A stretch of 64,000 nucleotides of DNA from Octopus sinensis (Eukaryota). The stretch spans positions 6,138,001 through 6,202,000 of the forward strand of contig NC_042999.1 of assembly GCF_006345805.1 (NCBI RefSeq), given 5' to 3'. The translations under genes were made by a program, and so were the position numbers. Below are positions 1 to 64,000 of the stretch, piece by piece; within the stretch, counting starts at the first letter, position 1, and every line of letters begins with the position of its first letter. The notes under the pieces were generated by a model that did no database searches, had not been told where the DNA came from, and saw only the letters and a program-made list of their open reading frames with translations.

Positions 1-60
1 ATCAGAACAAAGAAGAAAAAGAAAGATTGTTAAGCTGCATGGATGGTATGACTAATAAAA

Positions 61-296
61 GGCAGCGAGCTGGCAGAATCGTTAGCATGTCAGGCGAAAT
101 GCTTAGCGGTATTTCGGCTGCCGTTACGTTGTGAGTTCAAATTCCGCCGAGGTCGACTTTGCCTTTCATCCTTTCAGGGTCGATAAATTAAGTACCAGTG
201 AAGCACTGGGGTCGATATAATCGACTTAATACCTATGTCTGTCCATGTTTGTCCCCTCTATGTTTAGCCCCTTGTGGGTAATAAAGAAATAGGTAT
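61..296 (+). mobile_element. Family A tRNA-derived SINE (others: ~4100-4200+, 17167-17399-, 22022-22762- split, 32905-33020-, 42150-42375-, 49600-49700-, 54275-54450+, 58620-58740-)
   Basis: A-box/B-box (GAGTTCAAATTCC) head, GCCTTTCATCCTT..AAGTACCAG body, AAAGAAATAGGTAT tail, 14-bp TSD. Confidence 0.9.
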
Positions 297-477
297 GTCT
301 AATAATGATGAAGTTGGACAATGAAGGAAAAAGATAAAACGAATAATGGCTACACTGACATTGTAGTTTGAGAGATTATTGAGAATATGGTGGACAGAAA
401 GGCAAAATAGATCGATATTGCGACAGGTGATACACAGGAAAAAATTGATTGTAAAACAAAGAATCAAATTCTTTGGT

Positions 478-857
478 CACGTTGGAAGCACTCCGTCGGT
501 TACGACGACGAGGGTTCCGGTTGATCCGATCAACGGAACAGCCTGCTCGTGAAATTAACGTGTAAGTGGCTGAGCACTCCACAGACACGTGTACCCTTAA
601 CGCAGTTCTCGGGTATATTCAGCATGACACAGAGAGTGACAAGGCCGGCCCTTTGAAATACAGGTACAACAGAAACAGGAAGTAAGAGCGAAAGAAAGTT
701 GTGGTGAAAGAGTACAGCAGGGATCACCACCATCCCTGCCGGAGCCTCGTGGAGCTTTTTAGGTGTTTTCGCTCAATAAACACTCACAACGCCCGGTCTG
801 GGAATCGAAACCGCGATCCTACGACCGCTGATCTAACCACTGGGCCATTGCGCCTCC
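478..857 (-). mobile_element. Family H tRNA-derived SINE (others: 2425-2748+, 27314-27455+ head)
   Basis: Head TGGCCCAGTGG..GGTTTCGATTCC; shared body GTGGAGTGCTCAGCCACTT..GAGCAGGCTGTTCC. Confidence 0.8.
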
Positions 858-1106
858 ATTGGTCACGTTATAGCAAAATAGATGACATTGAAGCTGATTA
901 TATTGGTAAAGAGTGACAGAGGAAGTACAGCGGAACTGGAAGCGAGTGAAATATGATGCTGAATTTCAGCTTCTGGGAGTTATGAGGACGATGCAGGCTC
1001 AGAAATAATCTGTCCATAGCAACATCCACAGATGAATTTGATACGTAAACATGGTTTGTAAATCTCTCCAGTCAGAGTTGAATAAAATGTATTGTTATAC
1101 TCTATA

Positions 1107-1510
1107 GGCGTAGTAGTGGCTGTGTGGTAAGTAGCTTGCTTATGAACCACATGGTTCCAGGTTCAGTCCCACTGCGTGGCACCTTGGGCAAGTGTCTTCT
1201 ACTATAGCCTCAGGCCAACCAAAGCCTTGTGAGTGGATTTGGTAGACAGAAACTGAAAGAAGCTTGTCGTATATATGTGTGTGTGTATATATATATATGT
1301 GTGTGTGTGTGCACATATATTTGTCACCCCAACATCACTTGACAACTGATGCTGGTATGTTTACGTCCCCCGTAACTTAGCGGTTCAGCAAAAAGAGCCC
1401 GAAGGAATAATTACTAGGCTTACAAAGAATAAGTCCTGGGGTCAATTTGCTCGATTAAAGGCAGTGCTTCAGCATGGCCACAGTCAAATGACTGAAACAA
1501 GTAAAAGAGT
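1107..1510 (+). mobile_element. Family B tRNA-derived CORE-like SINE (other + copies: 14157-14555, 16499-16893, 25640-25860, 28958-29388, 31706-32105, 40845-41255, 48470-48630)
   Basis: A-box TGGCTGTGTGG, B-box GGTTCAGTCCC, MIR-core-like ACCTTGGGCAAGT, internal (TA)n(TG)n, (GTAAAAGA)n tail. Confidence 0.9.
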
Positions 1511-1545
1511 ACAGACGAATATTTCGATTCCAGGCAATGACCAGA

Positions 1546-1960
<415 letters not shown>

Positions 1961-3526
1961 TAAAACTTACTTGGGAATGGATGCATGGTGTTTAATATGG
2001 CTTAACATCCCTTCCTGTTTGTTTTCACTGTTCTGTGTTTGTTACCAGCTTTGACCCTCCACAAATCCCAAATTTTATTTAATTTGCTTTGCAGGGGCAA
2101 CTGTTTTGACGAAGACACATCTTGTCCTAATGCTCGAAATACAGAGTAGATAAAACAGTGGACAACTGATGAAGAGATTGTCTTTTATGTTGCTCGTCTT
2201 GTTTTTCTATCTGTTTCTTTCGTTGTTCGCAAAAAAAGTTCGTTTTCCATGTTTTTGTAATTCATGTTCTTAATTTACATGTTTACATTTTTTGACGTCC
2301 TGTACCCACATATACATGTGTATATACATATATATGTATGTACATGTATGTATGTATTTATGTTTATATATATAATTTACATAATATATCTATACATATG
2401 TATACATACATTCATATATATATAGTGAAGCCATATGGCCTAGTGGTTCAGGTATTCGGCTCACAATCACAAGGTTGTGAGTTCAATTCCCAGTGATGCA
2501 TTGTGTCCTTGAGCAAGACACTTTATTTCACATTACTCCAGTCTACTCAGCTGGCAAAAATGAGTTGTACCTGTATTTCGAAGGGGCCAGCCTTGTCACA
2601 CTCTGTGTCACGCTGAATCTCCCTGAAAACTACATAAAGGGTACATGTGTCTGTGGAGTGCTCAGCCACTTGCACATTAATTTCATGAGCAGGCTGTTCC
2701 ATAGATTATATCAGCTGGGACCCTTCTCTTCATAACCGATGGAGTGATCTTTTTTAAATATATATATATATAAAAATATATATGTGTGTATGTGTGTGTG
2801 TGTGTGTGTGTGTATGCATGTGTGTGTATAAATATATATACATATATATATATATGCACACACACATCACATATGATATATATATATGTCTGTACAAGTG
2901 TTTATTTTTGTATATATGATTGAATGTTTTTATGTTTATATAAGAGTGTGAGTGTGTGTGTGTACATGTCTGGGTGTAATTATTATCATTTTGTTTGTTT
3001 CATCTTTTTTCCTTATCTTCCAATTATTATTACTTATATAGCCAATCCCCTGTAGGGATTATAGAGCCAAACCTGTTGACTTCTAACAACAATTCCATAA
3101 CACTATCAGATGAGTGGCATTACTCGTGTGTTATCAATTTGCTGCATTGCTTTATTTTAGATTTGATAATTGATGCTTTGTTATGATACCACTGTTGAAA
3201 ATTAATGAGAGTGATAATGATGATTATATCACTCTAATTACTAATTACTATCACACTAAGATCAGCATTATTGTGAGCTATTACAACTCCAGACATCTTT
3301 GCTGCATCACAGCAGATCGATAACATTGATTTAGTTCGCTAATATGACTTCACATTAGTGGAGACTAAATGCCAATAGCTCTCACTTTTATTCCACTTAA
3401 CACAACCTTCACCAACTTTGTTTGCATAAGCTTAGATCTTCCCAGTTCTAAGATGCACCAAACTGAGCTTTACCGTTACCTCCAACCATACTTCAATAAA
3501 CGCTTGATCAGTTTAATTTTTACTAT

Positions 3527-4078
3527 ACTCTTTTACTCTTTTACTTGTTTCAGTCATTTGACTGCGGCCATGCTGGAGCACCGCCTTTAATCGAGCAAAT
3601 CGACCCCGGGACTTATTCTTTTGTAAGCCCAGTACTTATTCTATCGGTCTCTTTTGCCGAACCGCTAAGTAACAGGGACATAAACACACCAGCATCAGTT
3701 GTCAAGCAATGCTAGGGGGACAAACACAGACACACAAACACACACACGCATATATATATACACATATATACGATGGGCTTCTTTCAGTTTCCGTCTACCA
3801 AATCCACTCACAAGGCATTGGTCGGCCCGGGGCTATAGCAGAAGACACTTGCCCAAGGTGCCACGCAGTGGGACTGAACCCGGAACCATGTGGGTGGCAA
3901 GCAAGCTACTTACCACACAGCCACTCAAAGCCTATACATACATATATATACTTTATTCACTCACAAGGCTTTGGTCGGCCCGAGGCTATAGCAGAAGACA
4001 CTTGCCCAAGGTGCCACGCAGTGGGACTGAACCCGGAACCATGTGGTTGGTAAGCAAGCTACTTACCACACAGCCACA
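3527..4078 (-). mobile_element. Family B SINE with duplicated head (other - copies: 15745-16158, 24875-25003, 41560-41690, 43680-44020, 44030-44420, 52705-53120, 60405-60808)
   Basis: Reverse complement of the same consensus; these copies generate many spurious ORFs in the track. Confidence 0.9.
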
Positions 4079-4289
4079 TTCCATTAATAAGATTTAAACA
4101 GTAATGTTTAGCGGCATTTCTTCCAGCTCTTAGCATTCTAAGTTCAAATTCCACCATGCTCGACTTTGCCTTTCATCCTTTTGGTGTCAATAAGTACCAG
4201 CAACCATTAAACCCCTTTCACCTCATTTCAGGCCTTGTGCCAATAATGGAAAAAAAAAGTTCTATTTGTTAGATTATATATCCGTCCTC

Positions 4290-4670
4290 CCCCCATGTTT
4301 GTCTTGACCCAAGAGTCTCCAAGGCCAAGTGGTTTCAGTCCTTTGTTGGTTTCTCAGAAGACTCCATCTTATCTGACTCTGTTCCGAGTGAGAATGTCAA
4401 AGTCATCAGCAGTTTCACTTGTCCCGGCAATGAGATTCATGGAGTGTTAGCTGTGAGTCTGAGATCCTGGAAACACTTGGATGAGTTGATGTGGTTGTGG
4501 ATTTGTTGGACAAAAGGGTTTGGCACTACCAATATCTGTTATAAGAAGACAAAGGTTGGAGTCTTTAGGTTTCTGGTTGTCCCTGTCTTTCTCCGTAGTT
4601 GTGAGACTTGGACTGTGTCTGGGGCCCTTAAGAGTCACCTGAATTCCTTTGGTGCCTGGCTGCATCACAG
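4290..4670 (+). mobile_element. Decayed RTE-clade ORF fragment
   Basis: KTKVGVFRFLVVPVFLRSCETWT resembles RTE C-terminal TKVRIF..LVLPVLLYGCETWT. Confidence 0.6.
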
Positions 4671-5667
4671 ATTAACATTTCCAGTTAATTTCTAACCCTT
4701 TGCCCAGTTTTTCTCACAGACAATTTCACTTTCACATTCTTTATTCATTGTCAATACTATTCCTGTATTCCCATTCAAGAATAAGTATGTAGGGGGAGAT
4801 GGAGGAAGGCACAGACAGACAGACAGACGGATGGATGGATCTGTCAGCGTGTGTGTCAGATTCTGCTAGAGATGTCTCATGAGACTGCAACAAGTCCATT
4901 ATTTTCACCAGATGCCTTAAAAGATCCTTTCCAATCTACATTGTTCGTTATTGTCCAAATATTCCAAATAATATTTCAGTCTTTATTATTCTCAGACCAG
5001 CACCAGACCAACACACCTAAATCACTTTCTTTTTCTGCTACTTTGCATCCTCATTTTACGGTCAAATGTTTTCTCCATTGCTTAGGCTAAAACAGAAAGA
5101 ATCTACTTTTTGCTATTTCTTCATTTGTACATATTAAGCTTTCGATACGTCTCAAAATATCTCATTTCTCAGAATATCATGCTTTAGATTTACTTGAATT
5201 TTTCCTTAGATTCAGTTCTAAAAACCCATCATTTTTGTTTTATAAAGCTCCAAGATATTTAAGCATACCCATGCTGGCATCATGTCAAAAAGGCCCAAGT
5301 CTGTGCCACATAAAAACACCCATGTCAATACCACATGGAAAGCAGCCATTCCTTGCCACTTGTGTAGTGCCACTGTCACTATCACACACAAAGCACCCAT
5401 ATCTGTGCCAAGTAAAAAGCACCCTGTACACTCTGTAAAGTGGATGGTGTTAGAAAGGGCATCCATCTGTAGAGACTAAGCCAGAACGGACAAATGGAGC
5501 CTGGTGCAGCGTTCCAGCTTACCAGCTCCTGTCAAATTGTCCAACCCATGCCAGCATCAAAAACGGATGTTGGATGATGATGATGATGGTCTTGATCCAT
5601 TGCACATTTGTCAATTCAGTGGTCCTTCTCATGCATCCATTTGCTCACAGAAATATAGCCATGCAAA

Positions 5668-6072
5668 TACCTATTTCTTTACTACCCACAAGGGGCTAAA
5701 CACAGAGAGGACAAACAAGGACAGACAAAGGGATTAAGTTGATTACATTGACCCCAGTGCATAACTGGTACTTAATTTATCAACCCCGAGAGGATGAAAG
5801 GCAAAGTTAACCTGGGCGGAATTTGAACTCAGAACGTAGCGACAGATGAAATACCTATTTCTTTACTACCCACAAGGGGCTAAACACAGAGGGAACAAAC
5901 AAGGACAGACAAACGGATTAAGTGGATTACATCGACCCCAGTGCATAACTGGTACTTAATTTATCGACCCCGAAAGGATGAAAAGCAAAGTCGACCTCGG
6001 CGGAATTTGAACTCAGAACATAACGGCAGACGAAATACTGCTAAGCATTTCGCCCGGCATGCTCGCTGCCTT
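5668..6072 (-). mobile_element. Family A SINE, dimeric
   Basis: Body and tail repeated; ~17-bp TSD ATATA(G/T)CCATGCAAATA. Confidence 0.85.
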
Positions 6073-7940
6073 TACTATATATCCATGCAAATATATTCTT
6101 CCTGTTGTTAAAAATCTTGATACTCAGCATGGCTGACTAACATTCACTGACATTGCTGTTTAGAGGTCCTCATTTTAAAAAACATTAGGTTTTTGGGGGG
6201 ACCTTTTTTCCATTAAAAAGATTATTTTTTCCCCGTCAGAATGATTGTCTGTCATGAAAATATGTGTAATCAATTTTCTTTCACCGATTGTTTCCAAAAG
6301 AAATCATTAATGAATCATTTTTTTAAATTGCTATCCTCATTGCTAATAGGTCAATGGTTGTTAACCTTTGCACAGACCACAGTTGAAGTAACCAAAGCCA
6401 CAAACCAAGTGTTGAATGTCTTTTAGTTCAACCTTTATCTCATCCCCACAACCCCTTCTCCAATAAAATCCTTACATCGCCACACACAGCCCTTAGCAGA
6501 AAATGTGACCCTTTATTTAGCCAGCAAGATAGATAAACAAGTGACCGTTACAATCCTACATTTTTTCAGATGGCTCACACAACCAAAAACAATAGCTCTA
6601 ATAATAACACTGACCAGGACAACTGAAATGAGTTTGACCCCCACCTTATCCAGCTTGGTGATCAGCCATTATTGGAATGTTTGTAAGATGGCGATCAGGA
6701 AAATATTAAATTGTTTTGGGGTCAACAGATTCCTTGGCAGGATAATTACTATTTAGGGAGAAACCATCTACTCCCTAAGTTACTCAACCAAGACAGATTA
6801 ATCAATCACAAAATCAATATATAACTCAGGTATTCAACATCATCATCATCATCATCATCGTTTAACGTCCGCTTTCCATGCTAGCATGGGTTGGACGATT
6901 TTAACTGAGGGCTGGCGAACCAGATGGCTGCACCAGGCTCCAATCTCCATCTGGCAGAGTTTCTACAGCTGGATGCCCTTCCTAACGCCAACCACTCCGG
7001 GAGTGTTGTGGGTGCTTTTTACATGTCACCAGCACGGGGTCGGTCAGGCAGTACTGGCAATGACCTTGCTCAAATCTTTTTACACATGCCACCGGCATCA
7101 TTTTACACATGCGACCGGCATCAACATCCAACGAAATAAAGTTGTTGTCTTTGAACAGGATTACTTAACACATTCACCACCAGATGTACCAGCAGTGGGT
7201 CATCGCAAACTTCACACATCTGCCAGATGCACCACAGGTGGTACTTTTTCATTATTTGGAGAAATTTTTTATTCTACATCTTTACCATGGTTTCAAGGAT
7301 ATTTAAATAACATGAGAGCTAAATGTCAAAGTTTAATTATGAAATATTGCAAAAATGCAAAACCAATTACATTTCCTTGTAATTAAACAGAACGCAGTGT
7401 GATTGGGGAAAATGTGCAATCACCAGTAAATTCCAATTCATCATCATCATCATCATCATCATCATAATCATCGTTTAACATCCATTTTCCGTGCTTGCAC
7501 GGGTTGGACGGTTCAACCAGGATCTGGGAAGCCAGGAGACTGCACCAGGCTCCAATCTGATCTGGTATGGTTTCCACAGCTAGATTCCCTTCCTAACGCC
7601 AACCACTCCAAGAGTGTAGCAAGTGCTTTTTACGTGCCACCAGCACAGGTGCCAGGGGAGGCTGGCAAACGGCCACGATCGGTTGATGCTTTTAACATGT
7701 CACATGCTTTTAACGTGTCACCGACACGGAAGCCAGTCAGGCGGTGCTGGCAACTGCCACGTTCGGATGGTGCTTTTAACGTGTCACCGGCACGGGTATC
7801 TTAAGTACAATTTCCATTTGATTTTCATTTTGTTTAATTATGAAATATTGTAAAAATGCCAAACCAATCACATTTCCTTGTAATTAAACAGAAAGCAGTG
7901 TGACTGGAAATATGTGGGTCACCAATAAGTTCCAATTGCG

Positions 7941-8534
7941 GTGGTTAATGCGTTAAGAGGGGAAGTAGCAGGAATAAAAGCAACCATTCAGGTTGGACTC
8001 CACAATGAGGGGTCTTATCGGAATGCTCTGCTAAAGAACCTCCCTGTACCTGTACCTCTTGTCGCATCTAAGACCGCGGATTCTGCCACCCATGAAGTCA
8101 TTGCCATTGGGGTGCCAGAAGACATGGCTGATCTTCAGGCATTTGCTGCCAACTCAGCCAAAGACCTAGGCTGCGTTCCCCCAACGGGTGCTATCCGCCT
8201 TGGACGACCTGGCCCAAAACCTAGGCTCATCAAACTGTCTTTTTCGGACCACACTGAGGCAACCTCTTACCATCTGGCCTCAGTTAAAGCTGGGCGGGAA
8301 AATCGGACCACCTTCCGAACACGCCCAGGCTTACCGTCCAATGTACGTCCGAAGATACGTGTAGCGGCTTCCCTGAATAGGAACTCAGCTCTACAGGAAA
8401 GCTTCAGTCTTCGGGAAGATGGACAAATCTGGAGATTTGTCAAGACTGATGAAACGTGGAAGAGAGATACCAGCTGGTCTGAGTGCTCTCTACCCACAAT
8501 AACTAAAAAGACTACAGCAACTCAGGGAAACTAA
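7941..8534 (+). pseudogene. CR1 ORF1 (partial nucleic-acid-binding protein)
   Basis: 197 open codons with VIAIGVPE..RLGRPGPKPRLIKLSF, typical of CR1/L2 ORF1 RRM-like region; N-terminus likely missing. Confidence 0.7.
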
Positions 8535-11355
8535 GCCAGGACAACCTGCCATCCTCTACACACCATCATAAACTGCGAGCAGGGTACAAATTGTTGTCCT
8601 TAAATGCTCGCAGTTTATGCAACAAAATACATTTGTTCAACACCTACGTCAGAAGTATTGACCCTGACTTCATCACTGTCACGGAAACATGAGCGCATTC
8701 CTTACTCTGTGATGGGGTTTTCAACATCACGGGGTACAACCTCTTCCGTAAGGACCGCACTAACCGCCGTGGTGGTGGTGTGATGGTCTACGTTCGTTCA
8801 AATTTTTTGGTAATTCCTTGTGCCGATTTGAACGAATCACAAGAAGAAGTTTTTTTCTGTGACGTACATATGACCATGTCAACACTCCTGCTTGGCGTTG
8901 TTTATCGTCCCCCAAATTACCATCAGGATACACAGCTTTGCAACATCCTCCGAGCTGCTGCCAGGAAAACAGCCACTTATGTGTTTATTGCAGACGATTT
9001 CAATCATCCTGAGATCGATTGGTAAACCTTCCATTGGCCACAGAGTGCAAACGATTTTGTTGAGCTTGTGCTGGACTCAAACTGGTCACAAGTAGTCACC
9101 TCTCCAACAAGAGGCGACAACACCTTGGACCTGCTCTTCACCACAACTCCTGAAGCGGTTATCAATTGCACTACGGAGGAACCTCTAGGTGACTCTGATC
9201 ATGCTATGATCATCGCCAATCTGGCTCTTGCGGGCAACAAACACCTGAACCATCTCCAATCTGCTTCCTTCGATTGGAAGAGAGCAGATTGGAACCTGTA
9301 CCACACTGAACTACAGCACCCAAACTGGCGTGAATTCTACAACTCTGGAGATGTGAATACTATACTCCAGAGTATCCTGGACTCAATATGGGCAGCATGT
9401 GCAGCATCAGTGCCACGTAAACAAAAAAAGAAGAACCACCCCAAAAGGGCAATTTGGGAAACTTCAGCGGTCCGACTTGCCAGGAAGGAACGTCGGACTG
9501 CTGAACAGGAATACAAGTTGCATAAATCAGACACCAACAGGAAAAAGCGGAATAAATCCTCCAACCATCTCAAGCAAGTGACAAAAAATGCAGTGCTTGA
9601 ATTTGAACAGTGCATAGCAGCCAATCCTGACAGCAAGGTTTTCTGGAAATATGTGCATTCAAAGCAGAGACCTCACTCTCCAGTGGGCCCTCTTCGCAAC
9701 CCTCACACAAACCAGATCACTGACGACCCCAAGGAATGCGCAGAACTCATTGCCGAGTGCTATGCAAACATATTCACTGTTGAAAGTCAAAATGTACCAT
9801 CTTCACCATCACTAACAGCAAACTCCATAACAACTATGGAATTTACACCTGCAATGCTGCGACGTCACCTTCAAAATAAGCGCAACTATGCCTCCCCTGG
9901 TCTCGATGGAGTTACATACCTGCTTCTCAAACGTGGCAGGCACTTCCTTTTACACCAGCTTTCTATTTTCTTCCAGTACTGTCTCAACAATGGTGCTACT
10001 CCGGAGCAGTGGAAAACTGCCAGTGTCATTCCTCTGTTCAAAAAGGGCGACCGCACATCACCTGTCAACTATCGCCCAGTCAGTCTCACTAGCTGTATTG
10101 CAAAACTGATGGAATCGTGTGTCAGAGAAACACTCTGGAACTTCTGGAGCTCTCACAGTCTCATCCGACCCTCACAATATGGATTTGTCCCTAACTCCAG
10201 CTGCAGTGACCAGCTTGTCGAGTTCCTTGAGGACATTACTCAGATCACTGACAGTGGCTCATGGGTGGATGTTGTCTACCTTGACTTTGCTAAGGCTTTC
10301 AACTCTGTGCCACACAAAAGGCTTATGGTGAAACTCTCTGCAATGGGTGTGGGGGATGACCTTTTTAACTGGTTGAAATCCTTCATCCTCAGCCGAAAGG
10401 AGGTAGTCACAGTTCTAGGACAGCACTCTACACCATATGAGATGTCATCGGGTGTACCACAGGGATCTGTCCTTGGTCCCCTCCTGTTTGTGGCATACAT
10501 TAATGACATAGATGCCAATTTAAAGAATGCCACAGTATTGAAATATGCAGACGACATCAAGCTGTACCTTGAAATTAAGAGGACTGATCCTGATGTCTAC
10601 AACTCTTTCCTGCAATCAGACCTAGACACAATGCAGCAATGGATCACAGACTGGCAACTGAAACTGGCTGTGGACAAGTGTACCACCATGCATTTTGGGA
10701 GAAAAACCCTGCGTCCACATACTCCCTCCACAACACTGATATCAAGAAATCCTCTTGCGAGCGTGACCTAGGCATCACTGTCAGCAGTGATTTGCGTTGG
10801 ACAAAGCATATCTCTAAAATTGTCAAGAAGGCCGAGGGTGTCTTGGCATCACTCAGCAAGACTTTTGTTAGCCGCTCTCCAGCCATCTATTTAAAACTGT
10901 ATACAGCTATGGTACGACCACACTTGGAATTCGCATCATCAGTTTGGAATCCCTATCTTGCTCAGAACATTGACCTCCTGGAATCTGTCCAGAGACGTGC
11001 AACCAAACGCATACCCTCCATCAGACACCTACCATATTCTGAGCGCCTTGTTTCCCTGGGCATGGATTCACTGAAGCTCCGGGGTCTGGCGACGGACTTG
11101 GTAAACACCCACAAGGTTATCAACCACCTCACCAACAACAACACTGAACACCTTTTTGATCTCCATGTGTCTAACACACGTGGACATGCCTACAAAGTCA
11201 GAAAACAACACAGCTCCCATGACTTTCGGAAACATTTTTTCACGCTCAGAGTTGCTGAAGCGTGGAACAAACTGCCTGCGTCAGTTGTTGACTGCCATGA
11301 CACTGCATCCTTTAAGGCCCTCATGCTTTCCGAAATCCGCCGAAACTACACCTGA
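8507..11355 (+). pseudogene. CR1 ORF2 (APE+RT), disrupted
   Basis: One frame from 8507 with stops at 8690 and 9023, then a 1-nt deletion in the A-run 10702-10706 shifting to the 10639..11355 frame. Confidence 0.9.
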
Positions 11356-11726
11356 TTATATATACACTTTAGATGAGTTGTGGTGCACCTGAGCACTGTA
11401 CACAATTATTATTATTATTATTATTTTTTTAAATGTAGCTCATTGTTTGGTTTTAAATAAAATCCTTCACAGCAAATGACTGAAACATTAATATTTCCCT
11501 TTTTATTTTTTCTGTCTCTTGTAGAGCGAGCCGTCTCACAGAATAAATCACCTTATTTGATAAACCAAATACCAAACTTATTCCATGAAGATATTAAGAA
11601 TGGAACAGCTCAGCCGTTATGCGGATCTTCAAGAAGGAAACGGGCATAAATTAGATAAATTTAGGATTCAATATTTCTACCTGTTAATTAAAGTCTAGAT
11701 TAAATAGATGAGTAAATAATAGGGGG

Positions 11727-12110
11727 CTAATGACGTGTAGGTAAGCACCACTGATAGGAAACGTTGCTCTGTAACCATTCTCTTTTAGTATATTCCAGGT
11801 ATGGCAGTGTGACAGAAAACCAAGTCCAAAATAGTCTTTGGTTCCTGAATAGAATTGCTTTACTTAGTTCTATGATGATCAAGAAATCCATGAACATCAC
11901 AAACTCTCGTTTTCCTTCTCTAATAAAATTGGCGCCAATAGTGAAGAACTGGATTAGATGCCTTTTAGTATTAAGCTGAGTATCTTGCAGTGCTGAGTGG
12001 AATTCTTCTGCCGATAATATTGTCTTCCTAACTCTTCTTTTTATGCCAGTGTAAAATAAAATAAAATCATTATTATTACTTTGTTTTGCTGTTGTTTTTA
12101 GCTTTACCAC
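11727..12110 (-). other. Unassigned 127-aa open frame in unique sequence, possibly an exon
   Basis: Stop-free in AT-rich non-repeat DNA with protein-like composition; no family recognised and no convincing splice sites. Confidence 0.3.
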
Positions 12111-12714
12111 TATTTATGTGTTGATTTAAACTGGAAAAGGAATTGGTGTGTATGTGCCATGTGAAAATAATTGATGCTGGTGCCACATAAAAAGCGTTCT
12201 GTAAAGTGGTTGGCACAAGGAAGGGCATCCAACCGTTGAAACCAAGTCGAAACAGACAATGGAATTTGGTGCAGCCCTTAGTCTTCCCAGTTCCTGTTGA
12301 GCCATCCAACCCATGCCAGAATGGAAAATTAACGTTGAGAGACCACGACGACGACGGCGACAGTGTGTGCGTGTGCGTGTGTGTGTGTGTGTTTATGTGT
12401 GTATATGGTAAACAGAAACGAACATGTTCACTGGATAGCTTCAACTAAATAAACGAATAAACATGTTCACATCACACCTTGAACTGAGATGACGGTCTAT
12501 AAACCTGCTTCCCTCATTAAACACAGTTCTCAGAAATTTATTCCATTTCGTTAAATCAATTCTCCCAATTCACTATTGCAATTTTATTTTTTTAAATAAT
12601 TACAACAATAATTTAGTCTGGTTGTATTAAACAATTGCAACATCAGGAAAGACTTCTGTCCACCACCCCCCACTCCATTTTCTCCCAAATTTGTTTATTT
12701 TTGTAATTTTTTCT

Positions 12715-13195
12715 GCCAAAAATCCCCGTTTTCGGATACGGAGGTTCCAGAAAATTGTCAAAAATCGGCATTGTGAAATTCCCCCCTCCCCACTCATCTT
12801 CAATTTTGACTTTTTTTCCCCAACACTAACCCTAGAACCCTAACCCTAAAACCCTAACCCTAAAACTGTAACCGTAAGTACAGAAATGTTTCGAAAATTT
12901 TTATCCGAATCATCATGTCCGTATTTTTCCGCATATTTAGAAAAACAAATTTCTTTAAAAAAATTTTTACAAAGATTTTTGGAAATTTTTTTTCAGAATC
13001 ATAATCTCCGTATTTTTCCGCATATTTTGAAGAAAAAAATTGTGAAAAAAGTTTGAAATGAAGGAAATGGGGATGGTAATTTAGAAATATCGATTTTTGC
13101 CAATTTTTTGCAGATTCGTATTCCTCGTAGCCAAAAAGTGGGATTTGTGTCGAGAACAAAAATTTTTTAAGGGTGGTTTTTGGGGGGGAGGGGGA
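12715..13195. repeat. AT-rich element with degenerate subterminal inverted repeats and CCCTAA motifs
   Basis: AAAATTGTCAAAAATCG vs CGATTTTTGCCAATTTT; C-run vs G-run; telomere-like block 12823-12878. Confidence 0.4.
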
Positions 13196-13391
13196 TGGAA
13201 ATCTTGCCCAACATCAATTTCTTGACAATCAAATAATGGAATAGAACCAGAAAGATCGAAGGAATCTCATAAATCCAATTATTTTGCTAAAATTTTGGAT
13301 GAAATTTCTGACGATAATAAAAGACTTGATAAGGGGAGCTAAATCTTACGCAACTTCAAATAAAGGGACCTAATTCAACATTGCCTTATGT

Positions 13392-13536
13392 CAGGGGTTC
13401 CCAACCTGTGATCCGTAAAGGTAGTATGGGTGCCCGTGCATATGAAAAGTTGACAGGCTTTTCAATATCCTGGGGTCCGTGGAAAACTCGTCTGAATAAA
13501 AGGGGTCCTTGGTAGTGAAAAGGTTGGGAACTACTG
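13392..13536. mobile_element. hAT-type MITE
   Basis: TIRs CAGGGGTTCCCAACCT / AGGTTGGGAACTACTG; 8-bp flanks CCTTATGT / CCTTATGC. Confidence 0.8.
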
Positions 13537-13599
13537 CCTTATGCAATGACAAATCTCTGAAATTAATGTTTTAGATGAAAATACTTCAATTATATATTT

Positions 13600-14005
13600 C
13601 TTTATTGCCCACAAGGGGCAACACACAAAGGGGACAAACAAGGACAAAGGGATTAAGTCGATTATATCGACCCCAGTGCGTAACTGGTACTTAATTTATC
13701 GACCCCGAAAGGATGAAAGGCAAAGTCGACCTCAGCGGAATTTGAACTCAGAACATAAAGACAGACGAAATACCTATTTCTTTACTACCCACAAGGGGCT
13801 AAACACAGAGGGGACAAACAAGGACAGACAAACGGATTACGTCGATTATATCGACCCCAGTGCGTAACTGGTACTTAATTTATCGACCCCGAAAGATAAA
13901 AGGCAAAGTCGACCTCGGCGGAATCTGAACTCACAACGTAACGGCAGACGAAATAAGGCTACGTATTTCGCCCGGCGTGCTAACGGTTCTGCCAGCTCAT
14001 CGCCT
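13600..14005 (-). mobile_element. Family A SINE, dimeric
   Basis: Same junction as 5668-6072; TSD AAATACTTCAATTATA. Confidence 0.85.
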
Positions 14006-17000
14006 TAAATACTTCAATTATAAGGGTGTAGTTGATTAGTAAATTCTGCCTAAAAAATATGAAACTGGATCAATTTCGACAGTGACTGTATAATAAAGAA
14101 AGGATGAACGTTTAAGTCAAGCTTGATAGAAATGTCTGCAGTCGTGTTCACAATAGACGCAGGAGTGGCTGTGTGGTAAGTAGCTTGCTTACCAACCATA
14201 TGGTTCCAGGTTCAGTCCCACTGTGTGGCACCTTGGGCAAGTGTCTTCTACTATAGCCTCGGGCCGACCAAAGCCTTGTGAGTGGATTTGGTAGACGGAA
14301 ACTGAAAGAAGCCCATCGTATATATGTATATATATATATATTTGTATGTCTGTGTTTGTGTGTCCCCCCCCCCCGACATTACTTGACAACCGATGCTGGT
14401 GTGTTTACGTCCCCGTAGCCTAGCGGTTCGGCAAAAGGGACCGATAGAATAAGTACTAGGCTTACAAAGAATAAGTCCTGGGGTCGATTCGTTTCGGCTA
14501 AAGGTGGTGCTCCAGCATGGCCGCAGTCAAATGACTGAAACAAAACAAAAAAGAAAAGAGCCATTAATAACCATCGCATAGATTGTGAATCATGATCCTC
14601 ATTTAAGGTCCATTTTTTTACATGAGTTGGCACGACCAGGAGCTGTACCAGCTTCTATAACCTATTCTTGGTTTGGTTTCTACAGCTGGATGCCCTTCCA
14701 AACTCAACCACTTTACAGAGCAGTCAGTTGAAGAACCAAAATATCTTATTTCTTCAAATAAGAATTTAACTGGAAAGTTCAATACAGAGTTGTATGAAAC
14801 GACTGACGTATCTGCCTTGGAATTCAACATTATTTGATGTAACGTTAACAACAGAACTGAATCAGGAGTTACAAATTCTTAGAGATGCTGGAAAGAGTTT
14901 TACTAAATCTTAGTGTTACAGTTGTTTAAATTGTTTGAATATTTATTGAATGTCGTCATCATCATCATCATCAGCCGTTCAAGAATTTGGACCTGGAGAT
15001 TTCCATTTCCAGCGACTTCAAGGGCCACCTCCCAGTGGTGTCGGGCGTCAACGAAGAGCCCTCGACTACAACAAGACGACCAAAGATTTTTTTCTTCTTT
15101 TTCCAAGGTCTGGGGTTTCCGGCCCCTAAGCCCTAGACCATCACCTAATCACCCCTACCCATCTTGTTGCTTAACAACAACAACAACAACAGCAGCAGCA
15201 TCTAACATCCATTGCCCACACTGGCATGGGTTGGACAGTTCGGCCAGGGCTACACCAGACTCCAGTCTGATTTGGCATGGTTTCTATGGCTGGATGCCCT
15301 TTCTAACACCAATGACTCCAAGAGTGTAAGGACTGCTTTTACATGCCACTGGCATGGGTACCAGTTGCATAGCACCAGTGTCTGCCACAACTATAATTTC
15401 ATTGGGCTTGATGGCTCTTCTTCTCAAGCTCAACATAATGTCAAAGGTCTTGGTCATTTGTCATTGCCTCTGTGAGGCCCAACACTCAAAAGGTGCTTTT
15501 TACGTGCCACCAGCACAGGTGCTAATTACTTTAGAATAATTACTTAAAGCAGGAAAATTGACACATAAACCAAATAATAGAGAGAAGATGCTGCAAAACA
15601 GATATGATCAATAAGCAAATAGGAGTCTGGCATCAGAGCCTCATCAGATATCAAAGAAAGACCAGATTATTTAAATATAATCTCCAGATGTTTGATACCT
15701 TCAAGATAAGAAAAAATAAATCGGTTTGCCATTTTTTTAATTGTATCTCTTTTACTTGTTTCAGTCATTTGACTGTGGCCATGCTGGAGCACCGCCTTTA
15801 GTCGAACAAATCGACCTCGGGACTTATTCTTTGTAAGCCCAGTACTTATTCTATTGGTTCCTTTTGCCGAACTGCTAAGTTACGGGGACGCAAACACACC
15901 AGCATCGGTTGTCAAGTGATGTTGGGGGTGACAAACACAGACACACAAACATACACACACACACGTACATATATATATATATATATACATATATACGACA
16001 GGCTTCTTGCAGTTTCCGTCTACCAAATCCACTCACAAGGCTTTGGTTGGCCCGAGGCTATAGTAGAAGACACTTGCCCAAGGTGCCACGCAGTGGGACT
16101 GAACCCGGAACCATGAGGTTGGTAAGCAAGCTACTTACCACACAGCCACTCCTACGCCTATCCCATATATATTATTACAAAACACTGTTTAATTAAATAA
16201 CAACACCATTTCTGTTTCGTACTTTAATACTTTTTGAATAACAATTCCAATGATTTTATCCCAAAATTTTCATGAAACACCCAGAGCCCCAAGGGATTTA
16301 AGAACTGTTTGTTGTTATCATACCTGGTGACTGTCATTAAAACTTATGCAGGTGATAAGGGAAAGTAAACAGTAAATTGGGGGCATTCATGCCTTTCTCA
16401 GAGCTTTTCATAATCCTACTGCAACATCTTTTCCCTGCCTAATCTCAAACCCACAATTCAAATAAACCATTGGTTCTTAACTTTTTTTTTCTTGTAGGTG
16501 TAGGACGTGGCTGTGTGGTAAGTAGCTTGCTTACCAACCACATGGTTCCAGGTTCAGTCTCACTGGCTGGCACCTTGGGCAAGTGTCTTCTACTGTAGCC
16601 TCGGGCCGACAAAAGCCTTGTAAGTGGATTTGGTAGACGGAAACTGAAAGAAGCCTGTCGTATATATGTATGTATATGTGTGCGTTTGTTTGTGTGTCTG
16701 TGTTTGTCCCCCCCAACATCGCTTGACAACCGATGCTGGTGTGTTTGCGTCCCTGTAGCTTAGCGGTTCGGCAAAAGTGATCGATAGAATAAATACTAGG
16801 CTTACAAAGAATAAGTCCTGGGGTCAATTTGCTCGACTAAAGGCGGTGCTCCAGCATGGCCACAGTCAAATGACTGAAACAAGTAAAAGAATAAAAAGGG
16901 AGAGTGTTCCTGTTTTGCGTAGTTGTCGTGCCTAGAGTCCACATAAGTGGCAAATGAGTCACCACAACTAAACCAACTTAACATAGATGATCATTTATAA

Positions 17001-18099
17001 CTTTTACTCTAAAAACGGATTGCATAAGCTTTTAACTGGGAAATAATAAAAAAATTAATAAATACAAACGTTATAAATTTACTTCTTACATTCCAAGTTA
17101 ATGACTTCCCGGTGCCTGATGAGATCTCATTTTATTTTAATAACCATCACTAGTTTTATCAGGTATAATACCTATTTCTTTATTATCCACAAGAGGCTAA
17201 ACATAGATGGGACAAACAAGGACAGACAAAGGAATTAAGCCGATTACATCGACCCCAGTGCATAACTGGTACTTTATTTATCGATCCCGAAAGGATGAAA
17301 GGCAAAGTTGACCTTGGCAGAATTTGAACTCAGAATGTCAGACGAAATACAGCTATGCATTTCACCTGACATGCTAACGTTTCTGCCAGCTTGCCGCCTT
17401 TTTATCAGGTATAATATATTTAGTTTGTTAATTATGTTAGCTCACTGCTCCCAAAAGCCTAACGCCCCCTTGTGGGGCAATACTGCCCATGTTCAGAACT
17501 TCTGAAACCCTTTGGTTTTAATTGAAAAGTTTGTGCCAAGGCCATCAGTTCCTTTCCTACAAAACTTCACAGCTGAACAAACAAACATTTTTTCACCACA
17601 ACCAGCAGACCCCACGTACCAAAGTCTGGAGGTTCCATTCTCTTACTGCAATTAACGCATAAAGCTAGACGGCCCACGATCATAGCCGTCAGGCACAGGT
17701 CAACTGGCCACTATCGTGGCCCAGATAGATGCATTTAATTCATGTACGTTTGTTGGGGGTCTAATGTCACTCAAATGCTCCGATACCTCCCCCACCCCCC
17801 AGAATGCAAGGGGACTAATAGTTCAACTAATGACTTTCCACATGATGTAAAACTTTCCACCATTATATACTAAGAAGATCATCATCATCATCGTTTAACG
17901 TCCGCTTTCCGCGCTAGCACAGGTTGGATGGTTCGACTGGGGTCTGGGAAGCCAGGAGGCTACACCAGGCTCCAGTCTGATCTGGCAAGGTTTCTACAGC
18001 TGGATGGCCTTCCTAATGCCAACCACTAAGAGTGTAGTGGGTGCTTTTTACGTGCCACCAGCACAAGGGCCAGTCAGGCAGCACTGGCATATATAATAT

Positions 18100-18135
<36 letters not shown>

Positions 18136-19084
18136 ATATATATCATCATCATCATTTAGCGTCCGTTTTCCATGCTAGCACAGGTTGGATGGTTCGACCG
18201 GGGTCTGTGAAACCAGGAGGCTGCACCAGGCTCTAGTCTGATCTGGCAGTGTTTCTACAGCTGGATGCCCTTCCTAACGCCATACTCCGCGAATGTAGTG
18301 GGTGCTTTTTATGTGCCACAGGTACACCTGTGCCGGTGATTTTAACTATTTTTTTGTTGTTTTTTTTTATGTATTCATGATAGTCTCATTTTCATAAAAT
18401 GTGTTCAGCAGTCCATGCTATGTAAGTGCCAAATCCCAGCGCTTTAGGGGTTAACAAAACTGAAAAAAAAACTAGATTCCTTACCTCTCTCAAGCTGTCA
18501 AGATATTTCTTCAAACAAGCAGTAACAAATTGAATTATCAATGAAACAATCGTGATGATGATGATGGGGATTACAACAATTAACCAACTGAATTGTAATT
18601 ACAAAATAGTATTAAGTTCAACTAATCACAGAATCTGGAATTACTGAACAGGAGCCCCAGGGATAATCTAAGGGAGATAACTCAGTCTGAATTGTAAAAC
18701 GATGATTTTGTACTTGATTGAAATGCATTGTGGGTAACTTATTTTATCGACCCACCCCACAGCCACACCTTACTTAGGCGACATTTGAACTCAGAAAAGC
18801 AAAAAGCAAACATTTCTGTCTCCTATCGTCTGTCATCTCCATTCCAACCACAAACTGTAAGAATAGCTTCAAAAATTATTTTACATACGTGACTGAGTAG
18901 TGAAGATACTTACCCAAGGGACTGAACCTGAGACCACAGGTCGAGAAGCAAACCTCTTATCCACACAGCCACGCCTGTTGCTGCTTTCACTACAGTTCGA
19001 CTGTTGCATGCTCCAGCCGTCTTCGGGTGTCTTTTGTTGAACTCATTTGTTGTATTGGAATATCTTTATTTGATCAAAGAGGGG

Positions 19085-19380
19085 ACACTGTTCTCATAGC
19101 AGAGTAGATAAGGACATAAGTTAACGCAGTGCTGTCACCCAGACGTTCTGAGTTCAATCCAAGGCAAGATGCTAAGATAATTCACAAAAAAAATCCCCTG
19201 AAGCAAAAATGTCACAAAACGCAAGGCATAGAATGAGAATAGTGGGCCCCAATGGGTCAAATGAAGGGTCGGGTTTGATATTCCAATACAGCAACTGAGT
19301 TCAGCACAAGACACCTGAAGAAGTTGAAATGCAGTGAAAGCAACAATCAAGATAAAGACACCAGTCTGACGGTCATAAAC
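19085..19380 (+). mobile_element. Family G tRNA-headed element with deleted hammerhead; inverted partial copy at 18975-19075
   Basis: TAGCAGAGTAG..GTTCTGAGTTCAATCC head; GACACCTGAAGAAG[deletion]TTGAAATGCAGTGAAAGC. Confidence 0.6.
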
Positions 19381-20300
19381 AGTAGACATAGAGTGCTCAT
19401 GCAGTGGCACGTAAAAGCACCCAGCACACTCTGTGCATTGGTTGGCATTAGGAAGGGCAGCCGGCTGTAGAAACCATGCCAAAACAAACTGAAGTCTGGT
19501 GCAGCGCCACAGCTTACCACCTCTGGTCAAACTGTCCACCCCATGCCAGCATGGACAACAGACGTTAAATGATGATACCCTGTAACACAGGCCCTCAACA
19601 AGGGTTCATGTGCCCCCTGGAGGTTAATTATAAGATTTTGGGGGATCCACACAAGGAAAATAGTAAATTGGGAATTCATCATCATCATCATCGTTTAACG
19701 TCCACTTTCCATGCTGGCATGGGTTGGATGGTTTGACTGAGGACTGGCGAACCAAATGGCTGCACCAAGCTCCAATCTTGATCTGGCAGAGTTTCTACAG
19801 CTGGATGCCCTTCCTAACGCCAACCACTCCGAGAGTGTGGTGGGTGCTTTTACGTGCCACCGGCACGGGGCCAGTCAAGCAGTACTGGCAACGACCTCGC
19901 TCGTTTTTTTTTTTTTTTTTTGCATATGCCAATGGCACAGGTGCCAGTAAGACGAAGCTGGTAACGATCCCGCTCGAATCGTGCTTCCTAATTGCCACCG
20001 GCACAGAAGCCAGTTAGCCACTCTGGCAACGATCATGCTTGGATGGTGCTCTTACCACCCTACTAGCACGGGGCACAAGTGCCAGCACAGTAGTATTTTG
20101 CTTTTGATGTACTTGTTGCAGACAGGTTTTCCTTTTCTAGTATTTAACATCGTTCAAGGTGTTTCTGGCCACTGAAACAAGTTCTCTTGGAGAGGGTCAT
20201 GGCAAGCCTACACAAGTGAATGAGTGAAAAACAAAATTGGACCATGTGGTTGAGAAGAAAACTTCTTCACCACACAGCCATGCCTGAACGCTATTAATTC

Positions 20301-20679
20301 ATCATCATCATCGTTTAACGTCCGTTCTCCATGCTGTCATGGGTTGGACGGTTCGACCGGGGATCTGGGAAGCCAGAAGGCTGCACCAGGCTCCAGTCTG
20401 ATCTGGCAATGTTTCTACAGCTGGATGCCCTTCCTAACGCCAACCACTCCGTGAGTGTAGTGGGTGCTTTTTACGTGCCACCCGCACAGGTGCTAGGCAA
20501 GGCTGGCAACGGTCGGATTGGTGCAATTTACGTGCCACCGGCACGGAAGCCAGTCGAGGCGGCGCTGGCATCGGCCACGATTCGGATAGTGCTTTTTACG
20601 TACCACCAGTCCAGGGGTCCTGGCATCTGCCGGGTGCCAGTCATAGGATTGGTTCAATTTCGATTTCGATTAATTATTG
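20301..20679 (-). mobile_element. Family C element (RTE 3'-UTR type). Other - copies: 6838-7134, 7439-7831, 14615-14720, 15195-15520, 17877-18090, 18141-18325, 19678-20090, 21622-22012, 25167-25445, 25983-26297, 48330-48470, 59190-59640
   Basis: (TGA)n tail, CCAACCCATGCTAGCATGG, GGCGTTAGGAAGGGCATCCAGC, variable ~60-bp GGCACGTAAAAAGCACC units. Confidence 0.88.
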
Positions 20680-21007
20680 CAATTAAAGAAAAAAAGGGAA
20701 AAAGCTGGGCTGATGTTGGATAGATTTTAATATAAAATGAAAGTAAAATAAATGAGAAGAGGAATAAATTGAAAGAAAACAAAAGAGTGAGATGAGTGCA
20801 TGGTTATGAGAGTCTGCTGCCAGAACTAAACTATTCGCAGAAGACAAGGTGGAACAATGGTGGACAAAATATGGTTCTGAGAATGGATTGAGAATGAGAA
20901 TTTTAACAATTATTAAATTAAATGTTAATTAGTCCTGCTGTTTTAAGGTGGAGTGTTTTCTGTTTTGAGGTTTTTTTTTTTTTTACTTTCCCTGCAAACA
21001 TGAAAAC

Positions 21008-21087
21008 TCAGCATTCGTCTCCATCTTCTTCCATTTCTTTGAGAATTTCAAAGTAGTCACTAGCTTTGATCTTTCGAGGAATGATAT
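21008..21087 (-). CDS. CHRAC1: CHRAC1 coding exon 3 (DIIPRKIKASDYFEILKEMEEDGDEC*)
   Basis: Acceptor gtttatttttcag|AT, phase 1 completes GAT; matches human DILPKKILASKYLKML; TGA at 21008-21010; total 106 aa. Confidence 0.93.
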
Positions 21088-21361
21088 CTGAAAAATAAAC
21101 GAAACATTTTTTTCTTAATTATTAAAATACAGTATGGAAAAATATGTAAATATCATCAACGACAACAACAAGTGTATTTTTTCTAAGATAAACACTGCCA
21201 GATCAGACTGGAGCCTGGTGCAGCCTCCTGGCTTCCCAGACCCTGGTTGAACCGTCCAACCCATGCTAGCATGGAAAACGGACGTTAAATGATGATGATG
21301 AGAGAGTTTTTGCTGCACAATCCAATGACTTAACAGGTGAAATGTCTTATTTCATATCATG

Positions 21362-21540
21362 TATGTCGGACTGGTGACCTCACCTTGGTTGTAGCTTTCA
21401 CAATGTTTTGGCTGTGTATGCTCCAGCCTTCTTCAAGGGCCTTGTGATTCATTTTACTGCTTTACCTAAGATTGAGCTTAGAACCTTTAGGTGTCTGCAT
21501 TAACTAGTGCCTTCACCCACTATGCTATGCCTCTAGGCAG
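21362..21540 (-). mobile_element. Family G element with decayed hammerhead, in CHRAC1 intron 2
   Basis: TAGCATAGTGG head, then UUGAAGA-A-GGCUG(GAGCAUACA)CAGCC-AAAA-CA-UU-GUGAA. Confidence 0.6.
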
Positions 21541-22198
21541 TGTCATAGTGGATTCTTAAGGCTTATAAGCCTCCATTCACAGTCTTATGTTAGCACCATA
21601 CTGATTGTGTAATACAATTCTCATCATCATCGTTTAACGTCCGCCTTCCATGCTAGCATGGGTTGGACGAATGACTGAGGGCTGGCGAACCAGATGGCTG
21701 TACCAGGATCCAATCTGATCTGGCAGAGTTTCTACAGCTGGATGCCCTTCCTAACGCCAACCACTCCGAGAGTGTAGTGGGTGCTTTTACGTGCCACTGG
21801 CACGAGGACCAGTCAGGCAGTACTGGCAACAGCCACGCTCAAATGGTGTTTTTTACGTGCCACCTGCACAGGAGCCAGTCCAGCGGCACTGGCAACGACC
21901 TCGCTCGAATGCTTTTTCATGTGCCAGTAAGGCGATGCTGGTAACGATCACGCTCATATGGTGCTCTTACTGCTCCACTAGCATGGATGCCAGTCATCGA
22001 ATTTGATTTCAATTCTATATTTCTAAAATGAGGGACTTTTATATCTCTTTATTGCCCACGGGGGGCAAAACATAGAAGGGACAAACAAAGACAAAGGGAT
22101 TAAGTCGATTACATCGATCCCAGTGTGTAACTGGTACTTATTTAATCGACCCCAAAAGGATGAAAGGCAAAGTTGACCTCAGCAGAATTAGAACACAG

Positions 22199-22692
22199 AA
22201 TCAAAATCGCTGATGTGGCCAATGACAGTACCGCCTGATTGGTTCTCGTGCCAGTGGAACGTTAGAAGCACATCTGAGCGTGATCGCTGCCAGGTTCACA
22301 GATTGGCTCCCATGCCGGTGACACGTGAAAAGCACCATTCGAGCGTGATCGTTGCCAGCGTCGCCTTACTGGCACGTGCAGGTGGTACATGAAAAACAAC
22401 ATTCTAGCGTGGTCGTTGCCAGTGCTGCCAGACTGGCTCCCATGCAGGTAGCACATATAAACACCTTTCGAGCATGGTTGTTGCCAGAACCACCTCACTG
22501 GCCCTTGTCTGGTGGCATGTAAAAGTACCCACTACACTATCAGAGTGGTTGGTATTAGGAAGGGCATCCAGCTGTAGAAACTTTGCCAGATCAGATTGGA
22601 GCCTGGCACAGCCATCTGGTTCGCCAGTCCTCTATCCAACCATCTAACCCATGCCAGCATGGAAATCAGCCGTAAAACGATGATGATGATGA
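22199..22692 (+). mobile_element. Family C element inserted into a family A SINE. Other + copies: 5360-5590, 12140-12360, 19395-19575, 21190-21300, 28395-28658, 38500-38928, 41270-41550, 43515-43675, 49920-50130, 56610-56810, 58860-58990, 60980-61345
   Basis: Same consensus; family A sequence resumes on both sides. Confidence 0.88.
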
Positions 22693-22862
22693 ATGTAATG
22701 GCAGACAAGATACTGCTAAGCATTTCACCTGGCATATTAACGATTCTGCCAGCTTGCCACCTGATGATGGACTTTTATATTATATATTAGTTTGAGTGGT
22801 GTCATCATTTTGGTCATACACAACCGAAATATAGTGAAAAGCAATAACCAAGAATGAGGCCT

Positions 22863-24410
22863 AATAACCAAAGTCCTAATAAGTAGGAAAGTAGACAAGT
22901 CACAAACGCCTTCAGGTAGATGGCCCTGCTCGATCTGTAAAAAAGGTGTAGGTAGAAACTCTATAAGGTGCACCAAGTGCAAGCTATGGACACATAAGAG
23001 GTGTAGCAATGTCAAAGGAAGGCTAACTAGGAAAATAGTTTTTGTATGTGGCAGATGCTCAGGAGCAATAAACACTGAAAATGTGCAGAGAACAACTTCT
23101 GCCACATTCCAGGAGGAAAAACTAGAAGTAGTTGATAGCTTCCGTTACCTAGGTGACCAAATCAGTAGCGGGGGTGGGTGTGCTGAAATGTAACTGCTAG
23201 AGTAAGAATAGCCTGGGCAAAGTTTAGAGAGCTCTTACCCCTGCTGGTGACAAAAGGCCTCTCGCTCAGAGTAAAAGGCAGACTGTATGATGCATGTGTA
23301 CGTATAGCCATGCTACATGGTAGTGAAACATGGGCTGTGACTGCTGAAGATATGTGTAAGCTCACAAGAAATGAAGCCAGTATGCTCCGATGGATGTGTA
23401 ATGTCAGTGTTCATAATCAACAGAGTGTAAGTACCTTGAGAGAAAAGTTGGACCTAAGAAGCATCAGTTGTGGTGTGCAAGAGAGACGTCTGCACTGGTA
23501 TGGGCATGTGACAAGAATGGGTGAAGATAGTTGTGTGCAAAAGTGCCACACTCTAGCAGTTGAGGGAACCTGTGGAAGAGGTAGACCCAGGAAAACCTGG
23601 GACAAGGTGGTGAAGCACGACCTTCGAACTTTAGGTCTCACCAAGGAAATGACTAGAGACCGAGACCTATGGAAGTATGCTGTGCGTGAGAAGACCTGGC
23701 AAGACCAGTGAGAACAGTCAAAATCAAACCAAATCAACATCAGTGGAAATTGCAGCTGTGGTTAAGCGAACCATCCGATCGTTTGTCCGTTGCCAGCCTC
23801 GCCTGGCCCCCGTGCCGGTAGCACGTAAAAGCGCCATCCGTTCGTGTCCGTTGCCAGCCTCGCTTGGCACGTAAAAGCACCATCCGCTCGTGTCCGTTGC
23901 CAGCCTCGCCTGGCCCCCGTGCCGGTAGCACGTAAAAGCACCATCCGTTCGTGTCCGTTGCCAGCCTCGCCTGGCCCCCGCGCCAGTAGCACGTAAAAGC
24001 ACCATCCGTTCGTGTCCGTTGCCAGCCTCGCCTGGCCCCCGTGCCAGTAGCACGTAAAAGCACCATCCGTTCGTGTCCGTTGCCAGCCTCGCCTGGCCCC
24101 CGTGCCAGTAGCACGTAAAAGCACCATCCGTTCGTGTCCGTTGCCAGCCTCGCCTGGCCCCCGTGCTGGTGGCACGTAAAAACACCGTCCGTTCGTGGCC
24201 GTTTGCCAGCTCTGTCTGGCACTGTGCAGGTGGCACGTAAAAAGCACCCACTACACTCACGGAGTGGTTGGCGTTAGGAAGGGCATCCAGCCATAGAAAC
24301 ACTGCCAAATCTGACTGGGCCTGATGAAGCCTTCCGGCTTCACAGACCCCAGTTAAACCGTCCAACCCATGCTAGCATGGAAAACGGACGCTAAATGATG
24401 ATGATGATGA
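22863..24410 (+). mobile_element. 5'-truncated RTE-clade LINE with PHD-like finger, 61-bp minisatellite 3' UTR and (TGA)n tail
   Basis: KTKVL..VDSFRYLGD..LHGSETW..RGRPRKTW; 1-nt deletion near 23188; ATGAGGCCT duplicated at 22854 and 24407. Confidence 0.9.
23771..24230 (+). repeat. 61-bp minisatellite, about 7.5 units
   Basis: Unit starts at 23771, 23834, 23880, 23941, 24002, 24063, 24124, 24185. Confidence 0.95.
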
Positions 24411-24743
24411 GGCCTCTACTCCACCTAATGTCACCTAATTCGTCTCGCACAGAATTGCCTCTCACCATCAATTGATTTGTTAATCTTTTTGATCAACACA
24501 AAAAAAATCCCATTAATTACACAAGTAAGTTATCCAGTTACAATTACAGATGAACCACAAACCACATAGCTAATGCCTCTGGGACTAAACGTGCTTTTTA
24601 CGTGCCACCAGCATGGAACACACATCTTTATCTTTGTTCAGTCATTAGGCTGCAACCAGGGGAAATGGTGCTGGAGAATTGTCTTGAAGAATTTTAGTCA
24701 AATGAATCGACCCCAGTGCCTATTTTTTTTAATTCTATGAATC

Positions 24744-24874
24744 TCTCGGGCATATGGCTTAGTGTTTAAGAGCACAGGCTACTAACCCCAAAATTCCAAG
24801 TTCGATTCCTGGCAGTGACTTGAATGATAATAATAACAACATCGAAAAATACCTTAGGAATGAGAACCCAGGTT
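24744..24874 (+). mobile_element. Family D SINE 5' part (tRNA-like head); another fragment at 1520-1680
   Basis: TGGCTTAGTGT A-box, AGTTCGATTCC B-box, (AAT)n, CATCGAAAAATACCTTAGGAATGAGAACCCAGGTT. Confidence 0.75.
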
Positions 24875-26334
24875 CAGTTTCCGTCTACCAAATCCACTCA
24901 CAAGGTTTTGGTCAGCCTGAGGCTATAGTAGAAGACACTTGCCCAAGGTGGCACACAGTGGAACTGAACCCGGATCGTGTGGTTGGTAAGCAAGCTACTT
25001 ACAACAGAAAGTTTAACAAATAACGTTTCCGCTTACCACCCAATGTTGAAAGAATGGCTTTAGCTTTTTGGAATGAAATAGATTGGCCTTCTGAATTCTT
25101 TACCACATTATCCATTAAGAACGGTCCCATGTTTCACTTGGTGCAGAAAATCATTCAAGGTTAAACCATCATCATCATTGTTTAACGTCCGCTTTTTGAA
25201 CAAGTTAACTGAGGGCTGGCGAACCAGATGGCTGCACCAGGTTCCAATCTTGATCTGGCAGAGTTTCTACAGCTGGATGCCCTTCCTAACGCCGACCACT
25301 CCGAGAGTGTAGTGGGTGCTTTTTATGTGCCACCAGCATGGGACCAGTCAGGCGGTACTGGCAACTGCCATGCTCAAATGGTGCTTTTTATGTACCACTG
25401 GTACAGGAGCCAGTCCAGTGGAACTGGCAACGACCTCGCTCAAATCAATTGAAGTATTAAAAATCTCCAGGGAAGCAATTTTTTGCGTTAACATTGCATA
25501 ATTTCCGATGTCACTCGCATTAATAGGAAGAAATCACCATTAAAGAAAATCACAGAACAAAAAAAGTCAGTTTGTAATGGGGACACCTGTTTGCTGTGGC
25601 AGGTGATTTCGACACGCAATGGGTTAACCATCTATCTATTCATGTGTGTGTCGGTGTTTGTCTCATATCACCGCTTGACAACCGGTGTTGGTCTATTTAC
25701 GTTCTTGTAACTTGGCCTGTTCAAAAAACGAAACCGATAGAATAACAGGTTTAAATAAAGATAAGTTCTGCAATCGATACATTCGACTAAAAGTTCTTCA
25801 ATGCGGTGCCCCAGCATGACCGGAATTTAATGACTGAAACAAGTAAAAAATAAAAGACAAAGAAAATTAAATCTTACGTTTCTATCATTTTTAGACGACT
25901 TCAATTTCGTGGTATAAAGGGGGTTATCTCCCCTAGACTAGAATTTATTTTTTAATAAAACTCCTAAACTGAACGTAGTTTCTATCATCATCATCATCAT
26001 CATCGTTTAACGTCCGCTTTCCATGCTAGCATGGGTTGGACGGTTCAACTGGGGTCTGGCAAGCCCGAAGGCTACACCAGGCCAGTCAGATCTGGCAGTG
26101 TTTCTACAGCTGGATGCCCTTCCTAACGCCAACCACTCCGAGAGTGTAGTGGGTGATTTTATGTGCCACCGACACAGGTGCCAGACGAGGCTGGCAGACG
26201 GCCACGCTCGGATGGTGATTTTTTATGTGCCACCGACACAGGTGCCAGACGGCCACGCTCGGATGGTGTTTTTTTATGTGCCACCGACACAGGTGCCTAG
26301 AAAAATGAATTCACACCTCCATTAATAGTTATAA

Positions 26335-26475
26335 TTCCGCCTTAGCGAAGGCGGGAGCATTGTTTTCAGTTGTGTTTGTTTGTTTGTTTGTCCGTGGACA
26401 AGATATCTCAAGAACTGCTGGATGGATTTGGCTGAAACTTTCATGACTGACACAAAGTGATTAGATTTTGGGATC
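26335..26475 (+). mobile_element. Helentron-associated (HINE/DINE-1-like) 5' fragment
   Basis: TCCGCC..GGCGGGAG start, (GTTT)n microsatellite, GGATGGATTT..GAAACTTT and GATTAGATTTTGG motifs. Confidence 0.55.
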
Positions 26476-26704
26476 GATCCGGTATGTGGCACAAGTACTT
26501 TCCGTGTGGCACCAGCACAGGTGCTGGTTACATAGCACTGGCACAGGAACTTTCTATGTAACCCCAGTAGCCAAAGGGTCACCAAGTGGTTTGGAAAGAC
26601 ATCTCAGTTGAGAGAGGGAGTATCACATGATTTCCCTCTACTGGACCGTATCAGTAGAAAGCGGTGGTCACCAAAAACGAAAAAGAAATCAAAATGCAAG
26701 TTAC

Positions 26705-26825
26705 CTTGTAAAAACTGTAGAGTTTCTTCTGTATTTACAACTTCAGCTAAATCTCCATATTGGAGCTGTTTCCCGTCACGCCCATTGGTGAGTGACACTC
26801 GGGCTAAATTTTGCACAAAAAACTC
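26705..26825 (-). CDS. CHRAC1: CHRAC1 coding exon 2 (EFFVQNLARVSLTNGRDGKQLQYGDLAEVVNTEETLQFLQ)
   Basis: Acceptor cttttaatag|GAG, donor CAAG|gtaac; 121 nt, phases 0 and 1; continues the histone fold (ELFVQ..LxYxDLA..FQFL in human). Confidence 0.93.
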
Positions 26826-27962
26826 CTATTAAAAGAAAGGACATATTTAATAAACTGAAATACCGTAATTAGATGAAAATAATTCAAAATCCGTTCATAT
26901 TATGTTCTTAAAATGTAAATTAATAAAGATTTTGTTTTTAGTGTATTTGGTAGATGGTAATTAAAAGAAGCCCATCGTATGTGTGTGTGCTTTATGATCT
27001 TGCCTTGACATCATGTATTAGCCAGGGGCATCATCATAATGCAAGCAACATCCTCTGTTTCCAGTCTGCTATAAAAGCATGCCTGGTTATGAGAAACTAT
27101 TACCTACTTGGAAACAGGTAGAGTTGGCAACAGGAGAGGCATTCATTCATGGGAAAATCTAGCTCAACAAATTCCATACAAATATGGCAAATGTTGAGGA
27201 TTCTTACTTATTACAAAGTTTGTGTTAGGAAGGTCAATGATGGGTTTTTTCAGTATTTCACACAAGGTCCTTACCCTGTAGAATTACAGCTATTTTTTTT
27301 TTAATTAAAACGGAGGTGCATGGCTTAGTGGTTAGGGTGTTTGACTCATAAGTAGTTTCAATTCCTGGAGTGGACAATGCATTGTACTCTTGAGCAAAAC
27401 ACTTGACACCAGTCCACTCAGCTGGTAAAAATGAGTCACCCTGCAACAGATCAGCATCCCATTTGTTATCATCATCATCATCACAGAGAAATATACACGC
27501 CAAAGAAATAATTGTAAAATTTAATGCAAATAGATGTTTTTAAAGCATCACTGATAATAGCTGTTAACCTTTAAGACTGGTAGAGATCATCGACCGAGAC
27601 AAACTGGAATCACAAAAACAGGTTTTGTCCTTCAGGCCAAACTAATTCTTTAATTTGGCTTCCATATCAATTCTCTGTTGATTTGTTAAAATCAGCAGGG
27701 GACACACATGTTAGACATGCTTTAGGGAGAATATTAGGAGGATTGACACCAGACATAGAGAAAACAAAATTACCTGAAGAACAAAACCTAACCCTAAATT
27801 TAGTTCTATATTTAAGAGATGAGGAATTATGTACATTATTTACATTTGACAGATATTTGTCCTGCAGTTAAGACAAAATAGCTGGTTAGTATAATTCCAT
27901 AACTACACTGTCGTGATATCATGTTAAATTCAAGACAGCAAATCTGTGGATGCCAATTTCTC

Positions 27963-28054
27963 AATTGAATAAGTAGTTCATTATTTGACGGAGAATTGAA
28001 TAAGTAGTTCGTTATTTGACGGATAATTGAATAAGTAGTTCATTATTTGACGGA
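27963..28054. repeat. 31-bp tandem repeat x3
   Basis: AATTGAATAAGTAGTTC(A/G)TTATTTGACGGA at 27963, 27994, 28025. Confidence 0.95.
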
Positions 28055-28205
28055 TATTTGTCCTCATCTTTGTTGTTAACACAACATTTCGGCTGATATA
28101 CCCTCCAGCCTTCATCAGGTGCCTTGGGGAAATTTCAAACCTGGGTTCTTATTCTTAAGGGATTTTTCAATATTATTATTATTATTCAGGTCACTGTCTG
28201 GAATC
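28045..28205 (-). mobile_element. Family D SINE 3' part containing a hammerhead motif
   Basis: Overlaps the 24744-24874 sequence from GATTCC to AACCCAGGTT, then continues into the ribozyme and tail. Confidence 0.8.
28078..28123 (-). ncRNA. Minimal type-I hammerhead ribozyme motif
   Basis: GGCAC-CUGAUGA-A-GGCUG(GAGGGUAUAU)CAGCC-GAAA-UG-UU^-GUGUU: intact core, 5-bp stem II, 5-bp stem I including two G-U pairs. Confidence 0.8.
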
Positions 28206-29128
28206 AAACAAGATGAGGACAAATATCCGTCAAACATAAATAATGTAAAACCTAAATTGATCAAGAAATGATGAGACGAAATCAGGAGGAAAAAATACAA
28301 TCCTGTCTTAGAGTTATTGGAACACTGATTGTTAGTTGGTGTGTGTGTATGCCTTTTGGCAATCAAAAGAGAAAGGTGTATGCATGTCTGTAACTTGCCA
28401 GCCTCGCCTGGCCCCCATGCCGGTGGCACGTAAAAACACCATCCGTTTGTGGCCATTTGCCAGCTCTGTCTGGCACCTGCAGGTGGCATATAAAAAGCAC
28501 CCACTACACTCACAGAGTGGTTGGCGTTAGGAAGGGCATCCAGCCGTAGAAACACTGCCAAATCTGACTGGGCCTGATGAAGCCTTCCGGCTTCACAGAC
28601 CCCAGTTAAACCGTCCAACCCATGCTAGCATGGAAAACAGACGCTAAATGATGATGATCTAATTTACCAATAATTAAATATTTCAATTTCAAATTAGAAT
28701 TGCTATATTTAAATCAGTAATTCATTGATATCATTATGGAAAGGGACGAGGGCCACAAGTTTCCATTCTGTAAACCAGTGGTTTTCAGTCAGGGTCCACG
28801 TAACTCCTAGTGGTCTCATAAGATTTTGGGGGCTCTACAGAAGCAAAATAAACTGGGGATCCACAATAGTTTTCTTAAGGGTTCATGGAAAAATTTAGAT
28901 GTATTTATTGATTCATTGCAAGAGACAGCAACGTTTCTTTCTCTCGTGTTTTACATAGGCACAGGAGTGGCTGTGTGGTAAGTAGCTTGCTAACCAACCA
29001 CATGGTTCCAGGTTCAGTCCCACTGCGTGGCATCTTGGCCAAGTGTCTTCTGCTATAGCCCCGGGCCGACCAATGCCTTGTGAGTGGATTTGGTAGATGG
29101 AAACTGAAAGAAGCCTGTCATATATATG

Positions 29129-29165
<37 letters not shown>

Positions 29166-30526
29166 ATATGTTTGTGTCTGTGTTTGTCCCCCTAGCATTG
29201 CTTGATAACCGATGCTGGTGTTTACGTCCCCGTCACTTAGCGGTTCGGCAAAAAGAGACCGATAGAATAAGTACTGGGCTTACAAAGAATAAGTCCCGGG
29301 GTCGATTTGCTCGACTAAAGGCGGTGCTCCAGCATGGCCGCAGTCAAATGACTGAAACAAGTAAAAGAGTAAAAGAGCAAAAGAGAGTCCAACATATTTT
29401 CACCCACTGAAATATGTTCCCTCAGAGAGGGTCATCTCAGACTTACACAAGTGAACGTGTGAAAAACAAAACAGGAATTTTGAAAGAAGTATCCATAAAA
29501 CTAGATTTTAAACACAGAATGGGGCACAACGTCGGTATAAGTACCGGATACATTTCAAGAAAGTGTTTTTTTATATATATGGGGGGTTTGTGTTAGGGTT
29601 ATGGATGGAAGAAAAGGGTTTCTGTTATCTTCAGAAATGTAAACAAAGCCACGTGTGTACTTATACCGAAGGATCCACCAGAATAAAATAGTAATCAAAG
29701 GGGTCCATAGATGAAAAATGGATGAGAACTCGTGCTGTAAACCAAAACACGCGGATGTAGAGCAATAAATAACAACAGATTTGATTGCAAAAGGAAGTAA
29801 ATTCATTTATTTTGGAGTTAGTTTTGGCTTACTGAAGTCTCGGTTTACGAATTTAATTCATTCTTGAAAGCCGTTCGCTACTTGAAATGTTTTTCTTATA
29901 GGGAATTTAAGAGAAGGTACGGCAAACTCGAACCAAGTGATGTAAATTGAGTGAAAGCTAGACAACAACTGACGCTTTTCCGCAAATATAAACTCCAAGC
30001 TTCTTTCGCCAACCGTTGTTGCTGACTTATGTGTTCGTTATTCGAGACACTGTTCGTGATGAGAAGTGTTCGTAAACGAAGGTTCCACTGTGAATATATA
30101 TTGAGGCTTGCGTTGATGGAGATATGGAAGTTTCTGGCAATAAATACACATTCAGTAGTTACCAGCGACTGATGGAATGGTGAGAATAAATAGAAATATT
30201 CGGCCGAAACGATGCCAAAATAATAAGGAAAACTGGAAAGATTAATTTAACAAAAGGAGCTAATGGTAACCAAAAAAAAACACTAAACAGAGAGAAAGCA
30301 AAGTATTTTAGTGTCAACATTTCAGTTTATTTTTTCCACCTTTTAATTAATGTCTAAAACTTAATGAGGTTTTGTTCAGCGAGGGTTCAATATAAAATAA
30401 ATGATAGGGATTTGCACTGAGGGGACTAAATATCGGGTACAGCCCTTCGCCGAATGGTTCCTGGGTTATTTTAGAAAAATACTTGGGCAGTAAAGGCTTG
30501 AAAATAATGAATATGATATATTACAG

Positions 30527-30799
30527 GGTACTACTTGAGAACAGTGGTCCCGGTGCGCGCACTCGCGCCAGCTAGTCATGACTAGTCGATCCTTTGTGTT
30601 TTTGTTATTTACTTTCTTTAAAAAAATTTTTACTTTGTATTTTTGTGTTTTATTTACTTTGTTTAACAAAAATTATTTATTTTGTGTTTTATTTACTTTG
30701 CCAGGAGAGTCGTTGTAGGATCGACTAGTCACGACTAGCTAGCGCGGATGCGCTACTACGCGAGTGCGCGCACCGGGACCCCTGTTCGCTAGTGGTACC
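30527..30799. mobile_element. Non-autonomous element with GC-rich long inverted termini, in CHRAC1 intron 1
   Basis: GGTCCCGGTGCGCGCACTCGCG..GACTAGTCGATCCT mirrored at the right end; T-rich interior. Confidence 0.75.
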
Positions 30800-30983
30800 G
30801 ATATGGGTTATATTACAGGTGGTTCTGAAGGTGTTTGAAATATAAAAGTGAAAATGGTTAATTATTTAACGCAAACGAATCGAGGAATGTTTATGAAATA
30901 AAAACTTAGTCACATCATCGCTGCGTGAAATACAAAGAATAAATGGTGTCTTTTATGCGGAATGAATGGGTTTTAGACTTTAC

Positions 30984-31103
30984 CGTTGCTTTTCCCGTTA
31001 GAAAAAGGGCTTCTTGACTGATACTGGAAACATCTGGGGAACTTTTCATTATTGTTTTGACGCGAGAAAGCGGCAAAGCACAAAGACTGTTCTTGTCTGC
31101 CAT
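30984..31103 (-). CDS. CHRAC1: CHRAC1 coding exon 1 (MADKNSLCALPLSRVKTIMKSSPDVSSISQEALFLTGKAT)
   Basis: ATG at 31103; 40 codons matching the recalled CHRAC1 motif LPLSR(I/V)xxIMKSSP(E/D)VSSIxQEAL; phase-0 donor ACG|GTAAAG. Confidence 0.93.
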
Positions 31104-31330
31104 TATTGGAAGCGGCGAGATCAAAATCACACACAATACCGCTGCTGGCGAAGCAGCCAATCAGAGCCGCGGTTACGATATTACTGCTGCACGAACGACC
31201 AATCAGAACAGCGGTAATAATACCACGGTTTGCGGGCGGAACAACCAGCCAGGACCGCAGTAACTATGGCAATCACGTGACTAACGTGTAAACTTTGGGA
31301 GGATTTTTCCCGGAGTTTTTTCGCGGAATT
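31104..31330 (-). promoter_or_regulatory. CHRAC1 5' UTR and proximal promoter
   Basis: Locally CpG-rich; CCAAT 31157-61 and 31199-203, GGGCGG 31234-39, TCACGTGA 31273-80, TTTTCGCGG near 31318-26. Confidence 0.7.
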
Positions 31331-31375
31331 TCCACGTTTCTGGTTCTTTGGAAACGTCCACGGAACAAGATTAGA

Positions 31376-32335
31376 CCTTACCTGCACAAGTTTGCACACA
31401 CCATCGACTTTGTTTCCTCATATCTTCCAGAAAAATGGATATTTTTTAATGAATTTTTTTTTACAAATCTGCTTCAGATGGTGTAGATTCCGATTATATG
31501 GGAATTTGTTGTGAAAGGATTTTTCCGAGGGTGATGGGTTTCGGAAAATTCACAGGAGTCGGTTTTTTCTTCACTCGTAACTATCAGAAAAATAAGTAAT
31601 TTATTATCTTTCAGGGTGTGTAGCCTTACCTACACAAGTGCACACACCACCGACTTTGTTTCCTCATATCTTCCAGAAAAATTGGTATTTTTTAATGAAT
31701 TTTTTACAGGAGTGGCTGTGTGGTAAGTAGCTTGCTTACCAACCACATGGTTCCGGGTTCAGTCCCACTGCGTGGCACCTTGGGCAAGTGTCTTCTGCTA
31801 TAGCCTCGGGCCGACCAATGCCTTGTGAGTGGATTTGGTAGACGGAAACTGAAAAAAGCCCGTTGTATATATGTATAATTGTGTGTGTGTATATGTTTGT
31901 GTGTCTGTTTGCTCCCCCAACATTGCTTGACAACCGATGCTGGTGTGTTTACGTCCCCGTCACTTAGCGGTTCGGCAAAAGAACCGATACAATAAGTACT
32001 AGGCTTACAAAGAACAAGTCCTGTGGTCGATTTGATCGACTAAATGTGGTGCTCCAGCATGGCCGCAGTCAAATGACTGAAACAAGTAAAAGAGTAAGAA
32101 GTAAATAGTAAATCCGCTTCAGTTGGTGTAGATTCCGATTATATGGGAATTTGTTGTGAAAAGATTTTTCCGAGGGTGATGGGTTTCGGAAAATTCACAG
32201 GAGTCGGTTTTTTCTTCACTCGTAACTTATCAGAAAAATGGGTAATCTATTATCTTTCAGAGTGAGTAGATTACGATTATATCGAAATTTGATGTGAAAA
32301 GGAAAATGGGGAACATACAGACACACATCACGTTT
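31376..32335. repeat. Tandem duplication of a ~250-bp non-autonomous DNA-element unit; second unit split by a family B SINE; inverted relative at ~32625-32880
   Basis: CACACC..GACTTTGTTTCCTCATATCTTCCAGAAAA and GGTGTAGATTCCGATTATATGGGAATTTG each occur twice. Confidence 0.75.
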
Positions 32336-32360
32336 CATTTTGGAGATATCTGAGATGTGT

Positions 32361-32554
32361 GACTAGTCGATCCTTACTTTGTGTTTTATTTACCTTGTTT
32401 TAAAAAATTATTTACTTTGTGTAAAAAATTATTTATTTTGTGTTTTATTTTCTTTGCTGGGTAGTCGTTGTAGGATCGACTAGTCACGACTATCTAAAGC
32501 GGATGCGCGAATACGCGAGTGCGCGCACCGGGACCACTCTTCTTAAATAGTACC
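32361..32554. mobile_element. Left-truncated second copy of the 30527-30799 element
   Basis: Same interior and right end; flanked by AGATGTGT repeats (32353-60, 32555-62). Confidence 0.75.
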
Positions 32555-33229
32555 AGATGTGTATGAGTATGTATGTGTGCGAGCTTAACATTTTTTTTTC
32601 CATTTTAAATTCCGGTATAATCATAATCTACACACCCTGAAAGGTATTTGTAGAAGATTTCATTAAAAAATTTCCAAATTTCTGAAAGTTATGAGGAAAT
32701 AAAGCTGACGAAACTCTTCTACCTACTCGCGGATTTTTTTCCTTTTCCACCCCCAAATTCCCATATAATCAAACTACACCATTTGAAGCGAATTTTTAGG
32801 AAATTTTCATTAAGAAACATCCATTTTTCCGAAAGTGATGAGAAAAGGAAATCAGGAAGTGCACCCACTTGTGTAGGTATGCCTTCTTTTGATGGTTGAG
32901 AGTTTATTTTATCGACTCTGAAAGGATGAAAGGCTAAGTTAACCTTAGCAGGATTTGAACTCATAAAGAGCTGGAAGAAATGTTGCTAAGCATTTTGTCT
33001 GGTACACTAATGATTCTGCCAGGCACACACACGCATTCAGAGGTAATGATAGTATATATGTATAGAGAGAGGGGGGAGGAATTAATTTTTCTCCAAGTAA
33101 GCATTAAAGATTAGTAACTAGAATAATTATAATCCTCTTTCAAGGTACAAAACTAAATTGTTTATTAAATATCTGTAACAAATTAAAAAAATACACTTAT
33201 GAACCACAACTTTATATTTTTCTACTTTA

Positions 33230-34460
33230 CGGTTGAGAGGAAACTGGAGGAAGAAGAAACAAGAGCAAGGTTTGAGGAGAGATTTGGGGAGTTGGTAAGC
33301 ATTGATGCACAGGATTTGTGGGAGTCTTTTAAAGAAGGGGTACTAAAGGCATGTGACAAAGTGTGTGGAAGGACGGAGGGTAGGAGAGGTCGAGGAGATA
33401 TGTGGTGGTGGAATGAGGAAGTGAGGGATGCGATAGCAAGGAAGGAGGAGGTGCACAAAACTATATGTAATAATAGGAGGGAGCAAATGAAAACCAGGTA
33501 TTATAACAGGAAGAATTGTGCAAAGAGGGTGGTTGCGAGATCCTATGAAGAAGGAGGTTGAGCTGAGATAGAGTGTTTAGGTTTATTAAATCAATGAAAA
33601 AAGATGGAAGAGATGTTGAGGAAGGAAGATGCATGAATTGAGGGGGGGATGGAAGGTTGAATTTTAGTGAGAAGGACAGGGGAAGAGTTTGGAAGGAGCA
33701 TATGAAGGGAATTATGAATGGGCGGAAGTTGCTGTGGTGAAGGGGCCAGTGGAGAGGGTTAGTCGGGAAGAAGTAGTGGAGGCAATGAAGGAAATGAAAA
33801 GAGGAAAGGGCAGCTGATCCATCAGAAGTAAGCGTGGAAATGATAACTGCAAGTGGAGAGATAGGGATTGTTGTGATAGTGGAGCTCTGCCAGGGTGTGC
33901 TGGGTGGAAGAGGAATGCCAGGGGACTGGACACTAAGTGTGGTGGTACCGATCTTCAAGGGGAAGGGGAATGCGATGAGTTATGGGGGCGTATAGGGGAG
34001 TGAAGTTATTGGAGCATGCAATGAAGATTGCGGAAAGGGTGTCGGAGAGGAGAATTCGGAAAGGGGTGGATGTGGATGAAATGCAATTTGGTTTTATGCC
34101 AGGAAGCAAGGACAATGGATGCCGTGCTCATTATGAGGAGATTGCAGGAGGAATATCAAGATAAGGAGAAAGAGTTGTACATGTGCTTCATTGATCTGGA
34201 GAAGGCATTTGATAGGGTCCCAAGGAAGGTGACTGAGTGGGCATTGAGGAAGAGAGGTGTACTAGAGGTAATAGTGAGGGCAGTGATGAGTTAGTATGAA
34301 GGGTTACAATTGGATCAGAGCTGTCGGAGGAGTTTGCAGTGAAAGTGAGTGTGCATCAGGGATCTGTGCTGTCCCTGCCGTAGTTGCAATAGTGGTTGAT
34401 GTGGTGACAGAGAGTGCAAGAGAGGGATTGATAATGGAGATAATGTATGCGGATGCCTAG
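33230..34460 (+). mobile_element. Decayed RTE-clade RT fragment
   Basis: WWWNEEV, YRGVKLLEHAMK, QFGFMPG, CFIDLEKAFDRVPR, HQGSVL and degenerate MYADA*, across several frameshifts. Confidence 0.85.
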
Positions 34461-35129
34461 CACTCTAACAGAAACTAGCATCTTCTGTGGTCTTGACACA
34501 TGGCACAAAATGAAAACCAACTTCCTTGGAATTATTGGTGGTCTTTGTGGAAATGAAGAGCTTTTAATTCTTAGCAAAGTTAATCCATGTTCATCAGATG
34601 AATTCAGAAAAAAAAAACACAGACACAACTTCTTTAACCCTCCCAGACTTGGGCTCCTGTGTCTAACTTTCCCCTCCATCTGGACTCTTGAGCAAAATAA
34701 TAAACAGTTGTATGTACAGTTCAAGAGTAATGATTGCAGGTAAAATAATGGACAGAATCACAAAATACCTCAGCAGAATAACAATAATAAGGCCTTTCTC
34801 TCAACGACCATATTTGTTAGGCAAACTAATGGACAGAATCGCAAAATAATTCAGGAGAATAACAATAAAAGGCCTTCCTCTCAGCTATTGTATTTGTTCA
34901 CCCGAATCGCTACTTTCCGCAAATATAAACTCTTCATCTAAAGCATAGGTTCTCCAGGTGGGTGCTACCAAACCCCCTGCTCCTGCCCCGGTGGGCGTTA
35001 AGACAGTCCAGATGGGCGCTGGTGCCTAAGGGGACGGTAGAGAAAAAGGAGGCGTTGGGAGGAAGGCAGTGGATTGGGGGACGCTATGAATTTATTATAA
35101 TATTATTATAGTATTGTATACAAATTATA

Positions 35130-35660
35130 TATAGATGTTTTCGATCTAATTTGGATTCTTTGCCATCAAATTTGAATCTTTTAATTGGTGCTCAAGCCTG
35201 GAAAAAAAAAGAGAGTTAAACTACATCAGCCGTAAGGGAATATATGTCTATCTTATCTAACTCGTCCAGTAGAGCCCACCAATTGATATCTGAAAAGTTC
35301 GATGAAATAACTCATGAACACTGTGATAGCTTCTACCAAAAGATACGTCGACGGTCTGAACAAGGGGAGATAATAAACGAATGATTCTGTTTCTATTATC
35401 TCCCCTTGTTCAGACCGTCGACGAATCTTTTGGTAGAAGCTATCACAGTGTTCAGGAGTTATTTCATCGAACTTTTCAGATATCAATTGGTGGGCTCTAC
35501 TGGACGAGTTAGATAAGATAGACCTGTATTCCCTTACGGCTGATGTAGTTTAACTCTCTTTTTTTTTCAAGGCTTCAGCACCAATTGAAAAATTCAAATT
35601 TGATTGCAAAGAATTCAAATTTAATGGCAAAGGCTCCAAACTAGATCGAAAACATCTATA
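35130..35660. repeat. ~530-bp near-perfect palindrome
   Basis: Arms mirror each other to a centre at ~35383; the right arm carries an extra ~21-nt duplication. Confidence 0.95.
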
Positions 35661-36092
35661 ATATTATATTAAGTATCAAATGATTCATAGTATATATATA
35701 AATTAGCAAAATATAAAATATTTATTTATACATAAAACTAGGGGTGGAGTGCTAAGGGTATTATGGGGGGAGGGGGCAGTGGCCCAAAAATTTGAGAACC
35801 TCTGATCTAAAGAATAAATATCATGAATAATTTTCATCAACTGCAAAGATTCTAAGCCTCGCTCGTTTACAAGACGAAGTGCAGGGTTCAACACATACTC
35901 GCTTCATTGCAAAATCAGTTTTTATCAATTAAAAATAAAACAACAGCCATGATGGAAACCATAAACAATGAGTTATAAACACACTTGACTACAAAGCTTG
36001 AATGTAATCAGTTGTCTATTTTTGGTATTTTATCTTTTTTTTTACGTGTGATATTCATTATGATTTTACTGGGAATCCAGCAGAGATGACAT

Positions 36093-36312
36093 TTAACCCT
36101 TTCGTTACTGTATTTATTTTGAGATGCTCTGTGTTTCTTTAAATTAATTTTAAATATATTAAAGAATTTAGTAAAATAACTTAGTTCTCATTAATCTAGT
36201 GTTAGGAACATAAATTATGACTAAGGCTTGGTGGAAGATTTTAATTCAAAACTTATGAAAACAAGACATTTGTACTACAGAGCCAGAGCTGGGTTGGTAA
36301 CGAAAGGGTTAA
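36093..36312. mobile_element. piggyBac-type MITE
   Basis: TTAA|CCCTTTCGTTAC ... GTAACGAAAGGG|TTAA. Confidence 0.85.
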
Positions 36313-37044
36313 GCCATTCTCACTATAGCAGGAACATGATGTGATGGGGTTAAGGACTTAAGCTTCTGAATAACAGTAAAAACCCATCTCACAGAAGTCA
36401 GTTACCTTAGACTCCCCACTTTCCTTTGTTATACATACAAGAAATCCAAAGAAATGCTAAATTATATCCATAAACATTCTAACCATCCCAAGACATTTTA
36501 TTAGCTACTTTATCCCTGATGTACACATGCTTCTCCCTGACTCATCTTTTTAAGCATGTCTCTTCAAACCCCTCAGAGTCTCAATGTACCAAATTCCATA
36601 AGTGGGTCATTCGTAGCAATGTAACATCTATTTAAGTGAAAAACAGGGTTCTACAATGCCTGGAGTACTTCAACAACTCACCAAAGAATGGGTGGCATTC
36701 ATCCAGTAACACAACTATTGTTAAGACAACTCTCTAGTATGCAAAAAATACATTTGTGCATCATTTGGCCCTCAAACTCTTTCACCTCTCAACCTGCAGC
36801 TGATCTTATTCATCCCTTACCAAAAGAATCTCCACCAACTTCACAGAATGTTTTCCCTTCTCTTCAAAACAATAATGACTTTGTAACCAATATCCTTCTC
36901 CATCCCTGCCAAAAGTCCACTTTACACCCGACTCCACCCCATTTCTACCCCAAGTCACACCAGCAGGTTCACACACATCAAATGTTGATACACTCCCAGT
37001 TGCTTTAAACAAACAAGATCACTAACCCTGACAATATCCTTTCT

Positions 37045-37520
37045 TATTTCTTTATTGCCCACAAGGGGCTAAACCTAGAGGGGACAAACCAGGACAGACA
37101 AAGGGATTAAGTCAGTTACATTGACCCCAGTGCATAACTGGTACTTAATTTATCAGCGAGCTGGCAGAAATGTTAACACGCCAGGCGAAATACTTAGCAG
37201 TATTTCGTCTGTCGCTATGTTCTGAGTTCAAATTCTGCCGAGGTCGACTTTGCCTTTCATCCTTTTTGGGTCGATTAAATAAGTACCAGTTACGCACTGG
37301 GGTCGATATAATCGACTTAATCTGTTTGTCTGTTATTGTTTGTCCCTTCTGTGTTTAGCCCCTTGTGGGTAGTAAAGAAATAGGTACTTAATTTATCAAC
37401 CCTGAAAGGATGAAAGGCAAAGTTGACCTCAGCAAAATTTGAACTCAGAATGTAAAGACAGACAAAAAACTGCTGAGCATTTCACCCCGCATGCTAATGT
37501 TTCAGCCAGCTTGCCGCCTT
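37045..37520. mobile_element. Family A (+) copy 37155-37383 nested inside a family A (-) copy
   Basis: GGTACTTAATTTATC duplicated on both sides of the inner copy. Confidence 0.8.
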
Positions 37521-37579
37521 TCTATTTCTCACCAAACTCATCCTCTATGTGGATATACTCTGATATTTAGCATTTGTAT

Positions 37580-38150
37580 ACCTCAATGTCCCATTCCAAA
37601 GAAAAGCAACCCCTGTGGCCCAACCAACCAACCATCACCCTTATTGTTCTCACCCCTAACATCTCTGAGGTTCTGTAGACAGCCATTAACAGTGATATTC
37701 TTCAATATCTTGAACCTCTTTCCCACTCTTCACTGACCAACAGAACAGCAGAGCCAAATCCATGAGTGACCTTCCCTCCTATGTCACTCACCAATGGGAT
37801 CTCACTTTCAAAGCAATGTAGTGACCCTCCCATCTGCAATGCCTTCACCTGCATCTCACACGCAAATCCCCCATCAAAATCTCCCACCTGTAGATTCCAC
37901 TCATCTCTTCTTCCTTCCATTGGTAGCATCCTGTCAGCTTGTGTCAACAAATCTCTTTCTGCCCCGCTCTTGCTCAATTCTGATGCTCTTCAGGGTTCTG
38001 CTTTGTTCCTCCCTCTCTTCTATTCCTTCTATACTTCAGTAATCTTCTTGCCTCTACATCCATTCTTATGCAGACAACACAATCCCTCATTCTTCCCCAT
38101 TATTCCATCACCCCCTGCTCCCCATAACCCATTTACCTCATTCCTGCATT
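37580..38150 (+). mobile_element. Strongly decayed Jockey/CR1-superfamily RT fragment
   Basis: Remnant motifs PIPKKSNP (cf. PIPKKG..NYRP) and NSDALQGSALF (cf. NSGVPQGSVL). Confidence 0.55.
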
Positions 38151-39029
38151 GATTCCATAAACCAAAATCTTGAGAGCCTGTTCCCTCTTGTGGGGCCATG
38201 CCAACCTTCTTTCTTTTTACAGCAAAAAACTCAACAACTGGCGTTACCCGTGCATGAGCATCCTGCCTCTATCTCAAGACTGGGCCTAATTACCAATATA
38301 TTCTCTACACTGCACCCAGCCAAAAGAAACTCTTAAAGAGGGTTTATTAAAAATTATAAGAAACCTATCCATATGAGGAAAATGTTTATCCACTAAGCTA
38401 AGGAAGATTTTGCTCATACAAATTTTTATGTTTAAGGTAAAGAGGGGTGTAAGCCACAAGGTTTTCTGATGACATTTCCTCTTGGAGAGGTTCCAACCAG
38501 GGGATTTTAATGAGAATTCATCTAGCGTCGCCTTACTGGCACTTGTGCCCGTGCTAGTAGGGTGCCAAGAGCACCATCCGAGTGTGATCGTTGCCAGAGC
38601 AGCCAACTGTCTTCTGTGCCAGTGGCACGTAAAAGGGCACCAGTCGAGCACGATCGTTACCAACGTCGCCTTACTGGCACCTGTGCCAGTGGCATGAGTA
38701 AAAAGATTCAAGCAAGGTCATTGCCAGGACTGCCTGACTGGCCCCCATGCCGGTGGCATGTAAAAAGCACCCACTCCACTCTCGGAGTGGTTGGCGATAG
38801 GAAGGGCATCCAGCTGTAGAAACTCTGCAAGATCAAGATTGGAGCTTGGTGCAGCCATCTGGTTCGCCAGTCCTCAGTCAAAATCGTCCAACCCATGCTA
38901 GCATGGAAAGCGGACGTTAAACGATGACGAGCTGTCTCAAAGTTGAAGTAGAAAACTGAACTTCTGCAAAGCAACCATTCTGCAATAAATTTCTCTCAAA
39001 TTCTAAATCTTTCTCTTTCTTCAAACTTG

Positions 39030-40145
39030 TAGTCTTGGGATGACCTCAACCTTAGATAAACGACTCCTATTGCAACCTTGGGACAACCAATATTTTCAGT
39101 GACTATTTTTTATTCTTTGTTCCTTTACCAGTGAGCAAGATCTGCATTTGATATTTTTTAATGTATGCTTTGGGCAACCAAGATCTTCATTTACTAAATT
39201 CTATCGTAAGCCTGGAATAATCAAGAATCTTGGTTTCATTCTTTTGTTTTGTAGCATTGGGACTCCCTGGACCTTGGTTTTCTGCCTTCTCTTGTAGCCT
39301 TCATCATCATTGTTCGACCGTGGTCAAGACAATGGAATTTACTGTTACGCCAGACTTCACGGTCCATCATGGCATTACGGAGGTCCTGTTGCTGGATGCC
39401 TGTATCCCTGGAGATTACATCAGGGTAGGAGAGTGTGCGCCCTCTGGTATCGCGAGCAGATGGCTTCCAGAGGAGAAGAGTAGAAATTACCTCGTTTTCA
39501 GCTCTACAACAATGTCCAGCAAACTGGACTCTTCTACCTTTCACAAGAGATGACACAGGTGGTAGTTTCCCATATATTTGTACTTTGGTTGGATGGCGCT
39601 TCCACGAGAGATTTTGAGCTCTCATAAGGAGGCGAGTGTAGGTTCCATCCAACCGCCCCTCAAGCTTCTTTGATAACGTCCAGGTTTCTGAGCCATAATG
39701 TAGAATTGGTTCAACTGTGGCTTTGAAGATTTTAATGGGGTCACTAAAACCTTGGTTTGTTGTCTTTTCCCCCTTGACTTGAGATGACCGAGACCTCAGT
39801 TTACTGACTTTTTCTGCTTACATGGGATGACCAAAACCTTTTTATTGATATTCTTTAGACTTGGGATGACCAACACTTTGGTTTCCTGATCTTTTTTTTT
39901 TTTTGGTAGTCTCATGAGGACCAAAACCTCATTTCACCAACTTCTTTCTGGAGACATTGAATGGCCAAAACCTTTTATTGATCATCTTTAGAACTTGAGA
40001 TGACAAAGACCTTGGTTTATGAACTTTTTCTCCATAACCTTGGGATGATCAAGATCTTAGTTTATTGATTTTTTTGTAGCCTTTGGATGACCAAGAACCT
40101 CATTTATGGTCATTTGTTGAAGCTTGGGATGACCAACACCTTGGA
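39030..40145. repeat. Degenerate 39-51-bp minisatellite (~16 units), interrupted by an RTE fragment
   Basis: Recurring core CTTGGGATGACCAAGACCTTGGTTTATTGA with T-rich linkers. Confidence 0.8.
39301..39745 (-). mobile_element. 3' fragment of a different RTE-type LINE with (TGA)n tail
   Basis: VEPILHYGSETWTLSKKLEGRLDGTY..FAGHC..DREVWR, then the tail; inserted into a minisatellite. Confidence 0.8.
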
Positions 40146-40407
40146 CTTCTAGCGTAGTCATTGTTTGACTAACACACTCCTCTGTGTTGTAATACAACCT
40201 CAATGTTAAGTTGAAGACCAAAACTACCTTTTGATATATATATTTATTTATGCATGTGTCTTTGTCTGTATTTGTCTCCATAACTTAGCAGTTTGGCAAA
40301 TATATATATATACACAGGGAGAGTTTACGAAAAAAACAAAAGACGAAGACAGGTGGTGTAGAAAACAAACAGATGTATTAGTATAATGCTCAGGAATAGA
40401 AAAAGTA

Positions 40408-40441
40408 TTTTACGTTTCGAGCCTACGCTCTTCTTCAGAAA
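40408..40441 (-). ncRNA. Minimal hammerhead ribozyme motif in a Penelope-like repeat (40318-40500)
   Basis: UUU-CUGAAGA-A-GAGC(GUAG)GCUC-GAAA-CG-UA^-AAA; palindromic ACGU stem III; stem I only 3 bp. Confidence 0.65.
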
Positions 40442-40497
40442 GGGACACAGAAAAAACAAGGAGAGAAAAAAATGTGTGTAGTGGTTAACAGTCTATC

Positions 40498-40533
<36 letters not shown>

Positions 40534-41015
40534 GGCAGTACTCCAGAAAGGCATATGTGGTTGATCAAAGCCGGGTGGATTCATTATTTTTTTTCTCTTT
40601 GCCTACGTGAATTAAGAGTATTGCTGTCTGGGAGATATCTTATGGTAGAGGAATAGTATTTAACTGCTATTTCTAAATTTTGGTATGTGATGAGGCAATT
40701 TGCTGAACCCTAATTATAATTATGCTTATAATTATAGAATTTTTACATAAGGTTAACAATAAAGGCTCTTTTAACATACCGAACTACTTGGCAAAATTAT
40801 TAATTAATTAATTTTACCCTTAATTATATATATATATAATATAAGGCGCAGGAGTGGCTGTGTGGTAAGTAGCTTGCTTACCAACCACATGGTTCCGGGT
40901 TCGGTCCCGCTGTGTGGCATCTTGGGCAAGTGTCTTCTGCTGTAGCCCCGGGCTGACCAATGCCTTGTGAGTGGATTTGGTAGACGGAAACTGAAAGAAG
41001 CCTGTCGTATATATG

Positions 41016-41048
<33 letters not shown>

Positions 41049-41695
41049 TTGTGTGCCTGTGTTTGTCCCCCTAGCATTGCTTGACAACTGATGCTGGTGT
41101 GTTTACATCCCCGTAGCTTAGCGGCTCGGCAAAAGAGACCGATAGAATAAGTACTGGGCTTACAAAGAATAGGTCCCGGGGTTGATTTGCTCGACTAAAG
41201 GTGGTGCTCCAGCATGACCACAGTCAAATGACTGAAACAAGTAAAAGAGAGAAAGAGATATATTCAAGCGAGGTTGTTGCCAGTGCCGCTGGACTGGCTC
41301 CCGTGCAGGTGGCATGTAAAAAGCACCATTTGAGCATGGCTGTTGCCAGTACCACCTGACTGGCACCTGTGCAGGTGGCATGTAAAAAGCACCCACTACA
41401 CTCTCGGAGTGGTTGGCGTTAGAAAGGGCATCCAGCTGTAGAAACTCTGCCAGATCAGATTGGAATCTGGTGCAGCCATCTGGCTCGCCAGTCCTCAGTC
41501 AAATCGTCCAACCCATGATAGCATGGAAAGCGGACGTTAAACGATGATGATGTATGTATATATGTATTCAATGGGCTTCTTTCAGTTTCCATCAACCTAA
41601 GTCTTTGGCTCTCCTGAGACTTTAGTAGAAGACTCTTGCCCAACTATGTGGCTCAGAAGCAAGCTTCTTACCACACAGCCACTCCTGAACCTCCA

Positions 41696-42790
41696 TATGA
41701 GGGTGTACCGAAAGGTAACCTGAAATGTTCTCTGTGGGACAAGCCCATTGTAGATCAGGCTTCCACCACTAGAAGCCACTTGATGCAACCCTCAGGCATC
41801 AGTCTACTAATGGTATTGTCAAGTGGGGTCATACTGCCATGTGGTTCATTTTTGTTTTGCAGTGCTTCTCCCCTGTTTGTCGATTTTTGCAATGGCTGAA
41901 ATGAAGGAACAGCATGCTTCTGTGAAATTCTGTTTTCTCCTGGGGAAAACGGCAACTGAAACAGTTGACATGCTTCAAACAGCTTACAAGGATACTGCCA
42001 TGAGCAAAACACAAGTTTACAAGTGGTTTCCATGCTTTAGGAATGTTCACTTGTCGCTTGAAGACCATCTTGTTCAGGCCAACCGTTGACATCCCAAAGG
42101 AATGAAAACATCACGAAAATTCATGAACTGACTGACCTTCGAGGACCATTACTTATTTCTTTACTACCCACAAAGAGCTAAACATAGAAGGGACAAATAA
42201 AGACAGACAAAGGGATTAAGTCGATTACATCGACCCCAGTGTGTAACTGGTACTTAATTTATCGACCCTGAAAAAATGAAAGGCAAAGTCAACCTTGGCG
42301 GAATTTGAACTCAGAACATAACGGTAGACAAAATACCGCTAAGCATTTCGCCTGGCGCGCTAATGATTCTGTCAATTGATGAACGTGTTGATATGACCGG
42401 TGTGTCTTGGAGCTCCAGCCAACGAATTTTAAGCTAGGAATTGTGAATGAAAAGAGTTGTAGCAAAATTTGTGCCTCGCTTGCTCACGGAAGATCAAAAG
42501 CAGTCACGACTGAATGCATGTGGTGAAATGAAAGAACAGATGGAAGTTGATGTGGACCTTTTTTTCAAAGGTCATAACTGGTGACAAAAGCTGGTGCTAC
42601 AGAATTTGCAGATGTGGAAGAGGTGGAAGAAAAAAATTGATGGAGACGTTAAAAAGAATCATTTCACAAGAATTCCAGCATTGCCTCAAATGGAGAATAC
42701 TTTGAAGGCAATAAAAGTGTGAACATGTAAAACTAAGTGACTAAAATAATATAGCAAAATTCCAGTTTCTTTTGGGTACCTCCTCTTGTA
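41696..42790 (+). mobile_element. Internally deleted mariner transposon (contains a family A SINE at ~42150-42375)
   Basis: Degenerate TIRs with TA ends; MKEQHASVKFCFLLGKTATET..QVYKWF and KFVPRLLTEDQK..KVITGDKSW. Confidence 0.85.
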
Positions 42791-43070
42791 AAGGTTTTAA
42801 TCCTTTCTGCTTTCCTCGCATACTGTTTTTCTCTGTTATCTTGGTGCGGTATGGTAGATAAATTTAAGACTTTAGCTCTTATTTCTAGCAGGTGGATGCT
42901 TGTTAAGCATCCTTACGGTTCATGTAAATTTATAATTCATGGCTATTTAATGCTATTACGCCTGCGATCCACCTGTCACTGCTGGTGATATTGTCAATAT
43001 AAAAAAATTTATCCACAGACGATATGGACAGTAGTGACATCTGATTTCAAATCTGTGTTGGAATGTTTTG

Positions 43071-43125
<55 letters not shown>

Positions 43126-43202
43126 GTTAATCCAAACATGAAAACACAACGCGAGGACGTGGAACAAATATAGTATTATTGGACGCTCAGGAAAGAAGGA
43201 GG

Positions 43203-43237
43203 GTTTAACGTTTCGAGCGGAGCTCTTCGTCGGAAAC
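43203..43237 (-). ncRNA. Hammerhead-like motif (U4C core variant) in a Penelope-like repeat (43125-43305)
   Basis: GUUU-CCGACGA-A-GAGC(UCC)GCUC-GAAA-CG-UU^-AAAC. Confidence 0.55.
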
Positions 43238-44419
43238 ATAGAAGGAAAGATCCAGAGAAGGGAAGACAGAGGAAAAAAAAATCGCCAACGGTACACACGA
43301 GGTCACACACACACACACATATATATATATTAGAAGGTTTGGAGATGATGTACAGGTATTTTATATTAGAAGAAATGAGGTATTCAGAAATCTGGATGGT
43401 TTTATATTTACAGATATTTATTGGTATGTTACATGTTTTTATACATCATATATCATTTTCGTCCATTCTAGTGGAGTCTTCAAATTGAACTATATATATA
43501 TATATATATATCACCCAGCACACTCTGTTAAGTTGTTGGCGTCAGGAAGGGCATCCAGCCGTAGAAACCACGACTCAACAGACACAGCTGGAGTCTGGAC
43601 AGCTCCCTGTCAAATCATCCAACCCATGCCAGCATGGAAAGCGGACGTTAAATGATGATGATGATGGTGATGATACGTTCTCTTATTTGTTTCAGTCATT
43701 CGACTGTGGCCATGCTGGAGCATCGCCCTGAAGGGTTTTTGTTGAACAAATCAACCTGAAGACTTATTCTTTGTAAGCCTAGTACTTATTCTATTGGCCT
43801 TTTTAGCCGAACCGCTATGTTAAACGTACCAGCATCGGTTGTCAAGTGATGATGGTGGGGAGAACAAACACACATATATATACGACGGGTCTCTTTCAGT
43901 TTCCGTCTACCAAATCCACTTGGTCGGCTCGAGGCTATAGTAGAAGACGCCCAGCCCAAGGTACCACACAGTGAGACAGAACCCGGAACCATGTGGTTTG
44001 TAAGCAAGCTACTTACCACATATATATATACTCTTTTACTTGTTTCAGTCATTTGACTGAAACAAATAAAAGTCATGCTGGAGCACCGCTTTTAGTCGAG
44101 CAAATCGACCCCAGGACATATTCTTTGTAAGCCTGGTACTTATTCTATCGGTCTCTTTTGCCGAACTGCTAAGTTACAGGGACATAAACACACCAGCATC
44201 GGTTGTCAAGTGATGTTGGGGGTGGGACAAACACAGACACACAAACATATACACACACATATATACGACGGGCTTCTTTCAGTTTCCGCCTACCAAATCC
44301 ACTCACAAGGCTTTTGTCGGCCCGAGGCTATGGTAGAAGACACTTGCCCAAGGTGCCACGCAGTGGGACTGAACCCGGAACCATGTGGTTGGTAAGCAAG
44401 CTACTTACCACACAGCCAA

Positions 44420-44565
44420 TATATATATATTAAATATATGAATATAGACATATAATTATATCTATGTATATCTAATTTTTTAAATATATATTAATACATA
44501 TTATTGTACATGTGTGCGTGTGTATGTATATAGATATATATATTATATATAAATTATATATACAT

Positions 44566-44652
<87 letters not shown>

Positions 44653-44690
44653 TATATATATGGTCAAACTATATATACATACATATATAT

Positions 44691-44722
<32 letters not shown>

Positions 44723-44745
44723 GTATAAACATACAGATAGATAGA
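44420..44745. repeat. (TA)n/(CA)n low-complexity tract (similar at 2310-2425, 2760-2890, 40490-40530, 43073-43124, 58380-58407)
   Basis: Direct reading. Confidence 0.95.
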
Positions 44746-44936
44746 AGAAAAGTAGAGGGGATTAACAAATCCAGGCAGATATAAAAAAAAGACTCAACGT
44801 TAAAACGAATTTGGTTAACGATATGAATCAGTTACCAATAAATTCATGTAGAATAAACATCCCAGGTAATTCCTCATGAATGACAAGGTAATCCAAAATA
44901 TTGTTTAGAAGAATTTCAAGAAAGTCAGAGTAAAAG

Positions 44937-45082
44937 ACAACAAAAATAAGAATGGAGAAAAATTACATCTTTAATTGGCGATTCCACCACACAGTATTGA
45001 CGATCGTTTCTGCTGTGTTGGTATTGTATAAGTGGAATCATCAATTAAAGATGTAATTTTTCTCCATTCTTATTCTTGTTGT
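44937..45082. repeat. Inverted repeat, ~50-bp arms
   Basis: ACAACAAAAATAAGAATGGAG..GATTCCAC / GTGGAATC..CTCCATTCTTATTCTTGTTGT. Confidence 0.9.
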
Positions 45083-46729
45083 ATACACACACACATATGT
45101 TTATTACTCCTGGGTTTAAGTATAAAAATTGCACCCTTATGTCGAGCCATGTCGAGCTAGAGTGACAGAGTAGGCTCATCAAAATCAAACCAGTTATGAT
45201 CTCAAACCATTCTCTGGTGGAGAAAACTTAGTGAAGCCTTCGTCCTGCAGAAGACTAAATGAACACGGGCAATCCATACATAGATACACATATATATGCA
45301 AACATCAGAAAGTTTAATAGAAACCTTTCGACAATTCGAAGTCATTTCAAACTTTGGCGCTCTTTTCCCCCCTACACAAAGTATTGAATAGCTTTTCAGA
45401 CGGAAACATAAACACAAAATTTATTTTTATAAATTCTTATTTCTTATTCATTTTTTTAAGTAAAATTACTGAAATAAATTATTATTTAATAAAACCATAT
45501 TTTCTATAACAAAATATGATTTATTTTCAATTCGCCGATCATCAATTATTCACCCAATTAAAAGAGTACCGAGTCATTTTGCTTGGACTCAATTAAGGCA
45601 ACTTCCTTTCCAAGTTGTTGCTGTGGTGGTGTTCAGATCTCCAAATATGTAAGTTAGCAACGAAGTTGGATTTATTTGTACTAACATTTAATAATTAATT
45701 GTCTATTGATTAATATACAGCATTGGTTGGTATACTAACCATAAAACAACTTCAAAGCCACAAGAAAACTTTACTTTAGAAGATTTACATTGAAAAAAAT
45801 CTTTCTTAACTCGTGGGAGTTCAACCGGATTATAAATTAAAATCTATAAAGTTTATATAATTTCTAATTAATCTATTTTCTCCAATAATTAATAACTTTA
45901 ATCTGTGTCATCTTTAATAATAATAATAATGAAGTTAGTTTACGTGAATTAATATTGTGTTATTTTTGTATTTTTAATTATCTTTGGGTCCAATTAGAAA
46001 GTTTCACCGAAAGTAATCGAGGTTTTAAAGATTCTAATATTTTGCCAGAAATGTTTTTAATTAATGAGGAAATTTTATGTTTTCGAATATAAATTTCGAC
46101 ATTTTCACACATTTACCTATTTTTCTTACAGAAACTTCCCGAACATAACTTTTATTCAACATTTGTACTTTTATTGCTCTTTCGTCTTTAAACGTGGATT
46201 TAAAAAAAAAAAAAACTCGTATCTTTTAAAACTTTTCAAATTATTTTTTCCCGGTTTTTAATTTCAAAGTTCATTCAGCAATTTACAAAGCAAAAAATAT
46301 TTTCAGAAATTAAGATTCTTATTCGTTTTTATTTGAAGTGTTTTCAAATTATATTATTTTCTATTATAAGTTATAATTTCCGATAGATTTCGGTTTTTCG
46401 CTTTAAATATCCAGACTTTGGTTCCAATTTCTAAACCAAGTCCAACACATGTTGCCCCCCCCCTTTCAGGTCATAAAAAGTTTCGATAAACCAATGTGAA
46501 AGTAATTTCTTTAGAATTTGGCAAATATTTCTGTGTTCTGTTGATTCCTTTCACATTTAAACACTTGTACACTTTACGAACTTTATTAAATACTAACATT
46601 TTTTTCTTTCTATTAATTCTAATATTTAAGACTAAACTTTAGTTTCATTTCTTCTTGGCCGAGGCACTGCGCCATTTTTGGCTCTAATCCAAGTTCTTCA
46701 ACCAAATTCGCGTCTCCCTACAAGCCACA

Positions 46730-46746
46730 ATGGCTAGGCTACGACA
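46730..46746 (+). other. Candidate upstream EEF1D exon end (ATGGCTAGGCTACGACA|gtaata)
   Basis: Strong Kozak context ccacaATGG; splicing to 50833 is in frame (MARLRQT+MCSV). No transcript evidence. Confidence 0.3.
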
Positions 46747-47038
46747 GTAATAGTTCCTTCAAAGCCTGCCCTAATTGTATCATTTCTACCTTACCCCAAA
46801 AATGGGGTTCGTGACTGTGTTTGGTCATAAGTCTAGTCAGGCTGAGTTGGGGGTTAAATTATAGTAACACGTAGACAAGAACAAACTTGAAAATAAAACA
46901 TATGGGTACAACTACAGTTTAGTGCCCCGTTGATTTTTGTTACATAACTTTCTGAAAATTTCCTATTTTTAATGTAAGTTTACAGATACGTTTTCGAGAA
47001 TGTAGATTACAATTATGTTCATAAAATTTAGGTTGAAA

Positions 47039-47240
47039 GGATCTTTTCACTTAGACCGGCAGATTTTAAAAATAATTTCTTTGTAACTAAACACTTTTAA
47101 ACTTCGTATACTGGTAGAATGTGTCACATAAAACCTCTTTTTCTCTTGCCATGTGACACATACTACCAGTTTACGAAGTTTAAAAGTGTTAGTTACAAAG
47201 AAATTATTTTAAAAATCTGCCAGTCAAAGTGAAAAGATCC
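47039..47240. repeat. Inverted repeat, ~90-bp arms, 21-nt spacer
   Basis: GGATCTTTTCAC..GTGTCACAT / ATGTGACAC..GTGAAAAGATCC. Confidence 0.9.
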
Positions 47241-47621
47241 ACAAAGGATTCTTCAAGGAGTTTTGTATCCTTTTCCCTTCCCTATTTTTTCTTCCGACTT
47301 TGTCGTCACCAATATGACTGTAGCATTTGCCATTTTTTTCTTCCCAGATTTCTCTATCAAATATCAACATTATATAAGCTACATTGTCAAATTTCATTTT
47401 TTTAAAAATATGTATTTTCAGAAACTTATGGAAAATAAGTGGACCCTAACTCTTAAACTGCGGTTATTTTATGTAATAACTTTGTAAAGCAACACAGTAA
47501 AAAAAACTTATGCTAAAATTATTTCTCTAATTTTGATTTAAATCTTAAAAAAGTAAGGATAAAGCTTTGGTGTGTGTGTGTATGTATATATATATATATT
47601 ATAGATAGATAGATAGATATA

Positions 47622-47877
47622 CTGTGAAATATAACGTTTTGAATGACACAATGCAGAGTGGACTATAATAACTTATAATTTAATTATTCATTGTCTAATA
47701 TATTTCAGAATAAAAAAAAAAAAACCGGTTATAGGAGTGACTCGATCAATTCCCAGCAATGTCTGAAGAAGGTTTTTTTATATTCCGAAATATATCAGAC
47801 AATGAATAATTAAATTATAACAGTTATTATAGTCCACTCTGCATTGTTGGCCATTCGAGACATGTTATATTTCACAG
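47622..47877. repeat. Inverted repeat, ~105-bp arms, with hammerhead-like core
   Basis: CTGTGAAATATAAC..AAAACC / GGTTTT..GTTATATTTCACAG; CTGAAGAA ends the spacer. Confidence 0.85.
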
Positions 47878-47914
47878 GCAATATACAATGCTTCCAGCGA
47901 ACTACAATACTCTT

Positions 47915-47954
<40 letters not shown>

Positions 47955-50494
47955 AGTTCAAATTTACAGAAGATGAAGGCAAGTGAGAGAACAACAGGCA
48001 GGTGTATTAGTTTGGTGCTCGGGAAGAATGGAAAAGTCTTTGATGTTTCGATATATTGTAAGGAACTCCAGCTTAAACTTGAGTTTACAAGACTTCATAT
48101 TCACAATTTCAAATGTTAAATGCACTCAACCAGACCATTAATTCCACAATTCTGAAGGTTTCTTCTCAGTAACTTTAGAAGAGAGAGATTGAACTGTTAA
48201 CTATCTCTTCCAACCTCCACCCGCTGCCTCTTGTGTGTGGTTTGTATTTTGTCAGACTACAATGGGTAATGAGAGAAAATTACGAGGGTTATAATAAAGT
48301 GGCCCCTAGAGCTGTGTTGGTGTGTTTATCATCATCGTCATCGTTTAACGTCCGTTTTCCATGCTGGCATGGGTTGGACGGTTCGACTGGGGATCTGGGA
48401 AGCCAGGAAGCTGCACCAGGCTCCAGTCTGATCTGGCAGTGTTTCTACAGCTGGGTGCCCTTCCTAACACCATATGTCCCCGTAATTTAGCAGTTTGGCA
48501 AAAGAACTAATAGAATAAATACTGGGCTTCAAAGAAAATAAAAAAAAAAGGGACTGAAGTCAGTTCATTCGACTAAAGATTCTCCAAGACGGTGCCTCAG
48601 CATGGCCGTAGTTTAATGACTAAAAGATAAGCTCTAAACACTTTTCAAACCTTAATATTCCTTCAAGAAGAAACCTAACAAAGGCCATGTTTTAAAATTT
48701 TTTCAATGACCTGCTTCATGTTATGATTTTTTTTTTTACTTGAATTCTTTCTGTAATTTTTTAGCATTTAAACTGGCCATAGCTGACCAAAATAGTCTAC
48801 TTGTTTTAGGTTCAGACTGGTCAGATCCAGCCTCTCACACCTACCCTGCAATGTCATTCTAACAGTAAACAATTACATCATCGAAATCTCAAAGCTATGA
48901 GATAATGTATGATTAATTCAAAACGATGTAAATAAATAAGGATTACATTTGATAGATTAATTTGAATGCCAAAGGGTTAAAAAACATAAATCTATCCTTG
49001 TTTCACATGAAATTCAATCAAGGAAGAATAATATCAAGATTAAAGGATTTCTTTTTTTTTAAATTTAAAGCCTAAAACTTCATCATTATCCCCATTTTTC
49101 CTTGCTTGTCCCTAAATCATCTCCATTATTTCAATAAACTAAATAACATCTATCCCTTGATCAATTTTTAATGCAGAACCACTTAAAAATCCTTGGCCCC
49201 TCATTAGTTTTTCAGTCCACAAAAGCTCAAACTTTTACCAAGCAACACCTTCAGTTTTTTCTAACTAAGGATGTTGACATGACTACAGAATTAGGTTATC
49301 CTTATTGATTATATTGGAATTGTTGTTACTATTGATTTTGTATTAGTTTTTTAATAACCTGTTCACTTGTACAGAACCCTATGGAATCGTATTGATCTGA
49401 AGTGTTTGTGTTTGGATATTGAAGACTGTATAAAACAGTCAATTGGTTGCCAGGCAACAGCAAGATGGCTGACAGTTTCTGTTGTTTCTGGACCACTTAA
49501 TTCTCAAACGACCCTCAACTCATTAATGGCAATGGGATACTGTAATATTGGATTTTAAGTTTTGGCACAAGTCCAGCAAGTTTAGGGGTGAGAGGGAATC
49601 GATTACATCAACCCCCAGTGCTCCACATATTGTTTTGTTTACTCTGAACGGATGAAAGGCAAAGTCGACCTCTGCGGAATTTGAACTCAGAATGTAAAGA
49701 CACTTTGCCTTGTGTGCTTACAATTCTACAGCCATAACTAGACACAGAAATATTGCCTTAACTTACATAGCATCGGATGTTTGGCTCGTATAAAGTCGAC
49801 TTTCCCACAATATATTGGGGAGTATTAGCTCAATTTTGGGGAGTATCTCCCCTCCACTTCAAGCTGGATAATCTTTTGAGAGAGTGTGATCAGGACCTTA
49901 CCCTCACCTCACTAGCTTGCTTAATGTCCAGACCTGTAAAGCACTGGTGATGGTGCCACATAAAAAGATCACCCAATACACTCTGTAAAGTGTTAGGAAG
50001 GTTATCACGCTGTAGAGACCAAATCAGAAACAGACTATGGAACCTGGCATGGCTCATGGCCTCGCTAGCTCCTGTCAAACCATCCAACCCATATCATCAT
50101 GGAAAATGGGTGTTAAATGATGGGGATGATGACCTCTACAATCGCAGACCAATAAAAGAGCCTCTCAACTCGACCTGTTTGAAATAACAAAATCACCTTC
50201 AAAGCATTCTGTTATTAAAAAAACAAAGGTGCACTTTTGATGCAGTTCTGGATGATCACAGTCTGGTCTGGTCAATCAGAACTGACTGAGGGCTCCACAG
50301 CACCTGATTAAATTGATCCATTAGTTACTTAATGGAGCAATAATCAAGTGATTGTCTAATAGCAAAAACCTGAATGAAACCAGATTTAACAGTATCTAAC
50401 CCTTAAAACGCCCACCTCCCTGACACTACCTTTCGTCCTAAGATATACTCTTCCATTTTTATAATGATTTAAATTAAAACCTTCCTTTTGAAAC

Positions 50495-50722
50495 TTAACC
50501 CTTTCGTTACTGTATTTATTTTGAGATGCTCTGTGTTTCTTTCAATTACTTTAAATATAACAAAGAATTTAGTAAAATAAGTTGGTTATCATTCAGCTAG
50601 TGTTAGGAACATAAATTGTGACTAAGGTTTGGTGGAAGATTTTAATTCAAAACTTATGAAAGCAAGACATTTGTACTCAGCGCCAGAGCTGGTTTCAGCC
50701 GGGTTAGTAACGAAAGGGTTAA
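50495..50722. mobile_element. piggyBac-type MITE, second copy (related relics ~48765-48980, ~60240-60890, ~61380-61460)
   Basis: Same TIRs and TTAA duplication; ~110 bp upstream of the EEF1D acceptor. Confidence 0.85.
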
Positions 50723-50836
50723 TGACAGTTATTTTACTAAATTCTTCCATTATTTTCAAAATTGAAACAGAACCTGTGTATTTCAACAGAAAAGAATTAA
50801 TATTGTTTTATTTTCTGCTCTTTTCTTTCTAGAACA

Positions 50837-50944
50837 ATGTGTTCAGTTACAGCTGGGAGTGTTTGGCTCCAACAGCCCAGATACGAAGCAGCAGAAGCCG
50901 ACTTCCAGTGTTATTTAAACAAATCTAGATCTCCAACCACCCAG
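50837..50944 (+). CDS. EEF1D: EF-1-delta-like first coding exon (MCSVTAGSVWLQQPRYEAAEADFQCYLNKSRSPTTQ)
   Basis: Acceptor ttttctttctag| (exon starts 50833), donor CAG|gtaaga; W..Y..AE..F motif as in human EEF1D (IWFDKFKYDDAERRFY); ends in Q at phase 0. Confidence 0.75.
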
Positions 50945-51330
50945 GTAAGACGTAAAGGTGTTCGTTACCTGTTTGACATCACAAATATTGAATTACTGAA
51001 GCATGAAAGTGTGGTGGTGAAGTTTGGAGATTGTTTCCATTGGATTTAGTAATGAAAGGATTTGAGTAAAGTTTGTCTTTGAATGCTGTTGTTATCTTAG
51101 AGGTGTTGTGCATTAAACTGTTATACTATTATACTAGTTTGTCTTATAGGTGTGTGTGTGTGTAATACTGTAGATATAATCCAAGCTGTGTCCTTTTGAA
51201 GCACATCTTATTCCAATGTAGACATTATATTTGTGTGAGATATACATAAAGGGTTGAAAAATACTGGGAAATATTTTCTGCAGAGTAATTACATATCAAA
51301 ACAGGAGATTGGAAAAGAAATTTGGTATCG

Positions 51331-51495
51331 TTTATTTACCATTACATATGTTTCGATGGCTAATAGGAGCTACAAAATTGTACTTGTGGGAGAAATATGT
51401 CTGAAGAATTTCTAATAGATGTCTTACATGTTTCTCCTACATGTACAATTTTGTAGCTTCTATTAGCTAATGAAACATGTGTAATGGTGAATAAA
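51331..51495. repeat. Inverted repeat, ~70-bp arms, in EEF1D intron
   Basis: TTTATTTACCATTACATATG..GAGAAATATGT / ACATGTTTCTC..GTAATGGTGAATAAA. Confidence 0.85.
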
Positions 51496-54400
51496 TAATG
51501 GCAAAAATTTTTTTATAATCTTTTTTTTTTTTTGATATTTAAAACAGTTATTTGTGTATGGGGTGTCTTAATTATACATGCTATTGTACTAGTTGCTCTC
51601 AGAAATGTCTTGTATATTGTACAATTATACAAGTTTCAGCCAGTGGAATGTTGCTATCATGGGATACCAACATTAAAATAAACTGGTTTGATGCTCAATT
51701 TTTAAAAGAATATTTGGAACTTAAATTAGTAAAAAAATTAAATTGAATATTAATCAGCAAAACTTTCTGCTCTTTTTGTTCTGTGTCTGTTTTTTTTCTC
51801 TCTCTCTTTTTAATGTTTGTTTTTCTCTTATTTTCCTTCTCATCCACCATGACATGCAGTGATGTTGGTTAAAAGTAAATTTCGTTGACAATGCTTGTAA
51901 ACTTGGTTAGGTTGTAGCATGATGTAGTGGCTGCAAGAACTTGGGGTCTGCTACTTCTTTGATAGCAATGGGGTCACATGGACCTGAAAAAGATACTGGG
52001 CAGTGGAAAGCATTGAGGGAACTGGGTTTGATAGGAATGATTGCAATTAATTGGGAGATCTAATGTGTAGATGTGATAGAATAAACTGGTGTAGAACTGA
52101 TGGTAACTGAAGATGTTGGAATCAATTAAATATTGAGAAAATTTGATTTGCATGAAAGTGCATTCTCTAAGCCAGAGGCCCAGTTCTTCCTCAAAGTTGC
52201 ATCTGAAGTTATAGAATTGGAAGAAGTCATTGGGTTCCTGAACTTTGGAGTTGAAATAAATAAATAAAAAAGTGTACCAATTCTGACTTAGAATAAACTG
52301 CAATAGACTATAAACAAATTGTCCATTTTCAGAGATTCTAGTTTGACTGTTTTTGGTACAGAAAAGAAATCCAATTTAAAGGCTTTGAAAGAGGTTCTGT
52401 GAGATGGAATTCATTCTAAGAACAATCTTTAGAGTTGGATTAATTTTCATGTCATTTAAGACATTACCTGCCACAGCTTGTTACTGGGACTTATTGGTGA
52501 CGCTACATGTTTCCAGTCACACTGTATTCTTTTTAATTACAAGGAAACGGAATTGTTTCATATTTTCTCAATATTTTATAATTAAATTTTATAATTAATA
52601 TTTAACTTTCTCGTTATTTAAATAGCCTTGAAACCCTGTCAAAGATACAGAATAAAATATTTTCTCAAATAAGGAAAATGTACCATTTAGTGGTGCATAC
52701 TCTCTTAGCACCGCCTTTAGTCGAGCAAATCGACCCCAGGACTTATTCTTTGTAGATCTAGTACTTATTCTGTCGGTCTCTTTTGCCGAACCGCTAAGTT
52801 ACAAAGATGTAAACACACTAGCATCGGTTGTCAAGTGATGTTGGGGGGACAAACACAGGCACACAAACATATACACACATGTATGTATATATATATATAT
52901 ATTTATATATACACATACACACAATACACACACACACACACACATACACATATATACGACGGGCTTCTTTCAGTTTCCGTCTACTAGATCCACTCACAAG
53001 GCTTTGGTTGGCCCGAGGCTATAGGAGAAGACACTTGCTCAAGGTGCCACGCAGTGGGACTGAACCCAGAATCATGTGGTTCGTAAGCAAACTACTTACC
53101 ACAAAGCCACTCCTACGCATCTAGCATTTGTGTGAAGTTTGTGATGAACCATCGGTTGCACATGTGGTGGTTGACAAATCACTGAAATCTTTTTGTTACT
53201 TTTCAGTCAAATTTTATATTCCAACATTTTTTCTCAAAAATTCAAGGGTTACCTATCTAATTAGGCTTATTTCTGTTAAAATGGATATTTGTTCTGCTAC
53301 TTTAGGTATCTTGGGTGTATTTTAGATCATTTCAACTAATAAACAAATCTTCCAGACTTTCTTGGTTTTTGATAGTTTCTGTTCTTCAGATTCATTTATT
53401 TTTAGCATCTTAATAAGAACAACTTCTTTCTTAGTGTCGTCTTATGATTAATTAATTGATTGTAACTTCAATAAATAAGCTAAAAGGCCACAGGTTAGGG
53501 TGCTAAAAATTAGCCTGATCGTTCCACATTGGCCATGTTGTGTGCTTTTAATTAATAAAAGAAATATTAGCCTAATTACAAATAGAAGGGTCTGAGGTCA
53601 ATGGTCTCATGAATTGAGGAGTTGAAGTTTTTTATCCTGACTTCACAGTCCTTCCTGAATCCCTGAGGTGCCTCTGCCATTTCTCTATCATTGATTTTTT
53701 TTCTCTTTTCATGAAGCATGGATTCATTTTACACAGTTATTTCTTTATCTTTTATTTGAGGAGAGCTCAGAAAGGTTACAAGTATTTCCTTGTTTCAAAT
53801 AAAATTATCCAAAAATCTTTTAATGTTAAATTGTGTTTGTTTGCATGTACACATCACTCCAGTTTAGAAAATCAGTCTATACCAAATAGTATTGTATTCC
53901 ATATTTACCAAACTTATTTCTTGCAATTTGAAGGCCTTCATCAAAGTTCATCTTTCTAGTTTTAATAGCAAAAATAATTAATATTTCAAATTCAATTTTT
54001 AAGCCTTTTGATACCAACCTGATTGGTTCTGTGATACAAACTTCGTTTAAAGTGATCTAATTTAAAAACTGTCAATCATGTTAATTTATGTTCCAAACGC
54101 TAACATAATTAACTGTCAAGATATTTTACTGAATTCTTCATTATTTAAAAAATTAATTGAAGTGTATTTCAAAAAAAATATTTAAAAAAAAAAACAGTTG
54201 ATCAAAACTTAATTGGGATTTCTATAATTTGTTAGTAATTAATCTAGCAGGCCAATAAGGTGTTGATATTCGTTCCAAGAACAGCAGAAAGCTGGCAGAA
54301 CCATTAGCACGCCGGTAAAAATGGTTAGCAGCATTTTGTCTGTCTTTAGGTTCTGAGTTCAAATTCCTCCAAGGTTGACTTTGCCTTTCATCCTTTTGGG

Positions 54401-55869
54401 GGTTTGATAAAACAAGTACCAGCTGAACACTGGGGGTTGATTTAATCGGCTTAGCTGCGTCCCCCAAAGTTGCTGACCTTCTAAAAATTGAATCCATTTA
54501 TTCAAAGAAATGTTCTTGATCCAAGGGAACCGATATTCAACTTTGGATTACTGACACCAAAATCTTCAATAACACTAATAAAATCCTCCTCCTCCCCCAC
54601 CCTCTCTCTTTTTCTTCAGGTTTTTGTCGCATGATCCCAAAGTTTAGTTTTTGATTTTTTTCAGAATTTTTGTTGGGTTTTTTTTTTTTGCTTTTTGTTT
54701 TGCATGTGTTTTTCTTTTGTTTGTGGAGTAATTCTTTTTATTGTCTTCAACTTTTTTTTTTTTTTTTTTTTTTTACCTTTATAGAAGTTTTTAAATTAGA
54801 ATTTTCTATTCTTTTGTTTTACTTCCCCCTGCAATTTAAAGAGTAACCACTTCTGGTCTGGAAGGAATAGATCCTGGTTATTTTGGCACCAGTTACAGCA
54901 AATTGAAATATCACTGTATATTGATAGATTTCTCAGACAGCTGCCAATTTCGGTGGTTTTAGCTACTTTAGACAATAACTTTTCCAGTTCTGAGGTTTGA
55001 CCTCAGCTGGTTCCAGCCAGCGGCATCCAAAATTGGTCTTGTATTAAGAATTAATAGACAAGACCTTTGGCCTTTGGCAACTGAAAAATTGTCTGTGATA
55101 ATAGTGGTGACAATTTTGTGGAATCCTCAAAGATTGTAGGAGACGTTGTTACAGTCCTCTTAATAGAGATTCTAGCTCTATCAAGCTTACGCAAGGATTG
55201 CTGATGCTAACTTAAACCAAAGAACTGCTTCTATAATCCAAAGAAGCTGGTGCCAACAGGCTCTACATCAGTTCTACACAATATGAACTCAATACTAAAA
55301 TTCTAAAGATTTAAATTGGCCAAAAATCGGTTGAGATTCAAATACTTTGGAACCAATTACCTTTTGAAGGAATGAAGTCCAATGGTTTGGACCTGTAATT
55401 TGCACATCCCCACCCCTAGTCCTAGACACAATTTTTTTTTTTTTTTTTCCTTTCAAAATGTTGACGAATGTGATGGCTGAGTGGTTAGGTACATCTCTCC
55501 AAACTGAGAGGTTTTATGTTCAAATCTTGATGTCAGTATTCTATCAACAGGCCACTGGATTCTTTGTCTTCATCTAATCTCTTCCAAGTCCAAAGTTGTG
55601 AAGTTGGTTTTATGCTAGGTATCCATATATATAAAAGACTTTTTTCTTTGAGTGTAGGTGTGTGTGTGTGGGGGGGGGGGGCAGTAAAGATTGATTGAAT
55701 CATGTTTTTGCTTTTTTTCAATTGACTCTGAAATCCCTAAATTATAATTTTAGCATATGTGTGTGTGTGTGTATGTTTGTATATATGCAATAAGGCAACG
55801 GATCATCAGGAAATCACTGCTGAGATGTTTAAAATGTCTGGCAGGGTAGGATATAACCTAATTAATTAC

Positions 55870-56370
55870 CTGTATAGTTAATCAGGTTGTCCAGGAAGTT
55901 GTCTCAGCCAACAGCTGGTGTAGCAGCATTATAGTCAAGTGTTACCAAGGTAAAGGAGATTCCTCAGAAGTAATTATAGAGGCATCACATTGCTGGACCA
56001 GATGTGATGAAAGTTGCAGAAAGGGTCATACGTCAATGAATTAGGAAGAAAGTTAACCTAAATGAGATACAGCTAAGTTTTTTGTCCAGGAGAAGAACTA
56101 CTACTGCTGCTGTTGCTACCTTCTTAGTAAGGCAACTGCAGGAGAAGTATTTAGCCAAAAATAAACTGTTGTACTTAGTATTTGTCATCATGGTGGCAGC
56201 CTTTAACTGGGTGCTTTGCTTTCTCATCAGGTGGTCTCTGCGGAAACCAGGGTTAGGTACATTGTTTGTGTTAGCCATACAAGCCATGTACGTGGGTGAT
56301 GTCAGGAAGGTAAGAGTTAACTCCTGAGATGGTGTTGAATTCAATGTAGACGAAAGAGTTCAACAGGTAA
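55870..56370 (+). mobile_element. Decayed RTE-clade RT fragment in EEF1D intron
   Basis: FLVRQLQEKYLAKNK..WSLRK..AIQAMY. Confidence 0.75.
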
Positions 56371-59300
56371 TCGGCTTACCTGTTCCCTTGAAATTGCTGG
56401 CCTGGCACCAGAATTTAAAACCAATATTTATTGAGAGCAGTGATGTGTAAAACTTGACTCCATTCACTCCAATGTACAGTACAGTCTGGTTATAAGGCAT
56501 GTAACTAGAAGGCTCTCCATTGATGGTCCAAAACCCTAACAACTTGTCCATCCAGGTGGTGGTCATTTATTTAACTGGTTCTTTACTTTTTGAGTGAAAT
56601 TGCAATTGTGGCAGATACGGGTGTCACGCAATTGGCACCCGTGTCGGTGGCACATGAAAGCACCCATTATACTCTTGGACTGGTTAGTGTTAGGAAGGGC
56701 ATCCAGCTGTAGAAAACCATACTAAATCAGACTGGAGTCTGGTGCAACCTTTCAGCGTGCCAGCCCCGTCCAAGCCATGACAACATGGACAACAGACATT
56801 AAATGATGTGTATGTGTGTGTGTGTGTGTGTGTTTGTAATGGTTAGATTTAGGTTTTTATGTTCTCCAGCCATTCCTACATACTACCCTGGGTGTCAAAG
56901 TAAGAGATTTTTCATGTTTTGGAGTAATTTGTTTTTTTACAACTAGATCTCCACCCTACTGAGTTGAACCTGTTTGTTGACCAGACAGGCTGATATAAGC
57001 AGAGTTACGTACCTTGCCCAGACACTATACAATGGCTGTAGTTTCAAAGTTTGAACTTCTGTCCTTGTGGTAAGTAGTCAGCACTTTAATACCACAGCCA
57101 GAGGTCTTCATTTAAAATTTTTTTTCTGCTTTTTTTTCTCTGGAACTATTTTCATCAAATTCCTCACAGTTTCCAGCTAAATTTAGAAAATCTGTCTTTT
57201 TTGGAGCTAATTCTGCTTTATAGGTTTCTTTTTAAAAATATTTTTTCATGGCTCATCTCTTTCTTTCATAAACTGCTTTATGGAGAAATTTGAATCATAA
57301 TTATTTATGATAACTTCTTTAACAAATACAATAATTTGGAAAGCTGACTAAACTATTTTCTTCAAATACTATTGCAGTTTGTTGATGCTACCATCATAAA
57401 ACCTGGATTACTGATCTCAAAACCGCTTTAATACATCAGAAATTAAAGTATATTTTATGAAAAGAAGTTAATGTGAATAATATATTAAATTGTGTTAATA
57501 GATGTATATTGTCTTACTATTGTGCTTCTACATTTGAGATCAGGCATGCCTTCTGTAATGTCTTGAACACCATTCTATGCTTTCTCTAGCTTATTAGTAT
57601 GCATGGGTGTTTAAATTATTCTTTCGTAGTATCTCTTGTTTTGGTAAGTTATATTGTCTCCTATATTCCTTGTTTAGTCTTGCTTTCTCCTTTCTACAAT
57701 ATCTTTTTGATATCTGGTACCCATAGCTAGCTGGCAATGCTTGTCTTTTACCCACTTTCAAAAAACTAAGATGCTACAGTTATTGGCTATCGCAAGAAAT
57801 TTGAAATAATAAAAGTGAAATCCAAAATTCTTGGTGAGTCTGTTAGAATTAGTCATTAGAAGGAATTGTGTTAAGAAAACTGGCTGAAATTATACATGAC
57901 TGAAAAAATGAAAATTTTTCTGAAGTCAGATATAAAACTTGTAGAAAATTTCTGCGGCTCAACTGTAGATATTTGTGTCAACTTCCTATCTTTTGGCCCT
58001 ATGTGGCTAATAAAGAAATGTCTTTTGCCTAACAATTCTAAGATGAACTCAGTATTCTGTGACTATTCTTTCTCTTTCTATCCCTATCTCTCTCAACTAT
58101 TTAGCCTGATCCAAGCTTTATTCAACCTGACTCAAACTTTATAATAATCTTTAATTTCAACTTGGTAAAAAGTTTGTGTTTCCCTGCCGTCCCCTGCTTT
58201 ATCCGCTTCTAACTGTTGTCTTGCTTCCTCTGTTGTGGTCAGATGTCTTCATAATTTAGAGTCAAACCCAGATTAATAATCTCTGTTACAACTAAATACT
58301 CCAGAGATAAACGAAAATTTTAACTAATTATAATAGTCTTTTGAAACTCATCCTGTCAACAAGCCCCTTACTAAAAAAAATATATATATATATATATATA
58401 TATATAGGTATGTATCTTGTAAAATCAATCAGTTTTAAAGTGATGAAAATTTTCCCAATCATGGCATCGAAAGACCTGTGATTTGTTTTTGAGTTCTCTT
58501 TGGCAGTTCTATGAGAGACCCATTTAAAGCAAATGGCGCAGATCTACTAACAAGGCAAAAAATTAATAATAATAATAACAATCATTTCTGCTATAATCAC
58601 AAGCCTGAAACTTTGGGGAAGGGGACTGGTTGATTGCATCGACCCCAGTGTATAACTGGTACTTAATTTACTGAACCAGAAAGGATGAAAGGCAAACCCA
58701 ACCTCGGTGAAATTCAAACTCAAAATGTAAAATGCTGAAATCTGTTACTAAACATTTTGTGCAGCTAAAGGACAAAACGAATTAAAATTTTGTGGTCTGT
58801 GAATCAGTGTTTAGAATTTTTTAGTGCAAACCTAGCTTTTACTTAAAATATCTTAAAGTTAGGAAAGGCCTCTAGCTATAGAAACCATACCAAAGCTGAC
58901 ATTGGAGCTCAAAACATCCCTCTGGCTCTTTGGATCCTGTCAAATGATCCAGCCAATGCCAGCATGAAAGATGGACATTAAATGAGAATGAATATTTGAA
59001 ATGGCAAGCTAGACTTTGAGACTTAGCTCTGGAATGGTTCTATGATAGCTGTAGAATGGAATTGGTACCTATTTATGATTGAAAGACACAACGGCATTCA
59101 CAAAGTTGTATTTAATTCGAGTCTTGACATCTGTTCTTATGTAATGTTAACTCAAATAGGTTTTCTCAAAAGCTCAGAAGGATCCCCAGTTGTTTAATGT
59201 CCGCTTTTCATGCTGACATGGGTTAGACAGTTTGACTGAGGACTGGCAAGCCAGAAGGCTGCACCAGGCCCCAATCTGATCTGGCAGTGTTTCTACAGCT

Positions 59301-59649
59301 GGATGCCCTTCCTAACACCAACCACTCTGAGAGTGTAGTGGGTGCTTTTTACATGTCATGGCATGGGAGCCAGTCAGGCGGCACTGGCAACGACCACACT
59401 CAAATGGCACTTTTTACGTGCCACCGGCACGGGAGCCAGTCAGGCAGCGCTGACAATGACCATGCTTGAGTGGTGCTTTTTATGTGCCACTGGCATGGGA
59501 ACCAGTCAGGTGGCCCTGACATTGATCACGTTTGGATGGTGCTTTTTATGTGCCACCAGCATGGAAGCCAGTCAAGCAGCACTGGCAACGACCACACTCA
59601 AATGGTGTTTTTTACATGCCACCTGCACGGGACTAGGGGTTGTAGATAA

Positions 59650-59750
59650 GTTTATTTAGGTGACCAAATTAACAATGGAAGAGGATATTCTGAGAGTGTG
59701 GTTGCTAGAGTAAGAATAGGATGGAAAAAATTCAGAGAGTTATTGCCTCA
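59650..59750 (+). mobile_element. Short RTE fragment
   Basis: YLGDQINNGRGYSESVVARVRIGWKKFRELLP, homologous to 23150-23240. Confidence 0.65.
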
Positions 59751-60604
59751 AGTTTCAACACAAATTATTCCGGCTTTAAATCTTGAATTTTTAACCAAAG
59801 ATTTTTGAGAGGATAAGAGATTTTGCATCTGTATCTTTCTTCCTTCCTCAGTATGACATTTGAGCAACTTAAAAATCCATTTTAAGTTTATTAGAATATG
59901 ACAATTTTCACTCTTCATGGACTCCACCTTGCTGGGGTTTATGAAGATTCAAAATTGTCTTCTGAGAAACATTTCAGACAAAGCCTCAGGACCCTTAATC
60001 ATTTCTCCTTTGTTTATTTTGCTTATATTCAAGACACAAACCCTCGTTGTCTTTTATCCTCTCTTTTTTTACCTTTCGTTATTTACAAGACACAGCCTCA
60101 ACACCTGTAATTATCTCTCCTTTGATCATTTTCATTGCCAGGCAATTATATATTTCATTATTTCTACTTGTACACTTGGCTGTATAAATATAACTCTTGG
60201 GTGAAAAAAAACTTCCAACAAATAAATTCTTTCAGCTGTTGTTTAACCAGTTTTCACCATATTTCTGTAGACATACACCTTTTTTGTTTCAGTTAGTTTT
60301 GAAAATAATGGAAAATTTAGTAAAATAAGTTGATCTAATGACAAAATAATTTCACTGGCGTTTGGAACATAAATTTATATGAAATTTTATGGGAAGGTTT
60401 TGAGTTACTCTTTTACTCTTTTACCTGTTTCAGTCATTTGACTGCGGCTATGCTGGAGCACCGCTTTTAGTCGAGCAAATCAACCCTGGGACTTATTCTT
60501 TGTAAGCCCAATACTTATTCTATCGGTCTCTTTTGCCAAACCGCTAAGTGACGGAGACATAAACACACCAGCATCGGTTGTCAAGCAATGCTAGGGGGAC
60601 AAAC

Positions 60605-60635
<31 letters not shown>

Positions 60636-62288
60636 CATATATACGACAGGCTTCTTTCAGTTTCCGTCTATCAAATCCACTCACAAGGCATTGGTCGGCC
60701 CGGGGCTATAGCAGAAGACACTTGCCCAAGATCCCACGCAGTGGGACTGAACCCGGAACCATGTGGTTGGTTAGCAAGCTACTTACCACACAGCCACTCC
60801 TGCGCCTAAGTTAGTTCACTTTAAAGCAAGAAGTTTGTATCATAGAACCTAGAGAAGTTAGGGATGGGTTAGCATCAAAGGGGTTAATGTTGAAGAACAC
60901 CAGTTCCTCTCATTTTAAGAGATGACAAAATATTTACCCTTGGTTCTAGTTCTGATTTATTATCAATTATTTTTACACAGAATCAAATCGAAATCGATCC
61001 ACATCAATGGAATTTGTAGTTTTGTGGTACCAGTGCCGGTGGCACATAAGAGAACCTTCCGAATGTGGTTGTAGCCAGCACCGCATTGACTGGCCTCCGT
61101 GCTGGTGGCACGTAACAAACACCATCCGAGCGAGGCCGTCGCCAGCCTCGTCTGGCACCTGTGTCGGTGGCACATAAAAAGCACCCACTACACTCACGGA
61201 GTGGTTGGCGTTAGGAAAGGCATCCAGCTGTAGAAACTCTGCCAGATCAAGACTGGAGCCTCATGCAGCCATCTGGTTCACCAGTTCTCAGTCAAATCGT
61301 CCAACCCATGCTAGCATGGAAAGCAGACGTTAAACAATAATGATGATTGTTATTTTTAGAATGATATTGTCGGATAGGTGCAAGAGGTCAGATCTGGCGT
61401 CAGTTTGAACATAAAACAATATTTTGGTTCAATGTAGCTGGTCAGAAATGCTAAGGGATTAAAGTTATTGCTTTCCAAGACCTGTTCAGTCCATGCCTTT
61501 TTTTTTAACATCGAATGGATGTGGGGGTTCATCCGAATAAAATAAGAATTGAAGGAAGATGGTTGAGAGTAATTTCATATTTGCAGCTGAAAGTTTGTGT
61601 TAAAAATAAAGATTGTATGTTTGAAATTAATCTAAGAATATCTGTATATTTAGGAATGGGTAAGTTGAAGGCGACATCTTCAGTGGCTTGATTCCAAAAT
61701 GAACTCTCTAGAAATGAGAAAGATGTTCATAGTCTGGTAATTTCAAAACTCCTTAAGGGAAATATTTTTGTCCATGTAATCTGATTAACGATATAATGGT
61801 AATTGTCAATGTCTTCGTTACTGGATATGATGAGTGATTTGGTATCAGTTTTTAATTTTGTATGAAGTTGATAACAGCTTTTTATTCTTCTAATGTAAAT
61901 TTAGGGGTCACTGATGAAAGGGTGTTCAATAAGTTTACAACATAATAGAAAATATAGTTTTCTATGAGAAATAATTGGAGTTGCAGAGTTTAATAATTCA
62001 TAAAAAGCAACATTTTCTTTCTTTCTTACAACTGCTGGCATATTTGGAAAACGGTCACATGTAAAATTAGACTCTATGAGAGTGTGTGTGTGTGTGTGTA
62101 ATGTCCAGTGCTTAACTAGTTGGTACTTCTTGAACTGAAAAAGAATGGTCAGATATAAGTGGTCAAGATAAACATTTTCTGTTCTTGTAAAGGTTGTAAA
62201 AGTCAAGAGTACCAAAAAAGTCCGTCATAAATGGAGCAGTACTTGGGATCTTACGATTCCATCAATGGTCAATCTATACAAACTTGTC

Positions 62289-62324
<36 letters not shown>

Positions 62325-62521
62325 CACCCATTGACCAAAAATATATGTTGAAGTCATATAAACTTGAAAATAATTAAGATTATGCCAGTATTGGTCAAAG
62401 GTTACAAAAGCTGTTTTGGAAAGAAAAAGTAGCCTGATTAGAACCTGCAACCGATGGACTTGTTTGGAATAATTACGTTTAAAACTTAGTTGAATATATG
62501 TTGTGTACGAGGTTGCATCAC

Positions 62522-62800
62522 ATAATAATAATAATAATAATGAAATTATTGTATACAGTGCTCAGGTGCACCACAACTTGTTCAAAAGTGCATATAAAGC
62601 ATATGCATTAATGTACAAATGTCTGGAAAGCGAACAGTGTATGAGTCAGATACATGCTTGTGTGTGTATGGAGGGGAGAAAATCAAGTGTAGTGTTGGCG
62701 AATCTCAGAAAGCATGGAAGTTTTGAAGGATGCAGTGCTCCGACAACTAACAACTGATGCTGGCAGTTTGTTCCATGCTTCAGCAACTCTCAGCGTGAAG
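62522..62800 (-). mobile_element. 3' fragment of the same CR1 family
   Basis: Reverse complement matches the ORF2 end (LRVAEAWNKLPASVV) and the GTTGTGGTGCACCTGAGCACTGTA tail of the 11.3-kb copy. Confidence 0.85.
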
Positions 62801-62986
62801 ACAAACTAAAGGATTCGTTGGTCCAGGATCCATTCCAGTGTTGCTGATGCAGTCATCTCTATAAAAATGTTGTTGGTAGCAATAATTAAATATTGTTTTT
62901 ATTATTTCTAATTTTCTTTGTAAGAGCTAGAAGGGGACAATCTGAAGCTATTTTTTGGCTCTAAACTCAGTGGTTTGTTTTTGTAG

Positions 62987-63064
62987 GACAACACAAGTTG
63001 CAGTGCTTTAGTTACCGACATACAACAGATACGGCAGCAAATCCAAACTGCTATGAACAACACA
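62987..63064 (+). CDS. EEF1D: EF-1-delta-like second coding exon (DNTSCSALVTDIQQIRQQIQTAMNNT)
   Basis: Acceptor tttgtttttgtag|, donor ACA|gtgagt; 78 nt, phase 0-0; resembles human [24 protein letters not shown]. The gene must continue beyond the window. Confidence 0.75.
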
Positions 63065-64000
63065 GTGAGTGTGACAACTTCTTCTTTAGTTGGTCTTCGT
63101 TGTAGTCCGTAAAATATATCACTGTGCCTTGCAGTAAATTTCACTTGAGTCTCTATGTTTTGTCTTCCCCTTTTGTTCCTTGCTATTCATCCAATTTCTC
63201 TGCTACCGTAAAGAGATAAAAATATACATGACCGTCTCCAGAGACAATTAATCCTCCCTCCCTCCCTCCCTCCTTGTCGATTTTGGGACTAAAATTGAAC
63301 CCTTAATACAAAGAATTTCAGAAATTTACCTCTTTTTTTTCACCAAATTCCTTAAACCATTGTAAGAATTCTTCTGATTTTTCAATGTCCTTACTGTAGA
63401 GAATTGCTAAACTCTCAGCAAGATGAATTTGTGGATACAGGTTCAAGTTCCGATGTGGTGCAGTGGTTCTAATGCTATAATATTCTACAGAACAGATATG
63501 TGCGGAACCATACGTCACTTTAGGATAGAATTTCTATTAAAGGCAAAAGAACTGGTCAGAGCTGATATATAACATTACAAACCCAATCAGTGATTGGCAT
63601 TTATTGGTAGATTATCCAGTGATCAATTATTTATGTTATAGGAAAGATAGACAGTTAATTAGTGAAAGTTAACGATCAATGGATGCTTGTCATTAATTCA
63701 GCAAAAGTCTTTTGCAACGTAAGTGATAAGAAATGGTTCTAATTAAGGCAGAGATGGTGACCACCTTGCTGAGAGTTATTCCATAGAGTTTAGCCTAAAA
63801 CCATCTTTATTGAAGACACCTCTGAAAGGTGTGGGGTACCTCAAAACGGTAGAGGAGTAGGAGCCAAAACCGGACGTGGTTCCTCCTGATGTCTTGAGCT
63901 AACTGGATCCTATAAAGGAGCTGTTGTGGTAGCAGACCACGAAACATGGTTGAAATTCCATTAAATATATGAAATGGAAATTTTCCCTCGCTTCAAGAAA

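Follow-up and report, generated by a model that had tools for sequence, protein, structure and literature searches.

Repeats of a tRNA-derived SINE family (family D) raise the question of whether a hammerhead ribozyme can form part of such an element. The original prediction was that two overlapping copies together reconstruct a head with A and B boxes, an (AAT)n microsatellite, a body, a hammerhead, and a tail, and each of these parts is found where it had been placed. The window, by which we mean the whole 64-kb stretch of apparently octopus DNA that was analysed, contains three family-D fragments and four relatives, called B, C, D and E. Copy A denotes the hammerhead module of family-D copy 2, and relative D is distinct from family D. 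We favor a model, with a probability of roughly 55%, wherein these repeats are decayed short non-autonomous retroelements composed of a tRNA-derived head, a Penelope-type minimal hammerhead and a tail, which would rely on a Penelope-assisted mechanism.

A minimal hammerhead motif in copy A

Both strands of the window were searched with a descriptor for minimal hammerheads that includes the CUGAUGA box, an optional bulge, a helix II of at least 4 bp, GAAA, U16.1, H17, and a helix I of at least 3 bp. A single match was returned, at 28118 on the minus strand, compared with 0.010–0.017 matches expected in Markov-shuffled windows. Direct reading agrees with the descriptor that a minimal type-I hammerhead motif occupies positions 28078–28123 (minus strand), and the predicted presence of a complete minimal hammerhead (CUGAUGA, A, helix II, and GAAA) in the minus-strand copy is therefore borne out.

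The motif reads GGCAC CUGAUGA A GGCUGG-AGGGUAUA-UCAGCC GAAA UG U U|GUGUU. Helix I of copy A (GGCAC/GUGUU) is formed by three Watson-Crick and two G.U pairs, and has only 3 bp in the family consensus. Helix II (GGCUGG/UCAGCC) has 6 bp, including one G.U pair, and is closed by G10.1-C11.1. The core is complete at 28118–28083, with C3 U4 G5 A6 N7 G8 A9, G12 A13 A14, A15.1/U16.1, and H17 all in place. Helix II is followed by GAAA, UG (positions 15.2/16.2), U16.1 and U17, and cleavage is predicted after U17, between 28083 and 28082.

When the 46-nt motif is considered in isolation, the hammerhead fold is the minimum free energy (MFE) structure for the family consensus, and for copy A this fold, wherein helices I and II form, has a value of -11.5 kcal/mol versus -12.4 kcal/mol for the MFE structure. 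In a 76-nt context, helix I faces competition from a hairpin peculiar to copy A (UGUUGU/ACAACA), and the resulting fold is no more stable than those of shuffled sequences (z -0.69). A monomeric hammerhead that uses this same hairpin as helix III was rejected, given that A15.1 would be opposite A instead of U, which leaves no canonical helix III, and that the hairpin is missing in the relatives. The dimerization tetrad of copy A is AUGU, and its self-pairing would need two G.U pairs.

None of the Rfam hammerhead models (Hammerhead_1, _II, _3, HH9, and HH10) yields a match at the gathering score or at E<=10, also when the search is confined to a slice of 201 nt. Canonical metagenomic hammerheads used as a control likewise fail (16.4 bits versus a gathering score of 37), and therefore the silence of Rfam is weak evidence. 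At the sequence level, the data support a real hammerhead motif of the Penelope minimal type, whereas self-cleavage by the element is something that we infer rather than a finding.

Anatomy of the family-D copies

None of the three family-D copies in the window holds both a head and a hammerhead. Copy 1 (24744–24874, plus strand) includes the tRNA-like head, an AAT-type microsatellite (24823–24840) and the body (24841–24874). Its A box (TGGCTTAGTGT, 24755–24765) matches TRGCNNAGTGG at 10 of 11 positions, and its B box (AGTTCGATTCC, 24799–24809) matches GGTTCGANNCC equally well (10/11). By sequence match, the starts of the two boxes in family D are 44 nt apart, which is a tRNA-like spacing.

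A rearrangement interrupts copy 1 at AACCCAGG|TT, precisely at the end of its overlap with copy 2, and the junction at its 3' end is formed with a doubly truncated fragment of another SINE (24873–25006). The possibility that copy 1 resumes beyond a nested SINE with a target duplication was ruled out because the apparent duplicate (GTTTCCG..ACC) is internal to this other SINE, which is truncated at both ends. The DNA downstream of copy 1 has no similarity to the tails of copy A or relatives B and D (z <=1.4), and its score against the module consensus (z 2.7) was read as not significant. The rearrangement explains the absence of the 3' half of copy 1, and this copy therefore does not contradict copy 2.

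Copy 2 (28209–28046, minus strand) is 5'-truncated inside the B box and carries the complete minimal hammerhead and tail. Its B-box remainder (28209–28190) is followed by (AAT)5 (28186–28172) and the body (28171–28138), and its 75-nt overlap with copy 1 is 82.7% identical (E 1.65e-16). Copy 3 (1519–1678, plus strand) is truncated at both ends, in the B box (5') and after CCTTAGGAAA (3'), and includes a long (GAT/AAT)n stretch.

Relatives of the hammerhead module

Five copies of the hammerhead module were identified in the window with nhmmer (E 5e-25 to 4e-5), and a second profile of the same module gave E 5e-33 to 7e-22. Relative B (21302–21533, minus strand) has a contiguous head, hammerhead and tail. 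Its A box (TAGCATAGTGG, 21527–21517) matches at all 11 positions, its B box (21485–21475) starts 42 nt downstream of the A-box start, and relaxed ARAGORN identifies a tRNA-Cys(GCA)-like cloverleaf at 21530–21458. The hammerhead (21439–21399) has decayed to UUGAAGA and AAAA, and the tail ends at 21302 against (ATC)n. The similarity of its head to that of family D (z 4.7–5.5) is reached by at most 1 in 1000 shuffles, and B is an older relative of family D with a decayed hammerhead. Thus, the proposed linkage of head and hammerhead is upheld by a relative in which the two are contiguous, although no single family-D copy has both. Because B joins a homologous head to the hammerhead, the objection that copies do not link these parts fails for the lineage.

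Relative C (18976–19100, minus strand) consists of a head remnant, a linker and a decayed hammerhead (19029–18988, with CCGAAGA and GAAC), and is cut at 18975 by another SINE. Relative D (19225–19389, plus strand) includes a head-like stretch (GGCATAGAATGAGAATAGTGGG ... GGGTTTGATATTCC), a linker, a hammerhead from which helix II has been deleted (19312–19336), and a tail. The head-like stretch, linker and hammerhead are common to C and D (z 18.6). These two relatives form an inverted head-to-head pair, whose matching stretches include one of 45 nt at 89%, and the boxes of their hammerheads lie on opposite strands, separated by about 290 bp. Relative E (22688–22899, plus strand) directly adjoins the (GAT)n with which an abundant repeat ends. 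Its hammerhead (22757–22836) has intact CUGAUGA and GAAA boxes and UA at positions 15.2/16.2, and helix II is interrupted by an insert of about 40 nt. Neither the head of D nor that of E is significantly similar to the heads of family D or B, and a search for an inverted partner of B gave no significant result (P 0.06).

The core is intact in only one of the five module copies (A), and every other copy has at least one disabling change. These are C3U and G12A in B, U4C and A15.1C in C, the loss of helix II in D, and the helix II insert in E. In copies A, B, C and E, one nucleotide (A, A, C and U, respectively) is left unpaired between A9 and G10.1, and the G10.1-C11.1 pair has been kept. Positions 15.2/16.2 are UG in A, C and D, CA in B, and UA in E, where alone they form a true palindrome. 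This pattern is that expected of CpG decay, so the ancestor probably had CG at these positions and hence the palindromic tetrad ACGU, which is now AUGU in copy A. Sequence identity is 91% within the core versus 82% outside it, a difference that is not significant with five copies (Fisher P 0.076). Helix II shows no compensatory change and no covariation across these copies, and its sole change is the one-sided replacement of G-C by G.U in copy C.

Tails and inverted pairs

The tail of copy A (GUGUUAACAACAAAGAUGAGGACAAAUAUCCGUCAAA, 28046–28082, minus strand) follows the predicted cleavage site and is homologous to the tails of B, D and E. An inverted, 5'-truncated second copy of the tail (AACAAGATGAGGACAAATATCCGTCAAACATAAATAATGTA, 28207–28247, plus strand) adjoins the truncated 5' end of copy 2, with which it forms a head-to-head pair. 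The inverted arms of this locus span 28046–28075 and 28205–28234 (30 nt, 93%), and further arms are located at 27832–27863 and 28216–28247 (32 nt, 91%). The distal part of the direct tail copy (GGACAAATATCTGTCAAATGTAAATAATGTA, 27832–27862, minus strand) corresponds to the outermost part of the inverted arm (91% over 32 nt), and is separated from position 28046 by a tandem repeat and roughly 100 bp of unassigned sequence. This tandem (27963–28060, minus strand) has a 31-bp unit present in 3.2 copies (94%) and is seeded on the tail motif TCCGTCAAA. Tandem Repeats Finder detected only this repeat, in the tail, and no array of 170–400 bp hammerhead units in the window. The copy A locus is flanked by a possible target-site duplication (AATTTAGG..TTTT), which is suggestive at most (P 0.03–0.12).

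Two of the four loci with a hammerhead module, namely the copy A locus and C/D, are head-to-head inverted, 5'-truncated pairs, and the data support the view that this arrangement is the insertion style typical of Penelope-like elements. The C/D pair matches the 'dual min-HHRs ... in opposite strands' reported previously (PMC4209133), and an 'inverted 5'-truncated copy' like those of the inverted pairs in the window has also been described (PMC8557442).

The tRNA-like head and the search for a partner

No tRNA is detected by ARAGORN at default settings, nor does Rfam return a tRNA match at the gathering score or at E<=10. With relaxed settings, ARAGORN calls the head of B tRNA-Cys(GCA)-like at the 80% threshold, and that of copy 1 only at 70%. 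The head is presumed to be an internal RNA polymerase III promoter.

The original interpretation of a self-cleaving SINE system, probably mobilized by Penelope reverse transcriptase (RT), is partly supported. It agrees with the Penelope-type minimal motif, the five-member repeat family and the two head-to-head loci, but no Penelope RT/EN is present in the window. More specifically, neither Penelope RT nor GIY-YIG is encoded by any of the 23 ORFs of at least 120 aa in the window. The only autonomous element there is an APE+RT LINE, whose 3' end has no similarity to the tail of the hammerhead-bearing element. The best protein-database match of this LINE is only 80% identical and is located on short ENA contigs. 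A long contig reached via a 55% relative of the LINE has no repeats in common with the window.

An exact-pattern scan of metagenomes with the body of family D gave no match, and neither did a scan of viral contigs for the hammerhead. The hammerhead pattern has 16 matches in metagenomes, 12 of which are canonical hammerheads with full stems I and III, and none of the 16 is related to the element in the window. A query with a 'spurious ORF' that spans the head through the hammerhead was likewise without a match.

Alternative explanations

Family D might be an ordinary SINE, and copy 2 a one-off junction with a solo hammerhead fragment from the terminal repeat of a Penelope-like element, generated by template switching or by adjacent insertion onto a 5'-truncated family-D copy. 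Solo minimal hammerheads of truncated Penelope-like elements are indeed common in animals (PMC4209133). Furthermore, copies 1 and 2 have just 75 nt in common, with their homology ending at AACCCAGGTT, and the roughly 10 nt (TGAAATTTCC) that link the body to the clear module homology are unassigned. Copy 3 also lacks a hammerhead. However, the end of copy 1 is uninformative on this point because a rearrangement has joined it to a foreign SINE fragment that is truncated at both ends, and in B a homologous head and the same module are contiguous. Head-like or B-box-like sequence is also located upstream at similar distances in relatives C, D and E, and the inverted tail arm directly adjoins the family-D 5' end, as expected from one reverse-transcription event. 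We consider such a chimera to be unlikely.

It is also rather improbable, in our judgment, that the module is simply a conserved SINE body or tail whose resemblance to a hammerhead is a coincidence or a long-dead, catalytically idle relic. The presence of only one intact core, the lack of a significant difference between core and flank conservation, the absence of covariation, the negative Rfam result and the very short helix I (three Watson-Crick pairs) are consistent with an idle module, as is the low in vitro activity of Penelope minimal hammerheads even as dimers (PMC4209133). Coincidence, however, is expected only about 0.01 times per window, and the bulged nucleotide and the G10.1-C11.1 pair recur in the relatives even though they were not used in picking the family. 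In addition, CpG decay at 15.2/16.2 points to an ancestral ACGU palindrome, and the pattern of box, helix II and GAAA retrieves canonical hammerheads from metagenomes (12/16). An origin as a C/D-box snoRNA (UGAUGA C box and CUGA D box) or as a decayed coding fragment (K-x-P-E/D-E/D-G-W) is highly improbable. UGAUGA is contained in CUGAUGA and relative D has CUGA about 60 nt downstream, but CUGA is missing from copies A and B, and no snoRNA family gives even a weak meaningful score across the module. Similarly, A, B and C have one open frame through the module, and the peptides that it encodes are similar, yet these peptides have no Pfam match. Neither origin accounts for a G-C-closed helix II located directly before GAAA.

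Proposed mechanism

According to the favored model of a Penelope-assisted non-autonomous retroelement, the 3' module would be composed of a Penelope-type minimal hammerhead motif and a tail of about 40–70 nt, and would have originated in a Penelope-like element's terminal repeat. Family D would represent a younger branch, whose head and hammerhead are separated by (AAT)n and a body of about 35 nt. RNA polymerase III would transcribe the unit, and the RT/endonuclease of the putative Penelope-like partner could copy the module-bearing RNA into the genome. If priming took place on each strand of the cut, it could then give rise to head-to-head, 5'-truncated pairs. Because the hammerhead is without helix III, cleavage would be possible only when two copies pair via the short palindrome after GAAA, and the cut would fall after U17 (28083/28082). 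Transcription, cleavage and the Penelope partner are thus steps that we infer from the architecture of the repeats.

A broader but more tentative proposal is that cephalopods carry a superfamily of 'Penelope-dependent SINEs', in which a tRNA head has captured a Penelope hammerhead and tail for reverse transcription. Two transcripts might pair in such a system, and the hammerhead might act in trans to process the RNA. If true, this would constitute a SINE/partner system beyond the LINE world and a natural setting for the role of minimal hammerheads.

Relationship to known hammerhead-bearing repeats

Minimal hammerheads of Penelope-like elements were reportedly also treated by Lunse, Weinberg and Breaker in 2016/17. 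In the Penelope minimal hammerheads described by Cervera and De la Pena (2014, PMC4209133), a family trait is that one nucleotide stays unpaired between A9 and G10.1. The motif described here shares with them this extra nucleotide after A9, the type-I topology without helix III, a short helix I, the G10.1-C11.1 pair, and the short palindrome at 15.2/16.2, which here is that proposed for the ancestor. Dispersed single motifs, opposite-strand pairs a few hundred base pairs apart, and high sequence variability are additional points of similarity. Unlike Penelope hammerheads, the motif resides behind a tRNA-like head and not within a terminal repeat belonging to an RT/EN-coding element, its helix I has three Watson-Crick pairs in the family consensus, and no Penelope-like element was found near it in the window. 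Helix II is 5–6 bp here versus 7–8 bp in Schistosoma and 6 bp in Drosophila Penelope hammerheads.

Sm-alpha and Sj-alpha of Schistosoma are SINE-like retroposons (Ferbeyre et al. 1998; Laha et al. 2000), as outlined in PMC6765202. By that account, Sm-alpha likewise combines Pol III promoter boxes and a hammerhead within a single short, non-autonomous repeat unit, but its hammerhead is canonical, with loop-loop contacts and shown cleavage, and Sm-alpha often occurs in tandem arrays. As judged by description, the element here is set apart as a minimal variant that is dispersed or inverted, resides in a mollusc-like genome, and has only a predicted cleavage. Animal non-LTR retrozymes (Cervera and De la Pena 2020, PMC7229834; Li et al. 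2026, preprint 10.64898/2026.07.22.740005) are also non-autonomous, hammerhead-bearing and proposed to depend on Penelope-like elements, and they are known in a mollusc (mussel). They form 170–400 bp tandem repeats and circular RNAs without a tRNA head, whereas the element here has a tRNA-like head and forms no tandem array in the window. The octopus tRNA-derived SINEs OK, OR1 and OR2 (Ohshima and Okada 1994, cited in PMC4824008) resemble it in having a tRNA-derived head, A and B boxes, and dispersed short copies. By description rather than sequence, they have CORE or LINE-type 3' parts, and they are not known to contain a ribozyme.

We found no paper on a hammerhead SINE in octopus or cephalopods, and the giant-squid genome paper merely lists 235 Rfam Hammerhead_1 loci. 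The host and the variant appear to be new, whereas an Sm-alpha-type SINE and the Penelope-type arrangement of minimal hammerheads were already known. If true, the combination of a tRNA-type Pol III head, a Penelope-type hammerhead and Penelope-style insertion would tie together the observations on schistosomes and Penelope, and would add a mollusc/cephalopod case of a hammerhead-bearing SINE-like repeat. The compact system of about 250 nt would also be useful for asking whether minimal hammerheads cleave in vivo and whether the motif is recognized by Penelope reverse transcriptase. For genome annotation, the repeats represent a class that is missed by standard tRNA and Rfam scans alike.

Anatomy of the family-D copies

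The window is AT-rich eukaryotic DNA (39.5% G+C) that is dense in short repeats. Copy 1 of family D, a tRNA-headed repeat, occupies 24744-24874 on the + strand. Its A box (TGGCTTAGTGT) lies at 24755-24765 and its B box (AGTTCGATTCC) at 24799-24809, followed by an AAT-type microsatellite at 24823-24840 and a 34-nt body (ATCGAAAAATACCTTAGGAATGAGAACCCAGGTT) at 24841-24874. Copy 2, on the - strand, starts within the B box (GTTTGATTCCAGACAGTGAC, 28209-28190). The remainder of this box is followed by (AAT)5, the same body as in copy 1 (28171-28138), a linker of about 14 nt, a hammerhead motif (GGCAC-CUGAUGA-A-GGCUGG-AGGGUAUA-UCAGCC-GAAA-UG-U-U|GUGUU, 28123-28078; | marks the predicted cleavage site) and a 3' tail that extends as far as 28046. 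The two copies are 82.7% identical across 75 nt (BLAST, E 1.65e-16). Direct re-reading of the boxes, AAT tract, body, hammerhead and tail agrees to the base with the original description of these copies. A third family-D fragment (1519-1678) is truncated at both ends.

The hammerhead motif of copy A

The descriptor for a minimal type-I hammerhead, with which we scanned both strands of the window, comprised CUGAUGA followed by at most one bulged base, a helix II with 4 or more bp, GAAA, a gap of 0-8 nt, U and a base other than G, plus a helix I with 3 or more bp. The single match, at 28118(-), lies in copy A, the hammerhead-bearing module of copy 2. By chance, 0.017 matches are expected per window (300 Markov-shuffled windows), or 0.010 when helix II must reach at least 5 bp. 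Copy A also exhibits traits that Cervera and De la Pena (PMC4209133) enumerate among the emerging features of hammerheads in Penelope elements, namely an unpaired base that separates A9 and G10.1, a G10.1-C11.1 pair, a short helix I, and the absence of helix III with a two-base gap from A15.1 to U16.1.

Folding predictions indicate that the isolated 46-nt motif forms helices I and II, with the hammerhead structure at -11.5 kcal/mol versus -12.4 kcal/mol for the minimum free energy (MFE) fold. For the family consensus, the hammerhead structure is the MFE fold. When the motif is folded within 76 nt, a copy A-specific hairpin (UGUUGU/ACAACA) is predicted to compete with helix I, and fold stability in this context does not exceed that of shuffled sequences (z -0.69). 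This hairpin is excluded as a helix III, since it would put A15.1 opposite A instead of U.

The module family and its conservation

An nhmmer profile of the hammerhead region recovers five module members in the window. The hammerhead is intact in copy A (28132-28046, -). Relative B (21451-21362, -) carries UUGAAGA and has AAAA in place of GAAA, and relative C (19041-18976, -) carries CCGAAGA and GAAC. Relative D (19300-19370, +) has lost helix II and has C at U16.1, and in relative E (about 22757-22865, +), whose two boxes are intact, helix II is interrupted by an insert of about 40 nt. The copies are old, with pairwise identities of 65-81%. Position 7, where hammerheads tolerate variation, is U or A. 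The two bases 3' of GAAA are UG, CA, UG, UG and UA, a spectrum that fits CpG decay. Thus, the ancestral sequence was most likely GAAA-CG-U, with the ACGU palindrome that is typical of dimer-forming minimal hammerheads.

It is unlikely that the module is not a ribozyme at all, even though helix I is weak and signals of selection are absent from the five copies. Agreement with the consensus is 91% in the core (58 of 64 cells) and 82% elsewhere (207 of 251), a difference that is not significant among these five decayed copies (one-sided Fisher P 0.076). The original prediction was to fail if the core were no more conserved than its flanks, and this difference speaks neither for nor against it. 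We found no compensatory change among the five copies, and relative C has one G-C to G.U change. Opposing the idea that the motif is fortuitous are the match statistics, the recurrence in the relatives of features outside the descriptor, and the CpG pattern after GAAA. An origin of the module from a snoRNA or coding sequence is very improbable, as no such family was matched.

Linkage of head and hammerhead

The original prediction placed head and hammerhead in one element. This arrangement is present in relative B, and no family-D copy in the window carries both parts. The - strand at relative B holds, in one uninterrupted stretch, an A box without mismatch (TAGCATAGTGG, 21527-21517), then a B box at 21485-21475 (GGTTCTAAGCT), 35 nt of linker, a decayed hammerhead (21439-21399) and a tail of about 95 nt, which ends at 21302 against (ATC)n. 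With relaxed thresholds, ARAGORN calls a degenerate cloverleaf like that of tRNA-Cys(GCA) in the head of B (21530-21458); with default settings it reports nothing in the whole window. From A box to B box, the family-D head resembles that of B with z 4.7-5.5 (at most 1/1000 shuffles as good; local alignment z 4.2). Relatives C and D resemble each other (z 18.6) in a head-like stretch (GGCATAGAATGAGAATAGTGGG ... GGGTTTGATATTCC), the linker and the hammerhead. Neither the head of D nor that of E is significantly similar to the heads of family D or B. A short fragment in the C-D spacer (CTGAGTTCAATCCAAGGCAAGATGCTAAGA, 19140-19180, +) is like the linker/box region of C and D and is followed by an A8 run.

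Copy 2 could instead be a chimera in which a family-D piece became joined to a hammerhead-bearing piece by a one-off junction, and homology between copies 1 and 2 indeed ends exactly at AACCCAGGTT. However, the sequence directly after copy 1 (24873-25006) is part of a different, very abundant SINE (at least 13 copies, 87-92%), and comparison with ten other copies reveals that this fragment has neither the normal 5' nor the normal 3' end. Because it is truncated at both ends, the copy 1 junction is a rearrangement and not an insertion, and therefore copy 1 says nothing about the sequence that follows its body. Similarity comparison revealed no module-like sequence beyond this fragment downstream of copy 1. 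Given also the contiguity of head and module in relative B, we consider a chimera rather unlikely. Family D looks like a B-type architecture in which (AAT)n and a short body were put into the linker, and we infer that head and hammerhead form one unit within family D itself.

The abundant SINE recurs elsewhere in the window (e.g. 1123-1257, 3783-3917, 14172-14306 and 31719-31853). It begins with GGCGCAGGAGTGGCTGTGTGGTAAG... and ends with ...GGAAACTGAAAGAAGCCCGTCGTATATAT(TA/CA)n, and its tRNA heads are called tRNA-Thr-like by relaxed ARAGORN.

Insertion anatomy and mobility

At its truncated 5' end (28209), copy 2 adjoins an inverted duplicate of the tail of the same element (28207-28247). Inverted arms match at 28046-28075/28205-28234 (30 nt, 93%) and 27832-27863/28216-28247 (32 nt, 91%). 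Thus, the locus consists of two 5'-truncated copies, head to head, each with its 3' end kept. In L1-type twin priming the inverted piece derives from further 5' in the element; this process is ruled out here, where the inverted piece is the 3' tail. An 8-nt exact match (P 0.03) and gapped alignment (P 0.06-0.12) are only suggestive of a target duplication. The tail of copy A is split into 28046-28082 and 27832-27862 by a 31-bp tandem repeat (27963-28060, 3.2 copies at 94%), whose seed is the tail motif TCCGTCAAA, and by about 100 bp of unassigned DNA.

A second head-to-head pair is made up of relatives C and D, whose hammerhead boxes lie on opposite strands with about 290 bp between them, in agreement with the 'dual min-HHRs ... 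~100-700 bp ... in opposite strands' described for Penelope elements (PMC4209133). Relative B, at both ends, and relative E, at its 5' end, border on an abundant repeat at its (GAT)n terminus, recalling the microsatellite preference of Penelope-like elements, but this proximity may be due to chance because the repeat is so common in the window. B is bracketed by inverted arms of this repeat (21253-21303/21619-21669, 51 nt, 94% complementary, (GAT)n ends inward), which could reflect target preference, palindromic duplication or chance.

The window contains 23 ORFs of 120 aa or more, and none of them was found to encode a Penelope RT or GIY-YIG domain. The one autonomous element is an APE+RT LINE (7941-11430, +) whose 3' end is unrelated to the module tail. 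Its ORF (9068-10771) matches RVT_1 (E 4e-36) and, weakly, Exo_endo_phos_2, and (ATT)6 at 11407-11425 forms the end of the element. The most similar protein in the database is only 80% identical and is encoded on a 2.7-kb ENA metagenome contig (L001), whose nucleotide identity is 77% over 2.6 kb.

The abundant repeat whose inverted arms flank relative B is about 290 bp long, ends in ...CATGCTAGCATGGAAAACGGACGTTAAACGATGATGATGA and occupies a large share of the window (25167-25446, 25984-26297, 21621-21910, 28395-28658 and more than 30 other places), with internal tandem sub-repeats of 61-66 bp (23867-24248, 6.2 copies, 93%). Its copies at 24141-24405 and 28395-28658 are unusually alike (95.5% identity, compared with the usual 75-86%), a hint of local duplication.

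Proposed mechanism and relation to known elements

The tRNA-like head would direct Pol III transcription of the unit, and the captured hammerhead and tail module would be recognised by a Penelope RT/EN, which would prime on both strands of the cut. The hammerhead would cleave only when two RNAs pair, or in a tandem transcript, via an ACGU-type palindrome. The tetrad of copy A is AUGU and, because this is weak, copy A may be poorly active. Transcription, cleavage and the partner element are putative, whereas anatomy, family relations and Penelope-style insertion can be read from the sequence itself.

The schistosome Sm-alpha/Sj-alpha SINE-like repeats also combine Pol III boxes with a hammerhead (PMC6765202), an arrangement like that of the octopus element, whose ribozyme motif resembles the minimal hammerheads of Penelope-like elements. 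Retrozymes are defined by tandem arrays. Because no such arrays of the hammerhead-bearing unit occur in the window, the element is not a retrozyme in the defined sense, and would instead be a Pol III-driven cousin.

A literature search, outside of which lay most subscription journals and Repbase, found no description of a hammerhead-bearing SINE in octopus or other cephalopods. The giant-squid genome paper tabulates 235 Rfam Hammerhead_1 loci without further analysis, and tRNA-derived octopus SINEs have been known since 1994. What appears to be new is the combination of a tRNA-type head with a Penelope-type minimal hammerhead motif, both parts being of known kinds.

Rfam searches and metagenomic hammerheads

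Rfam returned no hammerhead at the gathering score, nor at E<=10 when 4 kb were searched, nor for a 201-nt slice. When metagenomes were scanned with CTGAWGANGGCTGGAG-N(4-12)-AGYCGAAA, 16 loci matched. Twelve of these are textbook hammerheads whose stems I and III are long, on contigs that look bacterial or phage. These canonical examples also fall below the Rfam gathering score (the best is a mis-registered Hammerhead_II match, 16.4 bits vs a threshold of 37), and so the Rfam negative counts for little.

In the twelve bacterial or phage-like contigs (L004-L012, L016-L018), helix II and its loop (GGCTGGAGGGATACCAGCC) are near-identical to those of copy A (GGCTGGAGGGTATATCAGCC). This likeness is probably a coincidence because the family consensus loop (AGCATACA) differs. 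Four AT-rich, eukaryote-like contigs from JGI metagenomes (L003, L013, L014 and L015) carry CUGAUGA-U-GGCUGGAG...AGCCGAAA without a long helix III, and these motifs are candidate minimal hammerheads from the DNA of host animals in the samples.

What the first reader, a model, noticed from the sequence alone, without database searches (positions are those of the whole stretch)
28078..28123. Intact hammerhead core lies sense within CHRAC1 intron 1
Seen: the motif is on the minus strand, like CHRAC1, with predicted cleavage between 28083 and 28082, ~1.25 kb upstream of exon 2. Stem III is AUGU rather than palindromic ACGU. Inference: the pre-mRNA contains a potential self-cleavage site that could affect splicing or turnover, probably only if it dimerises.
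Basis: partly seen in the sequence, partly recalled or inferred. Interest (0 to 1): 0.7.

Follow-up and report, generated by a model that had tools for sequence, protein, structure and literature searches.

The report
Decayed transposon hammerhead in octopus intron
The hammerhead-ribozyme motif in intron 1 of the octopus CHRAC1 gene is real, but it is one slightly decayed copy of a common short retroposon that carries a minimal, dimer-dependent hammerhead, so it is most likely an inert relic rather than a regulator of the gene.

Summary
On the minus strand, 28123..28078 reads GGCAC|CUGAUGA|A|GGCUGG-AGGGUAUA-UCAGCC|GAAA|UG|U|U^GUGUU. Every hammerhead core base is present. The motif lies sense in the first coding intron of CHRAC1 (Octopus sinensis), 1,257 nt upstream of exon 2.

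It is not a chance match and not gene-specific. It is the central module of a dispersed short retroposon with seven loci in about 64 kb, five of them in this window. Only this copy keeps the whole core. The three closest copies each carry different mutations, and their consensus is a textbook Penelope-type minimal hammerhead: a bulged base after A9, G10.1-C11.1, a 5-bp helix I and a palindromic ACGU helix III. The AUGU here is the CpG-to-TpG decay product of ACGU.

That change removes the only possible (intermolecular) helix III. A local hairpin also competes with helix I. No second intact copy is nearby. The 1.67-kb segment holding the motif is absent from the orthologous intron of O. bimaculoides.

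Self-cleavage that affects CHRAC1 is therefore unlikely. The more interesting lead is the family itself: an apparently abundant cephalopod SINE-like element with a tRNA-like head and a minimal hammerhead.

The parts
28078..28123 (-). Minimal type-I hammerhead motif (copy c1). Helix I is 28123-28119 with 28082-28078. CUGAUGA is 28118-28112. The bulged A is 28111. Helix II is 28110-28105 with 28096-28091. GAAA is 28090-28087. UG (15.2/16.2) is 28086-28085. U16.1 is 28084 and U17 is 28083. Predicted cleavage is 28083^28082.
   Evidence: Sequence. It is the only descriptor hit in the window, with 0 hits in 300 shuffles. The isolated 46-mer folds with helices I and II.
28071..28086 (-). Competing local hairpin UGUUGU-GUUA-ACAACA. 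It contains the cleavage site and sequesters the 3' strand of helix I.
   Evidence: It is present in both the minimum-free-energy and the centroid structures of the 81-nt and 150-nt contexts.
28046..28204 (-). Direct part of retroposon copy c1, 5'-truncated inside the B-box-like region. In order: GTTTGATTCCAGACAGTGACC, (AAT)n, the body ...CCCTTAAGAATAAGAACCCAGGTTTGAAATTTCCCC, the hammerhead, and the tail AACAACAAAGATGAGGACAAATATCCGTCAAA.
   Evidence: It is 87-89% identical to L002 14157-14040 and L002 25377-25233.
28205..28247 (+). Inverted 43-nt copy of the element's 3' terminus, abutting the 5' end of the direct copy (head-to-head inverted repeat).
   Evidence: Inverted repeats I1 and I2; blastn; it matches the tails of the L002 copies.
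27963..28060 (-). Tandem array of a 31-nt unit, 3.2 copies, that starts inside the tail (ATCCGTCAAATAATGAACTACTTATTCAATT).
   Evidence: Tandem Repeats Finder; direct repeat family D1.
27832..27863 (-). Second copy of the tail end (AGGACAAATATCTGTCAAATGTAAATAATGTA), probably the true 3' terminus of the composite insertion.
21356..21457 (-). Family copy c2 (older subfamily), sense in CHRAC1 intron 2. Its core is dead (UUGAAGA, AAAA) and 15.2/16.2 is CA. The ortholog is present in O. bimaculoides (L002 16293-16394).
18960..19047 (-). Family copy c3, downstream of the CHRAC1 stop codon. Its core is mutated (CCGAAGA, GAAC). The ortholog is L002 17778-17862.
19295..19374 (+). Family copy c4; helix II is deleted.
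22815..22864 (+). Weak family copy c5 (antisense, intron 2). The 5' core box is lost. The ortholog is L002 15419-15352.
   Evidence: E = 0.089 in the window; 3.5e-4 for the ortholog.
24703..24875 (+). 5' part of another family copy: a head with A-box- and B-box-like motifs, (AAT)n, and the start of the body. It is orthologous to the head of L002 14806->14021. Its hammerhead and tail have been deleted in O. sinensis.
   Evidence: Sub-threshold Rfam tRNA match of 16.4 bits, E = 0.57.
27741..29411 (.). 1.67-kb segment that holds c1 together with two other SINE-like repeats. In O. bimaculoides about 6 bp take its place at the orthologous position (L002 11277-11284).
30984..31103 (-). CHRAC1 coding exon 1 (MADKNS...GKAT), followed by the donor GTAAAG.
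26705..26825 (-). CHRAC1 coding exon 2.
21008..21087 (-). CHRAC1 coding exon 3, including the stop codon.

Best explanation
The motif is the hammerhead module of one 5'-truncated, slightly decayed copy of a dispersed short retroposon of Octopus genomes.

Full-length members of the family have this order:
- a ~75-nt head with A-box- and B-box-like motifs (weakly tRNA-like);
- a variable (AAT/GAT)n microsatellite;
- a ~50-nt body;
- a 46-nt minimal type-I hammerhead;
- a ~45-nt tail ending in (TAAATAATG)n;
- flanking target-site duplications of 10-12 bp.

The ancestral hammerhead of the subfamily was GACAC|CUGAUGA|A|GGCUGG..UCAGCC|GAAA|CG|U|U^GUGUU. This is the design described for Penelope-like elements (PLEs). 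It has no helix III hairpin. Catalysis needs two copies to pair their palindromic ACGU, forming a double hammerhead in which each core cuts the other copy's site.

The copy landed, or was retained, in sense orientation in CHRAC1 intron 1 and is transcribed passively with the pre-mRNA. CpG decay changed ACGU to AUGU, which destroys the self-complementary helix III. The 3' strand of helix I is also captured by a local hairpin, and no intact partner lies nearby. It is therefore most likely catalytically silent and without effect on CHRAC1.

What is shown: the sequence anatomy, family membership, the consensus, absence at the orthologous O. bimaculoides site, and the predicted energetics.
What is inferred: lack of cleavage in vivo, mobilisation by PLE machinery, and Pol III transcription of master copies.
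For: 1. Family membership. Homologous modules lie at 21457-21356, 19047-18960, 19295-19374 and 22815-22864 in the window, and at 14138-14032, 25331-25226, 16293-16394, 17778-17862 and 15419-15352 in the O. bimaculoides locus L002.

2. Ancestral state. The three closest copies carry different lesions: c1 has CG>TG; L2a has G12>U and one helix II change; L2b has A15.1>G and CG>CA. Their majority consensus is a complete minimal hammerhead with ACGU. TG and CA are the two CpG-decay products.

3. Match to the published PLE minimal hammerhead. An unpaired base between A9 and G10.1, the G10.1-C11.1 pair, a 4-5 bp helix I, a longer helix II and palindromic 15.2-16.2 are the features listed in PMC4209133.

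4. Retroposon hallmarks. Target-site duplications ATGAATCTCT (L2a) and AGAAGAATATTT (L2b). Head, microsatellite and body recur at three independent loci. An inverted, extremely 5'-truncated copy sits head-to-head with c1, and the copies are associated with microsatellites. Both of these are described for PLE insertions (PMC8557442).

5. Loss of function. AUGU self-duplex +2.6 against ACGU -1.7 kcal/mol. Double hammerhead -17.0 against 2 x monomer -24.8 for c1, compared with -22.3 against -25.2 for the consensus. With flanks: -19.0 against -32.6. A competing hairpin forms in context.

6. No conservation. The 1.67-kb segment is absent at the orthologous O. bimaculoides site.

7. No selection needed. 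c1 differs from the subfamily consensus at about 5 sites in 100 (my count on the alignment), so an untouched 13-base core is expected in roughly half of such copies.

8. Low activity of the class. Single PLE minimal hammerheads show no detectable cleavage and dimers only low cleavage in vitro. In the one PLE tested, no RNA-seq read ends were found at the hammerhead site (PMC11167929).
Against: - No cleavage assay or RNA-end data exist for this site, so residual activity cannot be excluded. It could be aided by proteins or by pairing in trans with transcripts of other copies.
- No PLE reading frame was found in the 64-kb window or the 26.6-kb ortholog. The only reverse transcriptase seen is an APE-type LINE. 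The 9-nt tandem repeat at the 3' end is more typical of LINE-dependent SINEs.
- tRNA-likeness of the head is weak: 16.4 bits, E = 0.57 in one copy, nothing in another, and ARAGORN finds none.
- There is no compensatory covariation in the seven copies aligned, so helices I and II rest on conservation and on the consensus only.
- Rfam does not recognise the motif.
- The polarity of the 1.67-kb indel is unresolved: it may be an insertion in the O. sinensis lineage or a deletion in O. bimaculoides.
Confidence: 0.8

Rival explanations
1. The motif is an active cis-acting ribozyme that cleaves CHRAC1 pre-mRNA, as a homodimer of two pre-mRNAs or with help from proteins, and so tunes splicing or turnover.
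For: The core is complete and helices I and II can form. The orientation is sense in the intron. Conserved intronic hammerheads are known in amniotes (cited in PMC7229834).
Against: - Helix III cannot form in cis, and the AUGU self-duplex is predicted unstable.
- A competing hairpin forms in context.
- The site is not conserved in O. bimaculoides.
- It is one decaying member of a repeat family.
- The class has very low activity even when intact and dimeric.
- From my own knowledge, not checked here: ribozymes placed in introns impair splicing only when they cleave fast, because exons stay tethered to the polymerase (Dye et al. 2006; Fong et al. 2009).
Confidence: 0.06
2. The motif is a chance match to the hammerhead consensus in AT-rich intronic DNA.
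For: Rfam gives no hit. The folding z-scores of the segment are unremarkable (-1.4 to 0).
Against: There are 0 descriptor hits in 300 shuffles. Homologous copies elsewhere have a consensus that is a complete minimal hammerhead. The same design occurs as a repeat family in DNA of another animal.
Confidence: 0.01
3. The family is an ordinary LINE-dependent SINE, not PLE-dependent. Its hammerhead serves the SINE's own RNA processing, as proposed for the schistosome Sm-alpha elements. The CHRAC1 copy is still a relic, but the partner and the role of the ribozyme differ.
For: The head has A-box- and B-box-like motifs. The 3' end carries (TAAATAATG)n and there are 10-12 bp target-site duplications. 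An APE-type LINE is present in the window and no PLE was seen. Sm-alpha sets a precedent for a SINE-like element with a hammerhead (PMC6765202).
Against: The hammerhead is of the minimal, bulged, palindromic-helix-III design so far tied to PLEs. c1 carries the head-to-head inverted 5'-truncated copy described for PLE insertions (PMC8557442). The LINE in the window does not share the tail. Cleavage would also remove the 3' tail that a LINE reverse transcriptase would need.
Confidence: 0.25
4. The intact c1 core acts in trans. Its AUGU is Watson-Crick complementary to the ACAU of copy c2 in intron 2 of the same pre-mRNA, so a heterodimer could form in which the c1 core cuts at the c2 site near 21394.
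For: AUGU and ACAU are complementary, with a predicted duplex energy of -0.3 kcal/mol. Both copies are sense in one transcript.
Against: A 4-bp helix at about 0 kcal/mol would have to form across 6.7 kb. Helix I between the c1 5' strand (GGCAC) and the c2 3' strand (GUGAA) would be only 3 bp. The c2 core is dead, so the c1 site itself would stay uncut. The double-hammerhead topology used here is my own inference from Forster et al. 1988, as summarised in PMC4209133.
Confidence: 0.02

Closest known systems
Minimal hammerheads (min-HHR) of Penelope-like retroelements (Cervera & de la Pena 2014, PMC4209133; Lunse, Weinberg & Breaker 2016/17, not readable here)
   Same: The CUGANGA and GAAA boxes. 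An extra unpaired base between A9 and G10.1. The G10.1-C11.1 pair. A short helix I (5 bp) and a longer helix II (6 bp). No helix III hairpin. In the family consensus, a palindromic A-CG-U that allows only a dimeric helix III. Mostly solo, heterogeneous copies scattered through the genome.
   Different: In this copy the palindrome is broken (AUGU). The carrier is a short element with a tRNA-like head, not the pLTR of a reverse-transcriptase/GIY-YIG element. No PLE reading frame was found in the 90 kb examined.
Schistosome Sm-alpha / Sj-alpha SINE-like elements with hammerheads (Ferbeyre et al. 1998; Laha et al. 2000; summarised in PMC6765202)
   Same: A short non-autonomous retroposon with a Pol III-type promoter region followed by a type-I hammerhead, at high copy number.
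   Different: Sm-alpha carries a canonical hammerhead with loop-loop tertiary contacts and a short helix III hairpin, and it is active in vitro and often tandemly arranged. Here the hammerhead is the minimal variant, the copies are solo, and activity is untested.
Metazoan non-LTR retrozymes (Cervera & de la Pena 2020, PMC7229834; Li et al. 2026 preprint, 10.64898/2026.07.22.740005)
   Same: Non-autonomous elements carrying type-I hammerheads, proposed to depend on PLEs. Solo 'monomer' copies are scattered in genomes, including in introns.
   Different: Retrozymes are tandem repeats of about 170-400 bp, each with a hammerhead, that yield circular RNAs. No tandem hammerhead-bearing repeat is present here; the only tandem array is a 31-nt unit without a ribozyme.
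Conserved intronic hammerheads of amniotes (HH9, HH10; de la Pena & Garcia-Robles 2010)
   Same: A sense-strand type-I hammerhead inside an intron of a protein-coding gene.
   Different: Those are single-copy and ultraconserved at orthologous sites, have a stable helix III, and are recognised by Rfam models. This one is a repeat copy, is absent in the sister-genus ortholog, has no helix III, and gives no Rfam hit.

Membership tests
Hammerhead ribozyme (generic) | Conserved core C3 U4 G5 A6 N7 G8 A9 ... G12 A13 A14 A15.1 ... U16.1 H17 | tested here: met
   All positions are present at 28118-28112, 28090-28087, 28084 and 28083 (descriptor). There is one extra A (28111) between A9 and G10.1.
Hammerhead ribozyme (generic) | Three helices I, II and III around the core within one molecule | tested here: not met
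   Helices I (5 bp, 2 G-U) and II (6 bp) can form. Helix III would be A15.1-U16.1 closed by only 2 nt, which is sterically impossible in cis.
Hammerhead ribozyme (generic) | Match to the Rfam covariance models (Hammerhead_1, _3, _II, HH9, HH10) | tested here: not met
   No hit at gathering score or at E<=10. The control shows that Rfam also misses related bulged and minimal variants, so this test has low weight.
Hammerhead ribozyme (generic) | Site-specific self-cleavage | not testable with these tools
   This needs in vitro transcription or RNA-end mapping.
PLE-type minimal hammerhead (PMC4209133) | [quoted passage not shown] | tested here: met
   A at 28111. It is conserved as A (or C in c3) in all copies that keep the region.
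PLE-type minimal hammerhead (PMC4209133) | G10.1-C11.1 pair; helix II longer than usual; helix I 4-5 bp | tested here: met
   G28110-C28091; helix II 6 bp; helix I 5 bp. G-C at 10.1/11.1 in 7 of 7 copies.
PLE-type minimal hammerhead (PMC4209133) | Palindromic 15.2-16.2, so that two copies can build helix III | tested here: not met
   This copy has UG (AUGU), with a self-duplex energy of +2.6 kcal/mol. The feature is met by copy L2a (ACGU) and by the subfamily consensus.
PLE-type minimal hammerhead (PMC4209133) | Genome holds a family of related, variable copies | tested here: met
   Seven independent loci in the window plus L002.
PLE-type minimal hammerhead (PMC4209133) | Located in the pLTR or terminal region of an element encoding reverse transcriptase plus GIY-YIG endonuclease, or demonstrably derived from one | tested here: inconclusive
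   No PLE reading frame among the window ORFs of at least 120 aa; the only reverse transcriptase is an APE-type LINE. Indirect PLE-like signs are the inverted 5'-truncated copy and the association with microsatellites.
Non-LTR retrozyme | Tandem repeats of about 170-400 bp, each with a type-I hammerhead | tested here: not met
   There is only one hammerhead at the locus. The only tandem array is 31 nt x 3.2 without a ribozyme.
tRNA-derived SINE | 5' head derived from a tRNA, with A and B boxes | tested here: inconclusive
   A-box-like TGGCATAGTTG/TGGCTTAGTG and B-box-like GTTCGATTCC are present in full-length copies. The Rfam tRNA match is 16.4 bits, E = 0.57 for one copy and absent for two others. 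ARAGORN finds none. c1 itself keeps only the B-box end.
tRNA-derived SINE | Dispersed copies with target-site duplications and variable 5' truncation | tested here: met
   Target-site duplications ATGAATCTCT and AGAAGAATATTT. c1 and L2b are truncated in the head.
Conserved intronic hammerheads (HH9/HH10 type) | Orthologous conservation of the intact motif in the same intron across species | tested here: not met
   The orthologous position in O. bimaculoides lacks the whole 1.67-kb segment.

The most novel reading that the evidence does not exclude
Octopus genomes carry a very abundant SINE-like family that has not, to my knowledge, been described as ribozyme-bearing. A rough extrapolation from one locus per ~9 kb here gives 10^4-10^5 or more copies. 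Its conserved central module is a Penelope-type minimal hammerhead placed behind a tRNA-like Pol III head. That would make it a PLE-dependent 'SINE with a ribozyme', a cephalopod counterpart of the schistosome Sm-alpha elements. It would seed many introns with sense-oriented ribozyme cores, a few of which (those keeping ACGU and lying near a partner) could cut pre-mRNAs or yield small circular RNAs.
Probability: 0.3. Interest if true: 0.5.

Novelty: new member of a known kind. Interest (0 to 1): 0.25.

Why it matters
For CHRAC1 it matters little: the motif is best read as a dead transposon passenger.

It is a useful caution that an 'intact hammerhead core' in an invertebrate intron is expected by descent from retroposon families and is not in itself evidence of regulation.

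The wider lead is the family. If confirmed genome-wide, a tRNA-headed short retroposon that carries a PLE-type minimal hammerhead would link SINE biology with Penelope-like elements in cephalopods. It would also offer many natural variants (ACGU, AUGU, ACAU) for testing how dimeric minimal hammerheads work, and whether they have any function beyond hitch-hiking.

Tried and rejected
1. Rfam at gathering and permissive thresholds gave no hammerhead. In a control on five metagenomic hammerhead-like motifs, three with a full helix III and two minimal, Rfam was also silent. I therefore do not count the Rfam result against the motif.

2. ARAGORN found no tRNA in the window. Rfam tRNA was only sub-threshold on one head and absent on two others.

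3. Covariation counting on seven copies showed no compensatory change. The sample is too small and too closely related to be informative.

4. The search for a PLE partner failed. Pfam on six window ORFs found only an APE-type LINE reverse transcriptase. Pfam on ORFs next to the same minimal hammerhead on metagenomic animal contigs found host genes and an LTR-type integrase/RNase H, but no GIY-YIG or PLE.

5. I tried to sample more octopus DNA through homologs of the LINE reverse transcriptase. It returned almost only short metagenome contigs, so I abandoned it. That search was poor value.

6. My first idea that the closest copies (L2a, L2b) are lineage-specific insertions was wrong. Their heads and flanks are orthologous to window 24525-24875 and 1508-1700, and their hammerhead parts were deleted in O. 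sinensis. The direction of the 1.67-kb indel around c1 is therefore left open.

7. An apparent similarity between the hammerhead module and the neighbouring ~400-bp SINE at 24875-25006 turned out to be a junction with an unrelated repeat.

8. The paper by Lunse et al. (PMC5785218) is not held.

9. The third contig carrying the identical protein was not returned by the look-up. From the protein's source names I take it to be O. vulgaris.
Full report
**1. The observation**

Read on the minus strand, 28123..28078 is GGCACCUGAUGAAGGCUGGAGGGUAUAUCAGCCGAAAUGUUGUGUU. It parses as a type-I hammerhead:
- Helix I: GGCAC with GUGUU (28123-28119 with 28082-28078; three Watson-Crick and two G-U pairs).
- Core box CUGAUGA: 28118-28112.
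- One extra unpaired A: 28111.
- Helix II: GGCUGG with UCAGCC (28110-28105 with 28096-28091), with an 8-nt loop.
- GAAA: 28090-28087.
- UG: 28086-28085. U16.1: 28084. U17: 28083.
- Predicted scissile bond: 28083^28082.

I wrote a structural descriptor with both core boxes, helix I and helix II of at least 4 bp, an optional bulge, and 0, 2 or 4 nt between A15.1 and U16.1. It finds this site and no other on either strand of the window. It finds none in 300 dinucleotide-preserving shuffles.

Rfam reports no hammerhead at its gathering scores or at E<=10 in a 601-nt slice. I give this little weight. In a control, Rfam was also silent on five other hammerhead-like motifs taken from metagenomes.

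**2. The gene context**

The splice junctions read cleanly:
- exon 1, 31103-30984, donor GTAAAG;
- exon 2, 26825-26705;
- exon 3, 21087-21008.

The spliced 106-aa product is 100% identical to an annotated Octopus protein with the histone-fold domain PF00808. The window is identical over 30 kb to Octopus sinensis GCA_006345805.1, chromosome CM016861.1.

The motif is therefore sense in the first coding intron. It lies 2,860 nt from the donor, and its cleavage site is 1,257 nt from exon 2. Whether a non-coding exon lies further upstream was not tested.

**3. It is a repeat copy**

A blastn of the neighbourhood against the window found a 71-nt homolog at 21375-21444 on the same strand. nhmmer, and then a profile built from the first copies, raised this to five modules in the window:
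- c1, the finding;
- c2, 21457-21356 (-);
- c3, 19047-18960 (-);
- c4, 19295-19374 (+);
- c5, 22815-22864 (+, weak).

Through the CHRAC1 protein I fetched the orthologous O. bimaculoides locus (L002). It holds orthologs of c2, c3 and c5. It also holds two much closer relatives of c1:
- L2a, L002 14157->14021, 89% identical;
- L2b, L002 25380->25190, 87% identical.

That is seven independent loci in roughly 64 kb of orthologous sequence. Only c1 keeps every core base.

**4. The ancestral ribozyme**

The three close copies have different lesions:
- c1 has CG>TG at positions 15.2/16.2, and A>G in helix I, which still pairs.
- L2a has G12>U and one helix II change, but keeps ACGU.
- L2b has A15.1>G and CG>CA.

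Their majority consensus is GACAC|CUGAUGA|A|GGCUGG-AGGGUAUA-UCAGCC|GAAA|CG|U|U^GUGUU.

The older subfamily (c2-c5) has the consensus CUGAAGA-A-GGCUGG..CAGCC-GAAA-CG-U-A^GUGAAAGC, with only three clear helix I pairs.

c1 differs from its subfamily consensus at about 5 sites in 100 (my count on the alignment). An untouched 13-base core is then expected in about half of such copies, so selection need not be invoked.

Counting pairs on seven aligned copies shows conservation (helix II 92.5% paired; G10.1-C11.1 in 7 of 7) but no compensatory change. That is uninformative at this sample size.

**5. Comparison with the known class**

Cervera and de la Pena (PMC4209133) defined the minimal hammerheads of metazoan Penelope-like elements (PLEs) by these features:
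- the two core boxes;
- the G10.1-C11.1 pair;
- a short helix I (4-5 bp) and a longer helix II;
- no helix III hairpin, with palindromic 15.2-16.2 so that two copies form helix III together.

They occur mostly as solo, variable copies. The family consensus here meets every sequence feature. c1 meets all but the palindrome.

Those authors found no detectable cleavage by single motifs and only low cleavage by dimers or trimers. A later review repeats this (PMC6765202). For the one PLE studied biochemically, no RNA-seq read ends were seen at the hammerhead site (PMC11167929).

**6. The carrier element**

The three close copies share more than the ribozyme. Upstream lies a body...ACATCGAAAAATACCTTAGGAATGAGAACCCAGGTTCGAAATTTCCCC. 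Before that is an (AAT/GAT)n microsatellite. Before that is a ~75-nt head with A-box-like (TGGCATAGTTG) and B-box-like (GTTCGATTCC) motifs. Downstream lies a tail, AACAACAAACAAGATGAGGACAAATATCCGTCAAA, followed by (TAAATAATG)n.

L2a is a full-length copy flanked by the 10-bp duplication ATGAATCTCT, with another SINE nested in its microsatellite. L2b is truncated in the head and flanked by AGAAGAATATTT.

c2 also has A-box- and B-box-like motifs just upstream.

tRNA-likeness is only weakly supported: Rfam tRNA 16.4 bits, E = 0.57 on one head, nothing on two others, and no ARAGORN hit.

c1 itself starts inside the B-box region. It is preceded by an inverted 43-nt copy of the element's own 3' terminus (28205-28247). 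It is followed by a 31-nt x 3.2 tandem array that begins in the tail, and by a second tail end at 27863-27832.

Head-to-head inverted 5'-truncated copies, tail extensions and a bias for microsatellites are described as typical of PLE insertions (PMC8557442).

No PLE reading frame was found. The only reverse transcriptase in the window is an APE-type LINE at 9068-10771. The partner therefore remains inferred, and a LINE-dependent SINE is a live alternative.

**7. Can this copy cleave?**

In a double hammerhead, each core acts on the other copy's site, and helix III is the 4-bp duplex of the two A-N-N-U tetramers. This topology is my inference from the model of Forster et al. 1988, as summarised.

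Nearest-neighbour energies, in kcal/mol:

| Quantity | c1 (AUGU) | Consensus (ACGU) |
|---|---|---|
| Tetramer self-duplex | +2.6 | -1.7 |
| Double-hammerhead fold, 46-mers | -17.0 | -22.3 |
| Two separately folded monomers, 46-mers | -24.8 | -25.2 |
| Double-hammerhead fold, with flanks | -19.0 | -24.3 |
| Two separately folded monomers, with flanks | -32.6 | -30.6 |

So the single C>U change costs about 5 kcal/mol in the only active fold.

In 81-nt and 150-nt contexts, the minimum-energy and centroid structures keep helix II but replace helix I with the hairpin UGUUGU-GUUA-ACAACA (28086-28071). This hairpin contains the cleavage site. The z-scores are about 0.

The only other sense copy in the pre-mRNA, c2, has a dead core. 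Its ACAU is complementary to c1's AUGU (-0.3 kcal/mol). In such a heterodimer the intact c1 core would face the c2 site with a 3-bp helix I, across 6.7 kb. I consider that negligible.

From general knowledge, not checked here: ribozymes in introns disturb splicing only when they cleave fast.

**8. Conservation**

In O. bimaculoides the intron aligns on both sides: window 29522-29412 with L002 11168-11277, and window 27740-27501 with L002 11284-11524. The 1,671 bp between them (29411-27741), holding c1 and two other SINE-like repeats, is replaced by about 6 bp. The motif is therefore not a conserved feature of the CHRAC1 intron.

I cannot say whether this is an insertion in one lineage or a deletion in the other. 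My first guess, that the close copies are lineage-specific, was wrong. The heads and flanks of L2a and L2b are orthologous to window 24525-24875 and 1508-1700, and their hammerhead parts were deleted in O. sinensis.

Identity between copies (87-89%) is close to the interspecies identity of the flanking intron (90-92%). The subfamily therefore spread around or before the split of the two species.

**9. A wider look**

One scan of metagenome contigs with CTGANGANGGCTGGN{7,10}CAGCCGAAA gave more than 120 matches. They fall into two groups:
- Hammerhead-like motifs with a full helix III hairpin, on contigs that I take to be prokaryotic or viral from their sequence make-up only (not checked).
- A repeat family, CUGAAGA-A-GGCUGG-UGUU..CCAGCC-GAAA-UA-U-U-GUAACAACGCC, on contigs that also carry animal genes (TGF-beta, exostosin, protein kinase).

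The second group has the same bulged minimal design, with a palindromic AUAU. The design is therefore shared with at least one other animal genome present in host-associated samples. No PLE reading frame and no B-box-like motif lay next to those copies either.

**10. Verdict**

The motif is real, and by descent it belongs to the known class of minimal, dimer-dependent hammerheads of retroelements.

The interpretation that it may affect CHRAC1 is not supported. It is a single, CpG-decayed, non-conserved copy with no usable helix III and a competing fold, in a class that is barely active even when intact.

Interest in the finding itself is low. The family — an apparently abundant short retroposon with a tRNA-like head and a minimal hammerhead in cephalopods — is a moderately interesting lead. 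It needs a genome-wide census and a check against repeat libraries, neither of which could be done here.

Noticed in passing
window 28395-28658, with about 25 further copies (e.g. 24141-24405, 20304-20560, 25996-26251, 61090-61344): A very abundant ~260-bp SINE-like repeat. Read through, it produces the spurious ORFs '...DALPNANHSVSVVGAFYVPPA...' that dominate the ORF list.
   Followed up: partly
window 23770-24250: An internal part of that repeat is amplified into a tandem array with a 61-nt period. This gives three overlapping ORFs of 160-213 aa with repeated 'GAGARRGWQRTRTDGAFTCY' units (matches spaced 61 nt apart; ORFs).
   Followed up: no
window 28963-29381, 31706-32101, 16502-16898, 14142-14561, plus about 12 copies of its last 135 nt (e.g. 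24873-25006): A second SINE-like family of about 400 bp. It contains CAGTTTCCATCTACCAAATCCACTCACAAGG and a tRNA-like GCCACGCAGTGGGACTGAACCCGGAACCATGTGGTT segment. It may correspond to one of the octopus SINEs named in 1994 (OK, OR1, OR2), but this could not be checked.
   Followed up: no
window 7941-11355 (+): A LINE remnant with an APE-type endonuclease fragment and an RVT_1 reverse transcriptase. Its closest database relatives are short metagenome contigs.
   Followed up: partly
window 1464-1865 (+): The N/D-rich 133-aa 'ORF' is simply the (AAT/GAT)n microsatellite of a family copy orthologous to L002 26127->25190. The hammerhead and tail of that copy are missing in O. sinensis.
   Followed up: yes
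window 28087-28084 (c1) and the c2 module within 21356-21457: The two sense copies in the same pre-mRNA carry the complementary CpG-decay products AUGU and ACAU at helix III, so they could pair with each other although neither can pair with itself.
   Followed up: partly
loci L015, L019, L021, L024, L027, L044, L048 and about 40 others (metagenome contigs): A dispersed repeat family with a bulged minimal hammerhead, CUGAAGA-A-GGCUGG..CCAGCC-GAAA-UA-UU, followed by GUAACAACGCC. It lies on contigs that carry animal genes (TGF_beta, Exostosin, Pkinase), so this is host DNA of some invertebrate in host-associated metagenomes. It shares the 'AACAAC' stretch downstream of the cleavage site with the octopus family.
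   Followed up: partly
loci L005, L006, L008, L012, L020, L038, L098 and others (metagenome contigs): Many hammerhead-like motifs, CUGAYGA-U-GGCUGG..CCAGCC-GAAA, with a proper helix III hairpin and also an extra base after A9. L098 has three within 1.7 kb. Rfam did not report the three tested.
   Followed up: no
L002 14534-14522, and about 25700-25535 by my estimate from the print: Runs of N (assembly gaps) lie inside or next to the microsatellites of the family copies in the O. bimaculoides assembly. The duplicated head fragment at 14521-14483 looks like an assembly artefact around the first gap.
   Followed up: no
window 26195-26297: A 51-nt unit repeated twice at 98% identity, inside a copy of the abundant SINE-like repeat.
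   Followed up: no
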